DNA of 64,000 nt from Candidatus Cloacimonadales bacterium (GCA_963692475.1 OY829950.1:1364554-1428553); one strand, 5' to 3'. Shown: positions 1-64,000, numbered from the stretch's first letter. The notes: generated from the sequence alone by a model not told the origin. Numbers and translations: made by a program.

Positions 1-728
1 AAAACTACTCCCCAAATAAGTAATTTGTAAATTCTGGCATATTGGATTAAGTTGGGAAATTCATCAAAAAAATCAGAATCTTTCTTTGGGGAAGTGTAAT
101 GTATTAAAGACATTGCTTCTAAAGGCATATTAACCTTTATATTAAAGGATTTTCCTTTTAGATTACTAAAAGTGCAGATTAGGCTATTTCCCTCTTCTTC
201 ATATTCTATGTTTTTAGAATTATCAAGAAATGTAACAATATCAAACATTGGTATATCTTTAGGAAAGTTAAATATAACTTTACCGCTATTAATCAAGAAA
301 TCATACTTATCAGGCATAGGATTCCAATTCATTACAGCTTTTTTATTTTTCACTTCAAAAACATTATAAACCTTATATTTTAGGGTAAAACGCATGGCTT
401 GGTCATAAATTCTTTTTAGATCGAATTTAACATTTAAATTTGCTGATATCTTAGGGTTTAATATACCGCCCTCTTCTCCTATGAGAACTTTTTCTCCATC
501 TGTTAAAGCTTCATTCAAAAGGATAAATCCATTCCTGGGTGCTCTTACATCTCTTTTTACCCAATTGAAGGGTCCACCCTCAAAATGATATAACATATTC
601 TCTTCTATGTCTAATGTCCCATCCTTGTTCACATTTATAGTACTTACAAATTCTTTAACAAAATATGTTTTCCCAAAAAGCGTACATAGCATGGCAAAAA
701 ACACAAGAATCAAACTTATTCTCCGCAT
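1..728 (-). CDS. DUF2207-like secreted/membrane protein, N-terminal part (gene runs off the left edge)
   Basis: Not in the ORF track because no stop lies inside the window. Minus-strand ATG at 728-726, signal-like MRRISLILVFFAMLCTLFG, and the frame stays open to position 1. INVNKDGTLDIEENMLYHFEGGPFNWVKRDV resembles the N-terminal domain of DUF2207 proteins. Confidence 0.55.
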   Translation of the reverse strand, partial: MRRISLILVFFAMLCTLFGKTYFVKEFVSTINVNKDGTLDIEENMLYHFEGGPFNWVKRDVRAPRNGFILLNEALTDGEKVLIGEEGGILNPKISANLNVKFDLKRIYDQAMRFTLKYKVYNVFEVKNKKAVMNWNPMPDKYDFLINSGKVIFNFPKDIPMFDIVTFLDNSKNIEYEEEGNSLICTFSNLKGKSFNIKVNMPLEAMSLIHYTSPKKDSDFFDEFPNLIQYARIYKLLIWGVV

Positions 729-855
729 TTTAACTCCCTAAAGTTCATTTATTCAAATTTATGAATATCTTTACCAGTCGTCAACAAATAAATTCTAAAT
801 ATTTTTCTTGCCAGAATTTTCTCTATTTCTTATTTAATTTTAAGGAGAAAAAAAA

Positions 856-2460
856 TTGAAAAAAGTAACTTTATTCTCAGGATATATTATTATTAATAAC
901 GCCTTGTATCATGACAAAGAAGCTCTCTCTAAAATTGAGGAACTTCTCCAAAATACTGATATTTTAGAAGTTTGTTCTCAACTGAATGGAAGTTTTAGAT
1001 TTGTTATAGACACCCCAACTAATACTTTTTTTGGTATTGACCATTTCGGAGGATACTCACTTTTCTACAAAAATTTCCCTAACTTTGAGATTATTATTAA
1101 CCCAAATCAAAAATCTCAGCTATCAGATATACAAGATAATCAACTATGCTCCCTTTTAGCTTCAGGATTTTGCTATGGGGACAATACTCTTTTCAAAAAT
1201 ATTAAAGAATGTACTCCAGGAATTTTATATTCATATGACAAAATCAATAAAACTTTGATTAAGCAAGAGTGGTTTAGAATAGATTTTAGCCAACAAAAAG
1301 TTAGAAAAAAAGAAGAATTATCACATTTACTCCTTTCTTTAATCCCTGATAACTTCCAACAAAGCCATTTAGCCCTAACTGGCGGGATTGATTCTCGGCT
1401 TCTCCTATCTTTGTTTAGAAAAAAAGCTGCTCAAATAACAGCTATCACCTATGGTACTACTAATAATCCAGACATAAATTTGGCTGAACATATTGCCCAA
1501 CATTCAGAAATTGAGCATCTTAGCTATTATTTTGATAAGCTTGACTTAAAACCTTATTTTGAAAATGAAGAGTTAATGAAATTCTTTTCAGCTGGTTTCT
1601 TAGGACGATCACTTCCTTTTGAAAGTGACTGGGTAGTAAGTAATATATTAAAGAACTCAACATCCTGGATAACCACTGGATTTACCAGCTTTTGGTTAAG
1701 AAGTCCTTATCAAGACCATCTTCCTGTTCCAGATAAAGCAAGTCTAATCGCCAAGATTATCAATACTCATTCACAACAAACACTTCACTCATCTGCTAAA
1801 TTTAAAAGTATTATCCAAGAGAACATTATAGAATCAATGACTCATTTCCAGATGGATAATTTTGATTCTGATTATGACCGTTGGAATGTTGAAAATAGAC
1901 AGCATAAGTATATTATTAATAGCTGTAATAATTATCGGCAATCTAACATTGAAGTTTTCTTACCTCTATTTGATAAAAGATTAATGAGCTTTCTAAATAA
2001 TACTTCAAGAGAGCAGAGATTAGAGCAGAAAATCTATATGGATGCTATTATCTCTGATATTTTTATTGGAAATGAGTCTTATTTAAGAAATATCCCCACT
2101 ACTAATCCAAAATTTTCCAATCACATTAAGCAGAATAAAACTACTGCATTCAATTGGAAAAAGCAGATTTTACAATTAGATAGAAATAATTTTAATAGAA
2201 TCTTCAGGAAACCTAGCAATCCAATGTATGGAATTATTCAGTCCGTTCTTTTACAATCACCTGACTTCCTTTCACTAAAAGTACAAGATGCCTTCCCTAA
2301 CATCAAAAATACGATTTCTCTACTCAATGACCTAAACTTAACTAATTCTGCAAAGCACTTAACTTGGTTACAGAATAAGAGGGTCGTTCAGTTAAATCTG
2401 TTAGGTATTGAAATTATGGGATTTTTGGTAGATAAATTTGATTTACTGTTGAAAAATTAA
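856..2460 (+). CDS. asparagine synthetase (AsnB)-like PP-loop enzyme lacking the N-terminal Cys nucleophile
   Basis: TTG start 7 nt after AGGAG. AsnB-type N-domain block LNGSFRFVIDTPTNTFFGIDHFGGYSLFY, PP-loop LALTGGIDSRLLLS, and C-terminal block NIEVFLPLFDKRLMSF. Residue 2 is Lys, not the catalytic Cys of class II amidotransferases. Confidence 0.7.
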   Translation: MKKVTLFSGYIIINNALYHDKEALSKIEELLQNTDILEVCSQLNGSFRFVIDTPTNTFFGIDHFGGYSLFYKNFPNFEIIINPNQKSQLSDIQDNQLCSLLASGFCYGDNTLFKNIKECTPGILYSYDKINKTLIKQEWFRIDFSQQKVRKKEELSHLLLSLIPDNFQQSHLALTGGIDSRLLLSLFRKKAAQITAITYGTTNNPDINLAEHIAQHSEIEHLSYYFDKLDLKPYFENEELMKFFSAGFLGRSLPFESDWVVSNILKNSTSWITTGFTSFWLRSPYQDHLPVPDKASLIAKIINTHSQQTLHSSAKFKSIIQENIIESMTHFQMDNFDSDYDRWNVENRQHKYIINSCNNYRQSNIEVFLPLFDKRLMSFLNNTSREQRLEQKIYMDAIISDIFIGNESYLRNIPTTNPKFSNHIKQNKTTAFNWKKQILQLDRNNFNRIFRKPSNPMYGIIQSVLLQSPDFLSLKVQDAFPNIKNTISLLNDLNLTNSAKHLTWLQNKRVVQLNLLGIEIMGFLVDKFDLLLKN

Positions 2461-2551
2461 ATCTTATTCCTTCTTCATAGATTATGTAATGGAATTGATT
2501 ATCTTTAACTAATGCCAAAAAACACCTCAAAAAGGTTTTATCAAATGTCTG

Positions 2552-2579
2552 AGAAAGTGTGAGAATTCTCACACTTTCT
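2552..2579. repeat. 28-bp perfect palindrome agaaagtgtgagaattctcacactttct (possible bidirectional hairpin between convergent genes)
   Basis: Exact 14+14 dyad centred on GAATTC, 92 nt after the stop of the AsnB-like gene. No flanking T-run, so a terminator function is uncertain. Confidence 0.4.
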
Positions 2580-2586
2580 AGTTAAA

Positions 2587-2775
2587 CCCGAATGGTGCAG
2601 TAGAGCTTTGCAGAAGAGTGCAGATTCTTATCCCCTTTTTTGAGGGGGACACAGGGGGTGCATTAAGGTTTTACATAATTTATCAGCGTATAATATATAT
2701 ACTCTGAGAAATTATGTAAAATGCTTTAGCAAATGAATATAGTGCTATTCTAAAAGATCTACTGCATTATTTGGG
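2587..2775 (+). mobile_element. ~190-bp MITE-like / structured-RNA-like element, copy A
   Basis: Second copy at 27649-27839. 23-bp terminal inverted repeat (cccgaatggtgcagtagagcttt ... aaagatctactgcattatttggg) flanked by a 5-bp direct repeat TTAAA (2582-2586 and 2776-2780). No ORF. Confidence 0.55.
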
Positions 2776-2797
2776 TTAAAGGGATTGTTTATATTAG

Positions 2798-3829
2798 CTA
2801 TTTCACTTTCACATATTCGGCAAGTAATTTAAGTGTATTTTCTACACCACTTCTATGCGTTCTTTCATAACCGTGGGAGGCAAAAACACCAGGACCTATT
2901 AAACCGTGCCTTAAGTCATATCCTGCTCGAAGTGTTGCTTCCACATCTGAACCATAACTTGGATAAATATCTATGGCATGTTCTAAATTAAAATTTTCGG
3001 CAATCTTGATTAAGTCATTAGTCAAATCATAATCATAAGGTCCGCCACTATCTTTTACACAGATGGAGACTTTATATTCATCAGTTGTTAAATCATCTCC
3101 AACAGCTCCCATATCAACAGAAATCATATCAACTGTGTCTTCAGGAATTCCTGAAGAGCCACCATGTCCGACTTCTTCATAAGTAGTAAAAAGAAGTGAT
3201 ACTTTTCTAGAAAGAGTAATCTCTTTATCCACAACCATTTTTGCTAAAGCTATCAGCAGTCCTGCAGAAGCCTTATCATCCAAATGACGAGATTTTATGA
3301 AGCCTGACTTTGTAACCTTAGTTCTTGGATCGAGAGAGATAAAGTCTCCTACTTTTATTCCTAATTTTTCTATATCTTTCTTAGAGGAAACTTTCTCATC
3401 AAGGATTATTTCCACAGTTTCATCATTTCTACTCATTGCACCTACATCTTTATAGACATGAACAGCTGGATGAATCAAGTAAGCTGTTCCTTCATATTCT
3501 TTACCATCTCTAGTATGAACTATAACATTCTCATTCTCAATATTATTTTCTGGGAATCCACCAATTTTAGTATGTCGAATTCTTCCATTACCTTTGATAG
3601 ATCTAACCATAGCCCCAAGAGTATCTACATGAGCAGCAAGAAGAAGGTGCTCACCTTCACCACCTAAAGTTACTACAACAGCTTTTTTCCTAGTGTAGTA
3701 TGGTTCAAATCCCATTTCCTTGAATGTCTTCATTAAATATTCTGTAGCTTTTTGTGTATAACCTGAAGGGCTCGGGATATTACACAAGTTTACTATTTGT
3801 TTAACCGCAAAATCTGTATATTTCTTCAT
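2798..3829 (-). CDS. M42 family metallopeptidase (glutamyl aminopeptidase / FrvX-YsdC type)
   Basis: 343 aa with M42-type metal-ligand blocks LLAAHVDTLG, HLDDKAS, TTYEEVGHGG and SVDMG. Confidence 0.85.
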   Translation of the reverse strand: MKKYTDFAVKQIVNLCNIPSPSGYTQKATEYLMKTFKEMGFEPYYTRKKAVVVTLGGEGEHLLLAAHVDTLGAMVRSIKGNGRIRHTKIGGFPENNIENENVIVHTRDGKEYEGTAYLIHPAVHVYKDVGAMSRNDETVEIILDEKVSSKKDIEKLGIKVGDFISLDPRTKVTKSGFIKSRHLDDKASAGLLIALAKMVVDKEITLSRKVSLLFTTYEEVGHGGSSGIPEDTVDMISVDMGAVGDDLTTDEYKVSICVKDSGGPYDYDLTNDLIKIAENFNLEHAIDIYPSYGSDVEATLRAGYDLRHGLIGPGVFASHGYERTHRSGVENTLKLLAEYVKVK

Positions 3830-3839
3830 ATAAAATCCT

Positions 3840-4043
3840 TTATACTTTCTTATTCATAACTAAATCAGCAAAATATTCATAAGTTCTATCCCAAGTAGCT
3901 TCTGCATCTTTGGGGAAAAAGCAAGCTGGGAGTTGCCTTTTAGATCTATGATATTCCAAACATTCGCAACATACTCCTTTCCTGGTACATCCTGGATAGG
4001 TACAGTTGCAATTTTTCATATTTTCATTCTTTTTACATTCCAT
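3840..4043 (-). CDS. small Cys-rich protein (8 Cys; resembles the DUF6485 family from memory)
   Basis: 67 aa with CNCTYPGCTRKGVCCECLEYH...LPACFF. Its start overlaps the stop of the upstream ORF by 1 nt (TAATG), and its stop lies 10 nt before the M42 peptidase start. Confidence 0.6.
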   Translation of the reverse strand: MECKKNENMKNCNCTYPGCTRKGVCCECLEYHRSKRQLPACFFPKDAEATWDRTYEYFADLVMNKKV

Positions 4044-4348
4044 TAGACATCTTCCACTTCAGAATATAGTACAGTTGACCAAATTTCTGGTTCAGGTTGT
4101 TTTGTTATATAAGGAGCAAATTCTGCTAGAATCTTTTTAAAGATACCGGTCTTCATAAACTCCTCTGCATACTCTTTTTCTGCCCAAGTCCCGATTGCTA
4201 AAGCTGTCCCATCAGGTTTAGCTAAAAATTGCATTCTGATAAACCCTTCTCTCTCTTCAGCTATTTCTAGAACCTGTTCTTCCCATTTTTCAATGCACTC
4301 AATCATTTTCTCAGGTTTAAAATAATAACGCATCGTTGCAGTATACAT
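4043..4348 (-). CDS. ABM (antibiotic-biosynthesis-monooxygenase-like, dimeric alpha/beta barrel) domain protein
   Basis: 101 aa. The pattern (FKPEKMIECIEKWEEQV...GFIRMQFL...ALAIGTWAEKEYAEEF) is typical of ABM/Dabb-fold proteins. First gene of a coupled three-gene unit. Confidence 0.5.
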   Translation of the reverse strand: MYTATMRYYFKPEKMIECIEKWEEQVLEIAEEREGFIRMQFLAKPDGTALAIGTWAEKEYAEEFMKTGIFKKILAEFAPYITKQPEPEIWSTVLYSEVEDV

Positions 4349-4393
4349 AATTTAACTCCTTATTCTCATCATCTTGTATTATCGTTCAAATTC

Positions 4394-5776
4394 TTATTCC
4401 TTACTTACAAGTGTCAATTGCTTTTTTGCCTTAGCACCTAATTCTCTCATTTTTTCAGCTCTTTTTACTAAGTTTCCACTGCCCTCTTTCAATTTATTCA
4501 TTGAGGAATTGTAGTTATTACTAAGGTCAGATATATTTTTTCCTATTTTTTCTAAATCGTTTATAAAATTACAGAATTTATCATACATTTTTCCACCTTC
4601 TTCTGCAATTTCCAAAACATTTCTGGTTTGATATTCACTCCGCCAAATTTGTTTAATCATTTGAAGAACATAAATCAATGTGCTCGGACCAACTATCATA
4701 ACATTTTTATCCATTGCATCAGAAAATATCTGATTATCATTCTCTAAAGCAAGTAAGTATGCTGATTCGATTGGAAGAAACATTAGTACATGACTTATAG
4801 TATTTATTCCATCTAATTTCTGATATTCCTTAGCAGATAGCTCATTAGCATGCTTTTTAACTGAAAGTAAGTGCTCTTTTAAAGCCTGCTCTTTTTCAGT
4901 ATCTTCAGTACTACTTACAAATTTTTCATATGCAGTAAGAGAAGTCTTAGCATCAACAACAATGTCTCTCTCTTCTGGAAGTTTAATAATTACATCAGGA
5001 TATTTGCTTTTATTATCATTATCAATAAAATGAGCTTGGGTGAAATACTCAATATTTTTATCTAATCCTGAATCTTCCAAGACTCTTTCTAACTTCATTT
5101 CCCCCCAATTCCCCTGTTTCTTTGGATCACGCTTGAGGGCATTTGTTAAATTTTTAGCTTCTTTGTTAAGAGTTTCATTCAAATTACGCAGATTTATAAT
5201 TTCACTTTTTAAAGAAGCTCTATCTTTGTTTTCACTATCATATACTTGATCAACTCTTTTTCTAAACTCTTCTAACTGAATCTTCATAGGATTTAAGAGA
5301 TGAGAAATATTCTCTTGATTAGTCTCTTTAAATTTAGAACTTTTCTCTTCAAATATCTTATTAGCTAACAATTCGAAATCTTTCTTTAAACTATCTTTAG
5401 CTTCTGTAAGAAGAGCTATCTTTTCAGAAAAATGCAGTTTATTAGCTTCATCTTGTGTCTTGATAGTAGTATTCTGTTTCAGTAATGCATTATTGTTATC
5501 TAACAGAGACCTTATTTCTTCTTTTTGTGTTGCTAAAGAAGAGCTAAGATGTTGGATTTCACTCTTAAATTTCTCATTCTCAATTTCTTTAGCTCTCAAA
5601 ATATTATCTAAACTTGAAAGTTTTTCCTCAGTCTCTTTTTGCATTTCACTTTTAATCTTAACTTCGGTAAGATATGCTTGAGAATTGATTAATTTACGTT
5701 GAATCATAGCACCTATTATAGCACCAATTATTCCACCTATGATGATAACTATCAGATTATAAGTTAAATTATCCAT
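4394..5776 (-). CDS. rmuC: DNA recombination protein RmuC
   Basis: N-terminal TM helix, long coiled coil, then the RmuC nuclease-like core NWGEMKLERVLEDSGL...PDVIIKLPEERDIVVDAKTSLTAYE...MFLPIESAY. Confidence 0.85.
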   Translation of the reverse strand: MDNLTYNLIVIIIGGIIGAIIGAMIQRKLINSQAYLTEVKIKSEMQKETEEKLSSLDNILRAKEIENEKFKSEIQHLSSSLATQKEEIRSLLDNNNALLKQNTTIKTQDEANKLHFSEKIALLTEAKDSLKKDFELLANKIFEEKSSKFKETNQENISHLLNPMKIQLEEFRKRVDQVYDSENKDRASLKSEIINLRNLNETLNKEAKNLTNALKRDPKKQGNWGEMKLERVLEDSGLDKNIEYFTQAHFIDNDNKSKYPDVIIKLPEERDIVVDAKTSLTAYEKFVSSTEDTEKEQALKEHLLSVKKHANELSAKEYQKLDGINTISHVLMFLPIESAYLLALENDNQIFSDAMDKNVMIVGPSTLIYVLQMIKQIWRSEYQTRNVLEIAEEGGKMYDKFCNFINDLEKIGKNISDLSNNYNSSMNKLKEGSGNLVKRAEKMRELGAKAKKQLTLVSKE

Positions 5777-6060
5777 TTTACCTCCAACTAATAATATGTT
5801 ATTTTTACATACATAACTGTCAAATGTTTTTTTATGAATGACAAAATATAAGATAGCATAATTATTATTTCTATAATTTCTTCTTATCTTTTTTAAATTT
5901 ATAAAATTTATATTGATAAAAATTATATTGACAAGATATTATTATATTTATTTATTATAACAATTATTAAGCACAAGTATTATACACTGATTAATTCAAC
6001 GAAAAAGTAATAATTAGCTGTATAGTTAATTGAAATATTTTATATAGGAGAAAAAAATTT

Positions 6061-9000
6061 ATGAGAGAAAAGATTTTATTGATTGTAATTATTTTAATAT
6101 CTTCCACTATGTTACTTTTTGCTGATTCAGCAATCGTCAATAATGGTGATAATGAAGTAAGTTTAAGCAAAAACTTTGAAACAGAAATCTCGATTGACTA
6201 CAAACTAAATTCTATTTCTGCAAGAGACTTTTCATCTAAAGATGGAAATTTTACTCAGTTATATTTAGATAGTTTTGGGTTGACTGGTGAAATAGGTAAT
6301 CCACAACTTCCTTATAGCTCAAAAATTATTGCTGTTCCTGAAGGAGCAAAAGTAGTTACAGAATTAAATGCAGATTCACCACTAATAATTAATCTTAATG
6401 AAATAGGTTTAAACAATAAAATCTTCCCTGCTCAACCATCTGTATCAAAAAGTTCAAAACCTGAAGATATTGTATTTATGATTGATGATAAGATATATAA
6501 TTCTGCTGAATTTATTCCCCAAACTCAAGTAGAAGTCATCGAACTCGGCTATCAAAGAGGAATGAGGCTTTTTGAAGTAAATTACTATCCTGTAGCATAT
6601 AATCCTGCAAAAAATACTATATCTATTATCCAAAAGGCTACTTTAGATATTCAATTCGTTGGTGCTGATTTAGTAGCAACTCAATATTTGAGAGATAAAA
6701 CTTTTTCTCCAGCTTTTGAAGCAAACTATCCTTCTACAATATTTAATTACCGCAATAATCGTTCTACTTTAGAATCATATCCTCTTGGATATCTTCTTGT
6801 TGCTCCGAGTAACTATTTAGACACTTTAGAGCCATTTATTGAGTGGAAAACCCAACAAGGTTATAATGTTACTATTTTGAATGCAAGCACTATTGGAGCT
6901 ACAACTACAGCTATTAAATCAGCTATTGCTAATATATGGAATAATGCTTCACCAGAAAACCCTGCTCCATCTTATCTTCTCATTTGTGGTGATGTTGCCC
7001 AAGTTCCTGCTTTTACTGGAACAACAGACTCTGGTCATGTTACCGACTTAGATTACGTTAAATTAGAGGGTTCTGATTATCTCCCTGAGATGTATTATGG
7101 AAGATTTTCTGCCACTAGTACAAGTCAGTTAACTACAATCGTGAACAAAACTTTAATGTATGAAAAATATGAAATGCCTGATCCTTCCTACTTAGAAAGA
7201 GCTACACTTATTGCAGGTGTGGATGGTTCATGGGCTCCAACTCATGGTAATGGAACACTTAATTACGGCTCACAATACTATTTTAATTCAGCTCATGACA
7301 TTGATGCTACTACCTATTATTATCCTGAATCAGGTTCTAGTGAATCCAGTATTTTGGCTGATGTTAATGCTGGATTAGGTTATTTAAATTATACTGCCCA
7401 TGGTTCAGAAACTACATGGTATGATCCTAGTTTTACCGTTAGCAATGTAAATAGCCTCACTAATGTGCAACAATATCCAGTGGTTGTTGGTAACTGTTGT
7501 TTAACTAACCATTTCGATACTGCTACCTGTTTTGGTGAAGCATGGCTAAGAGCTTCTAATGGCTCGGTGATTTATATTGGTGGTACTAACTCTACTTATT
7601 GGGATGAAGATTACTGGTGGTCAGTTGGTCATTTCACACCGACATCAACTGCTAATCCAACTTATGCAGGAACTGGTCTTGGTATGTTTGATGCTCTCTT
7701 CCACGAAAACGGAGAAGAGTATGTTAACTGGGTAAATAGTACAGGTTCTATGGTCTATCGTGGTAATATGACAGTTCAAGGTTCTTCTTCAACCCTTAAA
7801 AACTATTATTGGGAAATCTATTCAATCATGGGTGACCCGTCTTTAATTCCTATGGTTGGTGTCCCAGATGCCCAAACTCCTGATTATGCTAATAATCTCT
7901 TGTTAGGTGCCACATCATTAGATGTTACTGCAGCACCCTACTCCTACGTAGCTCTTACTGTAGATGGAGTTATTATTGGTACACAACTATTAGGTTCTAA
8001 CGGTTCAGGAACTGTTAATTTCCCAGCTTTAACTACACCTCAATCAGTAAGAATGGTTATCTCTCGTATAGATTACCAACCATATATTACAGATATTCAA
8101 GTTATTTCAGCTGATGGTCCTTACTTAACTTTAGCAGATTATTCAGTTAATGATGCCAATAACAACGGTACATTAGAGTATGGTGAAACAGCTTCTTTAA
8201 ATTTAGTTATTGAGAATATTGGTACATCTGCCTCAAATTCAGGTACTATTACTTTCAGTGAATCAGACCCATACTTATCTTTAACCTCTACATCAGCTTC
8301 AGTAAGTGCAATAAGTGCTGAAAGCTCTCTTAATGTTAACAATGTAATTAACTTCTCTCTTGCTAATAACATACCTAATAATCATACTATGTCACTTTCT
8401 TATGTTATCTCAGCGAATGGAGAAGAATATACAGGGAATATTACTTTAACTGGTAAAAGTTATGATATGGAGATTACTAATATCTTTATTGATGATAATG
8501 TATTAGGTAATAGTAATAATGTCATCGATGCTGGTGAAACTTTTAATATTCTTGTAACTATTGAAAATAATGGTGAAGCTACTTCTCCAGCTAATAATCT
8601 TAATATCGAAGATGCAGAATATATTACTTATACTAGCTCTAACATAGTAATACCTGCTATTTCTGCAAATAATAGTCAGGAAGTTAGTTTTACTGCTACT
8701 GCATCAAGCTCTATTTCAGTAGGTGAATTAGTTACTTTTACTGTAAACGCTAATTATCCAAATGGAAGTGCAGAGTTTAGTCAAGATTTCTTAGCAGCTC
8801 TCCTACAGATTGGTGATGGAAGCGTTACAGAAACTCATCTGCCAATAGAACCTTACTATGGTTACACTTATAGCCAATCAATCTATACTGCTACAGAGTT
8901 AAACTTGGGAGTATCTCAGATTAATAAAATTGCTTACCATTATAATGGTAATAGCTCTTGGACAGATGATATAGTTGTCTATATGGGCAATACAACAGAG

Positions 9001-12000
9001 ACTAGTTTTTCGTCTTCTTCAGATTGGATTTCTTTAGCAAATTTAACAGAAGTCTATAATGGTTCTTTCTCTGCTCCTGCTAGTGAGGGCTGGATAGAAA
9101 TTGAACTAACTACTCCATTTACTTATGATGGAAGTAGTAATTTAGTGATTGGTTTTGATGAGAATACATCTGGATATCATGAAAGTAGTGACGAATTCTA
9201 TTGTTATGCTTCCGGCTCAGATAGATCTATCTATTATTATAGTGATGGTACAAACCCTAACCCCGCTTCTCCTGTTTCAGGAACGATTTCTGGTAATAAT
9301 CCTAATCTCAGGCTCTTTGCTTCTGCAAGTTCCTCCGGACCTGAAATTGCTCTTAATACCACTTCCCTTGATTTCGGAGAAGTAATAATTGGTAATTCAG
9401 CTACTAAGGATTTTGTTATCTCTAATACTGGTGGAGAAAGCTTAACTGGAACTATTACGTTACCTGATAACTTTACCTTTGCCGGTAGAAATAGTGAGAA
9501 AGAAGCTGCTAACACTAGGACTTCTTCTCAAAACTTCACTATCCCAGTAGGAAATAATCAAACTTATAGCGTTATTTTCACTCCAACAATTGAACTTTGC
9601 TATAACAATAACCTAGAAATTAGTCATAATGCTGACCAATATTCAAGCTATATATCACTTGTAGCTTGTGGAATCAAGCCTACATACACTTCTACAACAA
9701 GATTAGTTAATAAAACTCTTGCTCCTGATACTCAAGATACCTATTCTTATGTGATTGAAAATACAGGAAGTGGAGATTTAGAAGTATTATTGGAAATCAC
9801 TGATGCAGAGAGAAATAGCGGTGGACCTGATACTTATGGTTACACTTGGAAAGATAGTAATGAAACAGGGGTTACCTATAGCTGGATAGATATAAGCTCA
9901 ACTGGTACAATAATTTCTCAAGGTGATGATATTTTAGAAGAGTTAACTCTACCTTTCACTTTTACTTTCTATGGAGAAGATTATACTACTGTAAGTGTCT
10001 GCTCTAATGGATTTTTGAGTTTTAATAGTACATCGACAGCTTATACTAATACAACAATTCCGAATACAACTACTCCTAATGCTTTAATAGCACCTTTCTG
10101 GGATGATTTGAAAGCTACAGGATCTTCTTTTGGAAACATCTATTATCAAAACTTCTCTACTTACTCTGTAATTCAATGGGAGAATGTTTCTCATTATAAT
10201 AGTACTACTCCTGTTAATAATGAGACTTTCCAAGTTATCCTCTATAATAATGGTGATATTAAATATCAATATAAAACAATATTAGATGATACTGATTGTA
10301 CTGTAGGAATTGAAAACCAAGCTGGAGATGATGGCTTACTTTTAACTTATAATAATACATTCTTAGATAATGAATATGCAATTATGTTCACAAGTGGAGC
10401 TTCAACTAATAACTGGCTCTCTCTTAGTTCAGATACTCTTACTATTCCTGAAGGTTCTTCTGAAACTATTACTGTTAGCTTTGATGCAACAGACTTAGAG
10501 TTAGGGACATATAATAAAAATATCTATGTAATAACAAATGATCCTGACCATGAAGAAGTTACTATCCCTGTTACTTTAATAGTAGGTGGTTCTACTGCTC
10601 CAAATATTTTAGTAGATACACAAGCTATTGATTTTGGTACTATAATGACAAATGATGATATACTTGAATCTATCACTATAACTAATATTGGTGGTGAAAC
10701 ACTAACAGGTAATGTTTCTGCTACAAATAGTTTTACTCTTACTGAAGCAAGAGGCAATGTATCTAAGAATATTATTTTGGCTGGTCATAAAGGTTTAAGA
10801 AACCTTCGTAACTTAGACTTCACTCTTGAATCAGCTCAATCTAAGATATATTACCTTAGCCACTCAACAGCCATAGCAGGCTCATTTGACGGTGATATAA
10901 TAATTACCTCTAATGACCCTGAAAACTCTGAAATCTCTATTCCCTTGGCTCTTGAGGTCATTAATCCTGCTTCAATTAATATTGACCCTCAAAGCATTGA
11001 AGTAACTTTGCAAGCAGACCAAACAACAAGCAGAAATTTAACTATAAGTAATACAGGTGATCTTGATTTAACATGTTCTCTAATACTTCAAGCAGACGAA
11101 GACAGAGACATAACTGAAATATTCTCTGCCAACTTTGATGATAACGATTTAACCGGTTGGGATATCGATTATCTCTATTCTGCTGACCATACATGGCATA
11201 TTGCTGATGATTATAGTGGTTCAAGCATAGATGGAAGCTCTTTCTTATTTATAGATAGCGATGCCGCTGGTTCTGGTAATGCAATAGATGATACTATCGA
11301 AACCCCTCTTTTCAATGTTTCTAACTATGAAACTATAACTATTGAATTTGATCACTATTTTAACGAAATTAGTGATGTAGCAGATGTAGATTTTTGGACA
11401 GGTGCAGAATGGATTAATATCGCAAGCTGGGAAACTGATGAGGGAAGTTGGACTTCTCCAAGTCACTTCACCTACAATTTAACTAATGAAGGTTATAGTG
11501 ATGTGAAACTTAGATTCCATTATTATGAGGCTACTTATGCTTGGTACTGGGCAATAGATAACTTAGTTGTTTCTGGAGAAGCTACTCCTGCTCCTCAATG
11601 GGTAAGTATGGATTCTGAATTTAATAGCTTCTCAGTTTCACCTAATTCGAGTGAAGATGTTACACTTAACTTCTCTTCTACTGAATATCTAGCAGGTGAA
11701 TATACTGCAACCTTAAATATTCAATCAAATTCTGCAACTAATAACAGTTTAGATATTCCTGTTACCCTAACTATAAGAGAATTAGAAAATGAACCTGACT
11801 GGGAGCCTGTTATCTATCCTAACAATAGTGCCACTATTTACGCAGAAGTAACTCATTTGAGCAGTGATATTGCTGCTGATGATATTATTTCTGCTTGGGT
11901 TGGTGACGAATGTCGTGGAGTAGGCTCAATAGTTCTCGTAAACAGAAGCCAAGCCTTCACCACAATTGTTGTTCAATCAAATGGTTCATCAGAGAATGTT

Positions 12001-12345
12001 AATTTCAAACTATATGACAGAAGTGAAGATATTGTGATTGAAGAATCTAATTCCACACCTGTTTCTAGTGGGGAAGTAGTTGGCTCTGCTCAGGAACCAT
12101 TCCCTATTAATATCGGAATCATTGAACTTATTGCTCCTAACAACTTAGAAGTAGAAATTGCTAATAATATTGCTACTATCAATTGGATTGCTGTGCCTAA
12201 TGCTGATTTCTATGAAGTCTATTACTCTTCAGATTTAGAGAACTGGACAGACTTAGGTCAGGTAAGCGGTACATCTTATGAACATACTCAACCCCGCAGT
12301 AATACTGAAGCTCACTTCTATAAGATTAAAGCTATGAAGAATTAA
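6061..12345 (+). CDS. giant secreted peptidase C25 (gingipain family) with multiple Ig/FN3/MAM-like modules; no T9SS C-terminal sorting domain seen
   Basis: Signal peptide. C25 core YLLICGDVAQVP, catalytic His block LNYTAHGSETTW and Cys block VVVGNCCLTNHFD. Ends in an FN3-like module (NWIAVPNADFYEVYYSSDLENW). RBS GGAG upstream. Confidence 0.8.
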   Translation: MREKILLIVIILISSTMLLFADSAIVNNGDNEVSLSKNFETEISIDYKLNSISARDFSSKDGNFTQLYLDSFGLTGEIGNPQLPYSSKIIAVPEGAKVVTELNADSPLIINLNEIGLNNKIFPAQPSVSKSSKPEDIVFMIDDKIYNSAEFIPQTQVEVIELGYQRGMRLFEVNYYPVAYNPAKNTISIIQKATLDIQFVGADLVATQYLRDKTFSPAFEANYPSTIFNYRNNRSTLESYPLGYLLVAPSNYLDTLEPFIEWKTQQGYNVTILNASTIGATTTAIKSAIANIWNNASPENPAPSYLLICGDVAQVPAFTGTTDSGHVTDLDYVKLEGSDYLPEMYYGRFSATSTSQLTTIVNKTLMYEKYEMPDPSYLERATLIAGVDGSWAPTHGNGTLNYGSQYYFNSAHDIDATTYYYPESGSSESSILADVNAGLGYLNYTAHGSETTWYDPSFTVSNVNSLTNVQQYPVVVGNCCLTNHFDTATCFGEAWLRASNGSVIYIGGTNSTYWDEDYWWSVGHFTPTSTANPTYAGTGLGMFDALFHENGEEYVNWVNSTGSMVYRGNMTVQGSSSTLKNYYWEIYSIMGDPSLIPMVGVPDAQTPDYANNLLLGATSLDVTAAPYSYVALTVDGVIIGTQLLGSNGSGTVNFPALTTPQSVRMVISRIDYQPYITDIQVISADGPYLTLADYSVNDANNNGTLEYGETASLNLVIENIGTSASNSGTITFSESDPYLSLTSTSASVSAISAESSLNVNNVINFSLANNIPNNHTMSLSYVISANGEEYTGNITLTGKSYDMEITNIFIDDNVLGNSNNVIDAGETFNILVTIENNGEATSPANNLNIEDAEYITYTSSNIVIPAISANNSQEVSFTATASSSISVGELVTFTVNANYPNGSAEFSQDFLAALLQIGDGSVTETHLPIEPYYGYTYSQSIYTATELNLGVSQINKIAYHYNGNSSWTDDIVVYMGNTTETSFSSSSDWISLANLTEVYNGSFSAPASEGWIEIELTTPFTYDGSSNLVIGFDENTSGYHESSDEFYCYASGSDRSIYYYSDGTNPNPASPVSGTISGNNPNLRLFASASSSGPEIALNTTSLDFGEVIIGNSATKDFVISNTGGESLTGTITLPDNFTFAGRNSEKEAANTRTSSQNFTIPVGNNQTYSVIFTPTIELCYNNNLEISHNADQYSSYISLVACGIKPTYTSTTRLVNKTLAPDTQDTYSYVIENTGSGDLEVLLEITDAERNSGGPDTYGYTWKDSNETGVTYSWIDISSTGTIISQGDDILEELTLPFTFTFYGEDYTTVSVCSNGFLSFNSTSTAYTNTTIPNTTTPNALIAPFWDDLKATGSSFGNIYYQNFSTYSVIQWENVSHYNSTTPVNNETFQVILYNNGDIKYQYKTILDDTDCTVGIENQAGDDGLLLTYNNTFLDNEYAIMFTSGASTNNWLSLSSDTLTIPEGSSETITVSFDATDLELGTYNKNIYVITNDPDHEEVTIPVTLIVGGSTAPNILVDTQAIDFGTIMTNDDILESITITNIGGETLTGNVSATNSFTLTEARGNVSKNIILAGHKGLRNLRNLDFTLESAQSKIYYLSHSTAIAGSFDGDIIITSNDPENSEISIPLALEVINPASINIDPQSIEVTLQADQTTSRNLTISNTGDLDLTCSLILQADEDRDITEIFSANFDDNDLTGWDIDYLYSADHTWHIADDYSGSSIDGSSFLFIDSDAAGSGNAIDDTIETPLFNVSNYETITIEFDHYFNEISDVADVDFWTGAEWINIASWETDEGSWTSPSHFTYNLTNEGYSDVKLRFHYYEATYAWYWAIDNLVVSGEATPAPQWVSMDSEFNSFSVSPNSSEDVTLNFSSTEYLAGEYTATLNIQSNSATNNSLDIPVTLTIRELENEPDWEPVIYPNNSATIYAEVTHLSSDIAADDIISAWVGDECRGVGSIVLVNRSQAFTTIVVQSNGSSENVNFKLYDRSEDIVIEESNSTPVSSGEVVGSAQEPFPINIGIIELIAPNNLEVEIANNIATINWIAVPNADFYEVYYSSDLENWTDLGQVSGTSYEHTQPRSNTEAHFYKIKAMKN

Positions 12346-12370
12346 CATTAAACAACGAAGAATAGACAAA

Positions 12371-12398
12371 AGCCCCGCTTGTATAGGCGGGGCTTTTA
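12371..12398 (+). terminator. rho-independent terminator of the C25 peptidase gene
   Basis: Stem agccccgc / gcggggct (12371-12378 / 12387-12394), 8-nt loop, followed by TTTT. Confidence 0.7.
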
Positions 12399-12794
12399 TA
12401 TGGCTCTAGTTCATGTCTGGAAGTAATTATGGCTCAAGTTCAAGTATAGTGAAAAAAGAGACTTTTATTATAGTATATTCATTGTATAATAGAAAGTTAC
12501 AAGTTTTAATTTACCGTTTATAGTAAGTTTTGCTTGAAAATACGACTCTAATAATAGAATTTATAACAATAGTTAGCAGGCATATCTTTTTGTTAATGCA
12601 TTGTTCTTTTTTATAAGATCATATTATGTGTATTGAACTAATATAACATCACTATCATGTGTCTGTTAGTTCTCAGCTTAGTGGATGGCTTATGGATGCC
12701 TAATAAACACCTAATAGATACCCAATAGACTATCTGACATAAAGTGTGTCGTCCCATATAAGTGGACTAGTAAATATTAAACTAGGAGCAAGAC

Positions 12795-13217
12795 ATGTTA
12801 AAGAAAAAAAGTACGGTACCGAAAATGCAAAGAATCTACAGTGAAACCTTTAAAATGAAAATTGTTGACGAGATTGAGCAAGGAGATTTAACTCAAGCTG
12901 AATCTAGTAGAATATATAATGTTTCAGAAAGTACCATAAGTAGATGGTTAGCGAGTTATGGAATGAACGACAAAATAGGGAAAAAGGTGATGATTATGAC
13001 AGAACGTGAAACTAGAGAAGCAGACCTTTTAAAAAAGGAAAATAAGCAGTTAAAACGGGCTTTAGAGGATAGCCAGTTCTCAAACGAAATCCTTGAAAAG
13101 TATATTAAGTTTATGGCTGAAGAGAAAGGTATTGATTTAAAAAAAAACATAAATTCAGGTTTCTCCAAAGAGTCTCAAAAGATCTTAGTATCAAGGCTTT
13201 TAAAAGATCAGGAATAA
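12795..13217 (+). CDS. IS3-family transposase OrfA (HTH)
   Basis: 140 aa with HTH (LTQAESSRIYNVSESTISRWL) and a leucine-zipper-like segment. Contains the A-run frameshift site near its 3' end. Confidence 0.9.
   Translation: MLKKKSTVPKMQRIYSETFKMKIVDEIEQGDLTQAESSRIYNVSESTISRWLASYGMNDKIGKKVMIMTERETREADLLKKENKQLKRALEDSQFSNEILEKYIKFMAEEKGIDLKKNINSGFSKESQKILVSRLLKDQE
13139..13147 (+). promoter_or_regulatory. A9 slippery run, probable -1 programmed frameshift site producing the OrfAB transposase
   Basis: AAAAAAAAA lies inside orfA. The -1 frame is open from the run through to the orfB ATG at 13223, as is typical for the IS3 family. Confidence 0.6.
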
Positions 13218-13222
13218 AACAT

Positions 13223-14008
13223 ATGTGTTCAATATTAAATGTTTCAAAGTCAGGTTACTATAAATATCTTCAAAGTGCCTTCCACATCGCTCATAATGAC
13301 TTCCAGTGTCTCTCCAAAGTGAAACAGTACAAAGAAACACAGCCTTATGTTGGCACTTGTAAATTATGGAAAATGCTGGAGAATGATGGTCTAAAGATTG
13401 GAAAAAAGCACCTTAATGACCTTCTTAAAGACCAGAATATGTTAATTCGAAAAAAGAAAAGATATTGCAAAACTTCAATATCAGATGGTAGTAAAGTATA
13501 TCCAAATTTGATTAAAAATATGATAGTAGAGAGAAAAAATCAAGTATGGGTAACTGATATTACCTATATTTCTAAAGACAAAGGATTTTACTATTTGTTT
13601 TTGCTAAGTGATATGCATACCAGACAGATATTGGATTATGAAGTTTCCTCTAATATGCTGACTAATAACCATATAAAGATGTTAAAAAGACAGCTAAAAC
13701 ATGTTAATAATACTAACGATCTTATTCACCACTCAGATCATGGTTCTCAATATACAAGTAATGAGACTATTAACCTTCTGAAACAGCATGGTATAAAGAT
13801 TAGTATGACTGGTGATGGCAAATGCTATGACAACCCTATTGCTGAAAGGATAAATTGTACAATGAAGCATGAATTTGGATTAAAACGGACATTTAGCACT
13901 ATGGAAAGTCTTAAAAAAGCTACTAAAGATGCAGTAATGATCTATAACTCTCAGAGACTTCACAAAAGTTTAGGGTATTTTACTCCAAATGATTTTGCAA
14001 ATCATTAA
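13223..14008 (+). CDS. IS3-family transposase OrfB (DDE / rve integrase core)
   Basis: DDE triad in WVTDITY, HHSDHGSQY and AERINCTMKHE, with 35 residues between the second D and the E. In the -1 frame relative to orfA. Confidence 0.9.
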   Translation: MCSILNVSKSGYYKYLQSAFHIAHNDFQCLSKVKQYKETQPYVGTCKLWKMLENDGLKIGKKHLNDLLKDQNMLIRKKKRYCKTSISDGSKVYPNLIKNMIVERKNQVWVTDITYISKDKGFYYLFLLSDMHTRQILDYEVSSNMLTNNHIKMLKRQLKHVNNTNDLIHHSDHGSQYTSNETINLLKQHGIKISMTGDGKCYDNPIAERINCTMKHEFGLKRTFSTMESLKKATKDAVMIYNSQRLHKSLGYFTPNDFANH

Positions 14009-14472
14009 AAGAGGTTACCAGATGATGAACAGATACACAGCTGAATGTATTTTCTTTTGAAAAATGCGAATAAATTACGAATGCAAAATGGAGTCGACAA
14101 CAGAACTCAAAAGTATGAGTAAATGTCTCATTTTTCAAAAGAGATACATGACTCAGGAGACATAAAAAAGGTGTCCACTATATTGGTACTTGACAAAGCA
14201 GATAATGTAGGATTAGCTTTGCCAAGAACAAAAAGACTTAATGTCGGATGTTAACAGAAAATTTTAAAAGATGTGGTTTATTTATAAAATTTCCACCAGT
14301 CTTGAACTTGAGTCTTTTTTTATCTAGGAAACTGTACTAGATTAAACTGCCATTTGTGTACCAATTTAAACTGCCATCTACACCCCTTCAGGGAATATTC
14401 GAAGAATAGCAATAAGAATGGAAAATTCTCATTGCCCTAATTCTACACCAGACTTAAACATGAGCCAAAGAA

Positions 14473-14497
14473 AAAGCCCTGCTTTCGCAGGGCTTTT
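14473..14497. terminator. bidirectional rho-independent terminator (serves the minus-strand giant gene)
   Basis: Stem agccctgc / gcagggct with loop tttc, an A-run on one side and a T-run on the other. Confidence 0.7.
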
Positions 14498-14547
14498 ATA
14501 TTTGTATTTAGAGAAATGCAGGCAGGATGCCTACATTTTCAGTTACA

Positions 14548-17500
14548 TTATTTCATAAGAATCATTTTCTTAGTAGAAGTATATTTTCCAGATTTCATTC
14601 TATAGAAGAATACACCAGAAGCAACGTTCTTACCATTATCATCTGTACCATTCCAAACTACAGTATGAGGACCAGCTTGCATGTTTTCACTAACAAGAGC
14701 TTTTACTTTTTGACCTTTGATATTGTAGATATCGATAGAAACAGGACCGTTTTCTTTAGTTGAGAAAGCGATAGTAGTTTCAGGATTGAATGGGTTAGGA
14801 TAGTTTCCAACAAGTTGTGAAACTGCAGGAATATCGTTACTTGGAATATCTGTTCCACCAGGAGCATCAATTGCTACATCATCAACCATGAAGATAAATG
14901 CATCATTAGATACACATTGGATAGCAACTCTAATAGTTTGGTTAGCATAAGCATCTAAACTATAAGAATATTCAGTCCATTCGATAGGAGCTTCAACATA
15001 AGTAGCACCTGAGATTGATGTGAAGTCGTTTGGATTTGTAGATCCATTAGAAACTAATACATTGAATCTTTCAAGACCATAGTCATCCATTACAGATTTT
15101 CCCCAGAAGTTGAATGAACCAGAAGCACCAAGAGTAAATTCAGGAGTAATCATCCAGTCATTATTAGTTGGTGTTGTTGATGCAAAACAAGCTAAGTACT
15201 TAGTACCTGAATGAGCAGCATTAGCATCTTCTTCAAGAGGAGGAGTTGTCATAGCAGGATTAAATACAATATAAGACATTGGAGAACCTGAGTTATCGAA
15301 AGAAACACCTTGGAAACCATAAGTAGTAGATAAATCACCATCAATTAAAGTCCAAGGACCTGCTTCAAGAGCAAAGTCAGAATATGATTCGAAATCATCA
15401 CTGATAAGAATATCTGAAGCAGCAAGAGTGAAATCAACACTAGTGAGTTGAGTTCCAATTACAGTAACACTTTGTGTTTGTCCAACATAACCAGCAGCTG
15501 AAGCAGTGATATCATAAACACCAGCTAAAACCTCTGTGAATATGAAGTAACCTGAAGCATCAGTAGTAATTGTATTACCATCTAAAGTAACACTAGCGCC
15601 ATTAATAGGAGCTCCACCTTCAGCAGCAACAGTACCATCAACTGTTCCATACATATCTTTTAATAAGACATTTGAGAAAGCAGCAGGAGACATGTTGTCG
15701 TTAGTATAAACTGCTTTAACAGCAAATTTATAAGAACCAGAAGCTAAAGCATCCCATGATGTATCAGTATAAGTTAATTCAGTAATCATATTAGTAGTAA
15801 GAAGAGTCCAGTTAGCTTCATTACCTTGATCAGTAGATAAGAATCTCCAAACTTTGTAACCTAATAAAGCTCTATTTTCAACTCTTACAAGATTAGTTTG
15901 AACTTGTGGTTGATAAACAGCAGGAGAAATTCTTCCTGAAACTTCATTAGCATTTCTCTTATCTCTATTCTTTGGAGTATTCTTAACAGCAATATTATTA
16001 ACTGTCTTGTTAGCTCTACTTACAGCAACTAAATCAGTAGAAGAAATTCTTTCTCCACCGAAAGTAATGTTATCGATATAAGTAGCATACCAGAGACCTT
16101 GTCCATCACCATCAACAAACTGCCAAGCGATTTGAACATTTTGACCAGCATAAGCACTTAAGTCAATTACAATAGGAGCATCATAATGATTTTCACCTGC
16201 AGGAAGATCTGAAGCATTCCAAAGTGGAGTCCATGTGCTTCCATCAGTTGAGATTTTAACATAATAGTTATCACCATATTCTGAACCATATTGACCGTAG
16301 AAATCAAATACAAGGTTTCCAGCAGGGCAAGCCATTTCACCAGTGATTAACCATTCATCTTGTGCACCGTAATCCCACATTACACCAGCTTGATACATTC
16401 CTTCAGTAGGAACAACGTCACCAGTTGAGAAAGTAACAGTTTCATATTGAACCCATGACTGAGTAGTGTTATTCACAACAGTAGTCCAATCTGTAGGAGG
16501 GAATGATTCTTCAAAGCTTTCACTTGAAGCTTCACCACCACCATTACCACTTGGAGCAGACCATGTAATCACAGCGTTAGCATCAGTTTGTTCAGCAACA
16601 ACTGTTGAAGGTGGAAGAGCTAATTCATTAACAGTTACATCAACTGTTACATCAGCTGAAGCATCTACAGTAGTTTCATAAATTGAGAAACCACTAGCGA
16701 TAACAGTCATATCATAAACACCAGTATTAACAGAAATGACAGCAGTACCAGAAGCATCTGTAACAGCTTCGTATTCATCATATTCGCCATCAGGATTTGG
16801 TGTTTGAGCCATTAAATTAACTACAGCATCGGCAACAAGATCACCTAAATTAGATTCTACATTAACAGTAACTTGAGACATTGCAGAATTTTGTAACCAA
16901 TTTGAGATAACAGCATTAGCTTCAGCACCGTTAGTATAAACAGCTTTAACAGCATATTTATAGAAACCAACAGGAAGAGTTGACCAATCTGTATCAGTAT
17001 AAGTTAAAGCAGTAGTTTCTTCTTCAACTAAAGTCCAGTTAGCCATATTAGCTTCGTCTTCAATTAAGAAACGATATACGTTATAAGCTTCGAATGAACG
17101 AGTGTTATTAGTTGCAACACGCATAGCAGCAGCTTCGTTTGGATTCTTTTTATTTCTATTGAATTTAGTAACATTAGCAGTTCTTACAGCTTTGCTTACA
17201 GAAGTAAATTCATTAGTTCTGATACTTCTACCACCGATATTAACATTATCGATATATGAAGCATACCATAAACCTTGACCATCACCATCAACAAAGTTCC
17301 ATGCGAATTGAACATTTTGTCCAGCATAAGCACTTAGATCAATAACGATAGGTGTATCATAATGATTTTCTGCTACAGGAAGGTCAGAAGCATTCCAGAT
17401 TGGAGTCCAGTTTGTTCCATCAGTTGATACTTTAACATAATAGTTATCACCATATTCTGAACCATATTGACCATAGAAATCGAAAGTAAGATTTCCAGCA

Positions 17501-19716
17501 GGGCAGTTCATTGAATTAGTGATTAACCATTCATCTTGTGCACCGTAATCCCACATAACACCAGCTTGATACATTCCTTCGGTAGGAACAACATCACCAG
17601 TTGAGAAAGTAACAGTTTCGTATTGAACCCATGACTGAGTTGTATTAGTTACAACAGTATTCCAGTTAGCAGGAGGGAATGATTCTTCGAAACCTTCTTG
17701 AATACTTTCACCAGCATTAGGATTTGGAGCTTCCCAAGTAACTACTGCATCATCACCAGCTAAAGTAGCAACAACGTTAGAAGCAGGGAAAAGAGTTTCA
17801 GTAACTAAGATAGTACCAAGATCTAAATCAATATCAGCTACTACAGCTTGGAAAGAACCAGGTTGGTAACCAACAGCAGTTGCAGTACCAGCATAAGTTT
17901 GATTAGAGAATACACCAGCAATAGTGAAGTAACCATTAGCATCTGTATCGACTTCATAGTTTTCATAACCAGTAAGAGTTACATGAGCTTGGATTCCAGC
18001 ACCAGTATCGTTTGTGATAACTTGTCCAGAAACTTCTACGTTATCAAGCATAGCCATAGTAACATTAACTATAGTTTCTTGGTCTTCAACAACATCAAAT
18101 GTTGCTGTTCCATTATTATATCCGTGTAATGAAGCTGTTAAAGTATAATCTTCGCCTTCAGCAACATAAGGGAATTCAAAGCTACCATTAGCTGTTGACA
18201 TTGTTTGATAGTTAGTACCATCAATAACAAGATTAACACCAGCTAAACCAGTTGTACCGTCAGTAACAGTACCAGTAACTGAGCCCATACCTTCAGTAAT
18301 GAAATAGAAAGTAACATTTGGCATGTTAGCAACAGTTGTTCCACCTTCCATAGCATTTGGATCGAAGTCAATGGAATCACTTTGCCATGAGATTGTTCTA
18401 GCAGTTAATTCTGTAGCTGTATTAAAGAATTTATCACTTGATGAGTAATATTCTGTATCCAAAACTCTTTCAGTGAGAACAACTAAGTTTCCACCTGCAT
18501 AGTTATAAGGAGTATCAAAAGTGATATTGATATTATTTTGTCCTACAGGGAAATCAACATTGCCTGAGAAAACAGCAGTTAATTGAGAAGCAGGAATATA
18601 AGCTGAAAGATCAGTTTGTGTAGTTTCTCCAATCCAGATATTAACAGGCATAGCTGATAAGTCTGTTACGAAGTTATTATAATAAGTAAGACCTTGCATT
18701 TGACCACCAATGTTTAACTCTTCAGCTAAATAGATAGTTTCAGCAACTGAATTCTTATAGTAGAAATTCCAAGGATATTGGTTAGCAGTTGTAGTACCAT
18801 TTCCAACAGGAACAGCAACAATTCCGCCACCAGCTTCTGTAGTGAAGCTCCAAACTGGGCTACTAACAACTAAGTCATTAGCACTATTACGAGATTTTAC
18901 TCTCCAGAAATAAGATGTAAGAGTTTCAAGACCAGTAGCTTGGTATGAAGTAACATTTTGACCATCAATAACCATTGCACTTGCAGCCATTGTAGCAACA
19001 TCAGCAGCAACATCAGAGAAATAAACATCAACATCAGTTGTGTTTTCGCCCAATGTCCATTCTAAACTTGTAGTAGTAGAGACATTTACTGCACCATGAG
19101 CAGGAGCTACTAAAGTAGCAATAGTTGGTTCATTTTCAGCGTCAAATGAAAGTTTAAGATTTGGGAAATAGGTAACATTAGTACCATCAACAGCTGGGAA
19201 ATCTCCATCTTGATATTTGTAAGCTGAGACATTAGTTCCTAAATCAGTTGTATAGAATGATGGATAACCAGTAACATATGTTCCATCCCAGTTTTCCCAT
19301 ACGATTTGAAGATTATCAGTTCCATTATACTCGAAAGGAGTATCTAACATAACACCTTGCCAGCCATTACCATCCCAAGTGATTGCACCATCGTAAACCA
19401 TAGTGAAACCAGCAGTTACAGGGTTTGGATAAGCCACAGGAACAACAGCATCTGTTGTGTGTTTGAAGTAGATTTTTTGATTTAATGTTTCATAACCTGC
19501 AGGTGTATTACTTACATTAAATTGAATCTGATTAATTTCAACTTCCATACCAATAAGGTTGGCGTCAATAATAAAATTTGACCAGCTATAATCATAATAA
19601 CCATATACTGGTAAATATGAAGTAGTGGTGGTTCCGTTTCCAATTTCGATATCCATAGCGAAAATGGATGAAAAAGTCAATAGTAGTGCCAATAAAATTA
19701 GCCCGTTCTTTTTCAT
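14548..19716 (-). CDS. giant cell-surface protein with a T9SS-type C-terminal sorting domain, choice-of-anchor-J / cleaved-adhesin-like modules and CarboxypepD_reg-like domains
   Basis: Signal peptide MKKNGLILLALLLTFSSIFA. Repeated adhesin-like modules and several G..G.F.F..V..G.Y regulatory-like Ig domains. C-terminus described below. Confidence 0.8.
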   Translation of the reverse strand: MKKNGLILLALLLTFSSIFAMDIEIGNGTTTTSYLPVYGYYDYSWSNFIIDANLIGMEVEINQIQFNVSNTPAGYETLNQKIYFKHTTDAVVPVAYPNPVTAGFTMVYDGAITWDGNGWQGVMLDTPFEYNGTDNLQIVWENWDGTYVTGYPSFYTTDLGTNVSAYKYQDGDFPAVDGTNVTYFPNLKLSFDAENEPTIATLVAPAHGAVNVSTTTSLEWTLGENTTDVDVYFSDVAADVATMAASAMVIDGQNVTSYQATGLETLTSYFWRVKSRNSANDLVVSSPVWSFTTEAGGGIVAVPVGNGTTTANQYPWNFYYKNSVAETIYLAEELNIGGQMQGLTYYNNFVTDLSAMPVNIWIGETTQTDLSAYIPASQLTAVFSGNVDFPVGQNNINITFDTPYNYAGGNLVVLTERVLDTEYYSSSDKFFNTATELTARTISWQSDSIDFDPNAMEGGTTVANMPNVTFYFITEGMGSVTGTVTDGTTGLAGVNLVIDGTNYQTMSTANGSFEFPYVAEGEDYTLTASLHGYNNGTATFDVVEDQETIVNVTMAMLDNVEVSGQVITNDTGAGIQAHVTLTGYENYEVDTDANGYFTIAGVFSNQTYAGTATAVGYQPGSFQAVVADIDLDLGTILVTETLFPASNVVATLAGDDAVVTWEAPNPNAGESIQEGFEESFPPANWNTVVTNTTQSWVQYETVTFSTGDVVPTEGMYQAGVMWDYGAQDEWLITNSMNCPAGNLTFDFYGQYGSEYGDNYYVKVSTDGTNWTPIWNASDLPVAENHYDTPIVIDLSAYAGQNVQFAWNFVDGDGQGLWYASYIDNVNIGGRSIRTNEFTSVSKAVRTANVTKFNRNKKNPNEAAAMRVATNNTRSFEAYNVYRFLIEDEANMANWTLVEEETTALTYTDTDWSTLPVGFYKYAVKAVYTNGAEANAVISNWLQNSAMSQVTVNVESNLGDLVADAVVNLMAQTPNPDGEYDEYEAVTDASGTAVISVNTGVYDMTVIASGFSIYETTVDASADVTVDVTVNELALPPSTVVAEQTDANAVITWSAPSGNGGGEASSESFEESFPPTDWTTVVNNTTQSWVQYETVTFSTGDVVPTEGMYQAGVMWDYGAQDEWLITGEMACPAGNLVFDFYGQYGSEYGDNYYVKISTDGSTWTPLWNASDLPAGENHYDAPIVIDLSAYAGQNVQIAWQFVDGDGQGLWYATYIDNITFGGERISSTDLVAVSRANKTVNNIAVKNTPKNRDKRNANEVSGRISPAVYQPQVQTNLVRVENRALLGYKVWRFLSTDQGNEANWTLLTTNMITELTYTDTSWDALASGSYKFAVKAVYTNDNMSPAAFSNVLLKDMYGTVDGTVAAEGGAPINGASVTLDGNTITTDASGYFIFTEVLAGVYDITASAAGYVGQTQSVTVIGTQLTSVDFTLAASDILISDDFESYSDFALEAGPWTLIDGDLSTTYGFQGVSFDNSGSPMSYIVFNPAMTTPPLEEDANAAHSGTKYLACFASTTPTNNDWMITPEFTLGASGSFNFWGKSVMDDYGLERFNVLVSNGSTNPNDFTSISGATYVEAPIEWTEYSYSLDAYANQTIRVAIQCVSNDAFIFMVDDVAIDAPGGTDIPSNDIPAVSQLVGNYPNPFNPETTIAFSTKENGPVSIDIYNIKGQKVKALVSENMQAGPHTVVWNGTDDNGKNVASGVFFYRMKSGKYTSTKKMILMK
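14551..14805 (-). other. T9SS (Por) C-terminal sorting domain / FlgD-Ig-like tail
   Basis: NYPNPFNPETTIAFS...VSIDIYNIKGQKVKALV...GPHTVVWNGTDDNGKNVASGVFFYRMKSGKYTSTKKMILMK is the classic type-A CTD pattern. Confidence 0.75.
15661..17691 (-). repeat. internal tandem duplication of a ~270-aa adhesin-like module (copies 16894-17691 and 15661-16515)
   Basis: Both copies start FEESFPP and share an identical 43-aa run NTTQSWVQYETVTFSTGDVVPTEGMYQAGVMWDYGAQDEWLIT (17518-17646 and 16342-16470). Confidence 0.9.
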
Positions 19717-19992
19717 AACAATATCTCCTTTACTTAAGTGTTTTGTTATTTTAGTAAATTAGTGCTTAGTTTATTGATATAAACTAAGTTATTAATCTAA
19801 ATCAATCCTATTCATATTCAAAAAATACCAAATATTCTTTCAATATAAATTCTTAGAACAATTATATTGAATAGGGGGAAGATTTGTCAATAGCTTTTTT
19901 AGATTTTTTGTATTTCAGCATGATAAACATGCAAATGAAATACTTACATTTGGGAAAAATTAACTTCCCAAGCTGGAATTTATCTTAGAGCG

Positions 19993-22236
19993 TTAACCTA
20001 AATCTGTGTTTAAATGACATGAATAAAATTCTAATTTCTCTTGCAATTTCTTTGTATCAATAGGTTTTGAGAGAAAGTCATTAAAACCTGCTTTAATAAA
20101 ATCTTCTCTATCACCTACCATAGCTTGAGCTGTTAAAGCAATAACAGGAATATTTTTTAATTTATCATCTTTTCTAATGATTTTAACTGTTTCCACTCCA
20201 TCTAATTTTGGCATTTGAATATCCAGAATAATTAAATCAGCCCTATTGTTTTCTAAAAAATCAAGGACTTCCTCACCATTATTTACAATTGTAAAATCTA
20301 CATTTAATCTTTTGAAAATATGGAGCATTAATTTCTGATTTATCACATTATCCTCAGCTATTAATATCTTTGCTACATTTAACTGTTTACTGATAGCTGT
20401 CTCCTTCTTTATTCCTTTTACATTATTAAGAGAGAATATGGTAACCGGGATTTCAATAATAAATTTTGACCCTTTAGAAAGCTCTGATTCTACTGAAATC
20501 TTTCCATGAAGCATTTCAACGAAGTTTTTAGTTATTGCTAGCCCAAGTCCAGTCCCTTGAGCTTTGAGCTGATGATGATTCTCTATCTGCTCAAAATTTT
20601 CAAAAATTTTATCATAATCTTCAGGTGAAATTCCAATACCAGTATCGATCACTTCGAAATTTAGCTGATTATCTTTATAATCAACATTTAGCGTAACAGA
20701 GCCTTGATCTGTAAATTTAACAGCATTATTTATAACATTGGTAAGAATTTGGAAAATCTTTTGTTTATCTGAGTTGATGAATTCAGGTACATTACAGGAT
20801 TTATTGATTTTGAAATAAATACCCTTCTTATGACACATATTAATAAATATATTATTAATCACAATTATTAGTTTTTCAGTCGAGAAGGTTGCAATCTTCA
20901 CTTTAATTTTACCAAATTCAATTTTTGATAGATCAAGAATGTCATTAATAATATTCATCAAATAGTCTGCTGAATCTTTTATTAAATTTAATTTTTCGAT
21001 TTTAAATTCATCTTTTTCTTCATTCAGGACAAGGTCTGTAAAACCTACAATTGCATTCATAGGTGTTCTAATCTCATGACTCATATTAGCTAAAAACTGT
21101 GATTTTGCTTTATTAGCATTCCGAGCTTGGATAGCTAATTCATTGGCTTTTTTATTGCTCTCTACAAGTTCTTTTTCTGTTTCAATTCTCTTCTCAATCT
21201 CTTTTGATAGAAGTAGATTCTTTTCAGCAATTTCCTCTGCTCTTTTCTTCTCCAACTCCAGCTGTGTCTGAATTTTTAGTTGCTTTGTATTTGCTCGATG
21301 AGCATAAATTAAAAGAAACAAAATGAAAACACTGAAAATAACTAACCCTATGATTAGCCAATTCGACCAAATTCTACCTAAAAGAAGGTTTTTAGGATAA
21401 ATTGATATAATCTCAAGATTTGTATTATCAATAGGATATCTGCCAATATAAACTACTTTTTCTGAGGAATCTTCCAAACTATATAAATTATATTTTTGAT
21501 GTGTGTTAGTTGGGATTTCTATTAGCTGTGGAAATTGGTTTTGTGCATAATCATTAAAGATAAAATTACGACTAATTTCATCTTCATAACCTTGAGCTAA
21601 TAGGATTTTCTTAGAACCACCATACTTTCTAAAGACTCCACTCATAATTATGTCATCGTTAATTTCGGCAATAAGAGTCCCACGGAAAGCACCATTATCA
21701 TAATAAGGTTGAATAATAAGAAAATAGTATTTACCAGCAATAAACAGGACTTTAAACTCTGTTGCTTTATCATTAATGGATATTTTTCCCGGATAGTTAA
21801 GAAAGTCTTCTCTTGCATTAGTTGTAGAAGTGAACTCATCAAATATTTTATTTCTATCCTTATCCAAAAAGACTAAACGCCGATAAAGATTCATATCATC
21901 AATAAATTCTTTGCTAATATGAATCAAGAATGCTTTTTCTACAGCTTTTTTTGCTATAATCAATTCAGTATCAGGCGAGAATTGATTATCATAGGTTTGA
22001 AAGTAATTTTTTAGAGGAAGATTATTGCTAAATATTTCGATGTTGTTTTTACAAATTATATTCCAGTATTCTAAAGATTTAGCATCATTAATTACTTGGG
22101 TGTTTAAATCTTTTATAGACCTTTCTTCTAATTCCCTAATCGAGCGATATTGCGTACTCAAAAAAAAGATCATATAGCTTATTAATATAATAAAAACAGA
22201 TATTGTAGTTATATTTTGTTTATGTTTTTTTAGCAT
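19993..22236 (-). CDS. hybrid sensor histidine kinase / response regulator
   Basis: Two TM segments flanking a periplasmic domain, then a coiled coil. H-box [12 protein letters not shown], ATPase boxes [13 protein letters not shown] and GTGLGL, and a C-terminal receiver ILIAEDN...DIQMPKLDG. Confidence 0.85.
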
Positions 22237-22263
22237 ATTCCCCTTAAAAGATTTCAGTATTTT

Positions 22264-23028
22264 TTATTGAAATCTATTGTTGATTTCCCTCTCACCTTCA
22301 ATTATTGTAATTGAGATGTCATCATCAGAACCTTTTAATAATGCCCTATTGATTAAGCCGATGCTCTTATCTCTGGTTGATTTATCTTCGGATAGACATT
22401 TTTCAATATCTCCTTCAGAAACGAAATCAGTTAAACCATCTGAGCAAAGAATAAATTGAAAATACTCTTTTAATGTCCCAGAATAATGATGAGGTTCAAT
22501 TTCTTTTTTAAATCCTAATGCTGCTGTAATTAAATTTTTATCATTCTGATTGATTATTTCGCTCTTTTTTATAAGACCATCTTTAAATCTTTGCCAGACT
22601 CGGCTATCATCTTCATTAATTTGCCTGAAACCAATCTTATCCCGCAAGTAAACTCTACTATCCCCAATACTAAATGCATAATATTTATCATTAATTATTA
22701 ACAATCCTACTATTGTACTGGAAAGTTTTGGATATTCTTGATGTTTGCTTGAAAAATCCAAAATATCATTATTAACTTCTTGGAGAATTTGACTTATCTC
22801 CTTTTCCACGTCATTAACACTTTCTCTTAAAGTAGGAAACATCGTCTCAAACTTAGAAACAATCATTTTGGATGCAATATCTCCACCAGCGTAACCACCT
22901 ACCCCATCACAAATCATAAACAGTGCTGCATTGAACATATTGATTTGGGAAATATTCAGACTATTGTCTTCATTTCTTTCATGATTTTTCCCTTTTTTGG
23001 AAATTGACCAATATTCAATATTTAGCAC
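22264..23028 (-). CDS. PP2C-family Ser/Thr protein phosphatase
   Basis: GTG start preceded by AGGAAGGA. PP2C blocks NEDN, MICDGVGGYAGG, SIGDSRVY, LCSDGLTD and DDISI. Confidence 0.8.
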   Translation of the reverse strand: MLNIEYWSISKKGKNHERNEDNSLNISQINMFNAALFMICDGVGGYAGGDIASKMIVSKFETMFPTLRESVNDVEKEISQILQEVNNDILDFSSKHQEYPKLSSTIVGLLIINDKYYAFSIGDSRVYLRDKIGFRQINEDDSRVWQRFKDGLIKKSEIINQNDKNLITAALGFKKEIEPHHYSGTLKEYFQFILCSDGLTDFVSEGDIEKCLSEDKSTRDKSIGLINRALLKGSDDDISITIIEGEREINNRFQ

Positions 23029-23238
23029 GATTATTCCTTCCTTTTAGTGTAAAATTTAATTCTAAATCATAATTAAGCAACATCTTATTTAAATTTGCAT
23101 TAATATCTTCATTCAATTCAATAATATCTACCTAGTTTTTTTTGTAAATTGTTTTTTTTCAAAGTGCTTATTTATCTCTTATTAAAGTAGAAAAGACAAT
23201 ATTATTTTCAAAAATTATAGTCTTTTTGAAAATTATTA

Positions 23239-23266
23239 TTGACAGTTTTTTTTATAACTGTATAAA
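23239..23266 (+). promoter_or_regulatory. candidate sigma-70-type promoter (TTGACA-16 nt-TATAAA)
   Basis: TTGACA at 23239-23244 and TATAAA at 23261-23266, in an ORF-free tract. TTGACA recurs at other plausible promoter positions in the window. Confidence 0.35.
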
Positions 23267-23271
23267 ATGCA

Positions 23272-23370
23272 AGAGTAATATGAACTTGTGAAAACAGTTC
23301 TCCTTAATAATGGGTTGGCATGTAATGGAGGTAAGCGTTAACTGCCTAGTTAACGCTTCCTCTTTTTTTT
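23272..23370 (+). ncRNA. candidate ~100-nt small RNA (unknown family)
   Basis: Bounded by the promoter above and a strong intrinsic terminator. Contains a small 5' hairpin (gaacu...aguuc) and a single-stranded CUCCUU. The only ORF is 20 codons with no RBS. Confidence 0.3.
23327..23370 (+). terminator. strong rho-independent terminator
   Basis: ggagg(t)aagcgttaac - tgccta - gttaacgcttcctc(t) forms a ~15-bp stem with one bulge, followed by T8. Confidence 0.65.
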
Positions 23371-23779
23371 AATTTACCTCTCCTTTAAGTTGCATTTAAA
23401 AATCAGGATACCTTTTAAAGTTAAATAGCAGAGCTTTATCAGCTATATATACGAAACCAGTATAGTCCTAATTATCTCATAGTTCTAAACTTGCATACCA
23501 ATTCTTTAATGAGCATATTAACTTTTTCACCACCTTTAAATCTAAATTTTTTACTCACATTTTTCAGTTTGCTACACAATATTATCAAATAATTGCTTTA
23601 TTTTCACAAAGTTAAAATCTTCATTATGTTGTTTTTTTTCCACACTTACAATTTTCACGAAGAGCAATATAGCATCTCTAAACATTATCTATGTAAGCTC
23701 TTATAAGTTTTTTAAGTTGACTCATTTTGACTTAGATTATTTACTGACTTTAGACTTAGAGGTAGAAGAGGTTTGATAG

Positions 23780-26281
23780 ATGAAAGAGTATTTTGTATTA
23801 GATAAATTTTTAGAGAAGAGCAGTTTCCAAACCAATGTATCAGTTCATCATACGGATAATGCTAAGCAAGCTGAATGGGCAGAAATTCCGCCTTCATTAC
23901 ATACATGGGTTAAAGAAACATTGTTAGATTCAGGATACCAGAAGTTATATGTTCACCAAGAAAAAGCTATAATTAGTATATTAAAAGGAATAAATACTGT
24001 TATCAGTACAGGTGTTTCCAGCGGAAAAAGTCTTTGTTACCAAATTCCAGTACTGCACTCATTATCTTTTAATGAACATAACACTAGTCTATGCCTCTAT
24101 CCAACCAAAGCTTTAGCACAAGATCAATATAAATCATTCTCACCTTTGCTAGCTTCCTATTCTACTATTTCAGGAAGGAAAGCAAATATAGACATTTATG
24201 ATGGTGATACAGAACAAAGTCAAAGAAAAGCAATTAGAGAGAGAGCAAATATTATTATAACAAATCCTGATATGTTGCATCTTAGTATTCTACCAAATCA
24301 TAATAGTTGGGCAAAATTCTTTGCAAACCTTAAATATGTTGTTATTGATGAGGTTCATATTTATCGTGGTATCTTTGGTTCTCACTTTACCAATGTTATT
24401 CGTAGATTAAAAAGAATTTGTAGTCACTATGGGGCTTCACCAATCTTTATTCTCACCTCTGCAACAATAGGTAATACTCAAGAATTTATAACTTCTATAA
24501 TTGAACAATTATTTATGATAGTAGATAAAGATTATTCACCACAAGGTAATCGACATTTCCTAATCTATAACCCACCTCTTGTTAATGTTGAATTAGGCAT
24601 AAGAAGAAGTGCTCTTCAAGAGACAACAAGAATAGCAAATTTCTTCAATAAGTTAAATGTTCAAACCTTAATTTTCACTCGTTCAAGAAGATCAGTAGAA
24701 CTTATCGTAAGCAACTTAAAAAAGAGTAGCAGTAAAGCATTTACAGGTTATAGAAGTGGATATTTAAAAGAAGAGAGAAGAGAGATAGAGAAACAACTTA
24801 AAAATGGTGAACTAAATAGTGTAGTTTCCACTAATGCATTAGAGTTAGGAATTGATATAGGAGATTTAGATGTAGTAATTATCAATGGATACCCTGGAAC
24901 AATTGCATCGACATTACAACAAGCAGGGAGAACAGGACGAACAGGTAATGATTCTTTAGTAGTCATGGTAGCTAACTCTACTTTGATAAATCAATATTTA
25001 GTAAAATATCCTGATTATCTATTTTCTAAAACACCTGAACAAGCTCTTTTGGATGCTAATAACCCCTATATTCTCTTAGATCATCTAAAATCTACAATCT
25101 ATGAAATACCTTTTGATAGAAGAGATATATACTATGGAGTAAACAGAGAGATGATTAATGAATTATTAGATTTCCTTTTAGACAAAGGTTATGCTATTGA
25201 AAGGGATAATACGGTTTATTGGAATTCACCAAGAATACCTGCCCAAGAGACATCTCTGCGAACAATTAACTCTAATAATTATACTGTTTTGCACCAAGGG
25301 AAAAATATCGGAATTATTGATAATAATAGTGCTTATTGGTTTGCTCATGAGAAAGCTGTCTATATCCATAATGGTGAGCCATATTTAGTAACAAAATTTG
25401 ATAGAAAATTGAAAAATATTGAAGTATGTATCCATGATAAAGATTATTTTACAGAACCAATTATCAAAACGGATTATGAGTTAAGAAAAGAGCTTAATCT
25501 CTTCACTTATTCATTCGGAAAAGCTCATTATGCTGTCCTGAATGTGCATACACAAGTTACAGGTTTTAAGAAAATCAAGTGGAATAGTCGCGAGATATTA
25601 GACACTGACGATTTAGATTTACCTCAAACAACCCTCCCAACTAAAGGTATAATATTAACACTTTCAGACTTTTATGAGGAGTTTTTGGAGAAAAAAGGAA
25701 ACAGTTCCAAGCAAAATAATTATGGTAAAGATTGGAATGATATCAAGAAATTAGTAAAACAAAGAGACCATCATACTTGTCAGAATTGTGGTAAATTTGA
25801 GAGTAGTGTTTCATTTGATGTACACCATATAAAGCCATTTAAATCTTTCTCTAATAGTCAAGAAGCTAATAAAATGGAGAATTTAATTACTCTCTGCAGA
25901 CAGTGTCATCGAAATGCAGAAATACCAGTAAAAATCCAAAGTACAATGGCAGGCTTAGCCTATTTAATTAGAAACCTTGCTCCTCTATATTTAATGTGTG
26001 CCAATAGTGATATTCAAGTTAATTATAGCGATGATTCAAAATTATCTGATGGGAAAGGAGCTATAATCATCTATGATGCTTTTAAAGGAGGAATTGGCCT
26101 TTCAAAAAAACTCTTTACTAACTTAGAAGCAATCTTAAACTTATGCTATGCTCAAGTTAAAGATTGTGATTGCAGTGAAGGATGTCCTTCTTGTACAGGA
26201 CCTGTGGCAGAAAATGGTTTTGGAGCAAAAGAGAGTGTCTTAGAGCTTTTAGAAGAAATAAGTGGAGCAAGAGATGTCTGA
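23780..26281 (+). CDS. MrfA/YprA-like DEXH-box helicase with C-terminal DUF1998 (Zn-binding) domain carrying an inserted HNH nuclease module
   Basis: Helicase motifs I TGVSSGKS, II VIDEVH, III TSAT and VI QQAGRTGR. C-terminal DUF1998 signature IIYDAFKGGIGL...CDCSEGCPSC. HNH module between them (see next feature). Confidence 0.85.
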   Translation: MKEYFVLDKFLEKSSFQTNVSVHHTDNAKQAEWAEIPPSLHTWVKETLLDSGYQKLYVHQEKAIISILKGINTVISTGVSSGKSLCYQIPVLHSLSFNEHNTSLCLYPTKALAQDQYKSFSPLLASYSTISGRKANIDIYDGDTEQSQRKAIRERANIIITNPDMLHLSILPNHNSWAKFFANLKYVVIDEVHIYRGIFGSHFTNVIRRLKRICSHYGASPIFILTSATIGNTQEFITSIIEQLFMIVDKDYSPQGNRHFLIYNPPLVNVELGIRRSALQETTRIANFFNKLNVQTLIFTRSRRSVELIVSNLKKSSSKAFTGYRSGYLKEERREIEKQLKNGELNSVVSTNALELGIDIGDLDVVIINGYPGTIASTLQQAGRTGRTGNDSLVVMVANSTLINQYLVKYPDYLFSKTPEQALLDANNPYILLDHLKSTIYEIPFDRRDIYYGVNREMINELLDFLLDKGYAIERDNTVYWNSPRIPAQETSLRTINSNNYTVLHQGKNIGIIDNNSAYWFAHEKAVYIHNGEPYLVTKFDRKLKNIEVCIHDKDYFTEPIIKTDYELRKELNLFTYSFGKAHYAVLNVHTQVTGFKKIKWNSREILDTDDLDLPQTTLPTKGIILTLSDFYEEFLEKKGNSSKQNNYGKDWNDIKKLVKQRDHHTCQNCGKFESSVSFDVHHIKPFKSFSNSQEANKMENLITLCRQCHRNAEIPVKIQSTMAGLAYLIRNLAPLYLMCANSDIQVNYSDDSKLSDGKGAIIIYDAFKGGIGLSKKLFTNLEAILNLCYAQVKDCDCSEGCPSCTGPVAENGFGAKESVLELLEEISGARDV
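25763..25922 (+). other. HNH (beta-beta-alpha-Me) nuclease motif embedded in the helicase C-terminal domain
   Basis: RDHHTCQNCGKFESSVSFDVHHIKPFKSFSNSQEANKMENLITLCRQCHRNAE gives the pattern CxxC ... HH ... N ... CxxCH. Confidence 0.75.
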
Positions 26282-27452
26282 TTTGAAACTTTTCCTTGAT
26301 GATTTAGAAGAAGAATCACAAAAAAAGATAGGCAATGCTAAGCCTATAACTGATTTCATAACAGGTTCTTTTATTGAATGTGAATCTCATCGTGTTTTCA
26401 TTCATGATAGTATTATTAATCCTAAAGAAGAAGAGAATCTCACTAATTCATTACCAGCAATCCCCAACTGGCTCTATAAATATAGCAAGATATTCAACCT
26501 AACCTCCCCAGAAGAAATAATTTTCTTAGATACTGAAACAACAGGTTTAGATAGAGGTGCTAACACATACGCTTTTCTTACCGGGGTTCTATATTTTAAA
26601 GAAAGCAAGTGGCATCTTAAGCAATATTTCATCGAATCACCTGAAAATGAAGTTTTATTAATGAATCTACTATCAGAATTGCTATCAGGATTTAAAGTTT
26701 TAGTTAGTTATAATGGGAAATGCTATGATATTCCCCTGTTAGATAATAGATTTAAATATCATAGAAGCGATTATTCAATCAGAAATTTAGAATTCTTAGA
26801 TTTGCTCCATCTCTCACGAAGATTTTGGAAACCTATCTTGCATGGTTGCAAACTACAAAACATTGAAACATTAATTTTTAATTATATACGTGATTATTCG
26901 AATGATATTCCCGGAGAGTTCATTCCTAAAGCTTATTTCGACTACTTAGCAAGTCGTGATGCAGAGGAAATTGCAAGTGTATTTTATCATAATGAACAAG
27001 ATTTATACTCTCTAACCAGAATCTTGGAAGTATGCACAAATCTCAATTTTATGGATTTTAACTATTTAGAACTCTTTAAGATAGATAGCTATAGTCTTGC
27101 CAAACTTCTTATGGATATTGGATTAGAAGATGCTTCTCTCCCTTTGTTAGAAGAACTTGTTAAAAAAGGTAAGATTTCAGAAAATATTCTTTTACTTTTA
27201 ACTAAACTTCTTAAGAAAGATGCAAAATTCCTCTCAGCTGTTGAATATTTGAAAACAATGGAAACTACTTCTCCCCTAATCTGCTTAGAAATCTCAAAAA
27301 TTTACGAGCATAAACTTAAAGATATTCAGCAATCCTTCTATTATGCCAGAAAAGCCTATCTCCTACTACACGAAGAAAGTACCTTCGATAACAATTTAAT
27401 CTCAGATGCTGAAAAGAGAATAACAAGACTTAAGAATAAAATATCTAAATAG
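26274..27452 (+). CDS. MrfB/YprB-like RNase H-fold (DEDD) exonuclease with C-terminal TPR-like region
   Basis: The ATG at 26274 overlaps the helicase stop (ATGTCTGA) and lies 6 nt after GGAG. The track start at 26262 is GTG inside the RBS. Exonuclease motifs FLDTETTGL, SYNGKCYDIPLLD and YHNEQDLYSL, with a helical repeat tail. Confidence 0.75.
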   Translation: MSDLKLFLDDLEEESQKKIGNAKPITDFITGSFIECESHRVFIHDSIINPKEEENLTNSLPAIPNWLYKYSKIFNLTSPEEIIFLDTETTGLDRGANTYAFLTGVLYFKESKWHLKQYFIESPENEVLLMNLLSELLSGFKVLVSYNGKCYDIPLLDNRFKYHRSDYSIRNLEFLDLLHLSRRFWKPILHGCKLQNIETLIFNYIRDYSNDIPGEFIPKAYFDYLASRDAEEIASVFYHNEQDLYSLTRILEVCTNLNFMDFNYLELFKIDSYSLAKLLMDIGLEDASLPLLEELVKKGKISENILLLLTKLLKKDAKFLSAVEYLKTMETTSPLICLEISKIYEHKLKDIQQSFYYARKAYLLLHEESTFDNNLISDAEKRITRLKNKISK

Positions 27453-27484
27453 GTATAGAGAATGCACAATTCGAGTTTAATTCA

Positions 27485-28114
27485 GGCTCAAGTTCAAGTA
27501 TAGTGGAAAAAAAAGAGACTTTTATTATAGTATATTCATTGTATTAGATAAAGTTACGAGTTTAAATTTACTATTTAGAGTAAGTCTTGCTTGTAAATAA
27601 GACTTTAATAATATAATTTTAAACATAGTTAGCAAGCATGTCCTTTAACCCGAATGGTGCAGTAGAGCTTTAGTAATACTTCACTAAAGCTATGTATCAC
27701 AAGTGAAGAGTGCAGATTCTTTTAGCAAAATAGCTTACAGAATTCAGACGCATATAATATATATATTCGGAAGAATTATGGAAGTTACTTTTGCATAAGA
27801 ATATAGTGCTATTCTCAAAGATATACTGCATTATTTGGGTTTAATTAATCCATTGTTCTTTTCTAAAGGATCATACTATGTGTATTGAACTTATATATCT
27901 TCACTATCAGGTGTCTGTTGGTTTTCAGCTTAGTGGATGGCTAATAGATGCCCAATAAACCCCTAATAAACCGCCAATAGACTATCTGATATAAAGCAAA
28001 TAATGAATAATTTAGATTTGCCAAGGACAAAAAGACTGAATGTTGGATGTTAACAGAAAATTCTACAAAGAGGTGACCTATTTATGAAATTTCCACCAGT
28101 CATGAACTTGAGCC
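27485..28114 (+). mobile_element. ~430-bp MITE (ISL3-like termini), copy 2, carrying a nested 190-bp element
   Basis: Terminal inverted repeat ggctcaagttca(a)g / c(a)tgaacttgagcc. Perfect 8-bp target duplication TTAATTCA (27477-27484 and 28115-28122). No ORF. Confidence 0.7.
27649..27839 (+). mobile_element. ~190-bp MITE-like / structured-RNA-like element, copy B (nested in the 430-bp MITE)
   Basis: Same termini as copy A. 5-bp direct repeat TTTAA (27644-27648 and 27840-27844). The uninterrupted site is visible in MITE copy 1 (gcatatctttttgttaatgcattgttc). Confidence 0.6.
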
Positions 28115-29161
28115 TTAATTCACTATTTGTAAAAACACATTTTCAATAAAATAAAGTGATATATATGAAATCAAGAAAGCAAAGATTGGGGTAACAACCC
28201 AACCGACTATAATTTTACCAAGTTGATTAAAATTCACATCTACATTTTTCCTCGCTAACCCAAGCCCTATTACAGAACCAACTATTGCTTGCGAAGCAGA
28301 TATTGGCACTAAAGGAAAAGCTGGTAGCCCGTTGCTAATAAGAAAATTATGGATAGTAGATGAGGCATAAAGAAACATAGTTAAAGCAACAGATAATACA
28401 ACTATTAATGCTGTGATTGGTGAAAATCTATATAAATTATTCCCAATTGTGCTCATTACTTTCTTAGAGTAGGTCGAGACACCTATTGCAATAGCGATTC
28501 CACCGACAAAGAAAAGTATTTTAGATGGGTCTAAACTAATGAACTTAAAAATAGTAATAGATTTAAATGGATTTGAATTTACAAATACACCCATCACATT
28601 ACCTATATTATTTGCTCCAAGTGCATAAGATCCAAAGATTCCTACCAATATCAAACCAATCCTAGTTAGATTATCTATCTGAACCATATGTAATTTCGTT
28701 CTGTTGAAAAAATATTGGACTATTTTGAACAAAACATAGGTGGTAAATCCTGTTAAAATAGGAGATATAACCCAGGTAGATGCAATTTTAACTAAAACGA
28801 TGTAGTCTGTGAGCTTATCTGAGTATATATTCCAACCAATAATTGCACCAATTATAGCTTGACTTGTTGAAATAGGTAATCCAGCTCTACTCATATAATA
28901 AGTAGTAAGGGCAGCCGCAAAAGCTACTGTAAAAGCTGCAGCAATATGTTCAATGGTACCTAATTTATTCAAAGTAGCACTAGCTCCGCTACCCCCAATG
29001 ACAGCACCTAAAACTACGAATATACTACATAATATAGCAGCAGTTTTAAATCTGACCATCTTAGTTCCTACTGCAGTTCCCCAAAAGATTCCAGCGTGGT
29101 TAGCTCCTAATGACCATCCTAAAAATATACCACTTGAAAGAAAAACTAAGGAAGTAATCAT
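28115..29161 (-). CDS. inorganic phosphate transporter, PiT family
   Basis: Polytopic membrane protein with duplicated PHO4 signature-like blocks SLGANHAGIFWG and ALGANNIGNVMG. Confidence 0.85.
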   Translation of the reverse strand: MITSLVFLSSGIFLGWSLGANHAGIFWGTAVGTKMVRFKTAAILCSIFVVLGAVIGGSGASATLNKLGTIEHIAAAFTVAFAAALTTYYMSRAGLPISTSQAIIGAIIGWNIYSDKLTDYIVLVKIASTWVISPILTGFTTYVLFKIVQYFFNRTKLHMVQIDNLTRIGLILVGIFGSYALGANNIGNVMGVFVNSNPFKSITIFKFISLDPSKILFFVGGIAIAIGVSTYSKKVMSTIGNNLYRFSPITALIVVLSVALTMFLYASSTIHNFLISNGLPAFPLVPISASQAIVGSVIGLGLARKNVDVNFNQLGKIIVGWVVTPIFAFLISYISLYFIENVFLQIVN

Positions 29162-29166
29162 TAAAG

Positions 29167-29832
29167 TTATAGTCTCCTTTTAATCACATAGACAGACAAT
29201 CTTTCAGCTACTGATTCTGCCATATCAGAAGGAAGAACTATTTTTTCAACAAAATAGCGAAGATGCATTTTAACAGATAAATAGGCAATATCTCTATGTT
29301 CGAAAATCTTTCTCTTTAAAGATTCTTCTAATTTATCTGCTTCATGTTCATAGAAATGAACTTTATTAATATAATTTTCTACTAACTTTATTTCAGTAAA
29401 AAATGCACGTGTAGCTTTCACTAATTCTAAAATTGTCTTGGAAGATAGCTCAGAAAGCTCCAAGTAGCCCGGCCTAAGGTTCTCAGGAATATCGGGCTGT
29501 TCAATTGATAGCTGTTCCATTACCTTTTTGCAGACATCAACAACATCATCTAAAGTTTCTATAATGCCAAGAACATCTCCGCGAGATTCTGGTATTAGCA
29601 TATATGAATATAGCTTAAACTTAATGTCATGCCTAAATTCATCAGCCTCATTTTCTAAATTAACCATATCTTTGTAATAGTTTGCAAATCTCTCTTCTTT
29701 CCAGTTAATATAGCATCTTATACCTTCTTCAAAAACTAAGGCACACTTCTCCACAACATCAATATACTTATTGATCAGATTCTGTAAATCTTTCGATTTA
29801 GATGAAAAGAAAGAACTCATTTTTTCCTCCAT
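29167..29832 (-). CDS. DUF47 / PhoU-like phosphate-transport regulator (TIGR00153-type)
   Basis: 221-aa all-helical protein 5 nt upstream of the PiT gene. The DUF47-PiT pairing is a well-known conserved gene pair. Confidence 0.7.
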   Translation of the reverse strand: MEEKMSSFFSSKSKDLQNLINKYIDVVEKCALVFEEGIRCYINWKEERFANYYKDMVNLENEADEFRHDIKFKLYSYMLIPESRGDVLGIIETLDDVVDVCKKVMEQLSIEQPDIPENLRPGYLELSELSSKTILELVKATRAFFTEIKLVENYINKVHFYEHEADKLEESLKRKIFEHRDIAYLSVKMHLRYFVEKIVLPSDMAESVAERLSVYVIKRRL

Positions 29833-30731
29833 TCTTTTAAAGCCAGACCATATCTTAATCCATGGTCACATACTATCATTTCAGAAGCTCCATATTTATC
29901 AAAAATTGACCTAACAATTAGTACTCCACCTAAGATAATATCTGCTCTTTTGGGCGATAAACCAATAATATTTTTTCTTGTTTCTAAGTTTTTTAAAGAA
30001 AGTTCATTTTCTAATTTAATAATATCTTTTAAGTTGATAATCGAACCTTGAACTTTATCAGCAGAATAAGAATCTAATTTTTGGGAAATAGCCGATATTG
30101 TTGTAACAGTACCACCAATTCCGATAAATATATCAGGTGTAAAATCTATTTCAAGGCTATTAAATTCATTCAGCAAGTATTTTTTACACTCTTTTAAAAC
30201 TATAGCATCTACTTTGTTCATCAGATTAAATCTGTCTGTTAAAGTAACAGCTCCAACATCAATAGATTTAGCGAATCTAAGGCTATTTTCTTCTCCAAAG
30301 ATAAATTCTGTAGACCCTCCACCAGTATCTATGACCAATGCTTTTTTGTTATTAACATGGATGCCATGGGTTGCTGCTTGAAAGGAATATGTAGCTTCTT
30401 CTTGACCTGATAATATATTTAACTTCAAGCCTGTTCTTTGTAGAATAATTTGAAGAACTTCTTTACTATTTGAGGCATTCCTAAATATCATGGTACCATA
30501 TAAACTAATATTTTTACATTTATATTTTTGAGCGACACTTATACATCTTTGAATTTCTTCTATATTTCTATATAATGCTTGGGAACAGATTACTCCATAT
30601 AAATTATAGTCTTCACTTAATCTGGTAATTATTGTTTCATCAAATACAGCTTCAAAATCTGGTTCAGTACGATAAATCAATAATTTTAAAGAATTTGTTC
30701 CTATTTCTATTATTGCATTCATTTTTGTCAT
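29817..30731 (-). CDS. Ppx/GppA family phosphatase (short, ASKHA-fold only)
   Basis: Blocks IEIGTNSLKLLIY, LVIDTGGGSTEF and GIGGTVTT. Overlaps the DUF47 gene by 16 nt. Confidence 0.8.
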   Translation of the reverse strand: MTKMNAIIEIGTNSLKLLIYRTEPDFEAVFDETIITRLSEDYNLYGVICSQALYRNIEEIQRCISVAQKYKCKNISLYGTMIFRNASNSKEVLQIILQRTGLKLNILSGQEEATYSFQAATHGIHVNNKKALVIDTGGGSTEFIFGEENSLRFAKSIDVGAVTLTDRFNLMNKVDAIVLKECKKYLLNEFNSLEIDFTPDIFIGIGGTVTTISAISQKLDSYSADKVQGSIINLKDIIKLENELSLKNLETRKNIIGLSPKRADIILGGVLIVRSIFDKYGASEMIVCDHGLRYGLALKEWRKK

Positions 30732-30819
30732 CCTACTTTTAGGGTAATATCAAATATCAATTTGGATTAAAATTGTGTCAAGAATTTAATTATTTTCGAT
30801 TCTACTAACAGTGTAGTCA

Positions 30820-30855
30820 AAATAAAAAAGAAGTAACCAGAATTGATAGTTACTT
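30820..30855 (-). terminator. rho-independent terminator after recX
   Basis: On the minus strand, aagtaac-11 nt-gttactt is followed by a T-rich run (ctttttt atttt). Confidence 0.45.
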
Positions 30856-30905
30856 TGGCAATAGTTATTTAGGAAGAGCAGAACTATAACAAAAAAGATA
30901 AAAGT

Positions 30906-31532
30906 CTAAAAATCCTCATCATTATAGTTTAATTTTCTTTTAAGGTCTTCAGCAAATTCTGCATAAAAGAAGCCTTTACGCATCAAATATGAACATGATT
31001 TGTTATAGATATCTTTAACTCCCCGATTAGAATATATCTTAATAGCCTTATCTATGTTCTCTTGAATAATATTTTTTTTTGCTTCATTATTGTATTGGAG
31101 CTCTAACTCTTGCTCAATCAAGCTTGAATCTACACCTTTGGTTTTTAATTTATAGGAAATTTCTATTTTACTTTTACCAAGGTCAATCATAGACCTAACA
31201 AATAATTCAACTAAACGGGCATCAGAAATGAATTTCTTATCTAAACAGAAATCGATTATATCATTAATTATAGACTTGTGTAGTTTAAGTTTTTTAAGAT
31301 AGAGCCGAGATTCATATTCAGAGTGTTCTTGCTGGGCAAGATAAGTGAATAATCTATCACGTGAGAATTTGTATAATAATTCTCTAACATCCTTGAACTC
31401 ATCACTATCTATCTCATCTTTATTAACAAAAGATTTGAGGAGCTTTTTGGGTAAAACTCCCCAAATTCTATTATCAATAAATACCTCTAATAAGGATTTA
31501 GAATTATATTTTTCTTTGAGATTAATCTTCAC
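30906..31532 (-). CDS. recX: recombination regulator RecX
   Basis: 208-aa helical-repeat protein immediately downstream of, and overlapping, recA. This is the typical RecX size and position. Confidence 0.7.
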
Positions 31533-32586
31533 TATCTAAATCAATTGCTCCATCCATATTATCATCTCCTTCATCTTCAAAATGATCAGGTGACACAATG
31601 GTTAATAATTTCTGCTTAATCTCTTCTTTCAACTCAAGATTTTCATTAAGATAATCTTTAGTCTTTTCTGCTCCCTGTCCTAAGCGAATATCGCCATAAG
31701 AGAACCAAGAGCCAGCTTTTTTAACAACATCATTATCTACAGCAAGGTCTAACAGAATATCTTCAGTTGAAATCCCTCTTCCAAAGATTATTGGAAATTC
31801 AACTTTCTTGAAAGGAGGAGCAAATTTATTTTTTACTATTTTTACCCTTGTTTTAGCTCCTGATATTTCTCCCTCTCCACCTGTAGCTTTGATTGAACCT
31901 ACTGATCTTACTTCTAATCTTACCGAAGAGTAGAATTTAAGTGCAACACCTCCGGTAGTAGTTTCTGGATTTACATAAGGAGGTACGCCAATCTTCATTC
32001 TTGTCTGGTTAATAAAAATCACTGCAGTGTTGGACTTAGAAACAATTGATGTAAGTTTTCTTAGAGCTTGAGACATCAACCTTGCTTGTAATCCCACATG
32101 AGCATCCCCCATACTACCTTCTATTTCTTGACGGGGGACTAAGGCTGCTACTGAATCAACAACAATTAAATCTATGGCATTGCTTCTGCAAAGATGTTCA
32201 ACTATCTCTAAGGCCTGTTCCCCTCCATCAGGTTGTGAAATAAGAAGTCTGTCTGTGTTTACTCCTAATTTTTTAGCATAAACTGGATCTAAAGCATGCT
32301 CAGCATCTATGAAAGCAACTTCACCATCAAGTTTTTGAGCTTCAGCAACGATATGAAGTGAAATTGTTGTTTTACCAGAAGCTTCTGCTCCGTAAATTTC
32401 AGTAATTCTCCCACGTGGTATTCCCCCAATTCCAAGAGCTACGTCTAAGTTAAGTGCACCTGTAGGGATAACGTCAACAGCAATTTTTGGTTTGTCACCA
32501 AGTCTCATAATTGCTCCAACACCATATTTCTTTTCCAATTGTTGTAAGGCTGTCTTTAAAGCAGTATCTTTTGATTTATCGACCAT
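31522..32586 (-). CDS. recA: recombinase RecA
   Basis: [16 protein letters not shown] (Walker A), [18 protein letters not shown] and [10 protein letters not shown]. Confidence 0.97.
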
Positions 32587-32600
32587 CTTAATTCCTTTCT

Positions 32601-33152
32601 TTATAATAGGTTATAGGTTTTGAGTATTCTATAATTAGCACCTCTTTTAGTTAGATTGCTCTCAAAGAGGCTAATTTCATTAATATTAAATTCTTCTTTC
32701 TTTAACTCTGCCCCAAGAATAAATTCAATTTGTGGCTTGATTAGATTAGACTTAATTCTTCCTAAAGTGATATGAGGTATAAAATCTTTATTCTCAAGAA
32801 TAAATCCTTTATTTTTTAGTAAATTCCTTAAGCTTTTTGTTGCTTTATGTAATTGATTATTCGCGCTATCCAAGCTAACCCAAATTAAGCGAGGTTGCTT
32901 CAAGGGAAATATTTCAGCAGAATTTATCATAAACTTCTGACTATTACAAGAAGATATTGAAGTAATAAAATCATCTTCTAATTCTGCTAATTGTGTAGGT
33001 TTAACATCTCCAATAAATTGAAAAGTAATATGAAGATTCTCTTTCTCAACCCACTTTACTCCCGTAGGAATATAACTCTGTAGAAGTATAATAAATTCTG
33101 AAAGTTCTTCTTTTACTTCTTCAGGTAATTGAATACCGTAGAATAATCTCAT
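32601..33152 (-). CDS. thpR: RNA 2',3'-cyclic phosphodiesterase ThpR/LigT (2H phosphoesterase)
   Basis: Two HxT/S motifs: LHITFQF and PHITLGR. Confidence 0.8.
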
Positions 33153-33155
33153 TTG

Positions 33156-33644
33156 TTATCTTTTATACCCAATATCTTGCAAAAATTTTTTACGTTGGGT
33201 AATATCAGTATCTAATTCAATTCCTTTAGGTGAAAAACCATCTATTACCCCTAAAATACCTCTTCCTTGTTCGGTTTGGGCAATTATTACCTCTACAGGA
33301 TTTGCTGTTGCACAGAAAATATTAACAACTTCCCGGCAGCTTTTAATTGCTGGTAAAACATTAATAGGAAAGGCATTTTCTAACACAATCATGAAAGTGT
33401 GACCAGCTCCTATTTTCTTGATATTCCTGACAGCTTCATCAATAAGATGAGCATCGTTTCCATCTTTACGAATTAGACAAGGACCTGAAGCTTCAGCAAA
33501 TGCTAAACCAAATTTTACGTTAGGAACTGAATTAATGACAGCTTCATATAGATCTTCTACTGTTTTGATAAAGTGTGATTGACCAATAATAATATTAAGC
33601 CCTTCTTTAACCTTCACTTTCTGAGTTAATAATTCCATAAACAT
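33156..33644 (-). CDS. adenosine-specific kinase family protein (former DUF355)
   Basis: 162 aa. [15 protein letters not shown]...ASGPCLIR...GAGHTFMI...[11 protein letters not shown]...GILGVIDG matches my recollection of this family. Confidence 0.55.
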
Positions 33645-33811
33645 ACCTCATAATAAAATTAATTAATACTTAATATTAATATTATTAGTATCTAAATCAT
33701 GTCAATAAAAATCTTTTAAGAATTTAATTAAATATCCTAAACATTTAACATAGAATATGATACGAAATATAAGTATATCATCATGATTATGTTTTTATCT
33801 CAATTTAGATC

Positions 33812-33855
33812 AAAAAATAAACCATTTCTCATTGAGTTTTAATGAAAAATGGTTT
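33812..33855 (-). terminator. rho-independent terminator after the LruC-domain gene
   Basis: 15-bp stem aaaccatttctcatt / aatgaaaaatggttt (one mismatch) with a T-run downstream on the minus strand. Confidence 0.6.
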
Positions 33856-33883
33856 AAATATATATAATTAATTAAGTATTACT

Positions 33884-35464
33884 TTATTTTGTTGGTTCAA
33901 TATAGATAAATTCTTGATTAGGATTTTCATACCATTCAACGAAAGATGTTCCATTACTATTTACCCACTTACCAAAATCTGGATAAGCAATCACAATATC
34001 AGTAGTTTCAGTAGGGTATGCCATTGGGTATGGGATGTTAATTGCCCAAGGTGCACCTTCTGCTGTCTTGTAATAGTAGCCTGCTTCAAGGTCAGTTGCA
34101 TCATCAAATCCATTATTGAAATATGCTTGGTCTGCAAATGAGCTAGGTGGCAGCCCTGGTAAATGAACTTCCATAGAAGGGTCATGATCTACAGTTATGA
34201 AAGGATTATAAGGTGCGAAATAAACATGCTCTGAAGCATTATATTCACCATTAACTTCTATAATAAAACTAATTGGAATGTATGCTGTATGAGGATTGGT
34301 CTCAACGGTATTCATAAACTCACCATTAAGTTGAATAAGGTCGTTAGAATTAAAGAAAACTTTAATAATTGCTAATCCTTCACTGTTAATTTTCTCTGTA
34401 AGTTGTGAATGAGAAGAAGCAATAAGTGTTACATCATCTGCTTGAATAGGTAATTGGAAATAGAACCCATTCTGCTTAGTAGCACCAATTGCAGTAAGAA
34501 GAAGGTCAAAATGAATTTCTTGGATTTCATTAGTAGCATTTACTACTTCTTTGATATTGTATCTTATAACCATATCATTAAAATCATAATCACCTTTATC
34601 TGGCCATAAATCTTCATAAGCCAATGTTCCATAGTTTCCTTGACTAGGATAGAATAAATCATAAGCTTTGTCAGGCTCATTGGGATATTTATCATTATCA
34701 TCAACTACACCATCATTATCTTCATCAATTCCTGGGAAAAGCGGGGCATTTGGACAAGCATCTTGAGTTAATCTATTAGCAGTCTGTAGTGACCAAGTAA
34801 TACAATCATTTCCTATAGAAGTAAAGTTTACTGTAAATACATTATAGTGCCTTCCAGGAAGAAAGGCTGTTGGTTGTCCTTGATCATAATTTGAACTATT
34901 TAGACCTGAACCAGTAAATTTATTTTTCGACCCAACAGGTTCAGTATAGATTTCATCATACTCGTTATTATAACCCCAATGAGAAGTAATTGAACCATCA
35001 TCTTCAAACTCGATTCCCTCTAAGATTGGAATAACATATAGCTTTATAGCTTTATTATCAGATTTTCCATCTACTTCTTCAATGTTATAAAGATAAACCT
35101 CAGAATCATTCATTAGGTCAGATACTAAATTATTGGAAAAGACCATATTTCTAAAATGAAAATCCAAAGAAGTAACTGATCTTGGAAGTGATATCCTTCT
35201 CTGAATAGGTTCAACATCATCAGTTAAGAAACGATAATATTCAACACCATCATTACCTAACACTATAACAGTTCCTTTGTTAGGAGCATGAAATTCTAAA
35301 TCAACTAATCTATTATTATTAAAATTAAAGTCATCAGGAATATTTAGATCTGAGAAATCATTATATTGCTGATTATTAGAGTTAGTCGATTTTTCATTAT
35401 TGCATGAAACAATCAATATTGATGCCATAATCACCAATATAACAATAATTATTCTATTCTTCAT
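33884..35464 (-). CDS. LruC-domain (DUF4842) lipoprotein
   Basis: Lipobox ILIVSC. Signature AYEDLWPDKGDYDFNDMVIRYNI and an acidic Ca-binding-like DEDNDGVVDDNDKYPNEPD. Confidence 0.7.
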   Translation of the reverse strand: MKNRIIIVILVIMASILIVSCNNEKSTNSNNQQYNDFSDLNIPDDFNFNNNRLVDLEFHAPNKGTVIVLGNDGVEYYRFLTDDVEPIQRRISLPRSVTSLDFHFRNMVFSNNLVSDLMNDSEVYLYNIEEVDGKSDNKAIKLYVIPILEGIEFEDDGSITSHWGYNNEYDEIYTEPVGSKNKFTGSGLNSSNYDQGQPTAFLPGRHYNVFTVNFTSIGNDCITWSLQTANRLTQDACPNAPLFPGIDEDNDGVVDDNDKYPNEPDKAYDLFYPSQGNYGTLAYEDLWPDKGDYDFNDMVIRYNIKEVVNATNEIQEIHFDLLLTAIGATKQNGFYFQLPIQADDVTLIASSHSQLTEKINSEGLAIIKVFFNSNDLIQLNGEFMNTVETNPHTAYIPISFIIEVNGEYNASEHVYFAPYNPFITVDHDPSMEVHLPGLPPSSFADQAYFNNGFDDATDLEAGYYYKTAEGAPWAINIPYPMAYPTETTDIVIAYPDFGKWVNSNGTSFVEWYENPNQEFIYIEPTK

Positions 35465-35615
35465 AACTTATTATCTCCTTTTATAAGTATTATAAATAAA
35501 TAATACTCAATAATTTATAAGATGCAAATTCTTAATTCTACATTGCTATTCATATTAGATTTTTAAACAACATTTTTAAGTTTAGTGTAAATATTATTTA
35601 TTAATAATTCATGAA

Positions 35616-36014
35616 TCAAGCTTCAATAAACTGAGTCATTAGTTCAAACAGTTCCTGTGCTACTCTAACAGGCTTCCCCTTAGTGGTGAAAACACCAGTA
35701 ACAATAGCCTTGGTACATAATTCATTAGCATGATTATAAACTTCTTGAATCCAGATGCCTTTTACTTTAGTAATTTTATTTGTTTTAGTATGTACAATTG
35801 CAATATCTTCCATTTTAAATGGTTTTAGATAGGAAATATCAATATTAGAAATAAATATAGATATATCCCATTCTAATAATTTAGCTACAGAAATCCCCAT
35901 TTCAATAAGAGCTTCAGATCTTGCAGCTTCTAATAATTGAAGATAATTACTATTATTTAAATGTCCATAAACATCACATTCATAGCCATATATTTTTCTT
36001 TTAAACTCAAACAT
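35616..36014 (-). CDS. acyl-CoA thioesterase, hotdog fold (YbgC/4HBT type)
   Basis: YGYECDVYGHLNNSNYLQLLEAARSEAL is the typical 4HBT N-terminal catalytic block. Confidence 0.8.
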   Translation of the reverse strand: MFEFKRKIYGYECDVYGHLNNSNYLQLLEAARSEALIEMGISVAKLLEWDISIFISNIDISYLKPFKMEDIAIVHTKTNKITKVKGIWIQEVYNHANELCTKAIVTGVFTTKGKPVRVAQELFELMTQFIEA

Positions 36015-36081
36015 TTGTCCTCCTTTGAGTATTGGAACATTCTATTTTCTTAATAAATTCATTGAAATTATTCAGCAATTC

Positions 36082-36111
36082 TTGACAATAAATTTCTTTT
36101 TAGAATTTATA
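36082..36111 (+). promoter_or_regulatory. candidate promoter TTGACA-18 nt-TTTATA upstream of the TrmH-family gene
   Basis: Hexamers at 36082-36087 and 36106-36111, ~45 nt upstream of the start codon. Confidence 0.35.
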
Positions 36112-36156
36112 GATATGAAAAAATATTTAGTTAGCTAATACTTAGTAAGGGGTATA

Positions 36157-36957
36157 ATGAAGAAGATATATAGATATTCAGAACATAAATTTTTAGCTTT
36201 TCCAAAGCAAAAACAGCTTATGATTATCTTAGAGATGTTAGAAGTTTTAGAAAAGAATTTTCATATAGATGAATACGCACAAGCATTACAAAAATCTCTA
36301 CTTGAATGTTTGGGTTTTATAGAAAATAGTGGGAATCATCTCCTTGATTCTTTAAAGAAATATGACTTAGAAAAACTTTCAAAGGTCATAGATTTTCGTG
36401 ATGAATTATTAAAAAAACATAGTTTATTTTTAAGAGACAATGACATCATAGTTAAGAGATATGATTCTCTAAATAATGAAATTAGGAAATTCCCGTTAGT
36501 AATAATTTTGGACAATCTAAGATCTGCCTTTAATGTTGGTTCTATTGTTAGGACTTCTGAGTGTCTTGGAGTCTCAGAATTAGCACTATGTGGAAAAACA
36601 CCAGGTCCTGAGAATAGGAAAGTTTTAGAAACTTCTATGGAAACATTACACTTCGTAAAGATGGTAAGCTATAAATCAACTTCTGAAGCTATAGCCTCCT
36701 ATAGAATGCAAGGCTATGAAATAGTAGCTTTAGAATTAACCACTAGTTCAATCATGTTAGAAGATTATAATCCTTCTACGAAAGTAGCACTTGTCATCGG
36801 AAATGAATCATTAGGAATAGCAGAAGAAATTTTGGCGTCATGCGATAAGATATTAGAGATTAGGATGCACGGAATTAAAAATTCATTAAATGTAAGTAAT
36901 GCAACAGCCATTGCAATACACACGCTTACCAATAAATTGGAGGATAACAATGATTAA
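36157..36957 (+). CDS. TrmH/SpoU family RNA 2'-O-methyltransferase with a ~110-aa N-terminal extension
   Basis: SpoU motifs LDNLRSAFNVGSIVRTSECLGV, VIGNESLGI and IRMHGIKNSLNVSNATAIAIH. Confidence 0.8.
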   Translation: MKKIYRYSEHKFLAFPKQKQLMIILEMLEVLEKNFHIDEYAQALQKSLLECLGFIENSGNHLLDSLKKYDLEKLSKVIDFRDELLKKHSLFLRDNDIIVKRYDSLNNEIRKFPLVIILDNLRSAFNVGSIVRTSECLGVSELALCGKTPGPENRKVLETSMETLHFVKMVSYKSTSEAIASYRMQGYEIVALELTTSSIMLEDYNPSTKVALVIGNESLGIAEEILASCDKILEIRMHGIKNSLNVSNATAIAIHTLTNKLEDNND

Positions 36958-37504
36958 TAGAGAAGAAGCAAAAATAATTTTGAATAAGTATTTAAGTAAG
37001 GAAAGTTTGCAACAGCATTGCCTTGCTACAGCTCTAATTATGGAAAGGATTGCTGAGCAACTCGGAGCAGATAGAGAAGAGTATTATATAGCAGGATACT
37101 TACACGATATTGACTTAGAGCTTGTTGGTGATGATTTAGTTATTCATGCTAAAAAAGGAGTTGAGATTCTAAAACAATATGATATTCCTCAAAACTTGTT
37201 GAATGCGATTCTTGCTCATAATAAGCATAAAGAGTTAGAAACAGACATGGAAAAAGCTCTATGGATAGCCGACCCTGTAAATGGCTTGGTGATTGCTTCA
37301 GCTCTTATGCGTCCTGACAAATCTATAGCGAGCATGAATCTGAAATCTTTAAAGAAAAAATATAAATCTAAGAACTTTGCAGCAGGAGTTTCACGTGCAC
37401 AGATTGAAGATTGTCAGCTACTTAACTATACTTTAGATGAGTTTTTACAATTAGCAATTGACGCTCTTGCTCCGCATGAAAAAGATTTAGGATTAGGAGC
37501 TTGA
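36950..37504 (+). CDS. HD-domain metal-dependent phosphohydrolase
   Basis: The ATG at 36950 lies 5 nt after GGAGG and overlaps the upstream stop by 8 nt; the track start at 36899 would lie deep inside the previous gene. HD motif in HCLATALIM...AGYLHDIDLE...AILAHN. Confidence 0.7.
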   Translation: MINREEAKIILNKYLSKESLQQHCLATALIMERIAEQLGADREEYYIAGYLHDIDLELVGDDLVIHAKKGVEILKQYDIPQNLLNAILAHNKHKELETDMEKALWIADPVNGLVIASALMRPDKSIASMNLKSLKKKYKSKNFAAGVSRAQIEDCQLLNYTLDEFLQLAIDALAPHEKDLGLGA

Positions 37505-37505
37505 T

Positions 37506-37826
37506 TTGAATAATCCTCTGCTTAGTATTCTCTTACTCTCGATTTTCTTTATATTAAATATCTTAGATGCCCATTCTACATGGTTAGTTATAAAACCTAA
37601 CCACTATAACCGTGAAAAGAACATTATAGCCAGATTTTTTTTTAGAAAATTAGGAATTTTAAGAGGTATAGTCTTGTTTAAAATACTGCTTTTACTATTC
37701 CTCGCTCTTATTATTTGGTTCTTTGTGCTACCAGAATACTTAACTCTTAATGTTTCGATTTTAATTGGTGATTTGATATTCATTATAGTTGTGCTGAATA
37801 ATTATCGAATTTTTAGAAAACTATAG
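37506..37826 (+). CDS. small 3-TM membrane protein (possibly DUF5658-like)
   Basis: 106 aa and strongly hydrophobic. TTG start 1 nt after the upstream stop. Followed by a terminator. Confidence 0.5.
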   Translation: MNNPLLSILLLSIFFILNILDAHSTWLVIKPNHYNREKNIIARFFFRKLGILRGIVLFKILLLLFLALIIWFFVLPEYLTLNVSILIGDLIFIIVVLNNYRIFRKL

Positions 37827-37856
37827 GGACGAATTTACTTCGTCCCTATTCTTTTT
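37824..37856. terminator. bidirectional rho-independent terminator between convergent genes
   Basis: Stem gggacgaa / ttcgtccc with a 5-nt loop and a T-run (tattcttttt) downstream. Confidence 0.65.
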
Positions 37857-37867
37857 ATAATTTAAAT

Positions 37868-38773
37868 TTATTTACTATTTGCTACAAGTAAACCCATTGC
37901 CATACAGAGCATCTTAGTTTCACCTGAATCAGCCCTTGAAGGGATCAGGATAGGAACTTTAGTACCCATAACAGCATGAGCAACACGGTAGTTACAGTAA
38001 TAAGTCAACATTTTACCATAGATATTACCAGCTTCTATATTTGGAACTATCATCACATCAGCCTTTCCACCTACTGGAGAATCAATACCTTTTATTTTAC
38101 AAGCTTCAATATCTATTGCATTATCAAAAGCCAAAGGACCATCTACAGTACAAGCTTTGATTTGCCCTCTTTTATTCATAGCTGATATAATTGCAGCATC
38201 TATTGTTGCCGGCATTTTGGGATTAACTTTTTCAACTGCACATATTAGAGCAATTTTAGGATCTTCAATACCGAAAGCGCGTGCAACTTGAGCCCCACTA
38301 TTAACAATAGCTACTTTTTCTGCTAAATCAGGTAATAGATTTATACCACCATCACCCATGAATAGAATCTTTTCAGGATGTTCATAAGCAAGAATATCAC
38401 AAATAACTTTGCTTGTTCTAATTCCAGTCTCTTTATCTAAGACAGCTTTTAAAAGAACAGCAGTGTCTGCTTTCCCTTTCAGAATAACGTGTCCTTTTTC
38501 TTCCTTGGCTAATCTTACACTCTCTTTACAGGCTGCGACTAAATCAGTTCCTGTATCCACAATTTCAAAACTATCAGCGATTTCAGGAGCTATTGATTGT
38601 AATAGATGCTTTATTTTTTGAGCATCCCCTACAAGAATACTATCACAAAGACCCTCTGTCTTAGCTAAGATAGCAGCTTCAATAGGTAATTCACCTTGAG
38701 CCCCGGCAATAATTGCCTTTTTCCCTTCTATAGCCTTGGCAGCTTCTAACATCTCTGTAAAGTTTTTAATCAT
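37868..38773 (-). CDS. phosphate butyryl/acetyltransferase (PTA_PTB family)
   Basis: 301 aa with blocks ILVGD, VILKGKADTAVLLKAVL, GDGGINLLPD and MIVPNIEAGNI. Confidence 0.8.
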   Translation of the reverse strand: MIKNFTEMLEAAKAIEGKKAIIAGAQGELPIEAAILAKTEGLCDSILVGDAQKIKHLLQSIAPEIADSFEIVDTGTDLVAACKESVRLAKEEKGHVILKGKADTAVLLKAVLDKETGIRTSKVICDILAYEHPEKILFMGDGGINLLPDLAEKVAIVNSGAQVARAFGIEDPKIALICAVEKVNPKMPATIDAAIISAMNKRGQIKACTVDGPLAFDNAIDIEACKIKGIDSPVGGKADVMIVPNIEAGNIYGKMLTYYCNYRVAHAVMGTKVPILIPSRADSGETKMLCMAMGLLVANSK

Positions 38774-38784
38774 TCATCCTCCAT

Positions 38785-39645
38785 TTATAATTCATTATTT
38801 TTAAAATACTCTTCAAATTTCTCTTTATGATAAGAAATCTTTTCTCTAATTTTCTCTAATGCTATTATCTGAAGTTGTCTAACTCTTTCTCTTGATAATC
38901 CCATTTTTTCTGCAATCTGTGCAAAGTTTTCAGACTTATTATCCTTCAATCCAAAATAAGAATTTATAATAAACTTCTCTCTGGGACTTAGAGATTCAAT
39001 AGCATTATCAATCTCTGTACTAATTTTCTCTTTATAGTAGATTGATTGAGGATCTTGGGATTCGACATTACTTATAAAATCACCAAGAGACAATCCATCA
39101 TCATCGCCAATTTTGGAATCCATAGAAAGAGTGTCAACAATTTGATGTTTCAATTTCTTGATAATTTTTTCATTTATATCTGTGTTATGACTAAGTTCTT
39201 GATCAGAAGCATGCCTACCTGTTTTAGTATAGATAGAAGACTCGGTTGATTTTAACTTATAAGCAGTATTGATTTTACCAAGTGGTACTTTAATCATTGA
39301 GCTTCTTTCAGCTACTGCTTGCATAATCTTTTGCTTAATCCACCAAATTGCATAAGAGATTAATTTGATATTCTTATCAGGGTCAAACTTTTGAATAGCC
39401 CTGATTAGCCCTAAATTCCCTTCGCTTATGAGCTCAGAAAGTGTTAAACCCCGATTCTGATATTTCGCAGCTATCTTTACAACAAACTTTAAATTAGCTT
39501 GAAGAAGTTTATTCATTGCATCTTGATCTCCCTTAGCGGCTCTGATGGCAAGAGCATTCTCCTCTTCTCTTGTGTAAGTTCCAAATTTTGAAATCTGGTT
39601 TAAATAACTCTGAAGGGCTTTGTCAGAAAATACATTTTCACTCAT
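38785..39645 (-). CDS. sigma-70 family sigma factor, short Bacteroidota-sigmaA-like form (no region 1.1)
   Basis: Region 2 is LISEGNLGLIRAIQKFDPDKNIKLISYAIWWIKQKI, region 3 is VPLGKINTAYKL, and region 4 is IAEKMGLSRERVRQLQIIALEKIR. 286 aa. Confidence 0.8.
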   Translation of the reverse strand: MSENVFSDKALQSYLNQISKFGTYTREEENALAIRAAKGDQDAMNKLLQANLKFVVKIAAKYQNRGLTLSELISEGNLGLIRAIQKFDPDKNIKLISYAIWWIKQKIMQAVAERSSMIKVPLGKINTAYKLKSTESSIYTKTGRHASDQELSHNTDINEKIIKKLKHQIVDTLSMDSKIGDDDGLSLGDFISNVESQDPQSIYYKEKISTEIDNAIESLSPREKFIINSYFGLKDNKSENFAQIAEKMGLSRERVRQLQIIALEKIREKISYHKEKFEEYFKNNEL

Positions 39646-39670
39646 TTTATCTCCTAATTTTCTGGGGAAT

Positions 39671-40705
39671 TTATATCTTTTTTAGATTATTAATCTCAGA
39701 TATAATTTTGGCTGGGTCAATGGGTTTATTAACCACTCTTATCTCAAAATGTAGATGTGGACCTGTTGACCTTCCAGTAGAACCTAAACGGGCTATAACA
39801 TCACCCTTATTAATTTTGTCACTCTTTTTAACTAAATTTATCTCATTATGAGCATAGACTGTTACAACTTCATTTCCATGCTCTACTATTATTACATTGC
39901 CGTAATCTCTCAAAAAACCTGTATATGTTACAGTCCCTGCAAAAGCTGCTTTTATCGCTGTACCTGGAGGCGCTGAGATATCAACCCCTTTATGTAGCCT
40001 TCCCCCTCTCATCCCAAAAGGTGAAGAGACTCGACCATTTACAGGTAATAAAAAAGCATTTTCCCATTCTGCTGGGAATTTATTAGCATTTCCTGTATTA
40101 GGAGATGAATAAACACTTGAAGAAGTCTTCTTAGTAGTTTCAGCTTTTACTATAGCTTTGTTTTCAGATGTTTTCTTTGCTACTGTTTTTCTTGGTTCTG
40201 CAATTTTATCTTTCTTTTCAGCAATCTTTATATTACTCTTTTGCGTAGTCTTACTCTCAAACTTTTTAATATAGAGCTCCTGATCAATTGATAATAAATC
40301 AGAATTTAGACTGTTTAATTCTTTTAATTGTGCGACAGTAATTCCAAAATTTCGACTAATCCCGTACATGGTATCACCAGCCTGAACTCTATAAATCAAG
40401 CCAGAATTAGTTTTAATAGTCTTATACTCTTTATCAATAACTTTTTCATTCTTTACAATAGTCTCTTTTTTTGATAACTCATGGTCAGGTAAAGGAATAA
40501 AGAGTCTTTCTCCAATTATTAAATCTGTATAATATTTATCATTATAATATTTTATAGTAGAAACTGGGATTTTATATTCTCTACTAATTTTTTCCAAAGT
40601 ATCTCCACTTTTAACAACATAAATAAAACCTTCACTTCTCCCTTTATTTAAGGAACAAGCAGAAAGTATCATTATAATTATTAATAGAGAGACTCTTAAT
40701 TTCAT
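39671..40705 (-). CDS. LysM-domain M23 family peptidoglycan metalloendopeptidase
   Basis: Lipoprotein-like signal (LSAC) and two LysM repeats (YVVKSGDTLEKISREY and YRVQAGDTMYGISRNF). M23 motifs HKGVDISAP and STGPHLHFEI. Confidence 0.85.
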   Translation of the reverse strand: MKLRVSLLIIIMILSACSLNKGRSEGFIYVVKSGDTLEKISREYKIPVSTIKYYNDKYYTDLIIGERLFIPLPDHELSKKETIVKNEKVIDKEYKTIKTNSGLIYRVQAGDTMYGISRNFGITVAQLKELNSLNSDLLSIDQELYIKKFESKTTQKSNIKIAEKKDKIAEPRKTVAKKTSENKAIVKAETTKKTSSSVYSSPNTGNANKFPAEWENAFLLPVNGRVSSPFGMRGGRLHKGVDISAPPGTAIKAAFAGTVTYTGFLRDYGNVIIVEHGNEVVTVYAHNEINLVKKSDKINKGDVIARLGSTGRSTGPHLHFEIRVVNKPIDPAKIISEINNLKKI

Positions 40706-40971
40706 TTTATATAAAATCCTTCAAAGTTATTTTCTAATGGTATTGTAAAGAACTCCAACTTCTTTACTCTTGAGAATAGATTTCCTTGCTTTACTTTATC
40801 AATAAAAAGTTCTATATTTATTTTTTCCCCAGTAGCAATAATATATACATCTCTTGTGAACCTATTTTTCACATATCCAGAGATATTATAAATATTTGCC
40901 AGGTCTAAAACAAAGCGCCTAAACCCAACTCCTTGGACTTTTCCAGTAACTACAATTTCGCAACTTATCAT
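40702..40971 (-). CDS. acyP: acylphosphatase
   Basis: VTGKVQGVGFRRFV ... ISGYVKN is the canonical acylphosphatase signature. 89 aa. Confidence 0.8.
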   Translation of the reverse strand: MISCEIVVTGKVQGVGFRRFVLDLANIYNISGYVKNRFTRDVYIIATGEKINIELFIDKVKQGNLFSRVKKLEFFTIPLENNFEGFYIK

Positions 40972-41598
40972 AATTTAAAGAATAATACAATTACTAAATT
41001 GATGTCAAGATAAAATTTTTATAATTTTGCAAAATCTGTATTTTTATCAGTTCAGATATCTATTCACTAGGAAGTAATTTTATCTTTAGTATTATAGATG
41101 AAGTAGGTTAATACTCTTTACCAATTTATAAGAATGATGAACTTTATTACCAAGTCAATTAGCTTGATACGGCACATTGCTAGCTGTTTCATATCCCCTT
41201 TAGTACTACCTTTAAAGCACCTTAATAACTATCTCAACAAGTTTCCAACAACTAATTGAGACACCTTTTAGGGTCTATCAAAGAACAATATCAAACCCTT
41301 TCATAATTCTCTATTTAATAAATTTATGGCTTTAGAAATTGGTTTGTTCTACGATAAAAGGACTAATAATTATTCTCAAAAAATCAGTATCACTCTCTAA
41401 ATTCTCTAACCATTACTATATTTATTAACCAAGGGCAGGCAGAATCATACTCTCTTTCCTTAGACACTAAACTCATTCCTACCTATTCTTCTTGCATTTT
41501 GGCTATACATTTTTGCGATTCAAATGAGTTTTTGAACAATTTTTAAATAAACTCTTGCCAAAAAAAAGAACACTATATAAAAAAGATAAAGGTATAAA

Positions 41599-43425
41599 AT
41601 GAGTATAGGAAAAGAAAATTTGAAAATAAAAAAATTACTGTTGATATTCTTGAGTTTAATAGGTCTTAGCTACTTGATAAGTGAAGAGCCAATTCTCCAC
41701 TATCTTTTAGAAGCTGACAAATTCTCATATCATATAGTTGAGAAGGGTGATCAACTCAATACCGATAATCTAAACTCAGATTTATTAGATTGGCATAATA
41801 TTGATTTTTTGAGCTATAAAGAGAAGAAAAGTTTCTCTAAGATTCTTTATAGATTAGAGCTACCTGATTCTTTAAGTACAAACAATAGAATTTTCTTTAT
41901 TGGTTATTATACCGCTTTCAAGGTCTATTACAACTCTCAAGAAATTTATTCAGATTCTACACGTACTGAATTTATTCACCTTCTTTCCTTGAACTATAAT
42001 CCTCAAGAAAAATATCTCTACTTCCTCTATGATGAGGTAATCCCCGGATATCCAGTACCATTTTCTTTAGTATTTCTAAATGAAGATATGTCCGATACAC
42101 CTTTTGTTTACTTAATCATTGAATTAATCTTTGTTCAAATTCTAAATTATTCTGTAGCTATATTTTTCTTTTTAATTGCCCTCATTAGCCTTTTCCTTCT
42201 CCTTAGAAGCGCTAAATCTATAAAAAAATATCTCTTTGCAGTATTTTTTTACTCCCTCATAATTGGCTTAGATCATGGACTGAACACGCTGTTAATGGCT
42301 TATACAGGAATATCCCCTAAAATCTACTATTGGATAGATTCGATGATGTTCCAACTCTTCTTAATAATGATTGTTACCATGGCTGACTTCGTTTTTTCTG
42401 ATGGGAAATCAAAATTCTTGCGTCTGTTAAAGTACCTAATCATTATTATAACCATAATTAATTTGTTACTCACAAACCTTATTCAGTTTTATAAGATATT
42501 TGATAACCTAAATATCTCCTTATATGCTATAACAATCATTTATTTAGTCTTTTACTTAATCAAAAATTTCAAATATATCAAAGAGAAATTAAACATCTTT
42601 GTGGCAATAATCTTTATACTTGCTCCACTACTGATGTTCATAACTCGAAACCTTAAATATGTCCCTTATGTCTCCTCAATATATGTTCTAATATCAGTTT
42701 CTATTCTCTATATTTTTGTCTATAATTTCTTTGCCAGATTTAGGTATAATGAAACAATTTTGTTCAATACTAAGTTAGATTTGCAAGAGAAAGAGAATGA
42801 AATTCTCAGATTGGAAAAAGACCAACTCAAGAATAGCGTTTCTCATTTAAAAGGACAGCTCAATCCTCACTTCTTATTCAATAGTTTATCAACTCTAACT
42901 GGAATTATCCATCTGGACCAAGAAAAAGCTGTTAATTATGTTGAAGAGCTTTCAAACATGTACCGTTATATTCTCCAGACTGATAGCAAGGAGCTAGTAA
43001 ATTTAGCTTCTGAGCTGGAGTTAGTTGATTCATATACTTACTTAATTCAAATGAAGTATGGAAAGAATTTTACTTTGAATATAGATATTGATGATGAATT
43101 TCTAGAATATAACTTACCCCCTTTATCTCTCCAAACAATGTTAGAAAATGTCTTTAAGCACAATACAATTGATGTTAATCATAAAATGAATATTGACATT
43201 TTTATAGATAAAATGTATATTGTAATAATTAATGATATTCATAAAAAGGAATCAGCTTTTCAATATAAAGAGAAATCCCCAGGTATCGGACAACAGAATA
43301 TTTCCGCTATCTACCAATATTATAGCAAAAGAAAGCCTATATATGAAGTAATTGATAATAAATATATTGTAAAAATACCACTAATTGATAAGGATGTGAA
43401 ATATGTTAAATTTACTAATCATTGA
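41599..43425 (+). CDS. LytS/YehU-type sensor histidine kinase with a 7TM (7TMR-DISM-like) input region
   Basis: N-terminal extracytoplasmic domain plus about 7 TM helices. His_kinase block LKGQLNPHFLFNSLSTL and ATPase region LPPLSLQTMLENVFKHN. Confidence 0.8.
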   Translation: MSIGKENLKIKKLLLIFLSLIGLSYLISEEPILHYLLEADKFSYHIVEKGDQLNTDNLNSDLLDWHNIDFLSYKEKKSFSKILYRLELPDSLSTNNRIFFIGYYTAFKVYYNSQEIYSDSTRTEFIHLLSLNYNPQEKYLYFLYDEVIPGYPVPFSLVFLNEDMSDTPFVYLIIELIFVQILNYSVAIFFFLIALISLFLLLRSAKSIKKYLFAVFFYSLIIGLDHGLNTLLMAYTGISPKIYYWIDSMMFQLFLIMIVTMADFVFSDGKSKFLRLLKYLIIIITIINLLLTNLIQFYKIFDNLNISLYAITIIYLVFYLIKNFKYIKEKLNIFVAIIFILAPLLMFITRNLKYVPYVSSIYVLISVSILYIFVYNFFARFRYNETILFNTKLDLQEKENEILRLEKDQLKNSVSHLKGQLNPHFLFNSLSTLTGIIHLDQEKAVNYVEELSNMYRYILQTDSKELVNLASELELVDSYTYLIQMKYGKNFTLNIDIDDEFLEYNLPPLSLQTMLENVFKHNTIDVNHKMNIDIFIDKMYIVIINDIHKKESAFQYKEKSPGIGQQNISAIYQYYSKRKPIYEVIDNKYIVKIPLIDKDVKYVKFTNH

Positions 43426-44200
43426 AGATGAAGAAATTATTGCTCAACGTTTAGTGCAGTTGTTAGATCAAATAAAAGTAGATTACCATCTTTGTGCCAT
43501 TATAGGTTCAGTTAAAGAAACTATTGAATGGCTAACCGAAAATGACCATCCTGATTTGATTTTTGCTGATATTCAGCTATCTGATGGAAATAGCTTTTCC
43601 ATCTTTAAAGCTATTGAGGTTAAATCTAAAATTATCTTTACTACATCCTATGATGAATTTGCTCTTGATGCTTTCAAGGTAAATAGTATCGATTATCTAC
43701 TCAAGCCAATTACTGCTAAAAAACTACAAAAAGCCTTTGATAAGTTAGAAGAAATGAGTCTTGCTTTTGCAAATACTCAAGATGATACAGAAGCCGAAAC
43801 TGTAACTGAACAAGACAAAATTAATCACTTGTTAGACTATTTAGATCATAAAGATAAAGACTTTAGAAATAGATTCTTGATTAAAATGGGTAATGCTTAT
43901 AAATCTATAACTGCAGAAGAAATTGCCTATTTCTTTGTTTCTAATAAGACAACATATTTAATGACTTTGACCAAGAGAAAATACTCTCTTGACACCCCTC
44001 TTGATGAACTTGATAAAGAATTAGATCCAAAGCTTTTCTTTAGAATTAATCGCCAAATGATTATTAATATCAACGCTATTCAAGAGATTCATACTTTCTT
44101 TAATAGCAGACTATTACTCCACATTGAACCACCTTTTGAAGAAGATGTTTTAGTTACAAGATCAAATATTGCTAAATTTAAAGAGTGGATGAATAGCTAA
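43403..44200 (+). CDS. LytTR-family response regulator
   Basis: Receiver LLIIEDEE...DLIFADIQLSDG...K and C-terminal LytTR domain (FFRINRQMIININAI). Overlaps the kinase gene by 23 nt. Confidence 0.85.
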   Translation: MLNLLIIEDEEIIAQRLVQLLDQIKVDYHLCAIIGSVKETIEWLTENDHPDLIFADIQLSDGNSFSIFKAIEVKSKIIFTTSYDEFALDAFKVNSIDYLLKPITAKKLQKAFDKLEEMSLAFANTQDDTEAETVTEQDKINHLLDYLDHKDKDFRNRFLIKMGNAYKSITAEEIAYFFVSNKTTYLMTLTKRKYSLDTPLDELDKELDPKLFFRINRQMIININAIQEIHTFFNSRLLLHIEPPFEEDVLVTRSNIAKFKEWMNS

Positions 44201-44248
44201 CTATTTCTACAAATACTCAAAATCATAAACAAGTTTCCTAAATGCAAA

Positions 44249-44283
44249 CAAAAAAGCGGAAGATTTAAATCTTCCGCTTTATA
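44249..44283. terminator. bidirectional terminator between the LytTR operon and rpsG
   Basis: Perfect 24-bp dyad agcggaagatttaaatcttccgct flanked by an A-run and a T-run. Confidence 0.75.
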
Positions 44284-44297
44284 TAACTAATTTATAA

Positions 44298-44768
44298 TTA
44301 GAATCTTAAGTGAGCAAAAGCTTTGTTAGCTTCAGCCATTTTGTGAGTATCTTCTCTTTTCTTAATAGTAGATCCCTCTTTTTTGTAGATAGCTATTAAC
44401 TCAGCAGCTAATTTATCTCTCATGTTCTTTTCATTACGACCACGAGCAACTGAGATAATCCATCTGAAAGCAATAGCTCTACCTGCTTTTTCTGAAACTT
44501 CTTCAGGTACTTGGTAGTTAGCACCACCAACACGACGAGAAGTAACTTTTACAAGAGGTCTAGCATTTGTTAAAGCTTCTTTGAATACTTCTAAAGGGTC
44601 TTTTTTGAGTTTTTCTTCGATAATCTCAAAAGCTCCATAAACAATCTGTTCTGCAACAGATTTTTTACCATGTGACATAACACCGTTTATAAATTTACTA
44701 AGTATTACATCATTATATTTTGGATCAGGTAATACTGTTCTTTCTATGGCTTTGCGTTTTCTTGGCAT
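44298..44768 (-). CDS. rpsG: 30S ribosomal protein S7
   Basis: 156 aa. MPRKRKAIERTVLPDPKY...SRRVGGANYQVP. Confidence 0.97.
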   Translation of the reverse strand: MPRKRKAIERTVLPDPKYNDVILSKFINGVMSHGKKSVAEQIVYGAFEIIEEKLKKDPLEVFKEALTNARPLVKVTSRRVGGANYQVPEEVSEKAGRAIAFRWIISVARGRNEKNMRDKLAAELIAIYKKEGSTIKKREDTHKMAEANKAFAHLRF

Positions 44769-44777
44769 ATCTTACTC

Positions 44778-45155
44778 CTATTTTTTCTTTGGTCGTCTTG
44801 TTCCGTATTTAGAACGAGAGTTAGTTCTGTTTTCAACACCTGAACAGTCTAAAGATCCACGTACGATGTGATATCTCACACCAGGTAAATCTTTAACACG
44901 ACCACCACGAACTAATACAAGTGAATGCTCTTGTAAGTTATGACCTTCACCTGGTATATAAGCAGTAACTTCTATACCATTTGATAAACGTACACGAGCA
45001 ACTTTACGCAACGCTGAGTTAGGTTTCTTAGGTGTTGTTGTGTACACTCTTGTACAAACACCCCTTCTCTGTGGGCACTCATTTAATGCACGGTTGTTTT
45101 TTCTTTTTTCAACCGTTTTTCTTCCTTTTCTAATTAACTGGTTAATTGTAGGCAC
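44778..45155 (-). CDS. rpsL: 30S ribosomal protein S12
   Basis: [12 protein letters not shown]...[17 protein letters not shown]. Confidence 0.97.
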
Positions 45156-45174
45156 AATCTACCTCCATCCTTTA

Positions 45175-48100
45175 TTAAAAATCTAACAAGTCTTCTAATG
45201 ACTCGTCGTCTGTTTCGTGAGCTAAATGCTCAACCATTTCGGCAACCGTTTTGCCGCTCTTTTCTAATTCCTTGATCTTGTTGGTATAGAACTTAGAGCC
45301 TGTTCCAACAGGGATTTTGTGACCAAGTATAATGCTTTCTTTTAGACCTTCTAAGTTATCAACTTTGCCTTCAACAGCAGCTTGAGTGAGGACCTTAGTA
45401 GTCTCCATGAACGAAGCTGCAGAAAGCCATGATTCTGTCAACAAAGAAGTTTTAGTAATACCGAGAAGAAGTTGTTCGAATGTAGCACCTTTGCCACCTA
45501 AAGCTTCTTGCTTAGCATTTTCTTTTGTAGCTATTAGCTTGTCTACTGTATCACCTTCAAGGAAATAAGTATCACCTGGGTCAAGAATTTTTACTTTCTT
45601 GAACATCTGTCTTACAATCACACCGATGTGTTTATCATCGATTTTAACACCTTGTTTACGATAAACTTCTTGGATTTCATCTAAGATAAGTTTTTGAGCT
45701 TCTTTAATACCACGAATTCTAAGAATATCATGTGGGTCGATAGGACCATCACAAAGAGCAGTACCAGAATTAACATTATCACCTTCGTGAATAATGATTC
45801 TCTTACCAATAGGAATAACATGATTCCTACCAGCTAACGCCTGCCCACTTGTTACCTTAGTTCCACTAGGTAAGATAGCTTCCTGTCCTGTGGCAATATA
45901 ATGAATAAAACCACCGAGGACATCACCTTTTTTAACATTATTTCCAAGTAAGTTAAATGGTTTATGACCATCACTAACAATGTAAACATCTACACCTGAT
46001 TTACGGGTTGATTTAGGTTCAACAGTAACTTGGAAACCCTCATCAATTTTTTCAATTTTGATAACTTTACCAGCATTTTTTGTTTTAACACCACTATTTG
46101 GAATAACTCTAATAGTTGGTGAATATGTTTTTGAACCAGCAATAGCATCATTCTTTTGAATTCTCTGACCAACATAGGTTATTAATCCGATATCTTGACC
46201 ATCTTCACATTCTACAATACTAACATTACCTTCATCATCTTTTATAGAAACTCTAGCAATTTTGCTATCAATTTCAATAGAAATAATTGTTCCAGTAATA
46301 GGTGATAAAGTTTCATTTCCAGACTTAATAATATTGCTTGATGAGATCATTGGTAGATCATCAACAGCTTGCATTATGCCGTCTTCTAAAGCAAATACTC
46401 CTGTAGGAGGGGTAATAAAAATATCACGACCATTACGCTTTAAGTTACCAATTGAGATTCTACCTTCAATTTCAGAGATAACAGCTTTTTCTTTAGGAAT
46501 TCTTGCTTCAAAGAGGTCTTCAACACGTGGAAGACCACCGGTAATATCACCCTGTTTAATAGTAACACGAGATGTCTGTCCGATCTTTTGACCTACTTGA
46601 ACAGTTGACCCGTCATCAACCAAGACATTAAGACCAGTTTGAAGAGGAACTAACACTGTCTGTCCATCATCAGTCTCAATTTTAAACTGTGGTTGAATTC
46701 TATCTTTAGATTCAATTATAGTAATCTCTTTACTGCCTGTTAAATCGTTGAATTCTTCTTTATAAGTAACATTCTTTACGAAATTATCATGATAGAGAAC
46801 ACCTTTAACAGTTGAAATAAGAGTATTATTATACTGATCCCAAGAAAATAATTTTGTGTCTGCAACAACTTTCTGACCATCTTTGATTTCAATTATTGCA
46901 GCATACTCAACTTTATACTCTTCTAAGATTAACTCTGAATCTGGCTCAGGTACAACATATAGTTTACCCAAGTGAGATGAAGAGATCATCTGTCCTTGAC
47001 TATTAACAACAAATTGAACATTCTCAAATCTGATGTAACCATCATTTTTAGCTTCAACAGATGCTGAATCAACATCAGTTGAGGCAGTACCACCAATATG
47101 GAAAGTTCTTAGAGTAAGCTGAGTTCCCGGTTCACCAATAGATTGAGCAGCAATGATACCAACAGGTTCACCAGCTGCCACTGGTTTATGGGTTGAAAGG
47201 TTGATACCATAACATTTGGCACAAATTCCTTTCTCTGATTGACATGTCAATACTGATCTAACTCTAACACTTAACACACCGTGTTTTTGAATAACTTCAG
47301 CCATTTCTGCTGATATCTCTTCCCCACCATGAACAATTATTTGTCCTGTCCGAGGATCTTCAACATCATCAACCGCTGTTCTACCAGTAATTCTGTCTTT
47401 TAAAGATTCAATAACTTCATTACCTTCTTTAAGAGCTGACATAATAATGCCGTCAATAGTTCCACAATCATCTTCAACAATCATAGCATTTTGAGCAACA
47501 TCAACTAATCTTCTTGTTAAGTAACCAGCTCCAGCTGTTTTCAAAGCAGTATCAGCAAGTCCCTTTCTTGAACCGTGTGTAGAAATAAAGAATTCTAAAA
47601 CACTTAAACCTTCTTTAAAGTTAGATTTAATCGGTGTTTCAATAACTTCATTTCCACCACCCTTAGCTGAAGGCTTGTCCATAAGTCCACGCATACCACC
47701 AAGCTGTTTAATCTGAGTTTTACTACCACGAGCTCCAGATAGATACATCATGTAAATTGAGTTATACCCACCTTCACTAACCTTTAACTCTTCCATTAAA
47801 CTGTCAGTCACTTCTTCAGTAGCAATTTTCCAGCTATCAACAATACGAGACGAACGTTCATTGTCTGTGATCACACCCATATTGTATGTGTCGGTAATTT
47901 CGTCAACAACCCTTTGGGTATCTTCGATAATTTTGTATTTCTTTTTAGGAACGATAATATCACCAAAACTAAAGGTAATACCACCACGAGTAGCATATTT
48001 GAAACCTGTTTCCTTCATCTTATCTAAGAAGATGGCAGTTTCCCATTGTCCTACTTTATGGAAGCAATCCATAGCAATATCATTCAACGAACCTTTATCA

Positions 48101-49920
48101 AATACTTTATTTTGGAAAGGAATTGACTCTGGTAAAGCTAAATTAAATAGAACTCTACCAACAGTTGTAATCAACCATTTTCCTTTAATTTTAATTTTAA
48201 TCCAAGTGTGAAGATTTAAAGTTCTCTTCTCAATGTCCATTAATCTCTTCTCTTCAGAATTTCTTTTCTGGTCATAGAGCATCTCTTCTTGTTCGTAATG
48301 ATTAACCATTTCTTCAACACTACCGAACCACTTGAGTTTTCTTATAGCCTCTTCACTTGTAGGCTCAGGACTTCCTTCCATAGTTAGATAGAAACAACCA
48401 AGCACGATATCTTGAGAAGGAGCCATAGCGAGGCGACCACTGGCTGGGAGCAACAAGTTTCTTGATGATAACATCAAAACACGAGCTTCCATCCTTGCTT
48501 CTTGAGAAAGCGGAATATAACAACCCATTTGGTCACCGTCAAAGTCAGCATTAAATGGTGTACATACCATTGGATGCAGCTGTAAAGATTTTCCTTCAGT
48601 TAATACTGGCATAAAGGCTTGAATACCTAATCTGTGAAGAGTAGGAGCTCTATTAAGCATAACTGGATAATCTCTAACAACTTCTTCTAAGATTTTCCAA
48701 ATTTCAGGTTGCTTTTTCTCAACCATCTTTTTCGCAGTTTTGGTCTTTTCAGCTGTTCCCATTTTTTCTAATCTTTCAATAATGAAAGGTTTGAATAATT
48801 CAACAGCCATCTCTTTTGGTAAACCCATTTCGTAGATTTTTAAGTGAGGACCAACAGTTATAACTGAACGACCTGAATAATCCACACGTTTACCAAGAAG
48901 GTTTTGACGGAAACGACCTTGCTTACCTTTAAGTTGATCAGTAAGACTCTTTAAGGCTCTGTTTCCTCTACCCTTAACTGGTCTTGCTTTCTTAGAGTTA
49001 TCTATTAAAGCATCAACTGCTTCCTGAAGCATTCTCTTTTCATTCCTTAGAATAACCTCGGGTGCTCGAATTTCTATTAGACCTTTTAATCTATTATTTC
49101 TTGTTATTACACGTCTGTATAAATCATTAAAGTCAGCTGTCGCGAATCTTCCACCATCAAGAGGAACTAAAGGTCTCAAAGTAGGAGGAAGTACTGGTAA
49201 TACTTCTAAAATCATCCATTCAGGCTTATTACCTGATTGTCTGAAAGCTTCTACTACCTTAAGTCGTTTAATCATCTTTTGCTTACGCATTGTAGATGTT
49301 TCCCATTTGATTCTGGTTCTTAAATCAGCAGCTATATCATCAAGATTTAAGGATTGAAGCATCTCTTTGATAGCTTCAGCACCTATTTTAGCAGAGAATT
49401 CAGTGTCTCGTGATACTTGGTCACGTATTTCATAAAATTCTTCTGTATCAATAAGCTCACCTATCGCATAATCTTGTTCTCCTGGATTTAAAACAACATA
49501 AGATTCATATACTAATATTTTTTCTAAGTTACTAATTGTTAGACCTAAGAGAGTACCAATCTTACTTGGTGCACTCTTTACAAAAGAGATATGAGCTACA
49601 GGAACAGCTAAATCAATATGTCCCATTCTCGTTCTTCTTACTCTTGATGAAGTTACTTCAACTCCACAACGGTCACAAATAGTACCAGCAAATCTTTTTT
49701 TCTTATACTTTCCACATGAGCATTCGTAATCTTTTTCCGGTCCAAATATTCTTTCGCAGAAAAGCCCATCTTTCTCCGGTTTTAGGGTACGATAGTTTAA
49801 GGTATCAGGTTTTACAACCTCTCCATAAGACCAACTTCTTATTGCATCCGGGGAAGCAATACGAATACGAACGGCATCATAATTTTCTATCTTTTTTTCT
49901 CGTTTAATGTTTCTATTCAC
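45175..49920 (-). CDS. rpoC: DNA-directed RNA polymerase subunit beta' (long form, 1581 aa)
   Basis: Zn finger CSCGKYKKKRFAGTICDRCGV, catalytic NADFDGDQM, and GGLPRVEDLFEAR. Extra ~185 aa near the C-terminal third (see findings). Confidence 0.97.
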   Translation of the reverse strand: MNRNIKREKKIENYDAVRIRIASPDAIRSWSYGEVVKPDTLNYRTLKPEKDGLFCERIFGPEKDYECSCGKYKKKRFAGTICDRCGVEVTSSRVRRTRMGHIDLAVPVAHISFVKSAPSKIGTLLGLTISNLEKILVYESYVVLNPGEQDYAIGELIDTEEFYEIRDQVSRDTEFSAKIGAEAIKEMLQSLNLDDIAADLRTRIKWETSTMRKQKMIKRLKVVEAFRQSGNKPEWMILEVLPVLPPTLRPLVPLDGGRFATADFNDLYRRVITRNNRLKGLIEIRAPEVILRNEKRMLQEAVDALIDNSKKARPVKGRGNRALKSLTDQLKGKQGRFRQNLLGKRVDYSGRSVITVGPHLKIYEMGLPKEMAVELFKPFIIERLEKMGTAEKTKTAKKMVEKKQPEIWKILEEVVRDYPVMLNRAPTLHRLGIQAFMPVLTEGKSLQLHPMVCTPFNADFDGDQMGCYIPLSQEARMEARVLMLSSRNLLLPASGRLAMAPSQDIVLGCFYLTMEGSPEPTSEEAIRKLKWFGSVEEMVNHYEQEEMLYDQKRNSEEKRLMDIEKRTLNLHTWIKIKIKGKWLITTVGRVLFNLALPESIPFQNKVFDKGSLNDIAMDCFHKVGQWETAIFLDKMKETGFKYATRGGITFSFGDIIVPKKKYKIIEDTQRVVDEITDTYNMGVITDNERSSRIVDSWKIATEEVTDSLMEELKVSEGGYNSIYMMYLSGARGSKTQIKQLGGMRGLMDKPSAKGGGNEVIETPIKSNFKEGLSVLEFFISTHGSRKGLADTALKTAGAGYLTRRLVDVAQNAMIVEDDCGTIDGIIMSALKEGNEVIESLKDRITGRTAVDDVEDPRTGQIIVHGGEEISAEMAEVIQKHGVLSVRVRSVLTCQSEKGICAKCYGINLSTHKPVAAGEPVGIIAAQSIGEPGTQLTLRTFHIGGTASTDVDSASVEAKNDGYIRFENVQFVVNSQGQMISSSHLGKLYVVPEPDSELILEEYKVEYAAIIEIKDGQKVVADTKLFSWDQYNNTLISTVKGVLYHDNFVKNVTYKEEFNDLTGSKEITIIESKDRIQPQFKIETDDGQTVLVPLQTGLNVLVDDGSTVQVGQKIGQTSRVTIKQGDITGGLPRVEDLFEARIPKEKAVISEIEGRISIGNLKRNGRDIFITPPTGVFALEDGIMQAVDDLPMISSSNIIKSGNETLSPITGTIISIEIDSKIARVSIKDDEGNVSIVECEDGQDIGLITYVGQRIQKNDAIAGSKTYSPTIRVIPNSGVKTKNAGKVIKIEKIDEGFQVTVEPKSTRKSGVDVYIVSDGHKPFNLLGNNVKKGDVLGGFIHYIATGQEAILPSGTKVTSGQALAGRNHVIPIGKRIIIHEGDNVNSGTALCDGPIDPHDILRIRGIKEAQKLILDEIQEVYRKQGVKIDDKHIGVIVRQMFKKVKILDPGDTYFLEGDTVDKLIATKENAKQEALGGKGATFEQLLLGITKTSLLTESWLSAASFMETTKVLTQAAVEGKVDNLEGLKESIILGHKIPVGTGSKFYTNKIKELEKSGKTVAEMVEHLAHETDDESLEDLLDF

Positions 49921-49952
49921 TGAGAAATCCTCCGTTTCTGTTCCAACGATTT

Positions 49953-52900
49953 CTACTCATCTTTCAAGAACTCTATATCAAAAGCAAGAGACTTTAATTC
50001 ACTAATTAAGACATTAAATGATTCAGGAGTACCTGGAGCAGGTGGATTCTGTCCATTAGTTATTGCTTTAAAAGCATTAGTTCTTCCATCGACATCATCA
50101 GATTTGATAGTTAGCATCTCTTCTAAAAGATGAGCGGCACCATAAGCTTCTAAAGCCCATACCTCCATCTCTCCAAGACGCTGTCCACCATGTTGAGCTT
50201 TACCACCAAGAGGCTGTTGGGTAATCAATGAATATGGACCTGTTGATCTTGCATGCATCTTATCTGCAACCAAATGATTAAGTTTCATCATATACATAAC
50301 ACCAACTGTAACCCTCTCTTTAAAAGGTTCACCTGTTTTTCCATCATATAATACTTGTTTACCATCAGTAGGTAAATTAGCTTCTTTAAGTTCCGCTTCA
50401 ATATCTTCAATTTTGGCACCATCAAAAATAGGTGTTTCCACATGGAATCCTAAAGTTTTTGCTGCCATACCAAGGTGAGTTTCCATGATCTGACCAATAT
50501 TCATACGAGAAGGAACACCAAGCGGATTCAAAACGATATCAACAGGAGTACCATCACTCATAAATGGCATATCCTCTATTGGGGCTACGATTGATATAAC
50601 ACCTTTGTTACCATGTCGTCCCGCCATCTTATCACCGACTTGAATTTTTCTCTTTTTAGCAATATAGACTTTAACCATCTTGCGAACACCATAAGGGAGT
50701 TCATCACCATGTTTGATTCTATCTCTTGACTTCTTATAGATATTTTCGCTCTCTTCCATAGCTTCATTTACTTTTAAAGCTACAGTTTTGTAAATTTCTC
50801 TATATTTCTCAGGGTCTGCAACCATTTCAACATCTAAATTAACTCTTGAGAAGTTAATCTTTTCTAAATCAGATGCTGTAATTTTCTTTCCGGAAAGAAT
50901 ATAAAATCTTCCATCTTTAGAATCAACAATATTCTTAGCAACTTCACCCAAAAGGAGTTCGCTAAGTTTGTCTTTCTTAAAGGCTTCAATTTTTTTCTTT
51001 CTTTCTATATTATCTTTCTTGAGTTTAGCAATTTGAGCTTTGTGGTCTTCTTCGAATTCGATCATATCTTCATAACGAGAGAAAACTTTAACATCAAGAA
51101 CTACACCTTCCATTCCAGGTTTAGCTTTTAATGAACTATTAGTGTAATCTCCAGCTCTATCACCGAATAAGGCACGCATCAAATTCTCTTCAGGAGAAGG
51201 GTCTATTTCCACTGATTTTGGTGTGATTTTACCAACAATAATATCACCTGCAGTAATCACAGAACCAACTCTGATAATACCTGATTTATCTAAATTTCTT
51301 AATGAATTAACAGGAACATTTGGTATATCACTTGCTAATTCTTCTTTACCATTTTTTAAATCTCTTACTAATACTTCCAATTCTTCAATATAGATTGAAG
51401 TAAGAGTATCTTTTCTTGCTACATGTTCACTTAAAATAATAGCATCTTCATAGTTATATCCATACCAAGGCATAAAAGCAACAACCATATTAGTTCCTAA
51501 AGCCAATCTATCACCTTCAATACCAGGTCCATCTGATATTGGCTGACCTTTCTTAACTTTTTCACCAATTTTGACTATTGGGCGTTGGTTGATACAAGTA
51601 TCTTGATTTGATCTAACATATTTCTTAAGATAAATTCTTTCATCTCCAATCAAATCAATGTTATCCGTTGTGGAATCTGGTTTTATGTCAATATATTCAG
51701 AAGTTACACTTGTCACTTCTCCATCATATTGAGCCAAGATAACTGCACCGGACTCACGTGCTACTATTTTCTCTATACCAGTACCAATGATAGGTGTTTG
51801 AGGATTCAATAAAGGTACAGATTGTCTCTGCATGTTAGAACCCATCAAAGCACGGTTAGCATCATCATGTTCCAAGAAAGGAACTAATGCTGCTGATACT
51901 GATACAACTTGCTGTGGTGATACATCAATGTAATCTATCTGTTCTGGTGTAACATTGACATATTCATCTTTTTCACGAGCAAATATATATTTATCTGTAA
52001 TTACTAAATTATCATCAATATTTACATGTTGAGCAATGATATATTTATCTTCTTCATGAGCGTCTAAATAATCAACTCTACTTGTAATAACACCATTTTC
52101 TACCTTAATATAAGGTGTTTCCAAGAATCCAAACTCATTAATACGTGAATAAATCGCAGGTGAGTTTAAAAGACCAATACTTGGACCTTCAGGTGTTTCA
52201 ATAGGACAGATTCTTCCATAATGAGAATAATGAATATCACGAACTTCGAAACCTGCTCTATCACGAGCCAAACCACCTGGTCCTAACGCAGACAATCGTC
52301 TCTTATGTGTTAGGGCTGAAAGTGGATTTGTTTGATCCATAAATTGAGATAGCTGACCTGTTAAGAAGAAAGAATCAATAACAGTTATCAGTGCATTACT
52401 GTTTATCAAATCATGAACAGTAACTTCATCTGGATTTGCTATTGCCATTCTCTCTAAGGCGATTCTTGCTATCATAGCCAGACCGGTTTTATATTGTTCT
52501 TCCAATAATTCACCAACAGTTCTGACTCTTCTATTTGCAAGGTGATCTATATCATCTACATCTTTCTCATCTTTAAAGATACTGATCATGTACTGAATGA
52601 TTTCTGTAAAATCTCTTTGGGTAAGAACATTTGTTCCATAATCATGCTCAAAATCTAATTTAGCATTTAATTTATGGCGTCCAACATTTCCAAGATTATA
52701 TCTCTTTGAATTGAAGAACATCTTATCTATGAGATCCATTGCATTTTCAATCGGTACTTCATCTTCACCTGGGCGTACCAAGCTGTAGATTTTTTGAGCA
52801 GCCTCTTCTTGATTTCTCGAAGGGTCTTTTAGAAGTGTTTTCTCGAGAATCTTGCGGTTGAAGTCGCTATCTTCAGAAACTACTTTAACTGTTATGACAC

Positions 52901-54197
52901 CCTTATCTTTAAGGTCTGCAATCAGCTCTTTATCAATTTGAGTGTTTGCTTCAGCTAATAATGCTCCATCAGAACCAATAATTTCATAAGCAGTAAATCT
53001 CTTTTCTGCTTTTTCTAATGGTAACTCTTCGATATCATAAAACACTTCTCTAAGAACTCTATCAGTAGAGATATATTTGTTGCTAATAGTGTCTATTTCA
53101 ATAATACCTGCACTTAATAATTCTTCTACTAATTCATTATTTAGTTTGGTTTTTGCTTTTACTATTAGTTTATCTTCTTGTCCTTCACGTGGATCATACA
53201 CATCTGAATAGACATAGCTGTTTTTGGCTTTTAAAGAAACATTACCTTTTTCATCAGATAAACGCAAGGTTTCTCTTGCTTCCGGAATTTCAGTATAATT
53301 TTCAGGAATATAGCCAACAGATCTTAAGAGAATAGATACCGGTAGTTTTCTTCGTTTATCTATATTTACATAGACAACATCATGTATGTCGATATGGAAT
53401 TCTAACCAGCTTCCATTATATGGAATTATTTTCGATGATATAAGCATCTTGCCACTTGGGTGCTTTTCTTCAGAGAAGTAAACACCTGGTGAGCGTTGTA
53501 ACTGTGATATAATGACTCTTTCAGCTCCATTGATTACAAAAGTACCTTGCTCTGTAATCAAAGGAATATCACCTAAGAAAACTTCTTGTTCCATTATATC
53601 TCTCAGAGTTCTTGTTTTATCAATCCTCTTTTGGATTCTTCCTGTTACTCCGAAAGTTTTTAAGGTGTTTAGAATTTGTTTTGCATCTTCAGCTTCATCG
53701 CAGGAATTAATTATCCTGTTTGTATCTTCATTTGTTTCTACTGCTTCCAGTATATTTGTAGCTGAAACTTCATCCCAATTTAGTCCTGTTATCAAAAACT
53801 GCTTAACATCATTTACATTACTACCGACACTGTCTACAATAATATCAAAATTTTCATCTTCTTCAACTTCATAGACTTTTAATCTTAATTTAATTTTTAA
53901 GGGAACTTGGTACGATAAATTTCTTTCAATACATTCATCAATTGAATATTTTTCTTTTAAGATTCGGTATTCTACAAATTCTAACTCGTAGTTTTCTTTA
54001 GGGTCTGTTATGGGAAATAAATTCTCAAAAACAGCTTGCAATCCGAAATTCTTTCGCTGTTGGGGATGAACATCTTTCTGGATAAAATCTTCAAAAGAAT
54101 CTACCTGCATAGATAGAAGGTTTGGAACTTCTACTTGAGGTATTCCCAACTCAATAAATTTCTTGGATATTCTGGAATAACTTTTGAACTTTTTCAA
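49953..54197 (-). CDS. rpoB: DNA-directed RNA polymerase subunit beta (1414 aa)
   Basis: GTFVINGAERVIISQLQRSPGVYF, SQLSQFMDQTNPLS, PFLEHDDANRALMGSNMQRQ and GRHGNKGV. Lineage-specific insertion at residues ~111-199. Confidence 0.97.
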   Translation of the reverse strand: MKKFKSYSRISKKFIELGIPQVEVPNLLSMQVDSFEDFIQKDVHPQQRKNFGLQAVFENLFPITDPKENYELEFVEYRILKEKYSIDECIERNLSYQVPLKIKLRLKVYEVEEDENFDIIVDSVGSNVNDVKQFLITGLNWDEVSATNILEAVETNEDTNRIINSCDEAEDAKQILNTLKTFGVTGRIQKRIDKTRTLRDIMEQEVFLGDIPLITEQGTFVINGAERVIISQLQRSPGVYFSEEKHPSGKMLISSKIIPYNGSWLEFHIDIHDVVYVNIDKRRKLPVSILLRSVGYIPENYTEIPEARETLRLSDEKGNVSLKAKNSYVYSDVYDPREGQEDKLIVKAKTKLNNELVEELLSAGIIEIDTISNKYISTDRVLREVFYDIEELPLEKAEKRFTAYEIIGSDGALLAEANTQIDKELIADLKDKGVITVKVVSEDSDFNRKILEKTLLKDPSRNQEEAAQKIYSLVRPGEDEVPIENAMDLIDKMFFNSKRYNLGNVGRHKLNAKLDFEHDYGTNVLTQRDFTEIIQYMISIFKDEKDVDDIDHLANRRVRTVGELLEEQYKTGLAMIARIALERMAIANPDEVTVHDLINSNALITVIDSFFLTGQLSQFMDQTNPLSALTHKRRLSALGPGGLARDRAGFEVRDIHYSHYGRICPIETPEGPSIGLLNSPAIYSRINEFGFLETPYIKVENGVITSRVDYLDAHEEDKYIIAQHVNIDDNLVITDKYIFAREKDEYVNVTPEQIDYIDVSPQQVVSVSAALVPFLEHDDANRALMGSNMQRQSVPLLNPQTPIIGTGIEKIVARESGAVILAQYDGEVTSVTSEYIDIKPDSTTDNIDLIGDERIYLKKYVRSNQDTCINQRPIVKIGEKVKKGQPISDGPGIEGDRLALGTNMVVAFMPWYGYNYEDAIILSEHVARKDTLTSIYIEELEVLVRDLKNGKEELASDIPNVPVNSLRNLDKSGIIRVGSVITAGDIIVGKITPKSVEIDPSPEENLMRALFGDRAGDYTNSSLKAKPGMEGVVLDVKVFSRYEDMIEFEEDHKAQIAKLKKDNIERKKKIEAFKKDKLSELLLGEVAKNIVDSKDGRFYILSGKKITASDLEKINFSRVNLDVEMVADPEKYREIYKTVALKVNEAMEESENIYKKSRDRIKHGDELPYGVRKMVKVYIAKKRKIQVGDKMAGRHGNKGVISIVAPIEDMPFMSDGTPVDIVLNPLGVPSRMNIGQIMETHLGMAAKTLGFHVETPIFDGAKIEDIEAELKEANLPTDGKQVLYDGKTGEPFKERVTVGVMYMMKLNHLVADKMHARSTGPYSLITQQPLGGKAQHGGQRLGEMEVWALEAYGAAHLLEEMLTIKSDDVDGRTNAFKAITNGQNPPAPGTPESFNVLISELKSLAFDIEFLKDE

Positions 54198-54341
54198 AAG
54201 CCCACTCCTTTATAATGTTCATAGATTAAAGATCGACTGTTGTTTTTTTTAACAAAAAAACGAAACCATTTATCAGTTAAATTCATTTAACAAGGCTTTG
54301 ATTTCGAAACTATGTTTTCTAATAACTTAAAATAAAATAGG

Positions 54342-54366
54342 GAAATGAGCCTTCCGGCTCACTTCC
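54342..54366 (-). terminator. hairpin attenuator/terminator between rplL and rpoB
   Basis: On the minus strand there is an 11-bp stem (one G.U) closed by a GGAA tetraloop, then CUAUUUUAUUUU. This is the position of the classical rplL-rpoB attenuator. Confidence 0.5.
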
Positions 54367-54389
54367 ATCTATACTAGTTTCTAATTGTT

Positions 54390-54755
54390 TTATTTGACTT
54401 CTACTGTTGCACCAGCTTCTTCAAATGTTTTCTTCATTGCTTCAGCTTCATCTTTAGTAATGCCTTCTGCAACTTTTTGTGGAGCTGTATCTACCATATC
54501 TTTAGCTTCTTTTAAACCAAGTTTGGTGATTTCTCTTACAGCTTTAATTACATTAATCTTTTTGGCTCCTGCGCTTACAAGAATAACATCAAATTCTGTT
54601 TTTTCTTCTACAGCTTCTGCAGGTCCTGCAGCTACAGCAACAGCAGCTGCTGCTGATACACCAAAAATTTCTTCCATTTCAGTAACTAATTCGGATAACT
54701 CCATTACACTCATCTCTTTTACAAGATCAATAATTTGCTGTTTTTTATCGGACAT
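54390..54755 (-). CDS. rplL: 50S ribosomal protein L7/L12
   Basis: Start placed at the ATG at 54755 ([12 protein letters not shown]...), 6 nt after GGAGG. The track start at 54767 lies within the RBS. Ala-rich hinge and canonical CTD. Confidence 0.95.
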
Positions 54756-54778
54756 GTATTCCTCCATGATTATATTTT

Positions 54779-55288
54779 TTATTCAGCTTTTGCTTCTTCG
54801 TCTTTTTTAGCTATCGCATCAATTAAGCGTACGAAGCTTGATATTGGGGCTTTCATGCTACCAAACATTTTAGCCAACAATACATCTTTAGACGGTATTT
54901 TAGAAAGTTTACTAAGATCTTCTTTTAAATATAGAATTCCATCAACTAATCCAGCTTTAAATGTTGGAAATGGCTTTTCTTCCATAACTTCTTTTACGAA
55001 GGTTGCCATTTCTCTTGCTGCAGATATTTCATCACTTTTACAGACAGCTACACCTGTTGGCCCTTTTAAATAAGAATCTAAATCTTTGATTCCTAATTCA
55101 TTAAGAGCTATCTTTATTAAAGTGTTCTTCTGTACAAAATAATCAACATCATTATCTCTGAATCTTTTGCGAAGGTTATCTACTTCTTCAATATTTATTC
55201 CCTTATAATCTACTAAGACTATCGCTTTAGCACTGTCAAGTCGCTCTTTAATTTCACTTACTAAATTCTTTTTATAAGGTTGTACCAT
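54779..55288 (-). CDS. rplJ: 50S ribosomal protein L10
   Basis: 169 aa, positioned between rplA and rplL. Block [23 protein letters not shown]. Confidence 0.93.
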
Positions 55289-55297
55289 TTTCCTCTC

Positions 55298-56005
55298 CTA
55301 TGATTTAGCTTCTAAGGTTACACCAGCAACATCAAGTTTTACACCTGGGCCCATGGTTGAGGTCAATGTCATGCTTTTGATAAAGGTACCCTTCACTGTA
55401 GAAGGTCTATCTTTCAAAATTGCTGCAATAATTGTGATTAAGTTTTCTTTAATGCTTGCAAGTTCAAAACTTAATTTGCCTGCAGGTACATGTATGTTAG
55501 AAAATTTATCAACCCTATATACGACTTTACCGGATTTTGCTTCTCTTACTGCTGTTTCTACATCCATAGTAACGGTTCCAACTTTAGGGTTAGGCATAAG
55601 ACCTCTTGGTCCTAAAACTCTACCTAATCTACCAATCTTTCCCATTAAATTTGGTGTAGCAATTACAGTATCGAATTCCATCCAACTATCTTTGGTTATT
55701 TTGTCAATATACTCATCGACACCAACGAATTCTGCACCAGCTGCCTTAGCTTGGTCTGCTTTTTCTCCTTCAGCAAAAACTAAAACTCTTACTTGTTTTC
55801 CAGTTCCATGAGGAAGAACAAGTGAGCTTCTAATTTGCTGATCAGCCTTTCTAGGATCTACGCCAAGATTCATATGAATTTCTACTGTTTCATCAAATTT
55901 TGTTACAGGAAGTTCCTTTAACAAATTTATAGCAGTTGTTAAATCATATCTACTTTGACGATCAATCTTTGAAAATGCTTCTTTGTAGCGTTTACTTCTC
56001 TTCAT
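55298..56005 (-). CDS. rplA: 50S ribosomal protein L1
   Basis: [35 protein letters not shown]. Confidence 0.96.
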
Positions 56006-56063
56006 CCACTATTCTCCTTTGATTATAATCTCCTGCAAATTGAGATATTGTTTTGTAAAAGTA

Positions 56064-56495
56064 TTAGTCTTCGACCAATACTCCCATACTCCTTGCAGTC
56101 CCAGCGATCATGCGCATAGCAGATTCAAGGGAAAAACTATTTAAATCTTGTGCTTTTAATTCAGCGATTTTTTTGCATTGTTCTTTAGTAATCTTTCCAA
56201 CTTTATCCTTATTAGGAACAGATGAACCTTTTGCAAGGTTAGCTTCTTTCTTTATAAGAACAGCTGCTGGAGGAGTCTTAATTTCAAATACAAATGACTT
56301 GTTTTTGAAAACACTGATAACAACAGGGAATATCATTCCAGGTTGATCAGCTGTTCTAGCATTAAACTGTTTACAAAAATCAGGAATATTCACTCCAGCC
56401 TGACCTAATGCAGGTCCCACGGGAGGTGCCGGGGTTGCTTTTCCAGCAGGTAACTGAAGTTTGACAACATGTGTTACACCTTTTAATTTAGCCAT
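56064..56495 (-). CDS. rplK: 50S ribosomal protein L11
   Basis: [26 protein letters not shown]. Confidence 0.96.
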
Positions 56496-56563
56496 AACTA
56501 CCTCTTTTTTTTATTAGTCCAAAGTCTTAAGCTCAAAGTAAAACCTAGGACTTTGAACTTAAA

Positions 56564-57085
56564 CTATTTCTTTCTCTCAACCTGTTCGCCGTTAACTTCA
56601 ACAGGAGTAATCCTACCGAAAACGGAAACATTAACAGAAATTTTTCCTGAAGATTGATCGACTTTATCTACAACGCCTTCAAAATCAGTAAAAGCACCAG
56701 CGATAATCTTTACCATATCGCCTGGCATGAAATCAAATTGGGTTGTAGAATCATCTCTATCATTTATTCCAAGTAATCTATTAACTTCTTTTTCATCTAG
56801 AGGAATTGGTTTTTTTCCATATCCTAAGAAGTTAGTAACACCTGAAATTGATTTTATGAAAGCATAAACCTTTGGTTCCATTTCCGCTTCAATAATTATG
56901 TAGGAGTTAAATATTTTTTTCTCTGTCTCGATTTTCTTTCCATCTCTGATTATAAAGGTCTTTTGAGTTGGAACTAATATCTGTCCGATAAAATCTTCTA
57001 AATCAGTTCCTACAATACTTTTTTCTATTGTTTCTTTTACTTTATTTTCATGAGATGAGAAAGTGTGTACAACGTACCATTGCAT
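56564..57085 (-). CDS. nusG: transcription termination/antitermination factor NusG
   Basis: MQWYVVHTFSSHENKVKE (NGN domain) and a C-terminal KOW motif (GDMVKIIAGAFTDFEGVV). Confidence 0.93.
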   Translation of the reverse strand: MQWYVVHTFSSHENKVKETIEKSIVGTDLEDFIGQILVPTQKTFIIRDGKKIETEKKIFNSYIIIEAEMEPKVYAFIKSISGVTNFLGYGKKPIPLDEKEVNRLLGINDRDDSTTQFDFMPGDMVKIIAGAFTDFEGVVDKVDQSSGKISVNVSVFGRITPVEVNGEQVERKK

Positions 57086-57098
57086 AATAACTATCCCC

Positions 57099-57284
57099 TT
57101 ATTTAAATAAGGTTTCAGTTATCAGGGTATTAAAAACTACATCAACTACCATTAAAAATATACTTGTAATAATAGTCATAGTTAAAACAACTGTTGTACC
57201 TTCAGAAATATCTGGCTTCTTAGGCCATGATATTGTAACAAGTTCTTGGCGAACTTCTTTTAAAAAAGTTGATATTTTTTCCAT
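57099..57284 (-). CDS. secE: preprotein translocase subunit SecE
   Basis: Start placed at the ATG at 57284 (MEKISTFLKEVRQELVTISWP...), preceded by GGAAG. The track start at 57332 is TTG. Single C-terminal TM. Position between tRNA-Trp and nusG. Confidence 0.8.
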   Translation of the reverse strand: MEKISTFLKEVRQELVTISWPKKPDISEGTTVVLTMTIITSIFLMVVDVVFNTLITETLFK

Positions 57285-57370
57285 ATTTCTTCCGTCTTTC
57301 TTTGCAGATTTTATAAATTTTAAAATGGGCAAAAAGCCAGTAGAATACTCTACTGACTTTGCCTAATCTA

Positions 57371-57446
57371 TGGCAGGACAGGCAGGACTCGAACCCGCAA
57401 CACCTGGTTTTGGAGACCAGTGCTCTACCAATTGAACTACTATCCT
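57371..57446 (-). tRNA. tRNA-Trp (CCA anticodon)
   Basis: Reverse complement AGGATAGTAGTTCAATTGGTAGAGCACTGGTCTCCAAAACCAGG...GGTTCGAGTCCTGCCTGTCCTGCCA. Cloverleaf folds by eye, and the anticodon loop is CUCCAAA. Confidence 0.9.
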
Positions 57447-57455
57447 GTATTTCTA

Positions 57456-57605
57456 CTATTTATTCTGCTTATGTGTAGTGTGTTTTCTACAAGCTGGACA
57501 GAATTTCTTTAATTCCAGTTTTCCTGGGTTTTTTCTTTTATTTCTGGTAGTTGTATAGTTTCTATTTTTACACTCTGTACATTCCAGAATTATAATATCT
57601 CTCAT
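57456..57605 (-). CDS. rpmG: 50S ribosomal protein L33
   Basis: Not in the ORF track (49 aa). [49 protein letters not shown] has the two CxxC pairs typical of L33. Confidence 0.9.
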
Positions 57606-57635
57606 TATTTACCTTCTTAGCTAATAAGGTTTGAA

Positions 57636-58817
57636 TTAGTCAATTACGGATGCAACAACACCAGCACCAATAGTTCTTCCACCTTCACGAATAGCAAAGC
57701 GTAAACCTTGTTCTAAAGCGATAGGAACAATAAGTTCTGCACCGATAGATACATTATCACCAGGCATAATCATTTCAACACCTTCAGGAAGTTTCAAAGA
57801 ACCTGTAACGTCAGTTGTTCTGAAGTAGAATTGAGGTCTATAACCATCGAAGAATGGTTTGTGTCTTCCACCCTCATCTTTAGTAAGGATATATGTTTCG
57901 CCTGTAAATTTTGTGTGAGGATTAACTGATTTTGGTTTAGCAAGAACCATACCTCTTTCAATGTCAGTTTTAGCAAAACCACGAAGAAGACAACCGATGT
58001 TATCACCAGCTTCAGCTTGGTCCATGATTTTTCTGAACATTTCAACACCAGTACAAGTTGTTTCAACAGTTTCTCTGATACCAACTCTTTCGATTTTGTC
58101 ACCAGTTTTTACTACACCACGTTCAACACGACCAGTAGCAACTGTTCCACGACCAGGAATTGAGAATACATCTTCAACAGGCATCAAGAATGGTTTGTCC
58201 ACGTCTCTGTCTGGTTCTGGAATGTAAGCATCAATTGCATCTACAAGTTCTTGAATTTGAGCTTCACCTTCTGGATCGCCATTAAGACCTTTAAGAGCTG
58301 AACCTCTGATAAAAGGAACATCATCTGGGAAACCATATTTTTCAAGAAGTTCTCTAACTTCCATTTCAACTAATTCAAGAAGTTCCTCATCATCAACAAG
58401 GTCACATTTATTCATAAATACAACCATAGCTGGAACACCAACTTGTCTTGCAAGAAGAATGTGTTCTTTTGTTTGAGGCATAGGACCGTCAGCAGCACTA
58501 ACAACGAGGATAGCACCGTCCATCTGAGCAGCACCAGTAATCATATTTTTCACATAGTCAGCGTGACCTGGGCAGTCAACGTGAGCATAGTGGCGTTTAT
58601 CTGATTCATATTCAACGTGAGCAGTAGCAATAGTGATTCCACGCTCTTTTTCTTCAGGTGCATTATCAATAGAATCGAATGATCTGAATGTAGCACCAGT
58701 TTTCTTACTTAAATATAGTGTTATTGCAGCAGTTAAAGTAGTTTTACCATGATCAACGTGACCAATAGTACCAACATTAACATGAGGTTTTGTTCTAACA
58801 AATTTTTGCTTTGCCAT
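57636..58817 (-). CDS. tuf: elongation factor Tu
   Basis: [18 protein letters not shown] and NKCD. 393 aa. Confidence 0.98.
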
Positions 58818-59007
58818 GTTTCCTCCCGGATTTAGTTATCTTTCTTATTATTTTCAGTTTTGGGTCTATAAGGATTTTGTGTAAACACAAATACACCGCA
58901 CTTATGCGGTCTCTTCCTTATTTAATACTAAGAACAAATTCTATTTCGCAATTATGTTATCTATAATGAATTTATCTTAGTAATTGTTTCTAATTATTAT
59001 TTTCAAG

Positions 59008-59083
<76 letters not shown>

Positions 59084-59095
59084 TTCTTAAAAGTA

Positions 59096-59172
59096 TGGAG
59101 CGGGAAACGGGATTCGAACCCGCGACCCTCAGCTTGGAAGGCTGATGCTCTAGCCAACTGAGCTACTCCCGC
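59096..59172 (-). tRNA. tRNA-Gly (TCC anticodon)
   Basis: Reverse complement GCGGGAGTAGCTCAGTTGGCTAGAGCATCAGCCTTCCAAGCTGAG...GGTTCGAATCCCGTTTCCCGCTCCA. Confidence 0.9.
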
Positions 59173-59230
59173 TTTTTGGCTCGTAATTCTATTTATTATT
59201 AAAATAGCTTTTCATCCACATAAAAAAAAA

Positions 59231-59315
59231 TGGTGGAGAGAGGAGGATTTGAACCTCCGAAGGCTTCGCCGACAGATTTACAGTCTGTTCCCTTTGACCG
59301 CTCGGGAATCTCTCC
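59231..59315 (-). tRNA. tRNA-Tyr (GTA anticodon, long variable arm)
   Basis: Reverse complement GGAGAGATTCCCGAGCGGTCAAAGGGAACAGACTGTAAATCTGT-CGGCGAAGCCTTC-GGAGGTTCAAATCCTCCTCTCTCCACCA. Confidence 0.9.
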
Positions 59316-59321
59316 ACAATA

Positions 59322-59396
59322 TGGAGCCAACGAAGGGAATCGAACCCCCAACCTGCTGATTACAAATCAGCTGCTCTACCATTGAGCCACGTTGGC
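59322..59396 (-). tRNA. tRNA-Thr (TGT anticodon)
   Basis: Reverse complement GCCAACGTGGCTCAATGGTAGAGCAGCTGATTTGTAATCAGC...GGTTCGATTCCCTTCGTTGGCTCCA. Confidence 0.9.
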
Positions 59397-59409
59397 GTGA
59401 ATGTATTGC

Positions 59410-59438
59410 TATAAAATCAAACTCACTTTTCTTGTCAA
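59410..59438 (-). promoter_or_regulatory. candidate promoter of the tRNA-tuf operon (TTGACA-17 nt-TTTATA)
   Basis: On the minus strand, TTGACA is at 59438-59433 and TTTATA at 59415-59410, about 14 nt upstream of the first tRNA. Confidence 0.45.
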
Positions 59439-60164
59439 GACTTTTTTTTCACACTCTGCATTTTTCAAATATCGCACCAAATTCTTAAACAAGCATTATT
59501 TTACCCGTTTTACTGTCAAATACTTTTTTGAAAAAATGTTATTTACCAATAAGTTGAGATTAATTATTACACTTCCTTATCTATCTTAAAAGCTTACAAA
59601 TAAGTCTTTTTTACCTTTTTTTCTGAAAATGCTTTTTACTTTCTCAAATTACTATTTTTCAATATTTTAGTGATTTAATATCTTCTTCGATTTTTTTTTT
59701 ACTTTTTTAATATTTTTCTCATATTTAATATCATTCCAAACCTTTTTTTCCAAATAAATATCTCTAATTTAACTAAAAAGTGAAGTTAAAAAAGTAAATA
59801 ACACTTATCTTAGCAAATCACTATGCCATGAGATTAGTGTTAATTTTACACCAAGACCGTCTTGGTAAGTCACTCAATATATAATTGGAATTACATTGAG
59901 AGACTAATCAGAGTACTTTGAAAGAGACCCAAAAATGGAAAGGAAGTAAGACTATTAGTGATGTTTTTCTACTTTATTAAAGCTAATTGTTATAAACTAT
60001 AAAATCCTCTCTATCTATCTTTATATTGAAGTATCAGATCCTCTTTATAAGCGGAATGAAGCAGTAGACCTTTTCGTGAGATAGTATAATAGAACGTGAA
60101 TTTTCAATATAGTATTCTAACTACATAGCGATATCTCTCTCAGTGGAGGTTTATTTAATCTATT

Positions 60165-61070
60165 TCAAAAGTCCCTTTGAGTTCTTAGCAACTTCCTACT
60201 CAGATTAATAATAACTCCGTTATAAGTATGGTGAGCTATAAGATAGAAAACTGCAGGTAAGGCTGTTATTTCTGAGAAACTAGCTAATGCGATGGTGATT
60301 GTAAGTAAAGTATTTTTATGACCTGTAGTTATTGGTAATGTATATTTCATTTTTGTATTGGATGTTAGAAACCAACCAATAAGATATAGTATTCCTGCCA
60401 GAATGAAAGTTATCGTTATTACTTGAAGTAAATACAGATTATCCATTTCTCTAATTTTTAAAGCTGAACTTCCTACAGCTACGGTAATTAAAAACATCTG
60501 AATCAGAGCCTTGAAAGGATCTATTCTTGTTAAAACAAACTTTTTAACAGCTAAAACTTTTTTAGATAAAAAAGCTAAAATCAAAGGTAAAAAAATAACT
60601 ATTGTTACTCTCCAAAAAATATTCAGGTAATCAATTGAAAGGTTAGTATCTTGGACAAATATTCTGGGAAGAGTAGCAAAAATAAGTGGAGAGAGAATAT
60701 TAAAAATCGTAACATTAGCTACGGAATACTCTATGTCTCCTTTTGCCAACGAAACCATAACAGGAGAAGCTAAAGCTGGAGGGGTTATAACAACAAGTAA
60801 AAAACCAATTTGCAATGAACTATCCATCCAAGCTGTTCCATAATAGACTATAACAGGAAGGATTACCCAGCAAATTAGAGGAAAGATTAAGAGTTCCTTT
60901 CTAAAAAAATTCTTTACTTGAAACTCCATTCTTACGAATGAACAGTATAACAAGAGCATCAAAAATGGGATTATTGCAGGCTTAAAAATTGCCATACCAG
61001 GCACGATAAACCCAAATGCAACAGCGGACAGAAGTAATAATCCTGTCCACCTTTTAACAAATTCTAACAT
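60165..61070 (-). CDS. bile acid:Na+ symporter (BASS/SBF-like) family membrane transporter
   Basis: 301-aa polytopic protein. The block GFLLVVITPPALASPVMVSLAKGD resembles the BASS core signature. Confidence 0.6.
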   Translation of the reverse strand: MLEFVKRWTGLLLLSAVAFGFIVPGMAIFKPAIIPFLMLLLYCSFVRMEFQVKNFFRKELLIFPLICWVILPVIVYYGTAWMDSSLQIGFLLVVITPPALASPVMVSLAKGDIEYSVANVTIFNILSPLIFATLPRIFVQDTNLSIDYLNIFWRVTIVIFLPLILAFLSKKVLAVKKFVLTRIDPFKALIQMFLITVAVGSSALKIREMDNLYLLQVITITFILAGILYLIGWFLTSNTKMKYTLPITTGHKNTLLTITIALASFSEITALPAVFYLIAHHTYNGVIINLSRKLLRTQRDF

Positions 61071-61084
61071 ATTTTATTTGATTC

Positions 61085-62152
61085 CTATTTTAAAATAATT
61101 CCACCACCCAACAACTCATTTTCTTCAGAATAAAAAACTGCTGATTGTCCCGGGGTAACTGACTCTATAGCTTCTTCTAAGATAACAATCGCTTCTTTTC
61201 CTTCAAAAATTAAATCACGAACTAAAACAGGTTTAGAATTATATCTTATCTGTACTAAACTTTTCTTAACCATATTCATATCAGTCTCTAAAAAATGTAA
61301 CTCATTTATCCTAAAAGATGAAACTTTCAAGTCTTCACGATCTGAAGTAACATAAAGAATATTTTTACTAATATCCATGGAGTGAACATAAAGCGTAACA
61401 TTGAGTTTTGTATGCAAGCCTTTCCTTTGACCAATCGTGTAAGCGGTTAGCCCAAGATGCTCTCCAATCACTTCTCCTGTGAGAAGCTTTATTTTTCCAG
61501 GTTTAGCAGGAACTATTTTATTCACAAAATCTAAATAGTGGTCTTTAATAAAGCAAATCTCTTGAGAATCTTTTTTTTCAGCAACGAAGAGATTATTCTC
61601 ACTGGCAATTTTCCTAACTTCATCTTTATTTAGTTTATAAAGGGGAAATATCGTTTTCTCAAATTGCTCTTTTCTTACCCGCCACAGCATATATGTTTGG
61701 TCCTTAGAATTATCTGCTCGATAGATATGAGGTCTATCTTCTCCCTGAATTAGCTTTACATAATGCCCCGTAGCAAAGTAGTCAAATCCATATTCCTTAA
61801 TCTTATCAAAAAAAGCTCCCCATTTAATAGTAGGATTGCAGAGTGTACAAGGATTAGGAGTATTCCCACTTTTATATTGATTCACGAAATCATTTAGTAC
61901 TATTCTCTTAAACTCATCTTTTACATTAATAACAATATGCTTAATATCGAGATGTTGGCAAATTTTCTGAGCATCTTTGGAAGCAGCTAAAGAACCCTCT
62001 TCAGCACTATATCCAAATTCTTCATCATCATACTGAACCATAGTAAAGCCAGCAATATCATAGCCTTCTCGCTTGAGTAAATAAGCAACTACGGAGCTAT
62101 CAACTCCTCCACTCATGGCTACAGCAATTTTTTTATTCTTCAATCCTTTCAA
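61085..62152 (-). CDS. mnmA: tRNA 2-thiouridine(34) synthase MnmA
   Basis: PP-loop IAVAMSGGVDSSV, NPCTLCNPTIKW, and KDQTYMLW. Confidence 0.93.
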   Translation of the reverse strand: MKGLKNKKIAVAMSGGVDSSVVAYLLKREGYDIAGFTMVQYDDEEFGYSAEEGSLAASKDAQKICQHLDIKHIVINVKDEFKRIVLNDFVNQYKSGNTPNPCTLCNPTIKWGAFFDKIKEYGFDYFATGHYVKLIQGEDRPHIYRADNSKDQTYMLWRVRKEQFEKTIFPLYKLNKDEVRKIASENNLFVAEKKDSQEICFIKDHYLDFVNKIVPAKPGKIKLLTGEVIGEHLGLTAYTIGQRKGLHTKLNVTLYVHSMDISKNILYVTSDREDLKVSSFRINELHFLETDMNMVKKSLVQIRYNSKPVLVRDLIFEGKEAIVILEEAIESVTPGQSAVFYSEENELLGGGIILK

Positions 62153-63386
62153 TGTCTGCTCCTAATAATCTTAATTTACCTTCAATATTATCATAACCTC
62201 TATCAATGTGATATATCCTTGAGATAATAGTTTCACCTTCAGCAGCTAAGCCAGCAAGAACTAAGGCAGCAGAAGCACGTAAATCTGTAGCCATAACTTC
62301 TGCACCACTAAGAGATTCGACACCTTCCACTTTTGCTTTACCCTTTTCTTGAGTGATATTTGCTTGAAGTCTATTTAATTCAGGAACATGCATAAAGCGA
62401 TCAGGGAAAATAGTATCTTCTATATAACTTGTTCCTCTTGCTAATGTCATTAGTGCTAAAAATTGCGCCTGTAAATCGGTAGGAAAGGCTGGATGAGGAT
62501 CTGTAACAATATTTACTGGAAGAATAATATCATTAGGGAAAATAGTCATACTTTTTTCTTTTGTTTCTACTTTGAAACCAGCTTGTTGCATCTTGAGAAT
62601 TAAAGCTTCTAAATGCTGAGGGTTACAGTTTTCAACAGTTATTTGACTATTAGTAATAGCCCCAGCAATTAAGAAAGTCCCTGCTTCAATTCGATCTGGC
62701 ATCATCTCCATCCCTATTGGAAAAAGCTCTTTCACACCTTCAATCTCAAGTGTGGTAGTTCCTTTTCCCTGAATTTTAGCACCCATCTTCACTAAAAATT
62801 CTATTAAATTATCAATCTCAGGCTCTTTAGCACAATTACGCATAATAGTCTTGCCTTTGGCTAAAGTAGCTGTCATTAAGATATGACAAGTAGCACCTAC
62901 TGAGACATTATCAAAGTTTATTTCTGCACCTTTTAATTCATCTGTTGTAGCATAAAGATAGCCCTTCTTAGTTTCAAAAGAAGCACCCATTTTTTCTAAA
63001 GCTTTTAAATGTAAGTCAATAGGTCGAGCTCCAATGGCACATCCACCAGGGAAGGAAACTTTTGCCTTTTTGAATTTAACTAACAAAGGACCTAACACAT
63101 AAATAGAAGCACGCATTTGTGAAACCAACTCATAAGGTGCTTCTGGGAAACAAACATCAGCAGTATTCACTTCCATTCTCCCTTGTAAATAATCTACTCT
63201 TGCGCCAATGATTCTTAATAAATGAGCCATTGTCTTTAAATCGACTAATTTTGGAACGTTTGTAAGAACAGTCTTTCCCCTTGTTAGTAAACATGCTGCC
63301 ATTATAGGCAATATGGCGTTTTTAGCACCACTAACTTGAACGGTTCCCTCTAATTTCTTACCACCTTTTATTAAAAACTTCTTCAT
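62133..63386 (-). CDS. murA: UDP-N-acetylglucosamine 1-carboxyvinyltransferase
   Basis: VSGAKNAILPIMAACLL, GGCAIGARPIDLHL (catalytic Cys), and IYHIDRGYDNIEGKL. Confidence 0.95.
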   Translation of the reverse strand: MKKFLIKGGKKLEGTVQVSGAKNAILPIMAACLLTRGKTVLTNVPKLVDLKTMAHLLRIIGARVDYLQGRMEVNTADVCFPEAPYELVSQMRASIYVLGPLLVKFKKAKVSFPGGCAIGARPIDLHLKALEKMGASFETKKGYLYATTDELKGAEINFDNVSVGATCHILMTATLAKGKTIMRNCAKEPEIDNLIEFLVKMGAKIQGKGTTTLEIEGVKELFPIGMEMMPDRIEAGTFLIAGAITNSQITVENCNPQHLEALILKMQQAGFKVETKEKSMTIFPNDIILPVNIVTDPHPAFPTDLQAQFLALMTLARGTSYIEDTIFPDRFMHVPELNRLQANITQEKGKAKVEGVESLSGAEVMATDLRASAALVLAGLAAEGETIISRIYHIDRGYDNIEGKLRLLGADIERIEE

Positions 63387-63513
63387 TTATGCCACCTATA
63401 TCATTATAAATTATTACTTTTTGTCATTTAGCATTTTTGATAAAATAGTGTCAAGAAAAAGTATTTGATGCAATTAGTATAGTAGTACTTTGATGAAATG
63501 GCAGATTCTTTTC

Positions 63514-64000
63514 TTAATAAATCAAAATTCCAATAATACCTGTTAGAATAGTAATTAAAATAGGGTTAGGTTTTTTGTAAAAGGAAAAAGTTAGTACACC
63601 TAAGAAAATTGCAGCACTTTTCCAATCTACAAGAGTTTTTACTCCAATAAACCAAACAGCACTAGCTATAAATCCTATAGTCCCTGGTTTAATCCACGCA
63701 AGAGCTTCTTTTACATATTTATTCTTAGCAAAAATAAAAAAGAAGGTGGCAATGATAAACATAATAATGATAGAGGGAGAAACAACTCCTGCAGTTGCCA
63801 CAAATCCACCTAAAAAGCCTGAAGTCTTCTGTCCGATAAATGTAGCAGAATTAACAGCTATAGGACCAGGAGTTGATTGGGCAACCGCTACTAAATCTAT
63901 AAATTCATGCTCTGTAAGCCACTGTTGATTCTCTACAACTTCTTCTTGGATTAAAGGAAGCATAGCCAAACCACCACCAAAAGCAAAAAGTCCAATTTTA
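63514..64000 (-). CDS. chromate transporter (CHR) family protein, C-terminal part (gene continues beyond the right edge)
   Basis: FAFGGGLAMLPLIQEEVV...WLTEHEFIDLVAVAQSTPGPIAVNSATFIG. The frame is open to position 64000. Confidence 0.8.
   Translation of the reverse strand, partial: KIGLFAFGGGLAMLPLIQEEVVENQQWLTEHEFIDLVAVAQSTPGPIAVNSATFIGQKTSGFLGGFVATAGVVSPSIIIMFIIATFFFIFAKNKYVKEALAWIKPGTIGFIASAVWFIGVKTLVDWKSAAIFLGVLTFSFYKKPNPILITILTGIIGILIY

Follow-up and report, generated by a model that had tools for sequence, protein, structure and literature searches.

The locus at positions 23780..27452 of the window (the whole stretch of 64,000 nucleotides that was analysed, from a Candidatus Cloacimonadales bacterium) raises the question of whether a helicase of the MrfA/YprA family carries a nuclease within the motor protein itself, and whether such a protein would serve DNA repair or defence against foreign DNA. 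The MrfAB pathway has been known since 2018-2019, and structures have become available for both of its proteins. The features of the locus, all on the + strand, are as follows.

23780..26281, + strand: mrfA-like gene encoding a DExH helicase of 833 aa that contains an HNH domain (ORF scan; stop codon included)
23897..25048, + strand: RecA1 and RecA2 helicase core, residues ~40-423 (Pfam; limits transferred from MrfA)
25049..25690, + strand: winged-helix (WH), OB and connector (CON) region, residues ~424-637 (collinear with MrfA 19-641)
25691..25933, + strand: predicted HNH nuclease insert of ~80 aa, residues 638-718 (absent from B. subtilis MrfA; PF01844)
25934..26278, + strand: MZB/DUF1998 Zn-binding domain, residues 719-833 (PF09369; aligns to MrfA 644-751)
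26264..26281, + strand: gene junction with an 8-nt overlap (GGAG at 26264-26267, mrfB ATG at 26274, helicase TGA at 26279-26281)
26274..27452, + strand: mrfB-like gene encoding a DEDDh 3'-5' exonuclease of 392 aa, whose C-terminal tail is helical (PF13482; stop codon included)

The helicase gene and its exonuclease partner

Judged from its sequence, the 833-aa ORF is a full-length DExH helicase of the MrfA/YprA family and belongs to the DNA-repair branch. Its best solved relative in a phmmer search is PDB 6ZNP (B. subtilis MrfA/YprA, E 4e-167), and it shares 35% identity with B. subtilis MrfA. Pfam places DEAD at residues 59-234 (E 2e-31) and Helicase_C at 290-389 (E 2e-20), and the SF2 DExH core motifs I (GVSSGKS, 78-84), II (DEVH, 190-193), III (SAT, 227-229) and VI (QQAGRTGR, 380-387) are invariant across 84 homologues. 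The WH-OB-CON region, whose limits follow the published MrfA domain map, gives a weak Pfam match to WHD_HRQ1 at 424-496 and shows long beta strands at 500-628 in the AF2 model. The MZB/DUF1998 domain matches PF09369 at 726-806 with 70.8 bits (cutoff 24.2), and the C-terminal signatures IIYDAFKGGIGL and CDCSEGCPSC are found at 763-774 and 796-805, the latter containing a cluster of four cysteines (C796, C798, C802 and C805; nt 26165-26194) that are invariant in the 84 homologues. An earlier note on this DNA had described an ORF of this length with these motifs, and all of them are present. The AF2 model of the full-length protein (pLDDT 85.8) superimposes on 6ZNP with a Foldseek TM of 0.82 (target-normalised) or 0.74 (query-normalised). 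According to the phmmer alignment the domain series WH-OB-CON-MZB is collinear with that of the solved MrfA, and only the HNH segment is inserted. The NCBIfam equivalog TIGR03817 (DECH_helic) scores 574.8 bits in a match split in two by the insert, which is below its trusted cutoff of 874.1 but compatible with family membership, because this model represents the actinobacterial SftH-type subgroup.

By its sequence, the adjacent gene encodes an exonuclease of the MrfB type, so that the two genes form a predicted helicase and exonuclease pair of the MrfA/MrfB type, as the note had proposed. The protein matches PF13482 (RNase_H_2, E 6e-36) and, over residues 80-249, the MrfB crystal structure 8UN9 (E 6e-21), with whose corresponding motifs its DEDDh motifs align: DTETTGL at 86-92 (D86, E88), YNGKCYDIPLLD at 146-157 and HNEQD at 239-243 (H239, D243). 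A tail of ~140 residues does follow the exonuclease core; its description as TPR-like is left without full confirmation, as Pfam gave no TPR match at E<=0.1. The start codon at 26274 falls inside ATGTCTGA and overlaps the helicase stop, again as described before, and the same 8-nt overlap is repeated in an 87%-identical relative (L002, with a gene end at 12502 and the next gene start at 12495).

The HNH insert

In the alignment, residues 18-637 of the helicase correspond to MrfA 19-641 and residues 719-828 to MrfA 644-751, so B. subtilis MrfA lacks the segment, which is a genuine insertion flanked by MrfA residues 641 and 644. The previous description of a nuclease spliced into the DUF1998 domain is thus right about the insertion and imprecise about its location: the site is the junction of the connector and the Zn domain, just before the Pfam DUF1998 model and ~10 residues past the boundary of the MZB domain as delimited by structure, away from its middle. 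The remark that canonical MrfA is ~750 aa long and has no nuclease agrees with the B. subtilis protein, and the HNH coordinates given earlier, 25763-25922, correctly correspond to residues 662-714.

The insert contains a flexible linker (640-644) and a helix (652-662), carries a conserved N-terminal motif NxYGxxW...RxRD, and matches the Pfam HNH family PF01844 at 667-712 with 42.2 bits (gathering score 21.4, E 9e-11). The textbook HNH motif that had been noticed in the sequence is indeed present, with CQNC at 667-670, VHH at 681-683, NLITLC at 701-706 and CRQCH at 706-710. Residues C667, C670, C706 and C709 form a predicted Cys4 Zn site, while H682-H683, N697/N701 and H710 are the predicted catalytic residues, which comprise the general-base His, the structural Asn and the metal-binding His and align with the D-H...N...H of the GVE2 HNH endonuclease; E714 is a further residue of note. 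The sequence profile of the insert also matches the HNH of IscB and McrA in addition to GVE2. C667, C670, H682, H683, N701, C706, C709, H710 and E714 are invariant in the 84 homologues, down to 40-42% identity, and N697 is conserved in at least 90% of the same sequences. With a column conservation of 0.60, the insert is level with the motor domains (RecA 0.64, MZB 0.61) and higher than WH-OB-CON (0.53). When modelled in isolation it folds confidently (pLDDT 83.6), with the same AF2 secondary structure as in the full-length model (beta strands at 680-683 and 702-705 and a helix from 707), and its best Foldseek matches are all HNH nucleases (TM 0.5-0.63). The insert therefore contains a complete predicted HNH (beta-beta-alpha-metal) active site in a confidently modelled fold, and it is probably catalytically active.

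It could also be that the domain has lost its nuclease function and now serves as a structural or DNA-binding module stabilised by Zn. In YprA homologues, Bell et al. described numerous small modules that bind Zn and are inserted in the OB-CON-DUF1998 canopy, the family often has inactivated nuclease domains according to the same authors, and DotN proteins, which are non-nuclease Zn proteins, are among the structural matches of the insert. However, inactivated domains usually lose the very residues that are retained here in 84 of 84 sequences (the Zn cysteines, H682, H683, N701 and H710), and the Pfam HNH score is well above threshold; we thus regard a non-nuclease role as quite improbable.

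Distribution and genomic context

The insert occurs at a constant site in at least 586 GTDB species belonging to Cloacimonadota, Anaerolineae and Marinisomatota, and in one Deinococcota genome. The carriers are mostly uncultured organisms; cultured ones are Longilinea arvoryzae KOME-1, Bellilinea caldifistulae GOMI-1 and Leptolinea sp. HRD-7. It is not a general property of MrfA orthologues, as 27 of the 150 nearest 50%-identity clusters harbor it and the others are canonical, with 0-48 residues at the site. Among these 150 clusters it behaves as a discrete presence/absence character with no decayed copies. The sequence identity of the HNH-carrying proteins follows taxonomy. We found no mention of the HNH insert in the searchable literature, including a survey of 52,000 YprA proteins. 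A linked mrfB gene is present in about two thirds of the informative loci (49 of 75), and none lies within the flank in the other 26; therefore, the association of the two nucleases is not an obligate one.

Such an all-or-none character might be expected if the segment were what remains of a selfish element (homing endonuclease, intein-like element or group II intron ORF) that is tolerated in the gene, and the HNH profile does weakly match the HNH of group II intron maturases (E 0.002-0.003). Yet the insert is found in an identical site and frame in several phyla, is as conserved as the motor domains and lacks decayed copies; its C-terminal helix, starting at 707, runs unbroken into the first MZB helix and ends at 738 in the AF2 model, a seamless joint; and Pfam detects neither a reverse transcriptase nor any other domain of group II introns. 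This origin is accordingly exceedingly improbable.

The earlier note had further suggested that the pair is accessory, and possibly a defence module, on the grounds of its surroundings. Both surroundings are as described, namely an upstream tract of 751 bp free of long ORFs and a downstream spacer rich in repeats. These repeats are IS-derived, and the spacer is a local IS3-derived remnant, not the mark of a mobile island. In the window and in five sampled relatives the neighbours are housekeeping genes (metabolic, signalling and secretion) that differ between lineages, and mrfB is the sole recurrent neighbour in the sampled loci.

In a defence role, the helicase would be an anti-phage or anti-plasmid effector that degrades invader DNA like the DruE or ARMADA helicases, and MrfB would add another nuclease. 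Helicases of the YprA family fused to nucleases are known to be central to Druantia, ARMADA, DISARM and Dpd, HNH domains are frequent as defence effectors (Cap5, Cas5-HNH and ZorE), the PADLOC models BrxHI, SngC, DruE and DrmA match the helicase, and IS-derived repeats adjoin the pair in the window. The PADLOC matches, however, span the generic RecA core alone, for instance residues 56-236 against a DruE profile of 2023 positions. The helicase has no second insertion relative to the repair-branch MrfA, and therefore the BrxA-like, beta-barrel Zn and MarR-like inserts of the defence branch (Druantia, ARMADA, BRIGADE, TALON, DISARM and Dpd) and the C-terminal Vsr or PLD nucleases are absent from it in the MrfA alignment; nor did we find a split DrmA/DrmB arrangement, the protein being a single 833-aa chain collinear with MrfA. 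The nucleases of defensive YprA systems are of the Vsr/PD-(D/E)xK, PLD, EEP or RNase H types, located C-terminally or encoded by a neighbouring gene, with no HNH among them. Furthermore, the window and the five relatives contain no DruH, DrmC, methylase or Dpd companion genes and no defence-island context, phages gave no matches to HNH-MrfA, and plasmids gave no full-length match, their matches being limited to the helicase core. Together with the recurrence of MrfB alone, the housekeeping contexts, the agreement of sequence identity with taxonomy and the occurrence in so many species at one site, this speaks against an accessory or defensive nature, to which we give a small likelihood. The locus is most likely a chromosomal housekeeping repair module, where "housekeeping" is read from gene context alone because the carriers are mostly uncultured.

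Possible mechanism and relation to known systems

In published MrfAB models the helicase unwinds and MrfB degrades, no incision enzyme is named, the manner of lesion finding is not stated, and partners beyond MrfAB are alluded to; MrfB is reported to prefer DNA ends. The embedded HNH may supply the DNA-cutting step of this pathway. The reading that we favour, and to which we assign an even chance, is that of an MrfAB-type chromosomal repair module in which nicking falls to the helicase itself and resection to MrfB, where the latter is present. A small HNH nuclease of the Zn-finger type would have been gained by a full MrfA where the connector meets MZB. RecA2, OB, CON and MZB together form the entry funnel for 5' DNA in B. 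subtilis MrfA, and a path between MZB and RecA2 has been proposed for the displaced strand; by analogy, the HNH would sit on the funnel side, beside this proposed path. The motor would track 3'-to-5' along one strand, and an encounter with, or stalling at, a lesion or branch point would lead the HNH to nick the DNA at the leading edge, presumably cutting one strand instead of both and acting on damaged host DNA. The nick would create a 3'-OH end, a substrate for resection by the co-translated MrfB 3'-5' exonuclease, while the helicase peels the damaged strand off. In lineages with no linked mrfB, the HNH may be the sole nuclease. Because MrfAB has been reported to differ in function between species and between lesions, the substrate in the anaerobic Cloacimonadota may be something other than mitomycin-type adducts.

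Alternatively, the protein might process forks or branched DNA instead of excising adducts, the HNH being a structure-specific nickase while the helicase remodels stalled forks, R-loops or recombination intermediates. There is a precedent in human ZRANB3, which combines an SF2-type motor with an HNH nickase. Its HNH (5MKW) is among the structural matches of the isolated insert, albeit a weak one (E 0.47). The absence of mrfB from a third of the loci fits a helicase-nickase working alone, and MrfA in vitro shows no specificity for mitomycin-damaged DNA. On the other hand, the only genetics available in the family (B. subtilis mrfAB and yeast Hrq1) favour adduct and crosslink repair, and no feature of this locus discriminates the substrate, so we consider fork processing unlikely, though less so than defence or a non-nuclease role.

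A more far-reaching form of the repair reading, which we advance only tentatively, is that HNH-MrfA, with or without MrfB, is a UvrABC-independent excision-repair machine: locating, nicking and unwinding the damaged strand would be the work of one polypeptide, and its resection that of MrfB. If this is true, the embedded HNH reveals the incision activity missing from canonical MrfAB, and Cloacimonadota and Anaerolineae, and sporadically Marinisomatota and Deinococcota, would possess a second widespread bacterial route of damage excision. A large and ancient MrfA group with an intact nuclease fixed beside the DNA entry side is in effect a natural experiment on the incision step: it predicts incision at the helicase itself, and unwinding and cutting could be studied in a single protein. 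Compact helicase-nickase proteins could also serve as tools. The variant extends the family-wide YprA survey, in which neither HNH as a nuclease type nor the CON/MZB junction as a fusion site is listed.

The closest known system is the mitomycin-repair pair MrfA/MrfB of B. subtilis (6ZNP/6ZNQ/6ZNS and 8UN9), which shares with this locus the two-gene order, the domain series NTR, RecA1, RecA2, WH, OB, CON and MZB with four cysteines, and the DEDDh exonuclease core. It differs in lacking the 80-aa HNH found here between MrfA 641 and 644, and it has been tested genetically and biochemically, whereas the present pair is known from sequence and, for the helicase, from models. Druantia DruE, ARMADA, TALON, DISARM DrmAB and Dpd DpdJ share the helicase superfamily, the OB-CON-DUF1998 canopy and the joining of nuclease to motor, but they are distinguished by their characteristic inserts and their conserved multi-gene defence operons, none of which is seen here. 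Human ZRANB3 likewise unites an HNH nuclease with a DNA motor driven by ATP in one polypeptide, and acts in genome maintenance. That protein is a eukaryotic double-strand translocase of the SNF2 family with a terminal, not internal, HNH, and it has no evolutionary link to HNH-MrfA. Finally, the insert shares the CxxC...HH...N...CxxCH pattern and the predicted beta-beta-alpha-metal fold with the GVE2 HNH (5H0M), the Gme HNH (4H9D), EcoKMcrA (6GHC) and the IscB/Cas9 HNH; while those small nucleases are free-standing or are domains of RNA-guided or modification-dependent nucleases, the HNH described here has an extra conserved N-terminal motif and lies inside a translocating helicase.

Domain architecture of the helicase and its HNH insert

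The helicase gene, the second gene of the pair and the Pfam domains found in the 833-aa helicase are as follows (gene coordinates are window positions; the next ORF in the ORF call is the one ending at 27452):

23780-26281, + strand, helicase gene (mrfA), 833-aa ORF
26274-27452, + strand, exonuclease gene (mrfB)
Residues 59-234, DEAD
Residues 290-389, Helicase_C
Residues 424-496, HRQ1-type winged helix, a weak match
Residues 667-712, HNH (PF01844), 42.2 bits (gathering score 21.4)
Residues 726-806, MZB/DUF1998 (PF09369), the MrfA Zn-binding domain, 70.8 bits

All motifs quoted in the earlier note, which had been read from the sequence alone, were found at their positions, including the HNH segment at 25763-25922, which corresponds to residues 662-714. 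An AlphaFold2 model of the helicase built with 84 homologues (mean pLDDT 85.8, pTM 0.82) superimposes on Bacillus subtilis MrfA/YprA (PDB 6ZNP) with a target-normalised TM score of 0.82. By the structural and sequence criteria tested, this protein belongs to the MrfA/YprA family and to its repair branch; the public annotation of these proteins is plain 'DEAD/DEAH box helicase'. One database match, the 606-aa protein P0015, is encoded on an ENA contig of 82.8 kb. It shows 100% identity over the first 72% of the helicase and has neither the HNH nor the MZB; the probable cause is a frameshift or a truncated gene call in a sibling assembly of the same organism.

The alignment to 6ZNP (E-value 4e-167) falls into two blocks, query residues 18-637 with MrfA 19-641 and query residues 719-828 with MrfA 644-751, leaving about 80 query residues without a counterpart; relative to the characterised B. 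subtilis protein, the HNH segment (residues 638-718) is therefore an insertion, as had been proposed. Since the structure paper assigns MrfA residues 557-630 to the connector (CON) and 631-749 to the MZB, the insert lies some ten residues in from the N-terminal edge of the MZB, and it precedes both the first long MZB helix and the start of the Pfam DUF1998 model. The description of the HNH as spliced into the Zn domain is thus right about the insertion and inexact about the place, for which 'CON/MZB junction' is more accurate. In the AlphaFold2 helicase model, a low-confidence linker (residues 640-644) opens the insert, and its last helix, starting at residue 707, runs unbroken into the first MZB helix, to residue 738.

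Fifteen insert residues, namely, Y648, G649, W652, R662, D663, C667, C670, H682, H683, P686, N701, C706, C709, H710 and E714, are invariant among the 84 homologues, down to 40% identity, and N697 is conserved in at least 90% of them. Judged from this alignment, the insert retains a complete Cys4-braced HH...N...H layout. Its column conservation (0.60) equals that of the motor (0.64) and the MZB (0.61), and exceeds that of the WH-OB-CON region (0.53). The insert profile matches the phage GVE2 HNH endonuclease (E-value 4e-8), the HNH of IscB (2e-6) and EcoKMcrA (2e-5), as well as HNH domains of group II intron maturases. When modelled alone, the insert reaches a pLDDT of 83.6 and its secondary structure is unchanged from the full model. 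HNH nucleases make up all of its best structural matches (GVE2, McrA, TagI, Cap5, Cas5-HNH, IscB, the Gme nicking HNH and Cas9), at TM scores of 0.5-0.63; the shortness of the domain keeps the E-values modest. The predicted structure thus gives no reason to reject the HNH fold, and motif and predicted fold together place the insert in the HNH superfamily. Given the invariant HH, N and H residues, a non-catalytic Zn module seems to us distinctly unlikely.

Distribution and origin of the insert

The 120 best database matches, down to 42% identity, all carry both PF01844 and PF09369. When we scanned one genome per GTDB species with the single helicase protein, only an unrelated helicase was retrieved, as the peptide patterns were too specific to reach the homologues; when queried with aligned HNH-MZB regions, the scan confirmed at least 586 loci encoding a MrfA with the HNH insert (HNH-MrfA). 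The best 80 of these loci (L006-L085) come from Cloacimonadota, many Anaerolineae, one Marinisomatota genome and one Trueperaceae genome, and include the cultured Anaerolineae Longilinea arvoryzae, Bellilinea caldifistulae and Leptolinea sp. HRD-7. In all 80 the insert lies within a full-length helicase. Among the matches listed, the closest relatives of the window helicase are in Cloacimonadales genomes.

We also searched 1.84 billion 50%-identity representatives with the pre-insert core of the helicase (residues 1-636), which returned 2453 clusters at an E-value of 1e-30 or better. Of the best 150 clusters, 27 have an HNH at the same site, and the others are either canonical, at about 750-790 aa, or longer fusions; the segment is thus not universal among MrfA/YprA orthologues, a point that the earlier note had left to be checked. 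Many MrfA-family representatives without an HNH are 900-1540 aa long (P0167, P0172, P0220-P0224, P0236, P0239, P0249, P0253, P0258, P0260, P0264 and P0268). As their Cys cluster stands at the usual position, about residues 710-730, they must bear C-terminal extensions of 200-800 aa, possibly representing MrfA-MrfB fusions of the kind mentioned in the literature.

At the insertion site, segment lengths form two cleanly separated classes, 0-48 residues in proteins without an HNH and 80-109 in those with one, and no decayed HNH remnants were seen in relatives without the insert, which have only short low-complexity linkers at the site. In a neighbour-joining tree (577 core columns, 127 representatives, 50 bootstraps), the HNH-bearing proteins form two or three groups interleaved with insert-less proteins; as backbone support is at most 20%, the tree neither shows nor rejects a single HNH-bearing clade. 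We favour a single acquisition, because the insertion point is identical, the extended motif is shared and intermediates are missing. We give very little weight to the idea that the insert is the relic of a selfish element, for which its likeness to intron maturase domains might be cited, given that it is conserved to the same degree as the motor.

The gene pair and its genomic context

The mrfB gene starts at ATG 26274 within ATGTCTGA, and the helicase stop codon (TGA, 26279-26281) lies in the same ATGTCTGA; GGAG stands six bases 5' of this ATG. The 8-nt overlap of the two genes recurs in L002, a relative whose helicase is 87% identical. The mrfB product matches PF13482 (E-value 6e-36) and the crystal structure of B. 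subtilis MrfB, 8UN9 (E-value 6e-21), in whose alignment the motifs DTETTGL, YNGK.YD and HNE.D find their counterparts, bearing out its proposed identity as a DEDDh exonuclease. The tail of this protein, previously called 'TPR-like', has no Pfam TPR match.

Upstream of the pair, the window encodes a hybrid histidine kinase and a PP2C phosphatase; the genes on the downstream side are for a PiT phosphate transporter, a PhoU-like protein and a Ppx/GppA protein. Housekeeping genes, varying by lineage, also surround the locus in five relatives from different lineages, and the sole recurrent neighbour of HNH-MrfA is mrfB. Across the best 80 loci, counted with flanks of about 6 kb, mrfB is directly adjacent in 45, nearby in four and absent from the flank in 26, with five uninformative. 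Absence thus concerns 26 of the 75 informative loci, about a third, and 10 of the 16 in Cloacimonadota, which means that the embedded nuclease and its exonuclease partner are not an obligatory pair.

The earlier note had considered a defence or accessory module. A survey of about 52,000 YprA helicases places the repair branch ('YprA only', MrfAB/YprAB) apart from the defence branches, which are distinguished by BrxA-like, beta-barrel Zn and MarR-like inserts, C-terminal Vsr, PLD or EEP nucleases, and split DrmA/DrmB. None of these features is present in the window helicase, as it is collinear with MrfA except for the HNH. The PADLOC models BrxH, DruE, DrmA, Dpd and Cas3 match its generic RecA core only. 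A phage collection gave no match and a plasmid collection only helicase-core matches, which is weak negative evidence as both are poor in Cloacimonadota and Anaerolineae. Together with the housekeeping neighbours, sampled in the window and five relatives, these results do not support the defence reading, and a role as a defence effector appears distinctly unlikely.

The following features flank the pair or lie further upstream:

12424-14312, IS3-family element, with orfA (HTH) at 12795-13217 and orfB (rve/DDE) at 13223-14008
23224-23368, + strand, candidate small RNA gene in the 751-bp ORF-free spacer upstream of mrfA
27478-28112, 3' of mrfB, internally deleted, MITE-like copy of the IS3 element ends, about 86% identity

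The 'MITE pile' previously noticed is real and is a local matter, namely the IS3-derived copy at 27478-28112, inside which a repeat of about 200 bp related to 2582-2780 is nested. Directly upstream of the IS3 element lies a 2094-aa ORF (6061-12345, +); the corresponding region in close relatives encodes large T9SS (Por_Secre_tail) cargo proteins.

The block at 23224-23368 is near-identical in L002 and L006 (about 94% by blastn to the latter), where the helicases are only 78-87% identical at the protein level and the remainder of the spacer is scrambled. It has a near-consensus promoter, TTGACA-18-TAAAAT (11 of 12 matches; TTGACA at 23239, TAAAAT ending at 23268), and a terminator with an 11-bp stem (23333-23358) and a T-run. 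In the transcribed part, the copies differ in the terminator loop and at a few scattered sites towards the 5' end, and the predicted RNA of about 95 nt has a fold z-score of -3.9. No Rfam match was found in 22000-29500 at an E-value of 0.1 or below, and more distant loci lack the block. It has the appearance of a small RNA gene that is undescribed and confined to close relatives.

Proposed mechanism and comparison with known systems

B. subtilis MrfA is a 3'-5' helicase in which ssDNA comes in through a funnel built from RecA2, OB, CON and MZB. A path between the MZB and RecA2 has been proposed for the displaced strand, and the MZB turns by some 63 degrees in the course of the cycle; MrfB, a 3'-5' exonuclease, has a preference for DNA ends. 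In published models MrfA unwinds and MrfB degrades the adducted strand; these models assign the incision to no named enzyme, and refer to partners and recruitment factors yet to be identified. Complementation with the pair is reported to depend on the species. An active HNH, anchored on the first MZB helix, would stand at the leading, duplex-facing side of the motor, where it could nick DNA as the helicase engages or stalls at a lesion, the nick providing a 3' end for resection by MrfB. Where mrfB is not linked, as in a third of lineages, the HNH might be the sole nuclease. We put the chances of this mechanism as a whole at about even. By analogy with ZRANB3, the protein might instead be a structure-specific nickase of forks or branches, an alternative that we hold to be possible and rather unlikely.

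Searches of open-access papers and bioRxiv, and of the supplementary tables of the YprA survey, turned up no account of an HNH inside MrfA/YprA. As far as sequences and models can tell, HNH-MrfA is real, ancient and widespread and is suggestive as to mechanism, but it is a domain insertion in a known family. It shares the theme of a helicase-nuclease fusion with DruE/ARMADA, Cas3 and ZRANB3, but differs from them in the type of nuclease, an HNH, in the internal position of the fusion, at the CON/MZB junction, and in belonging to the repair branch.
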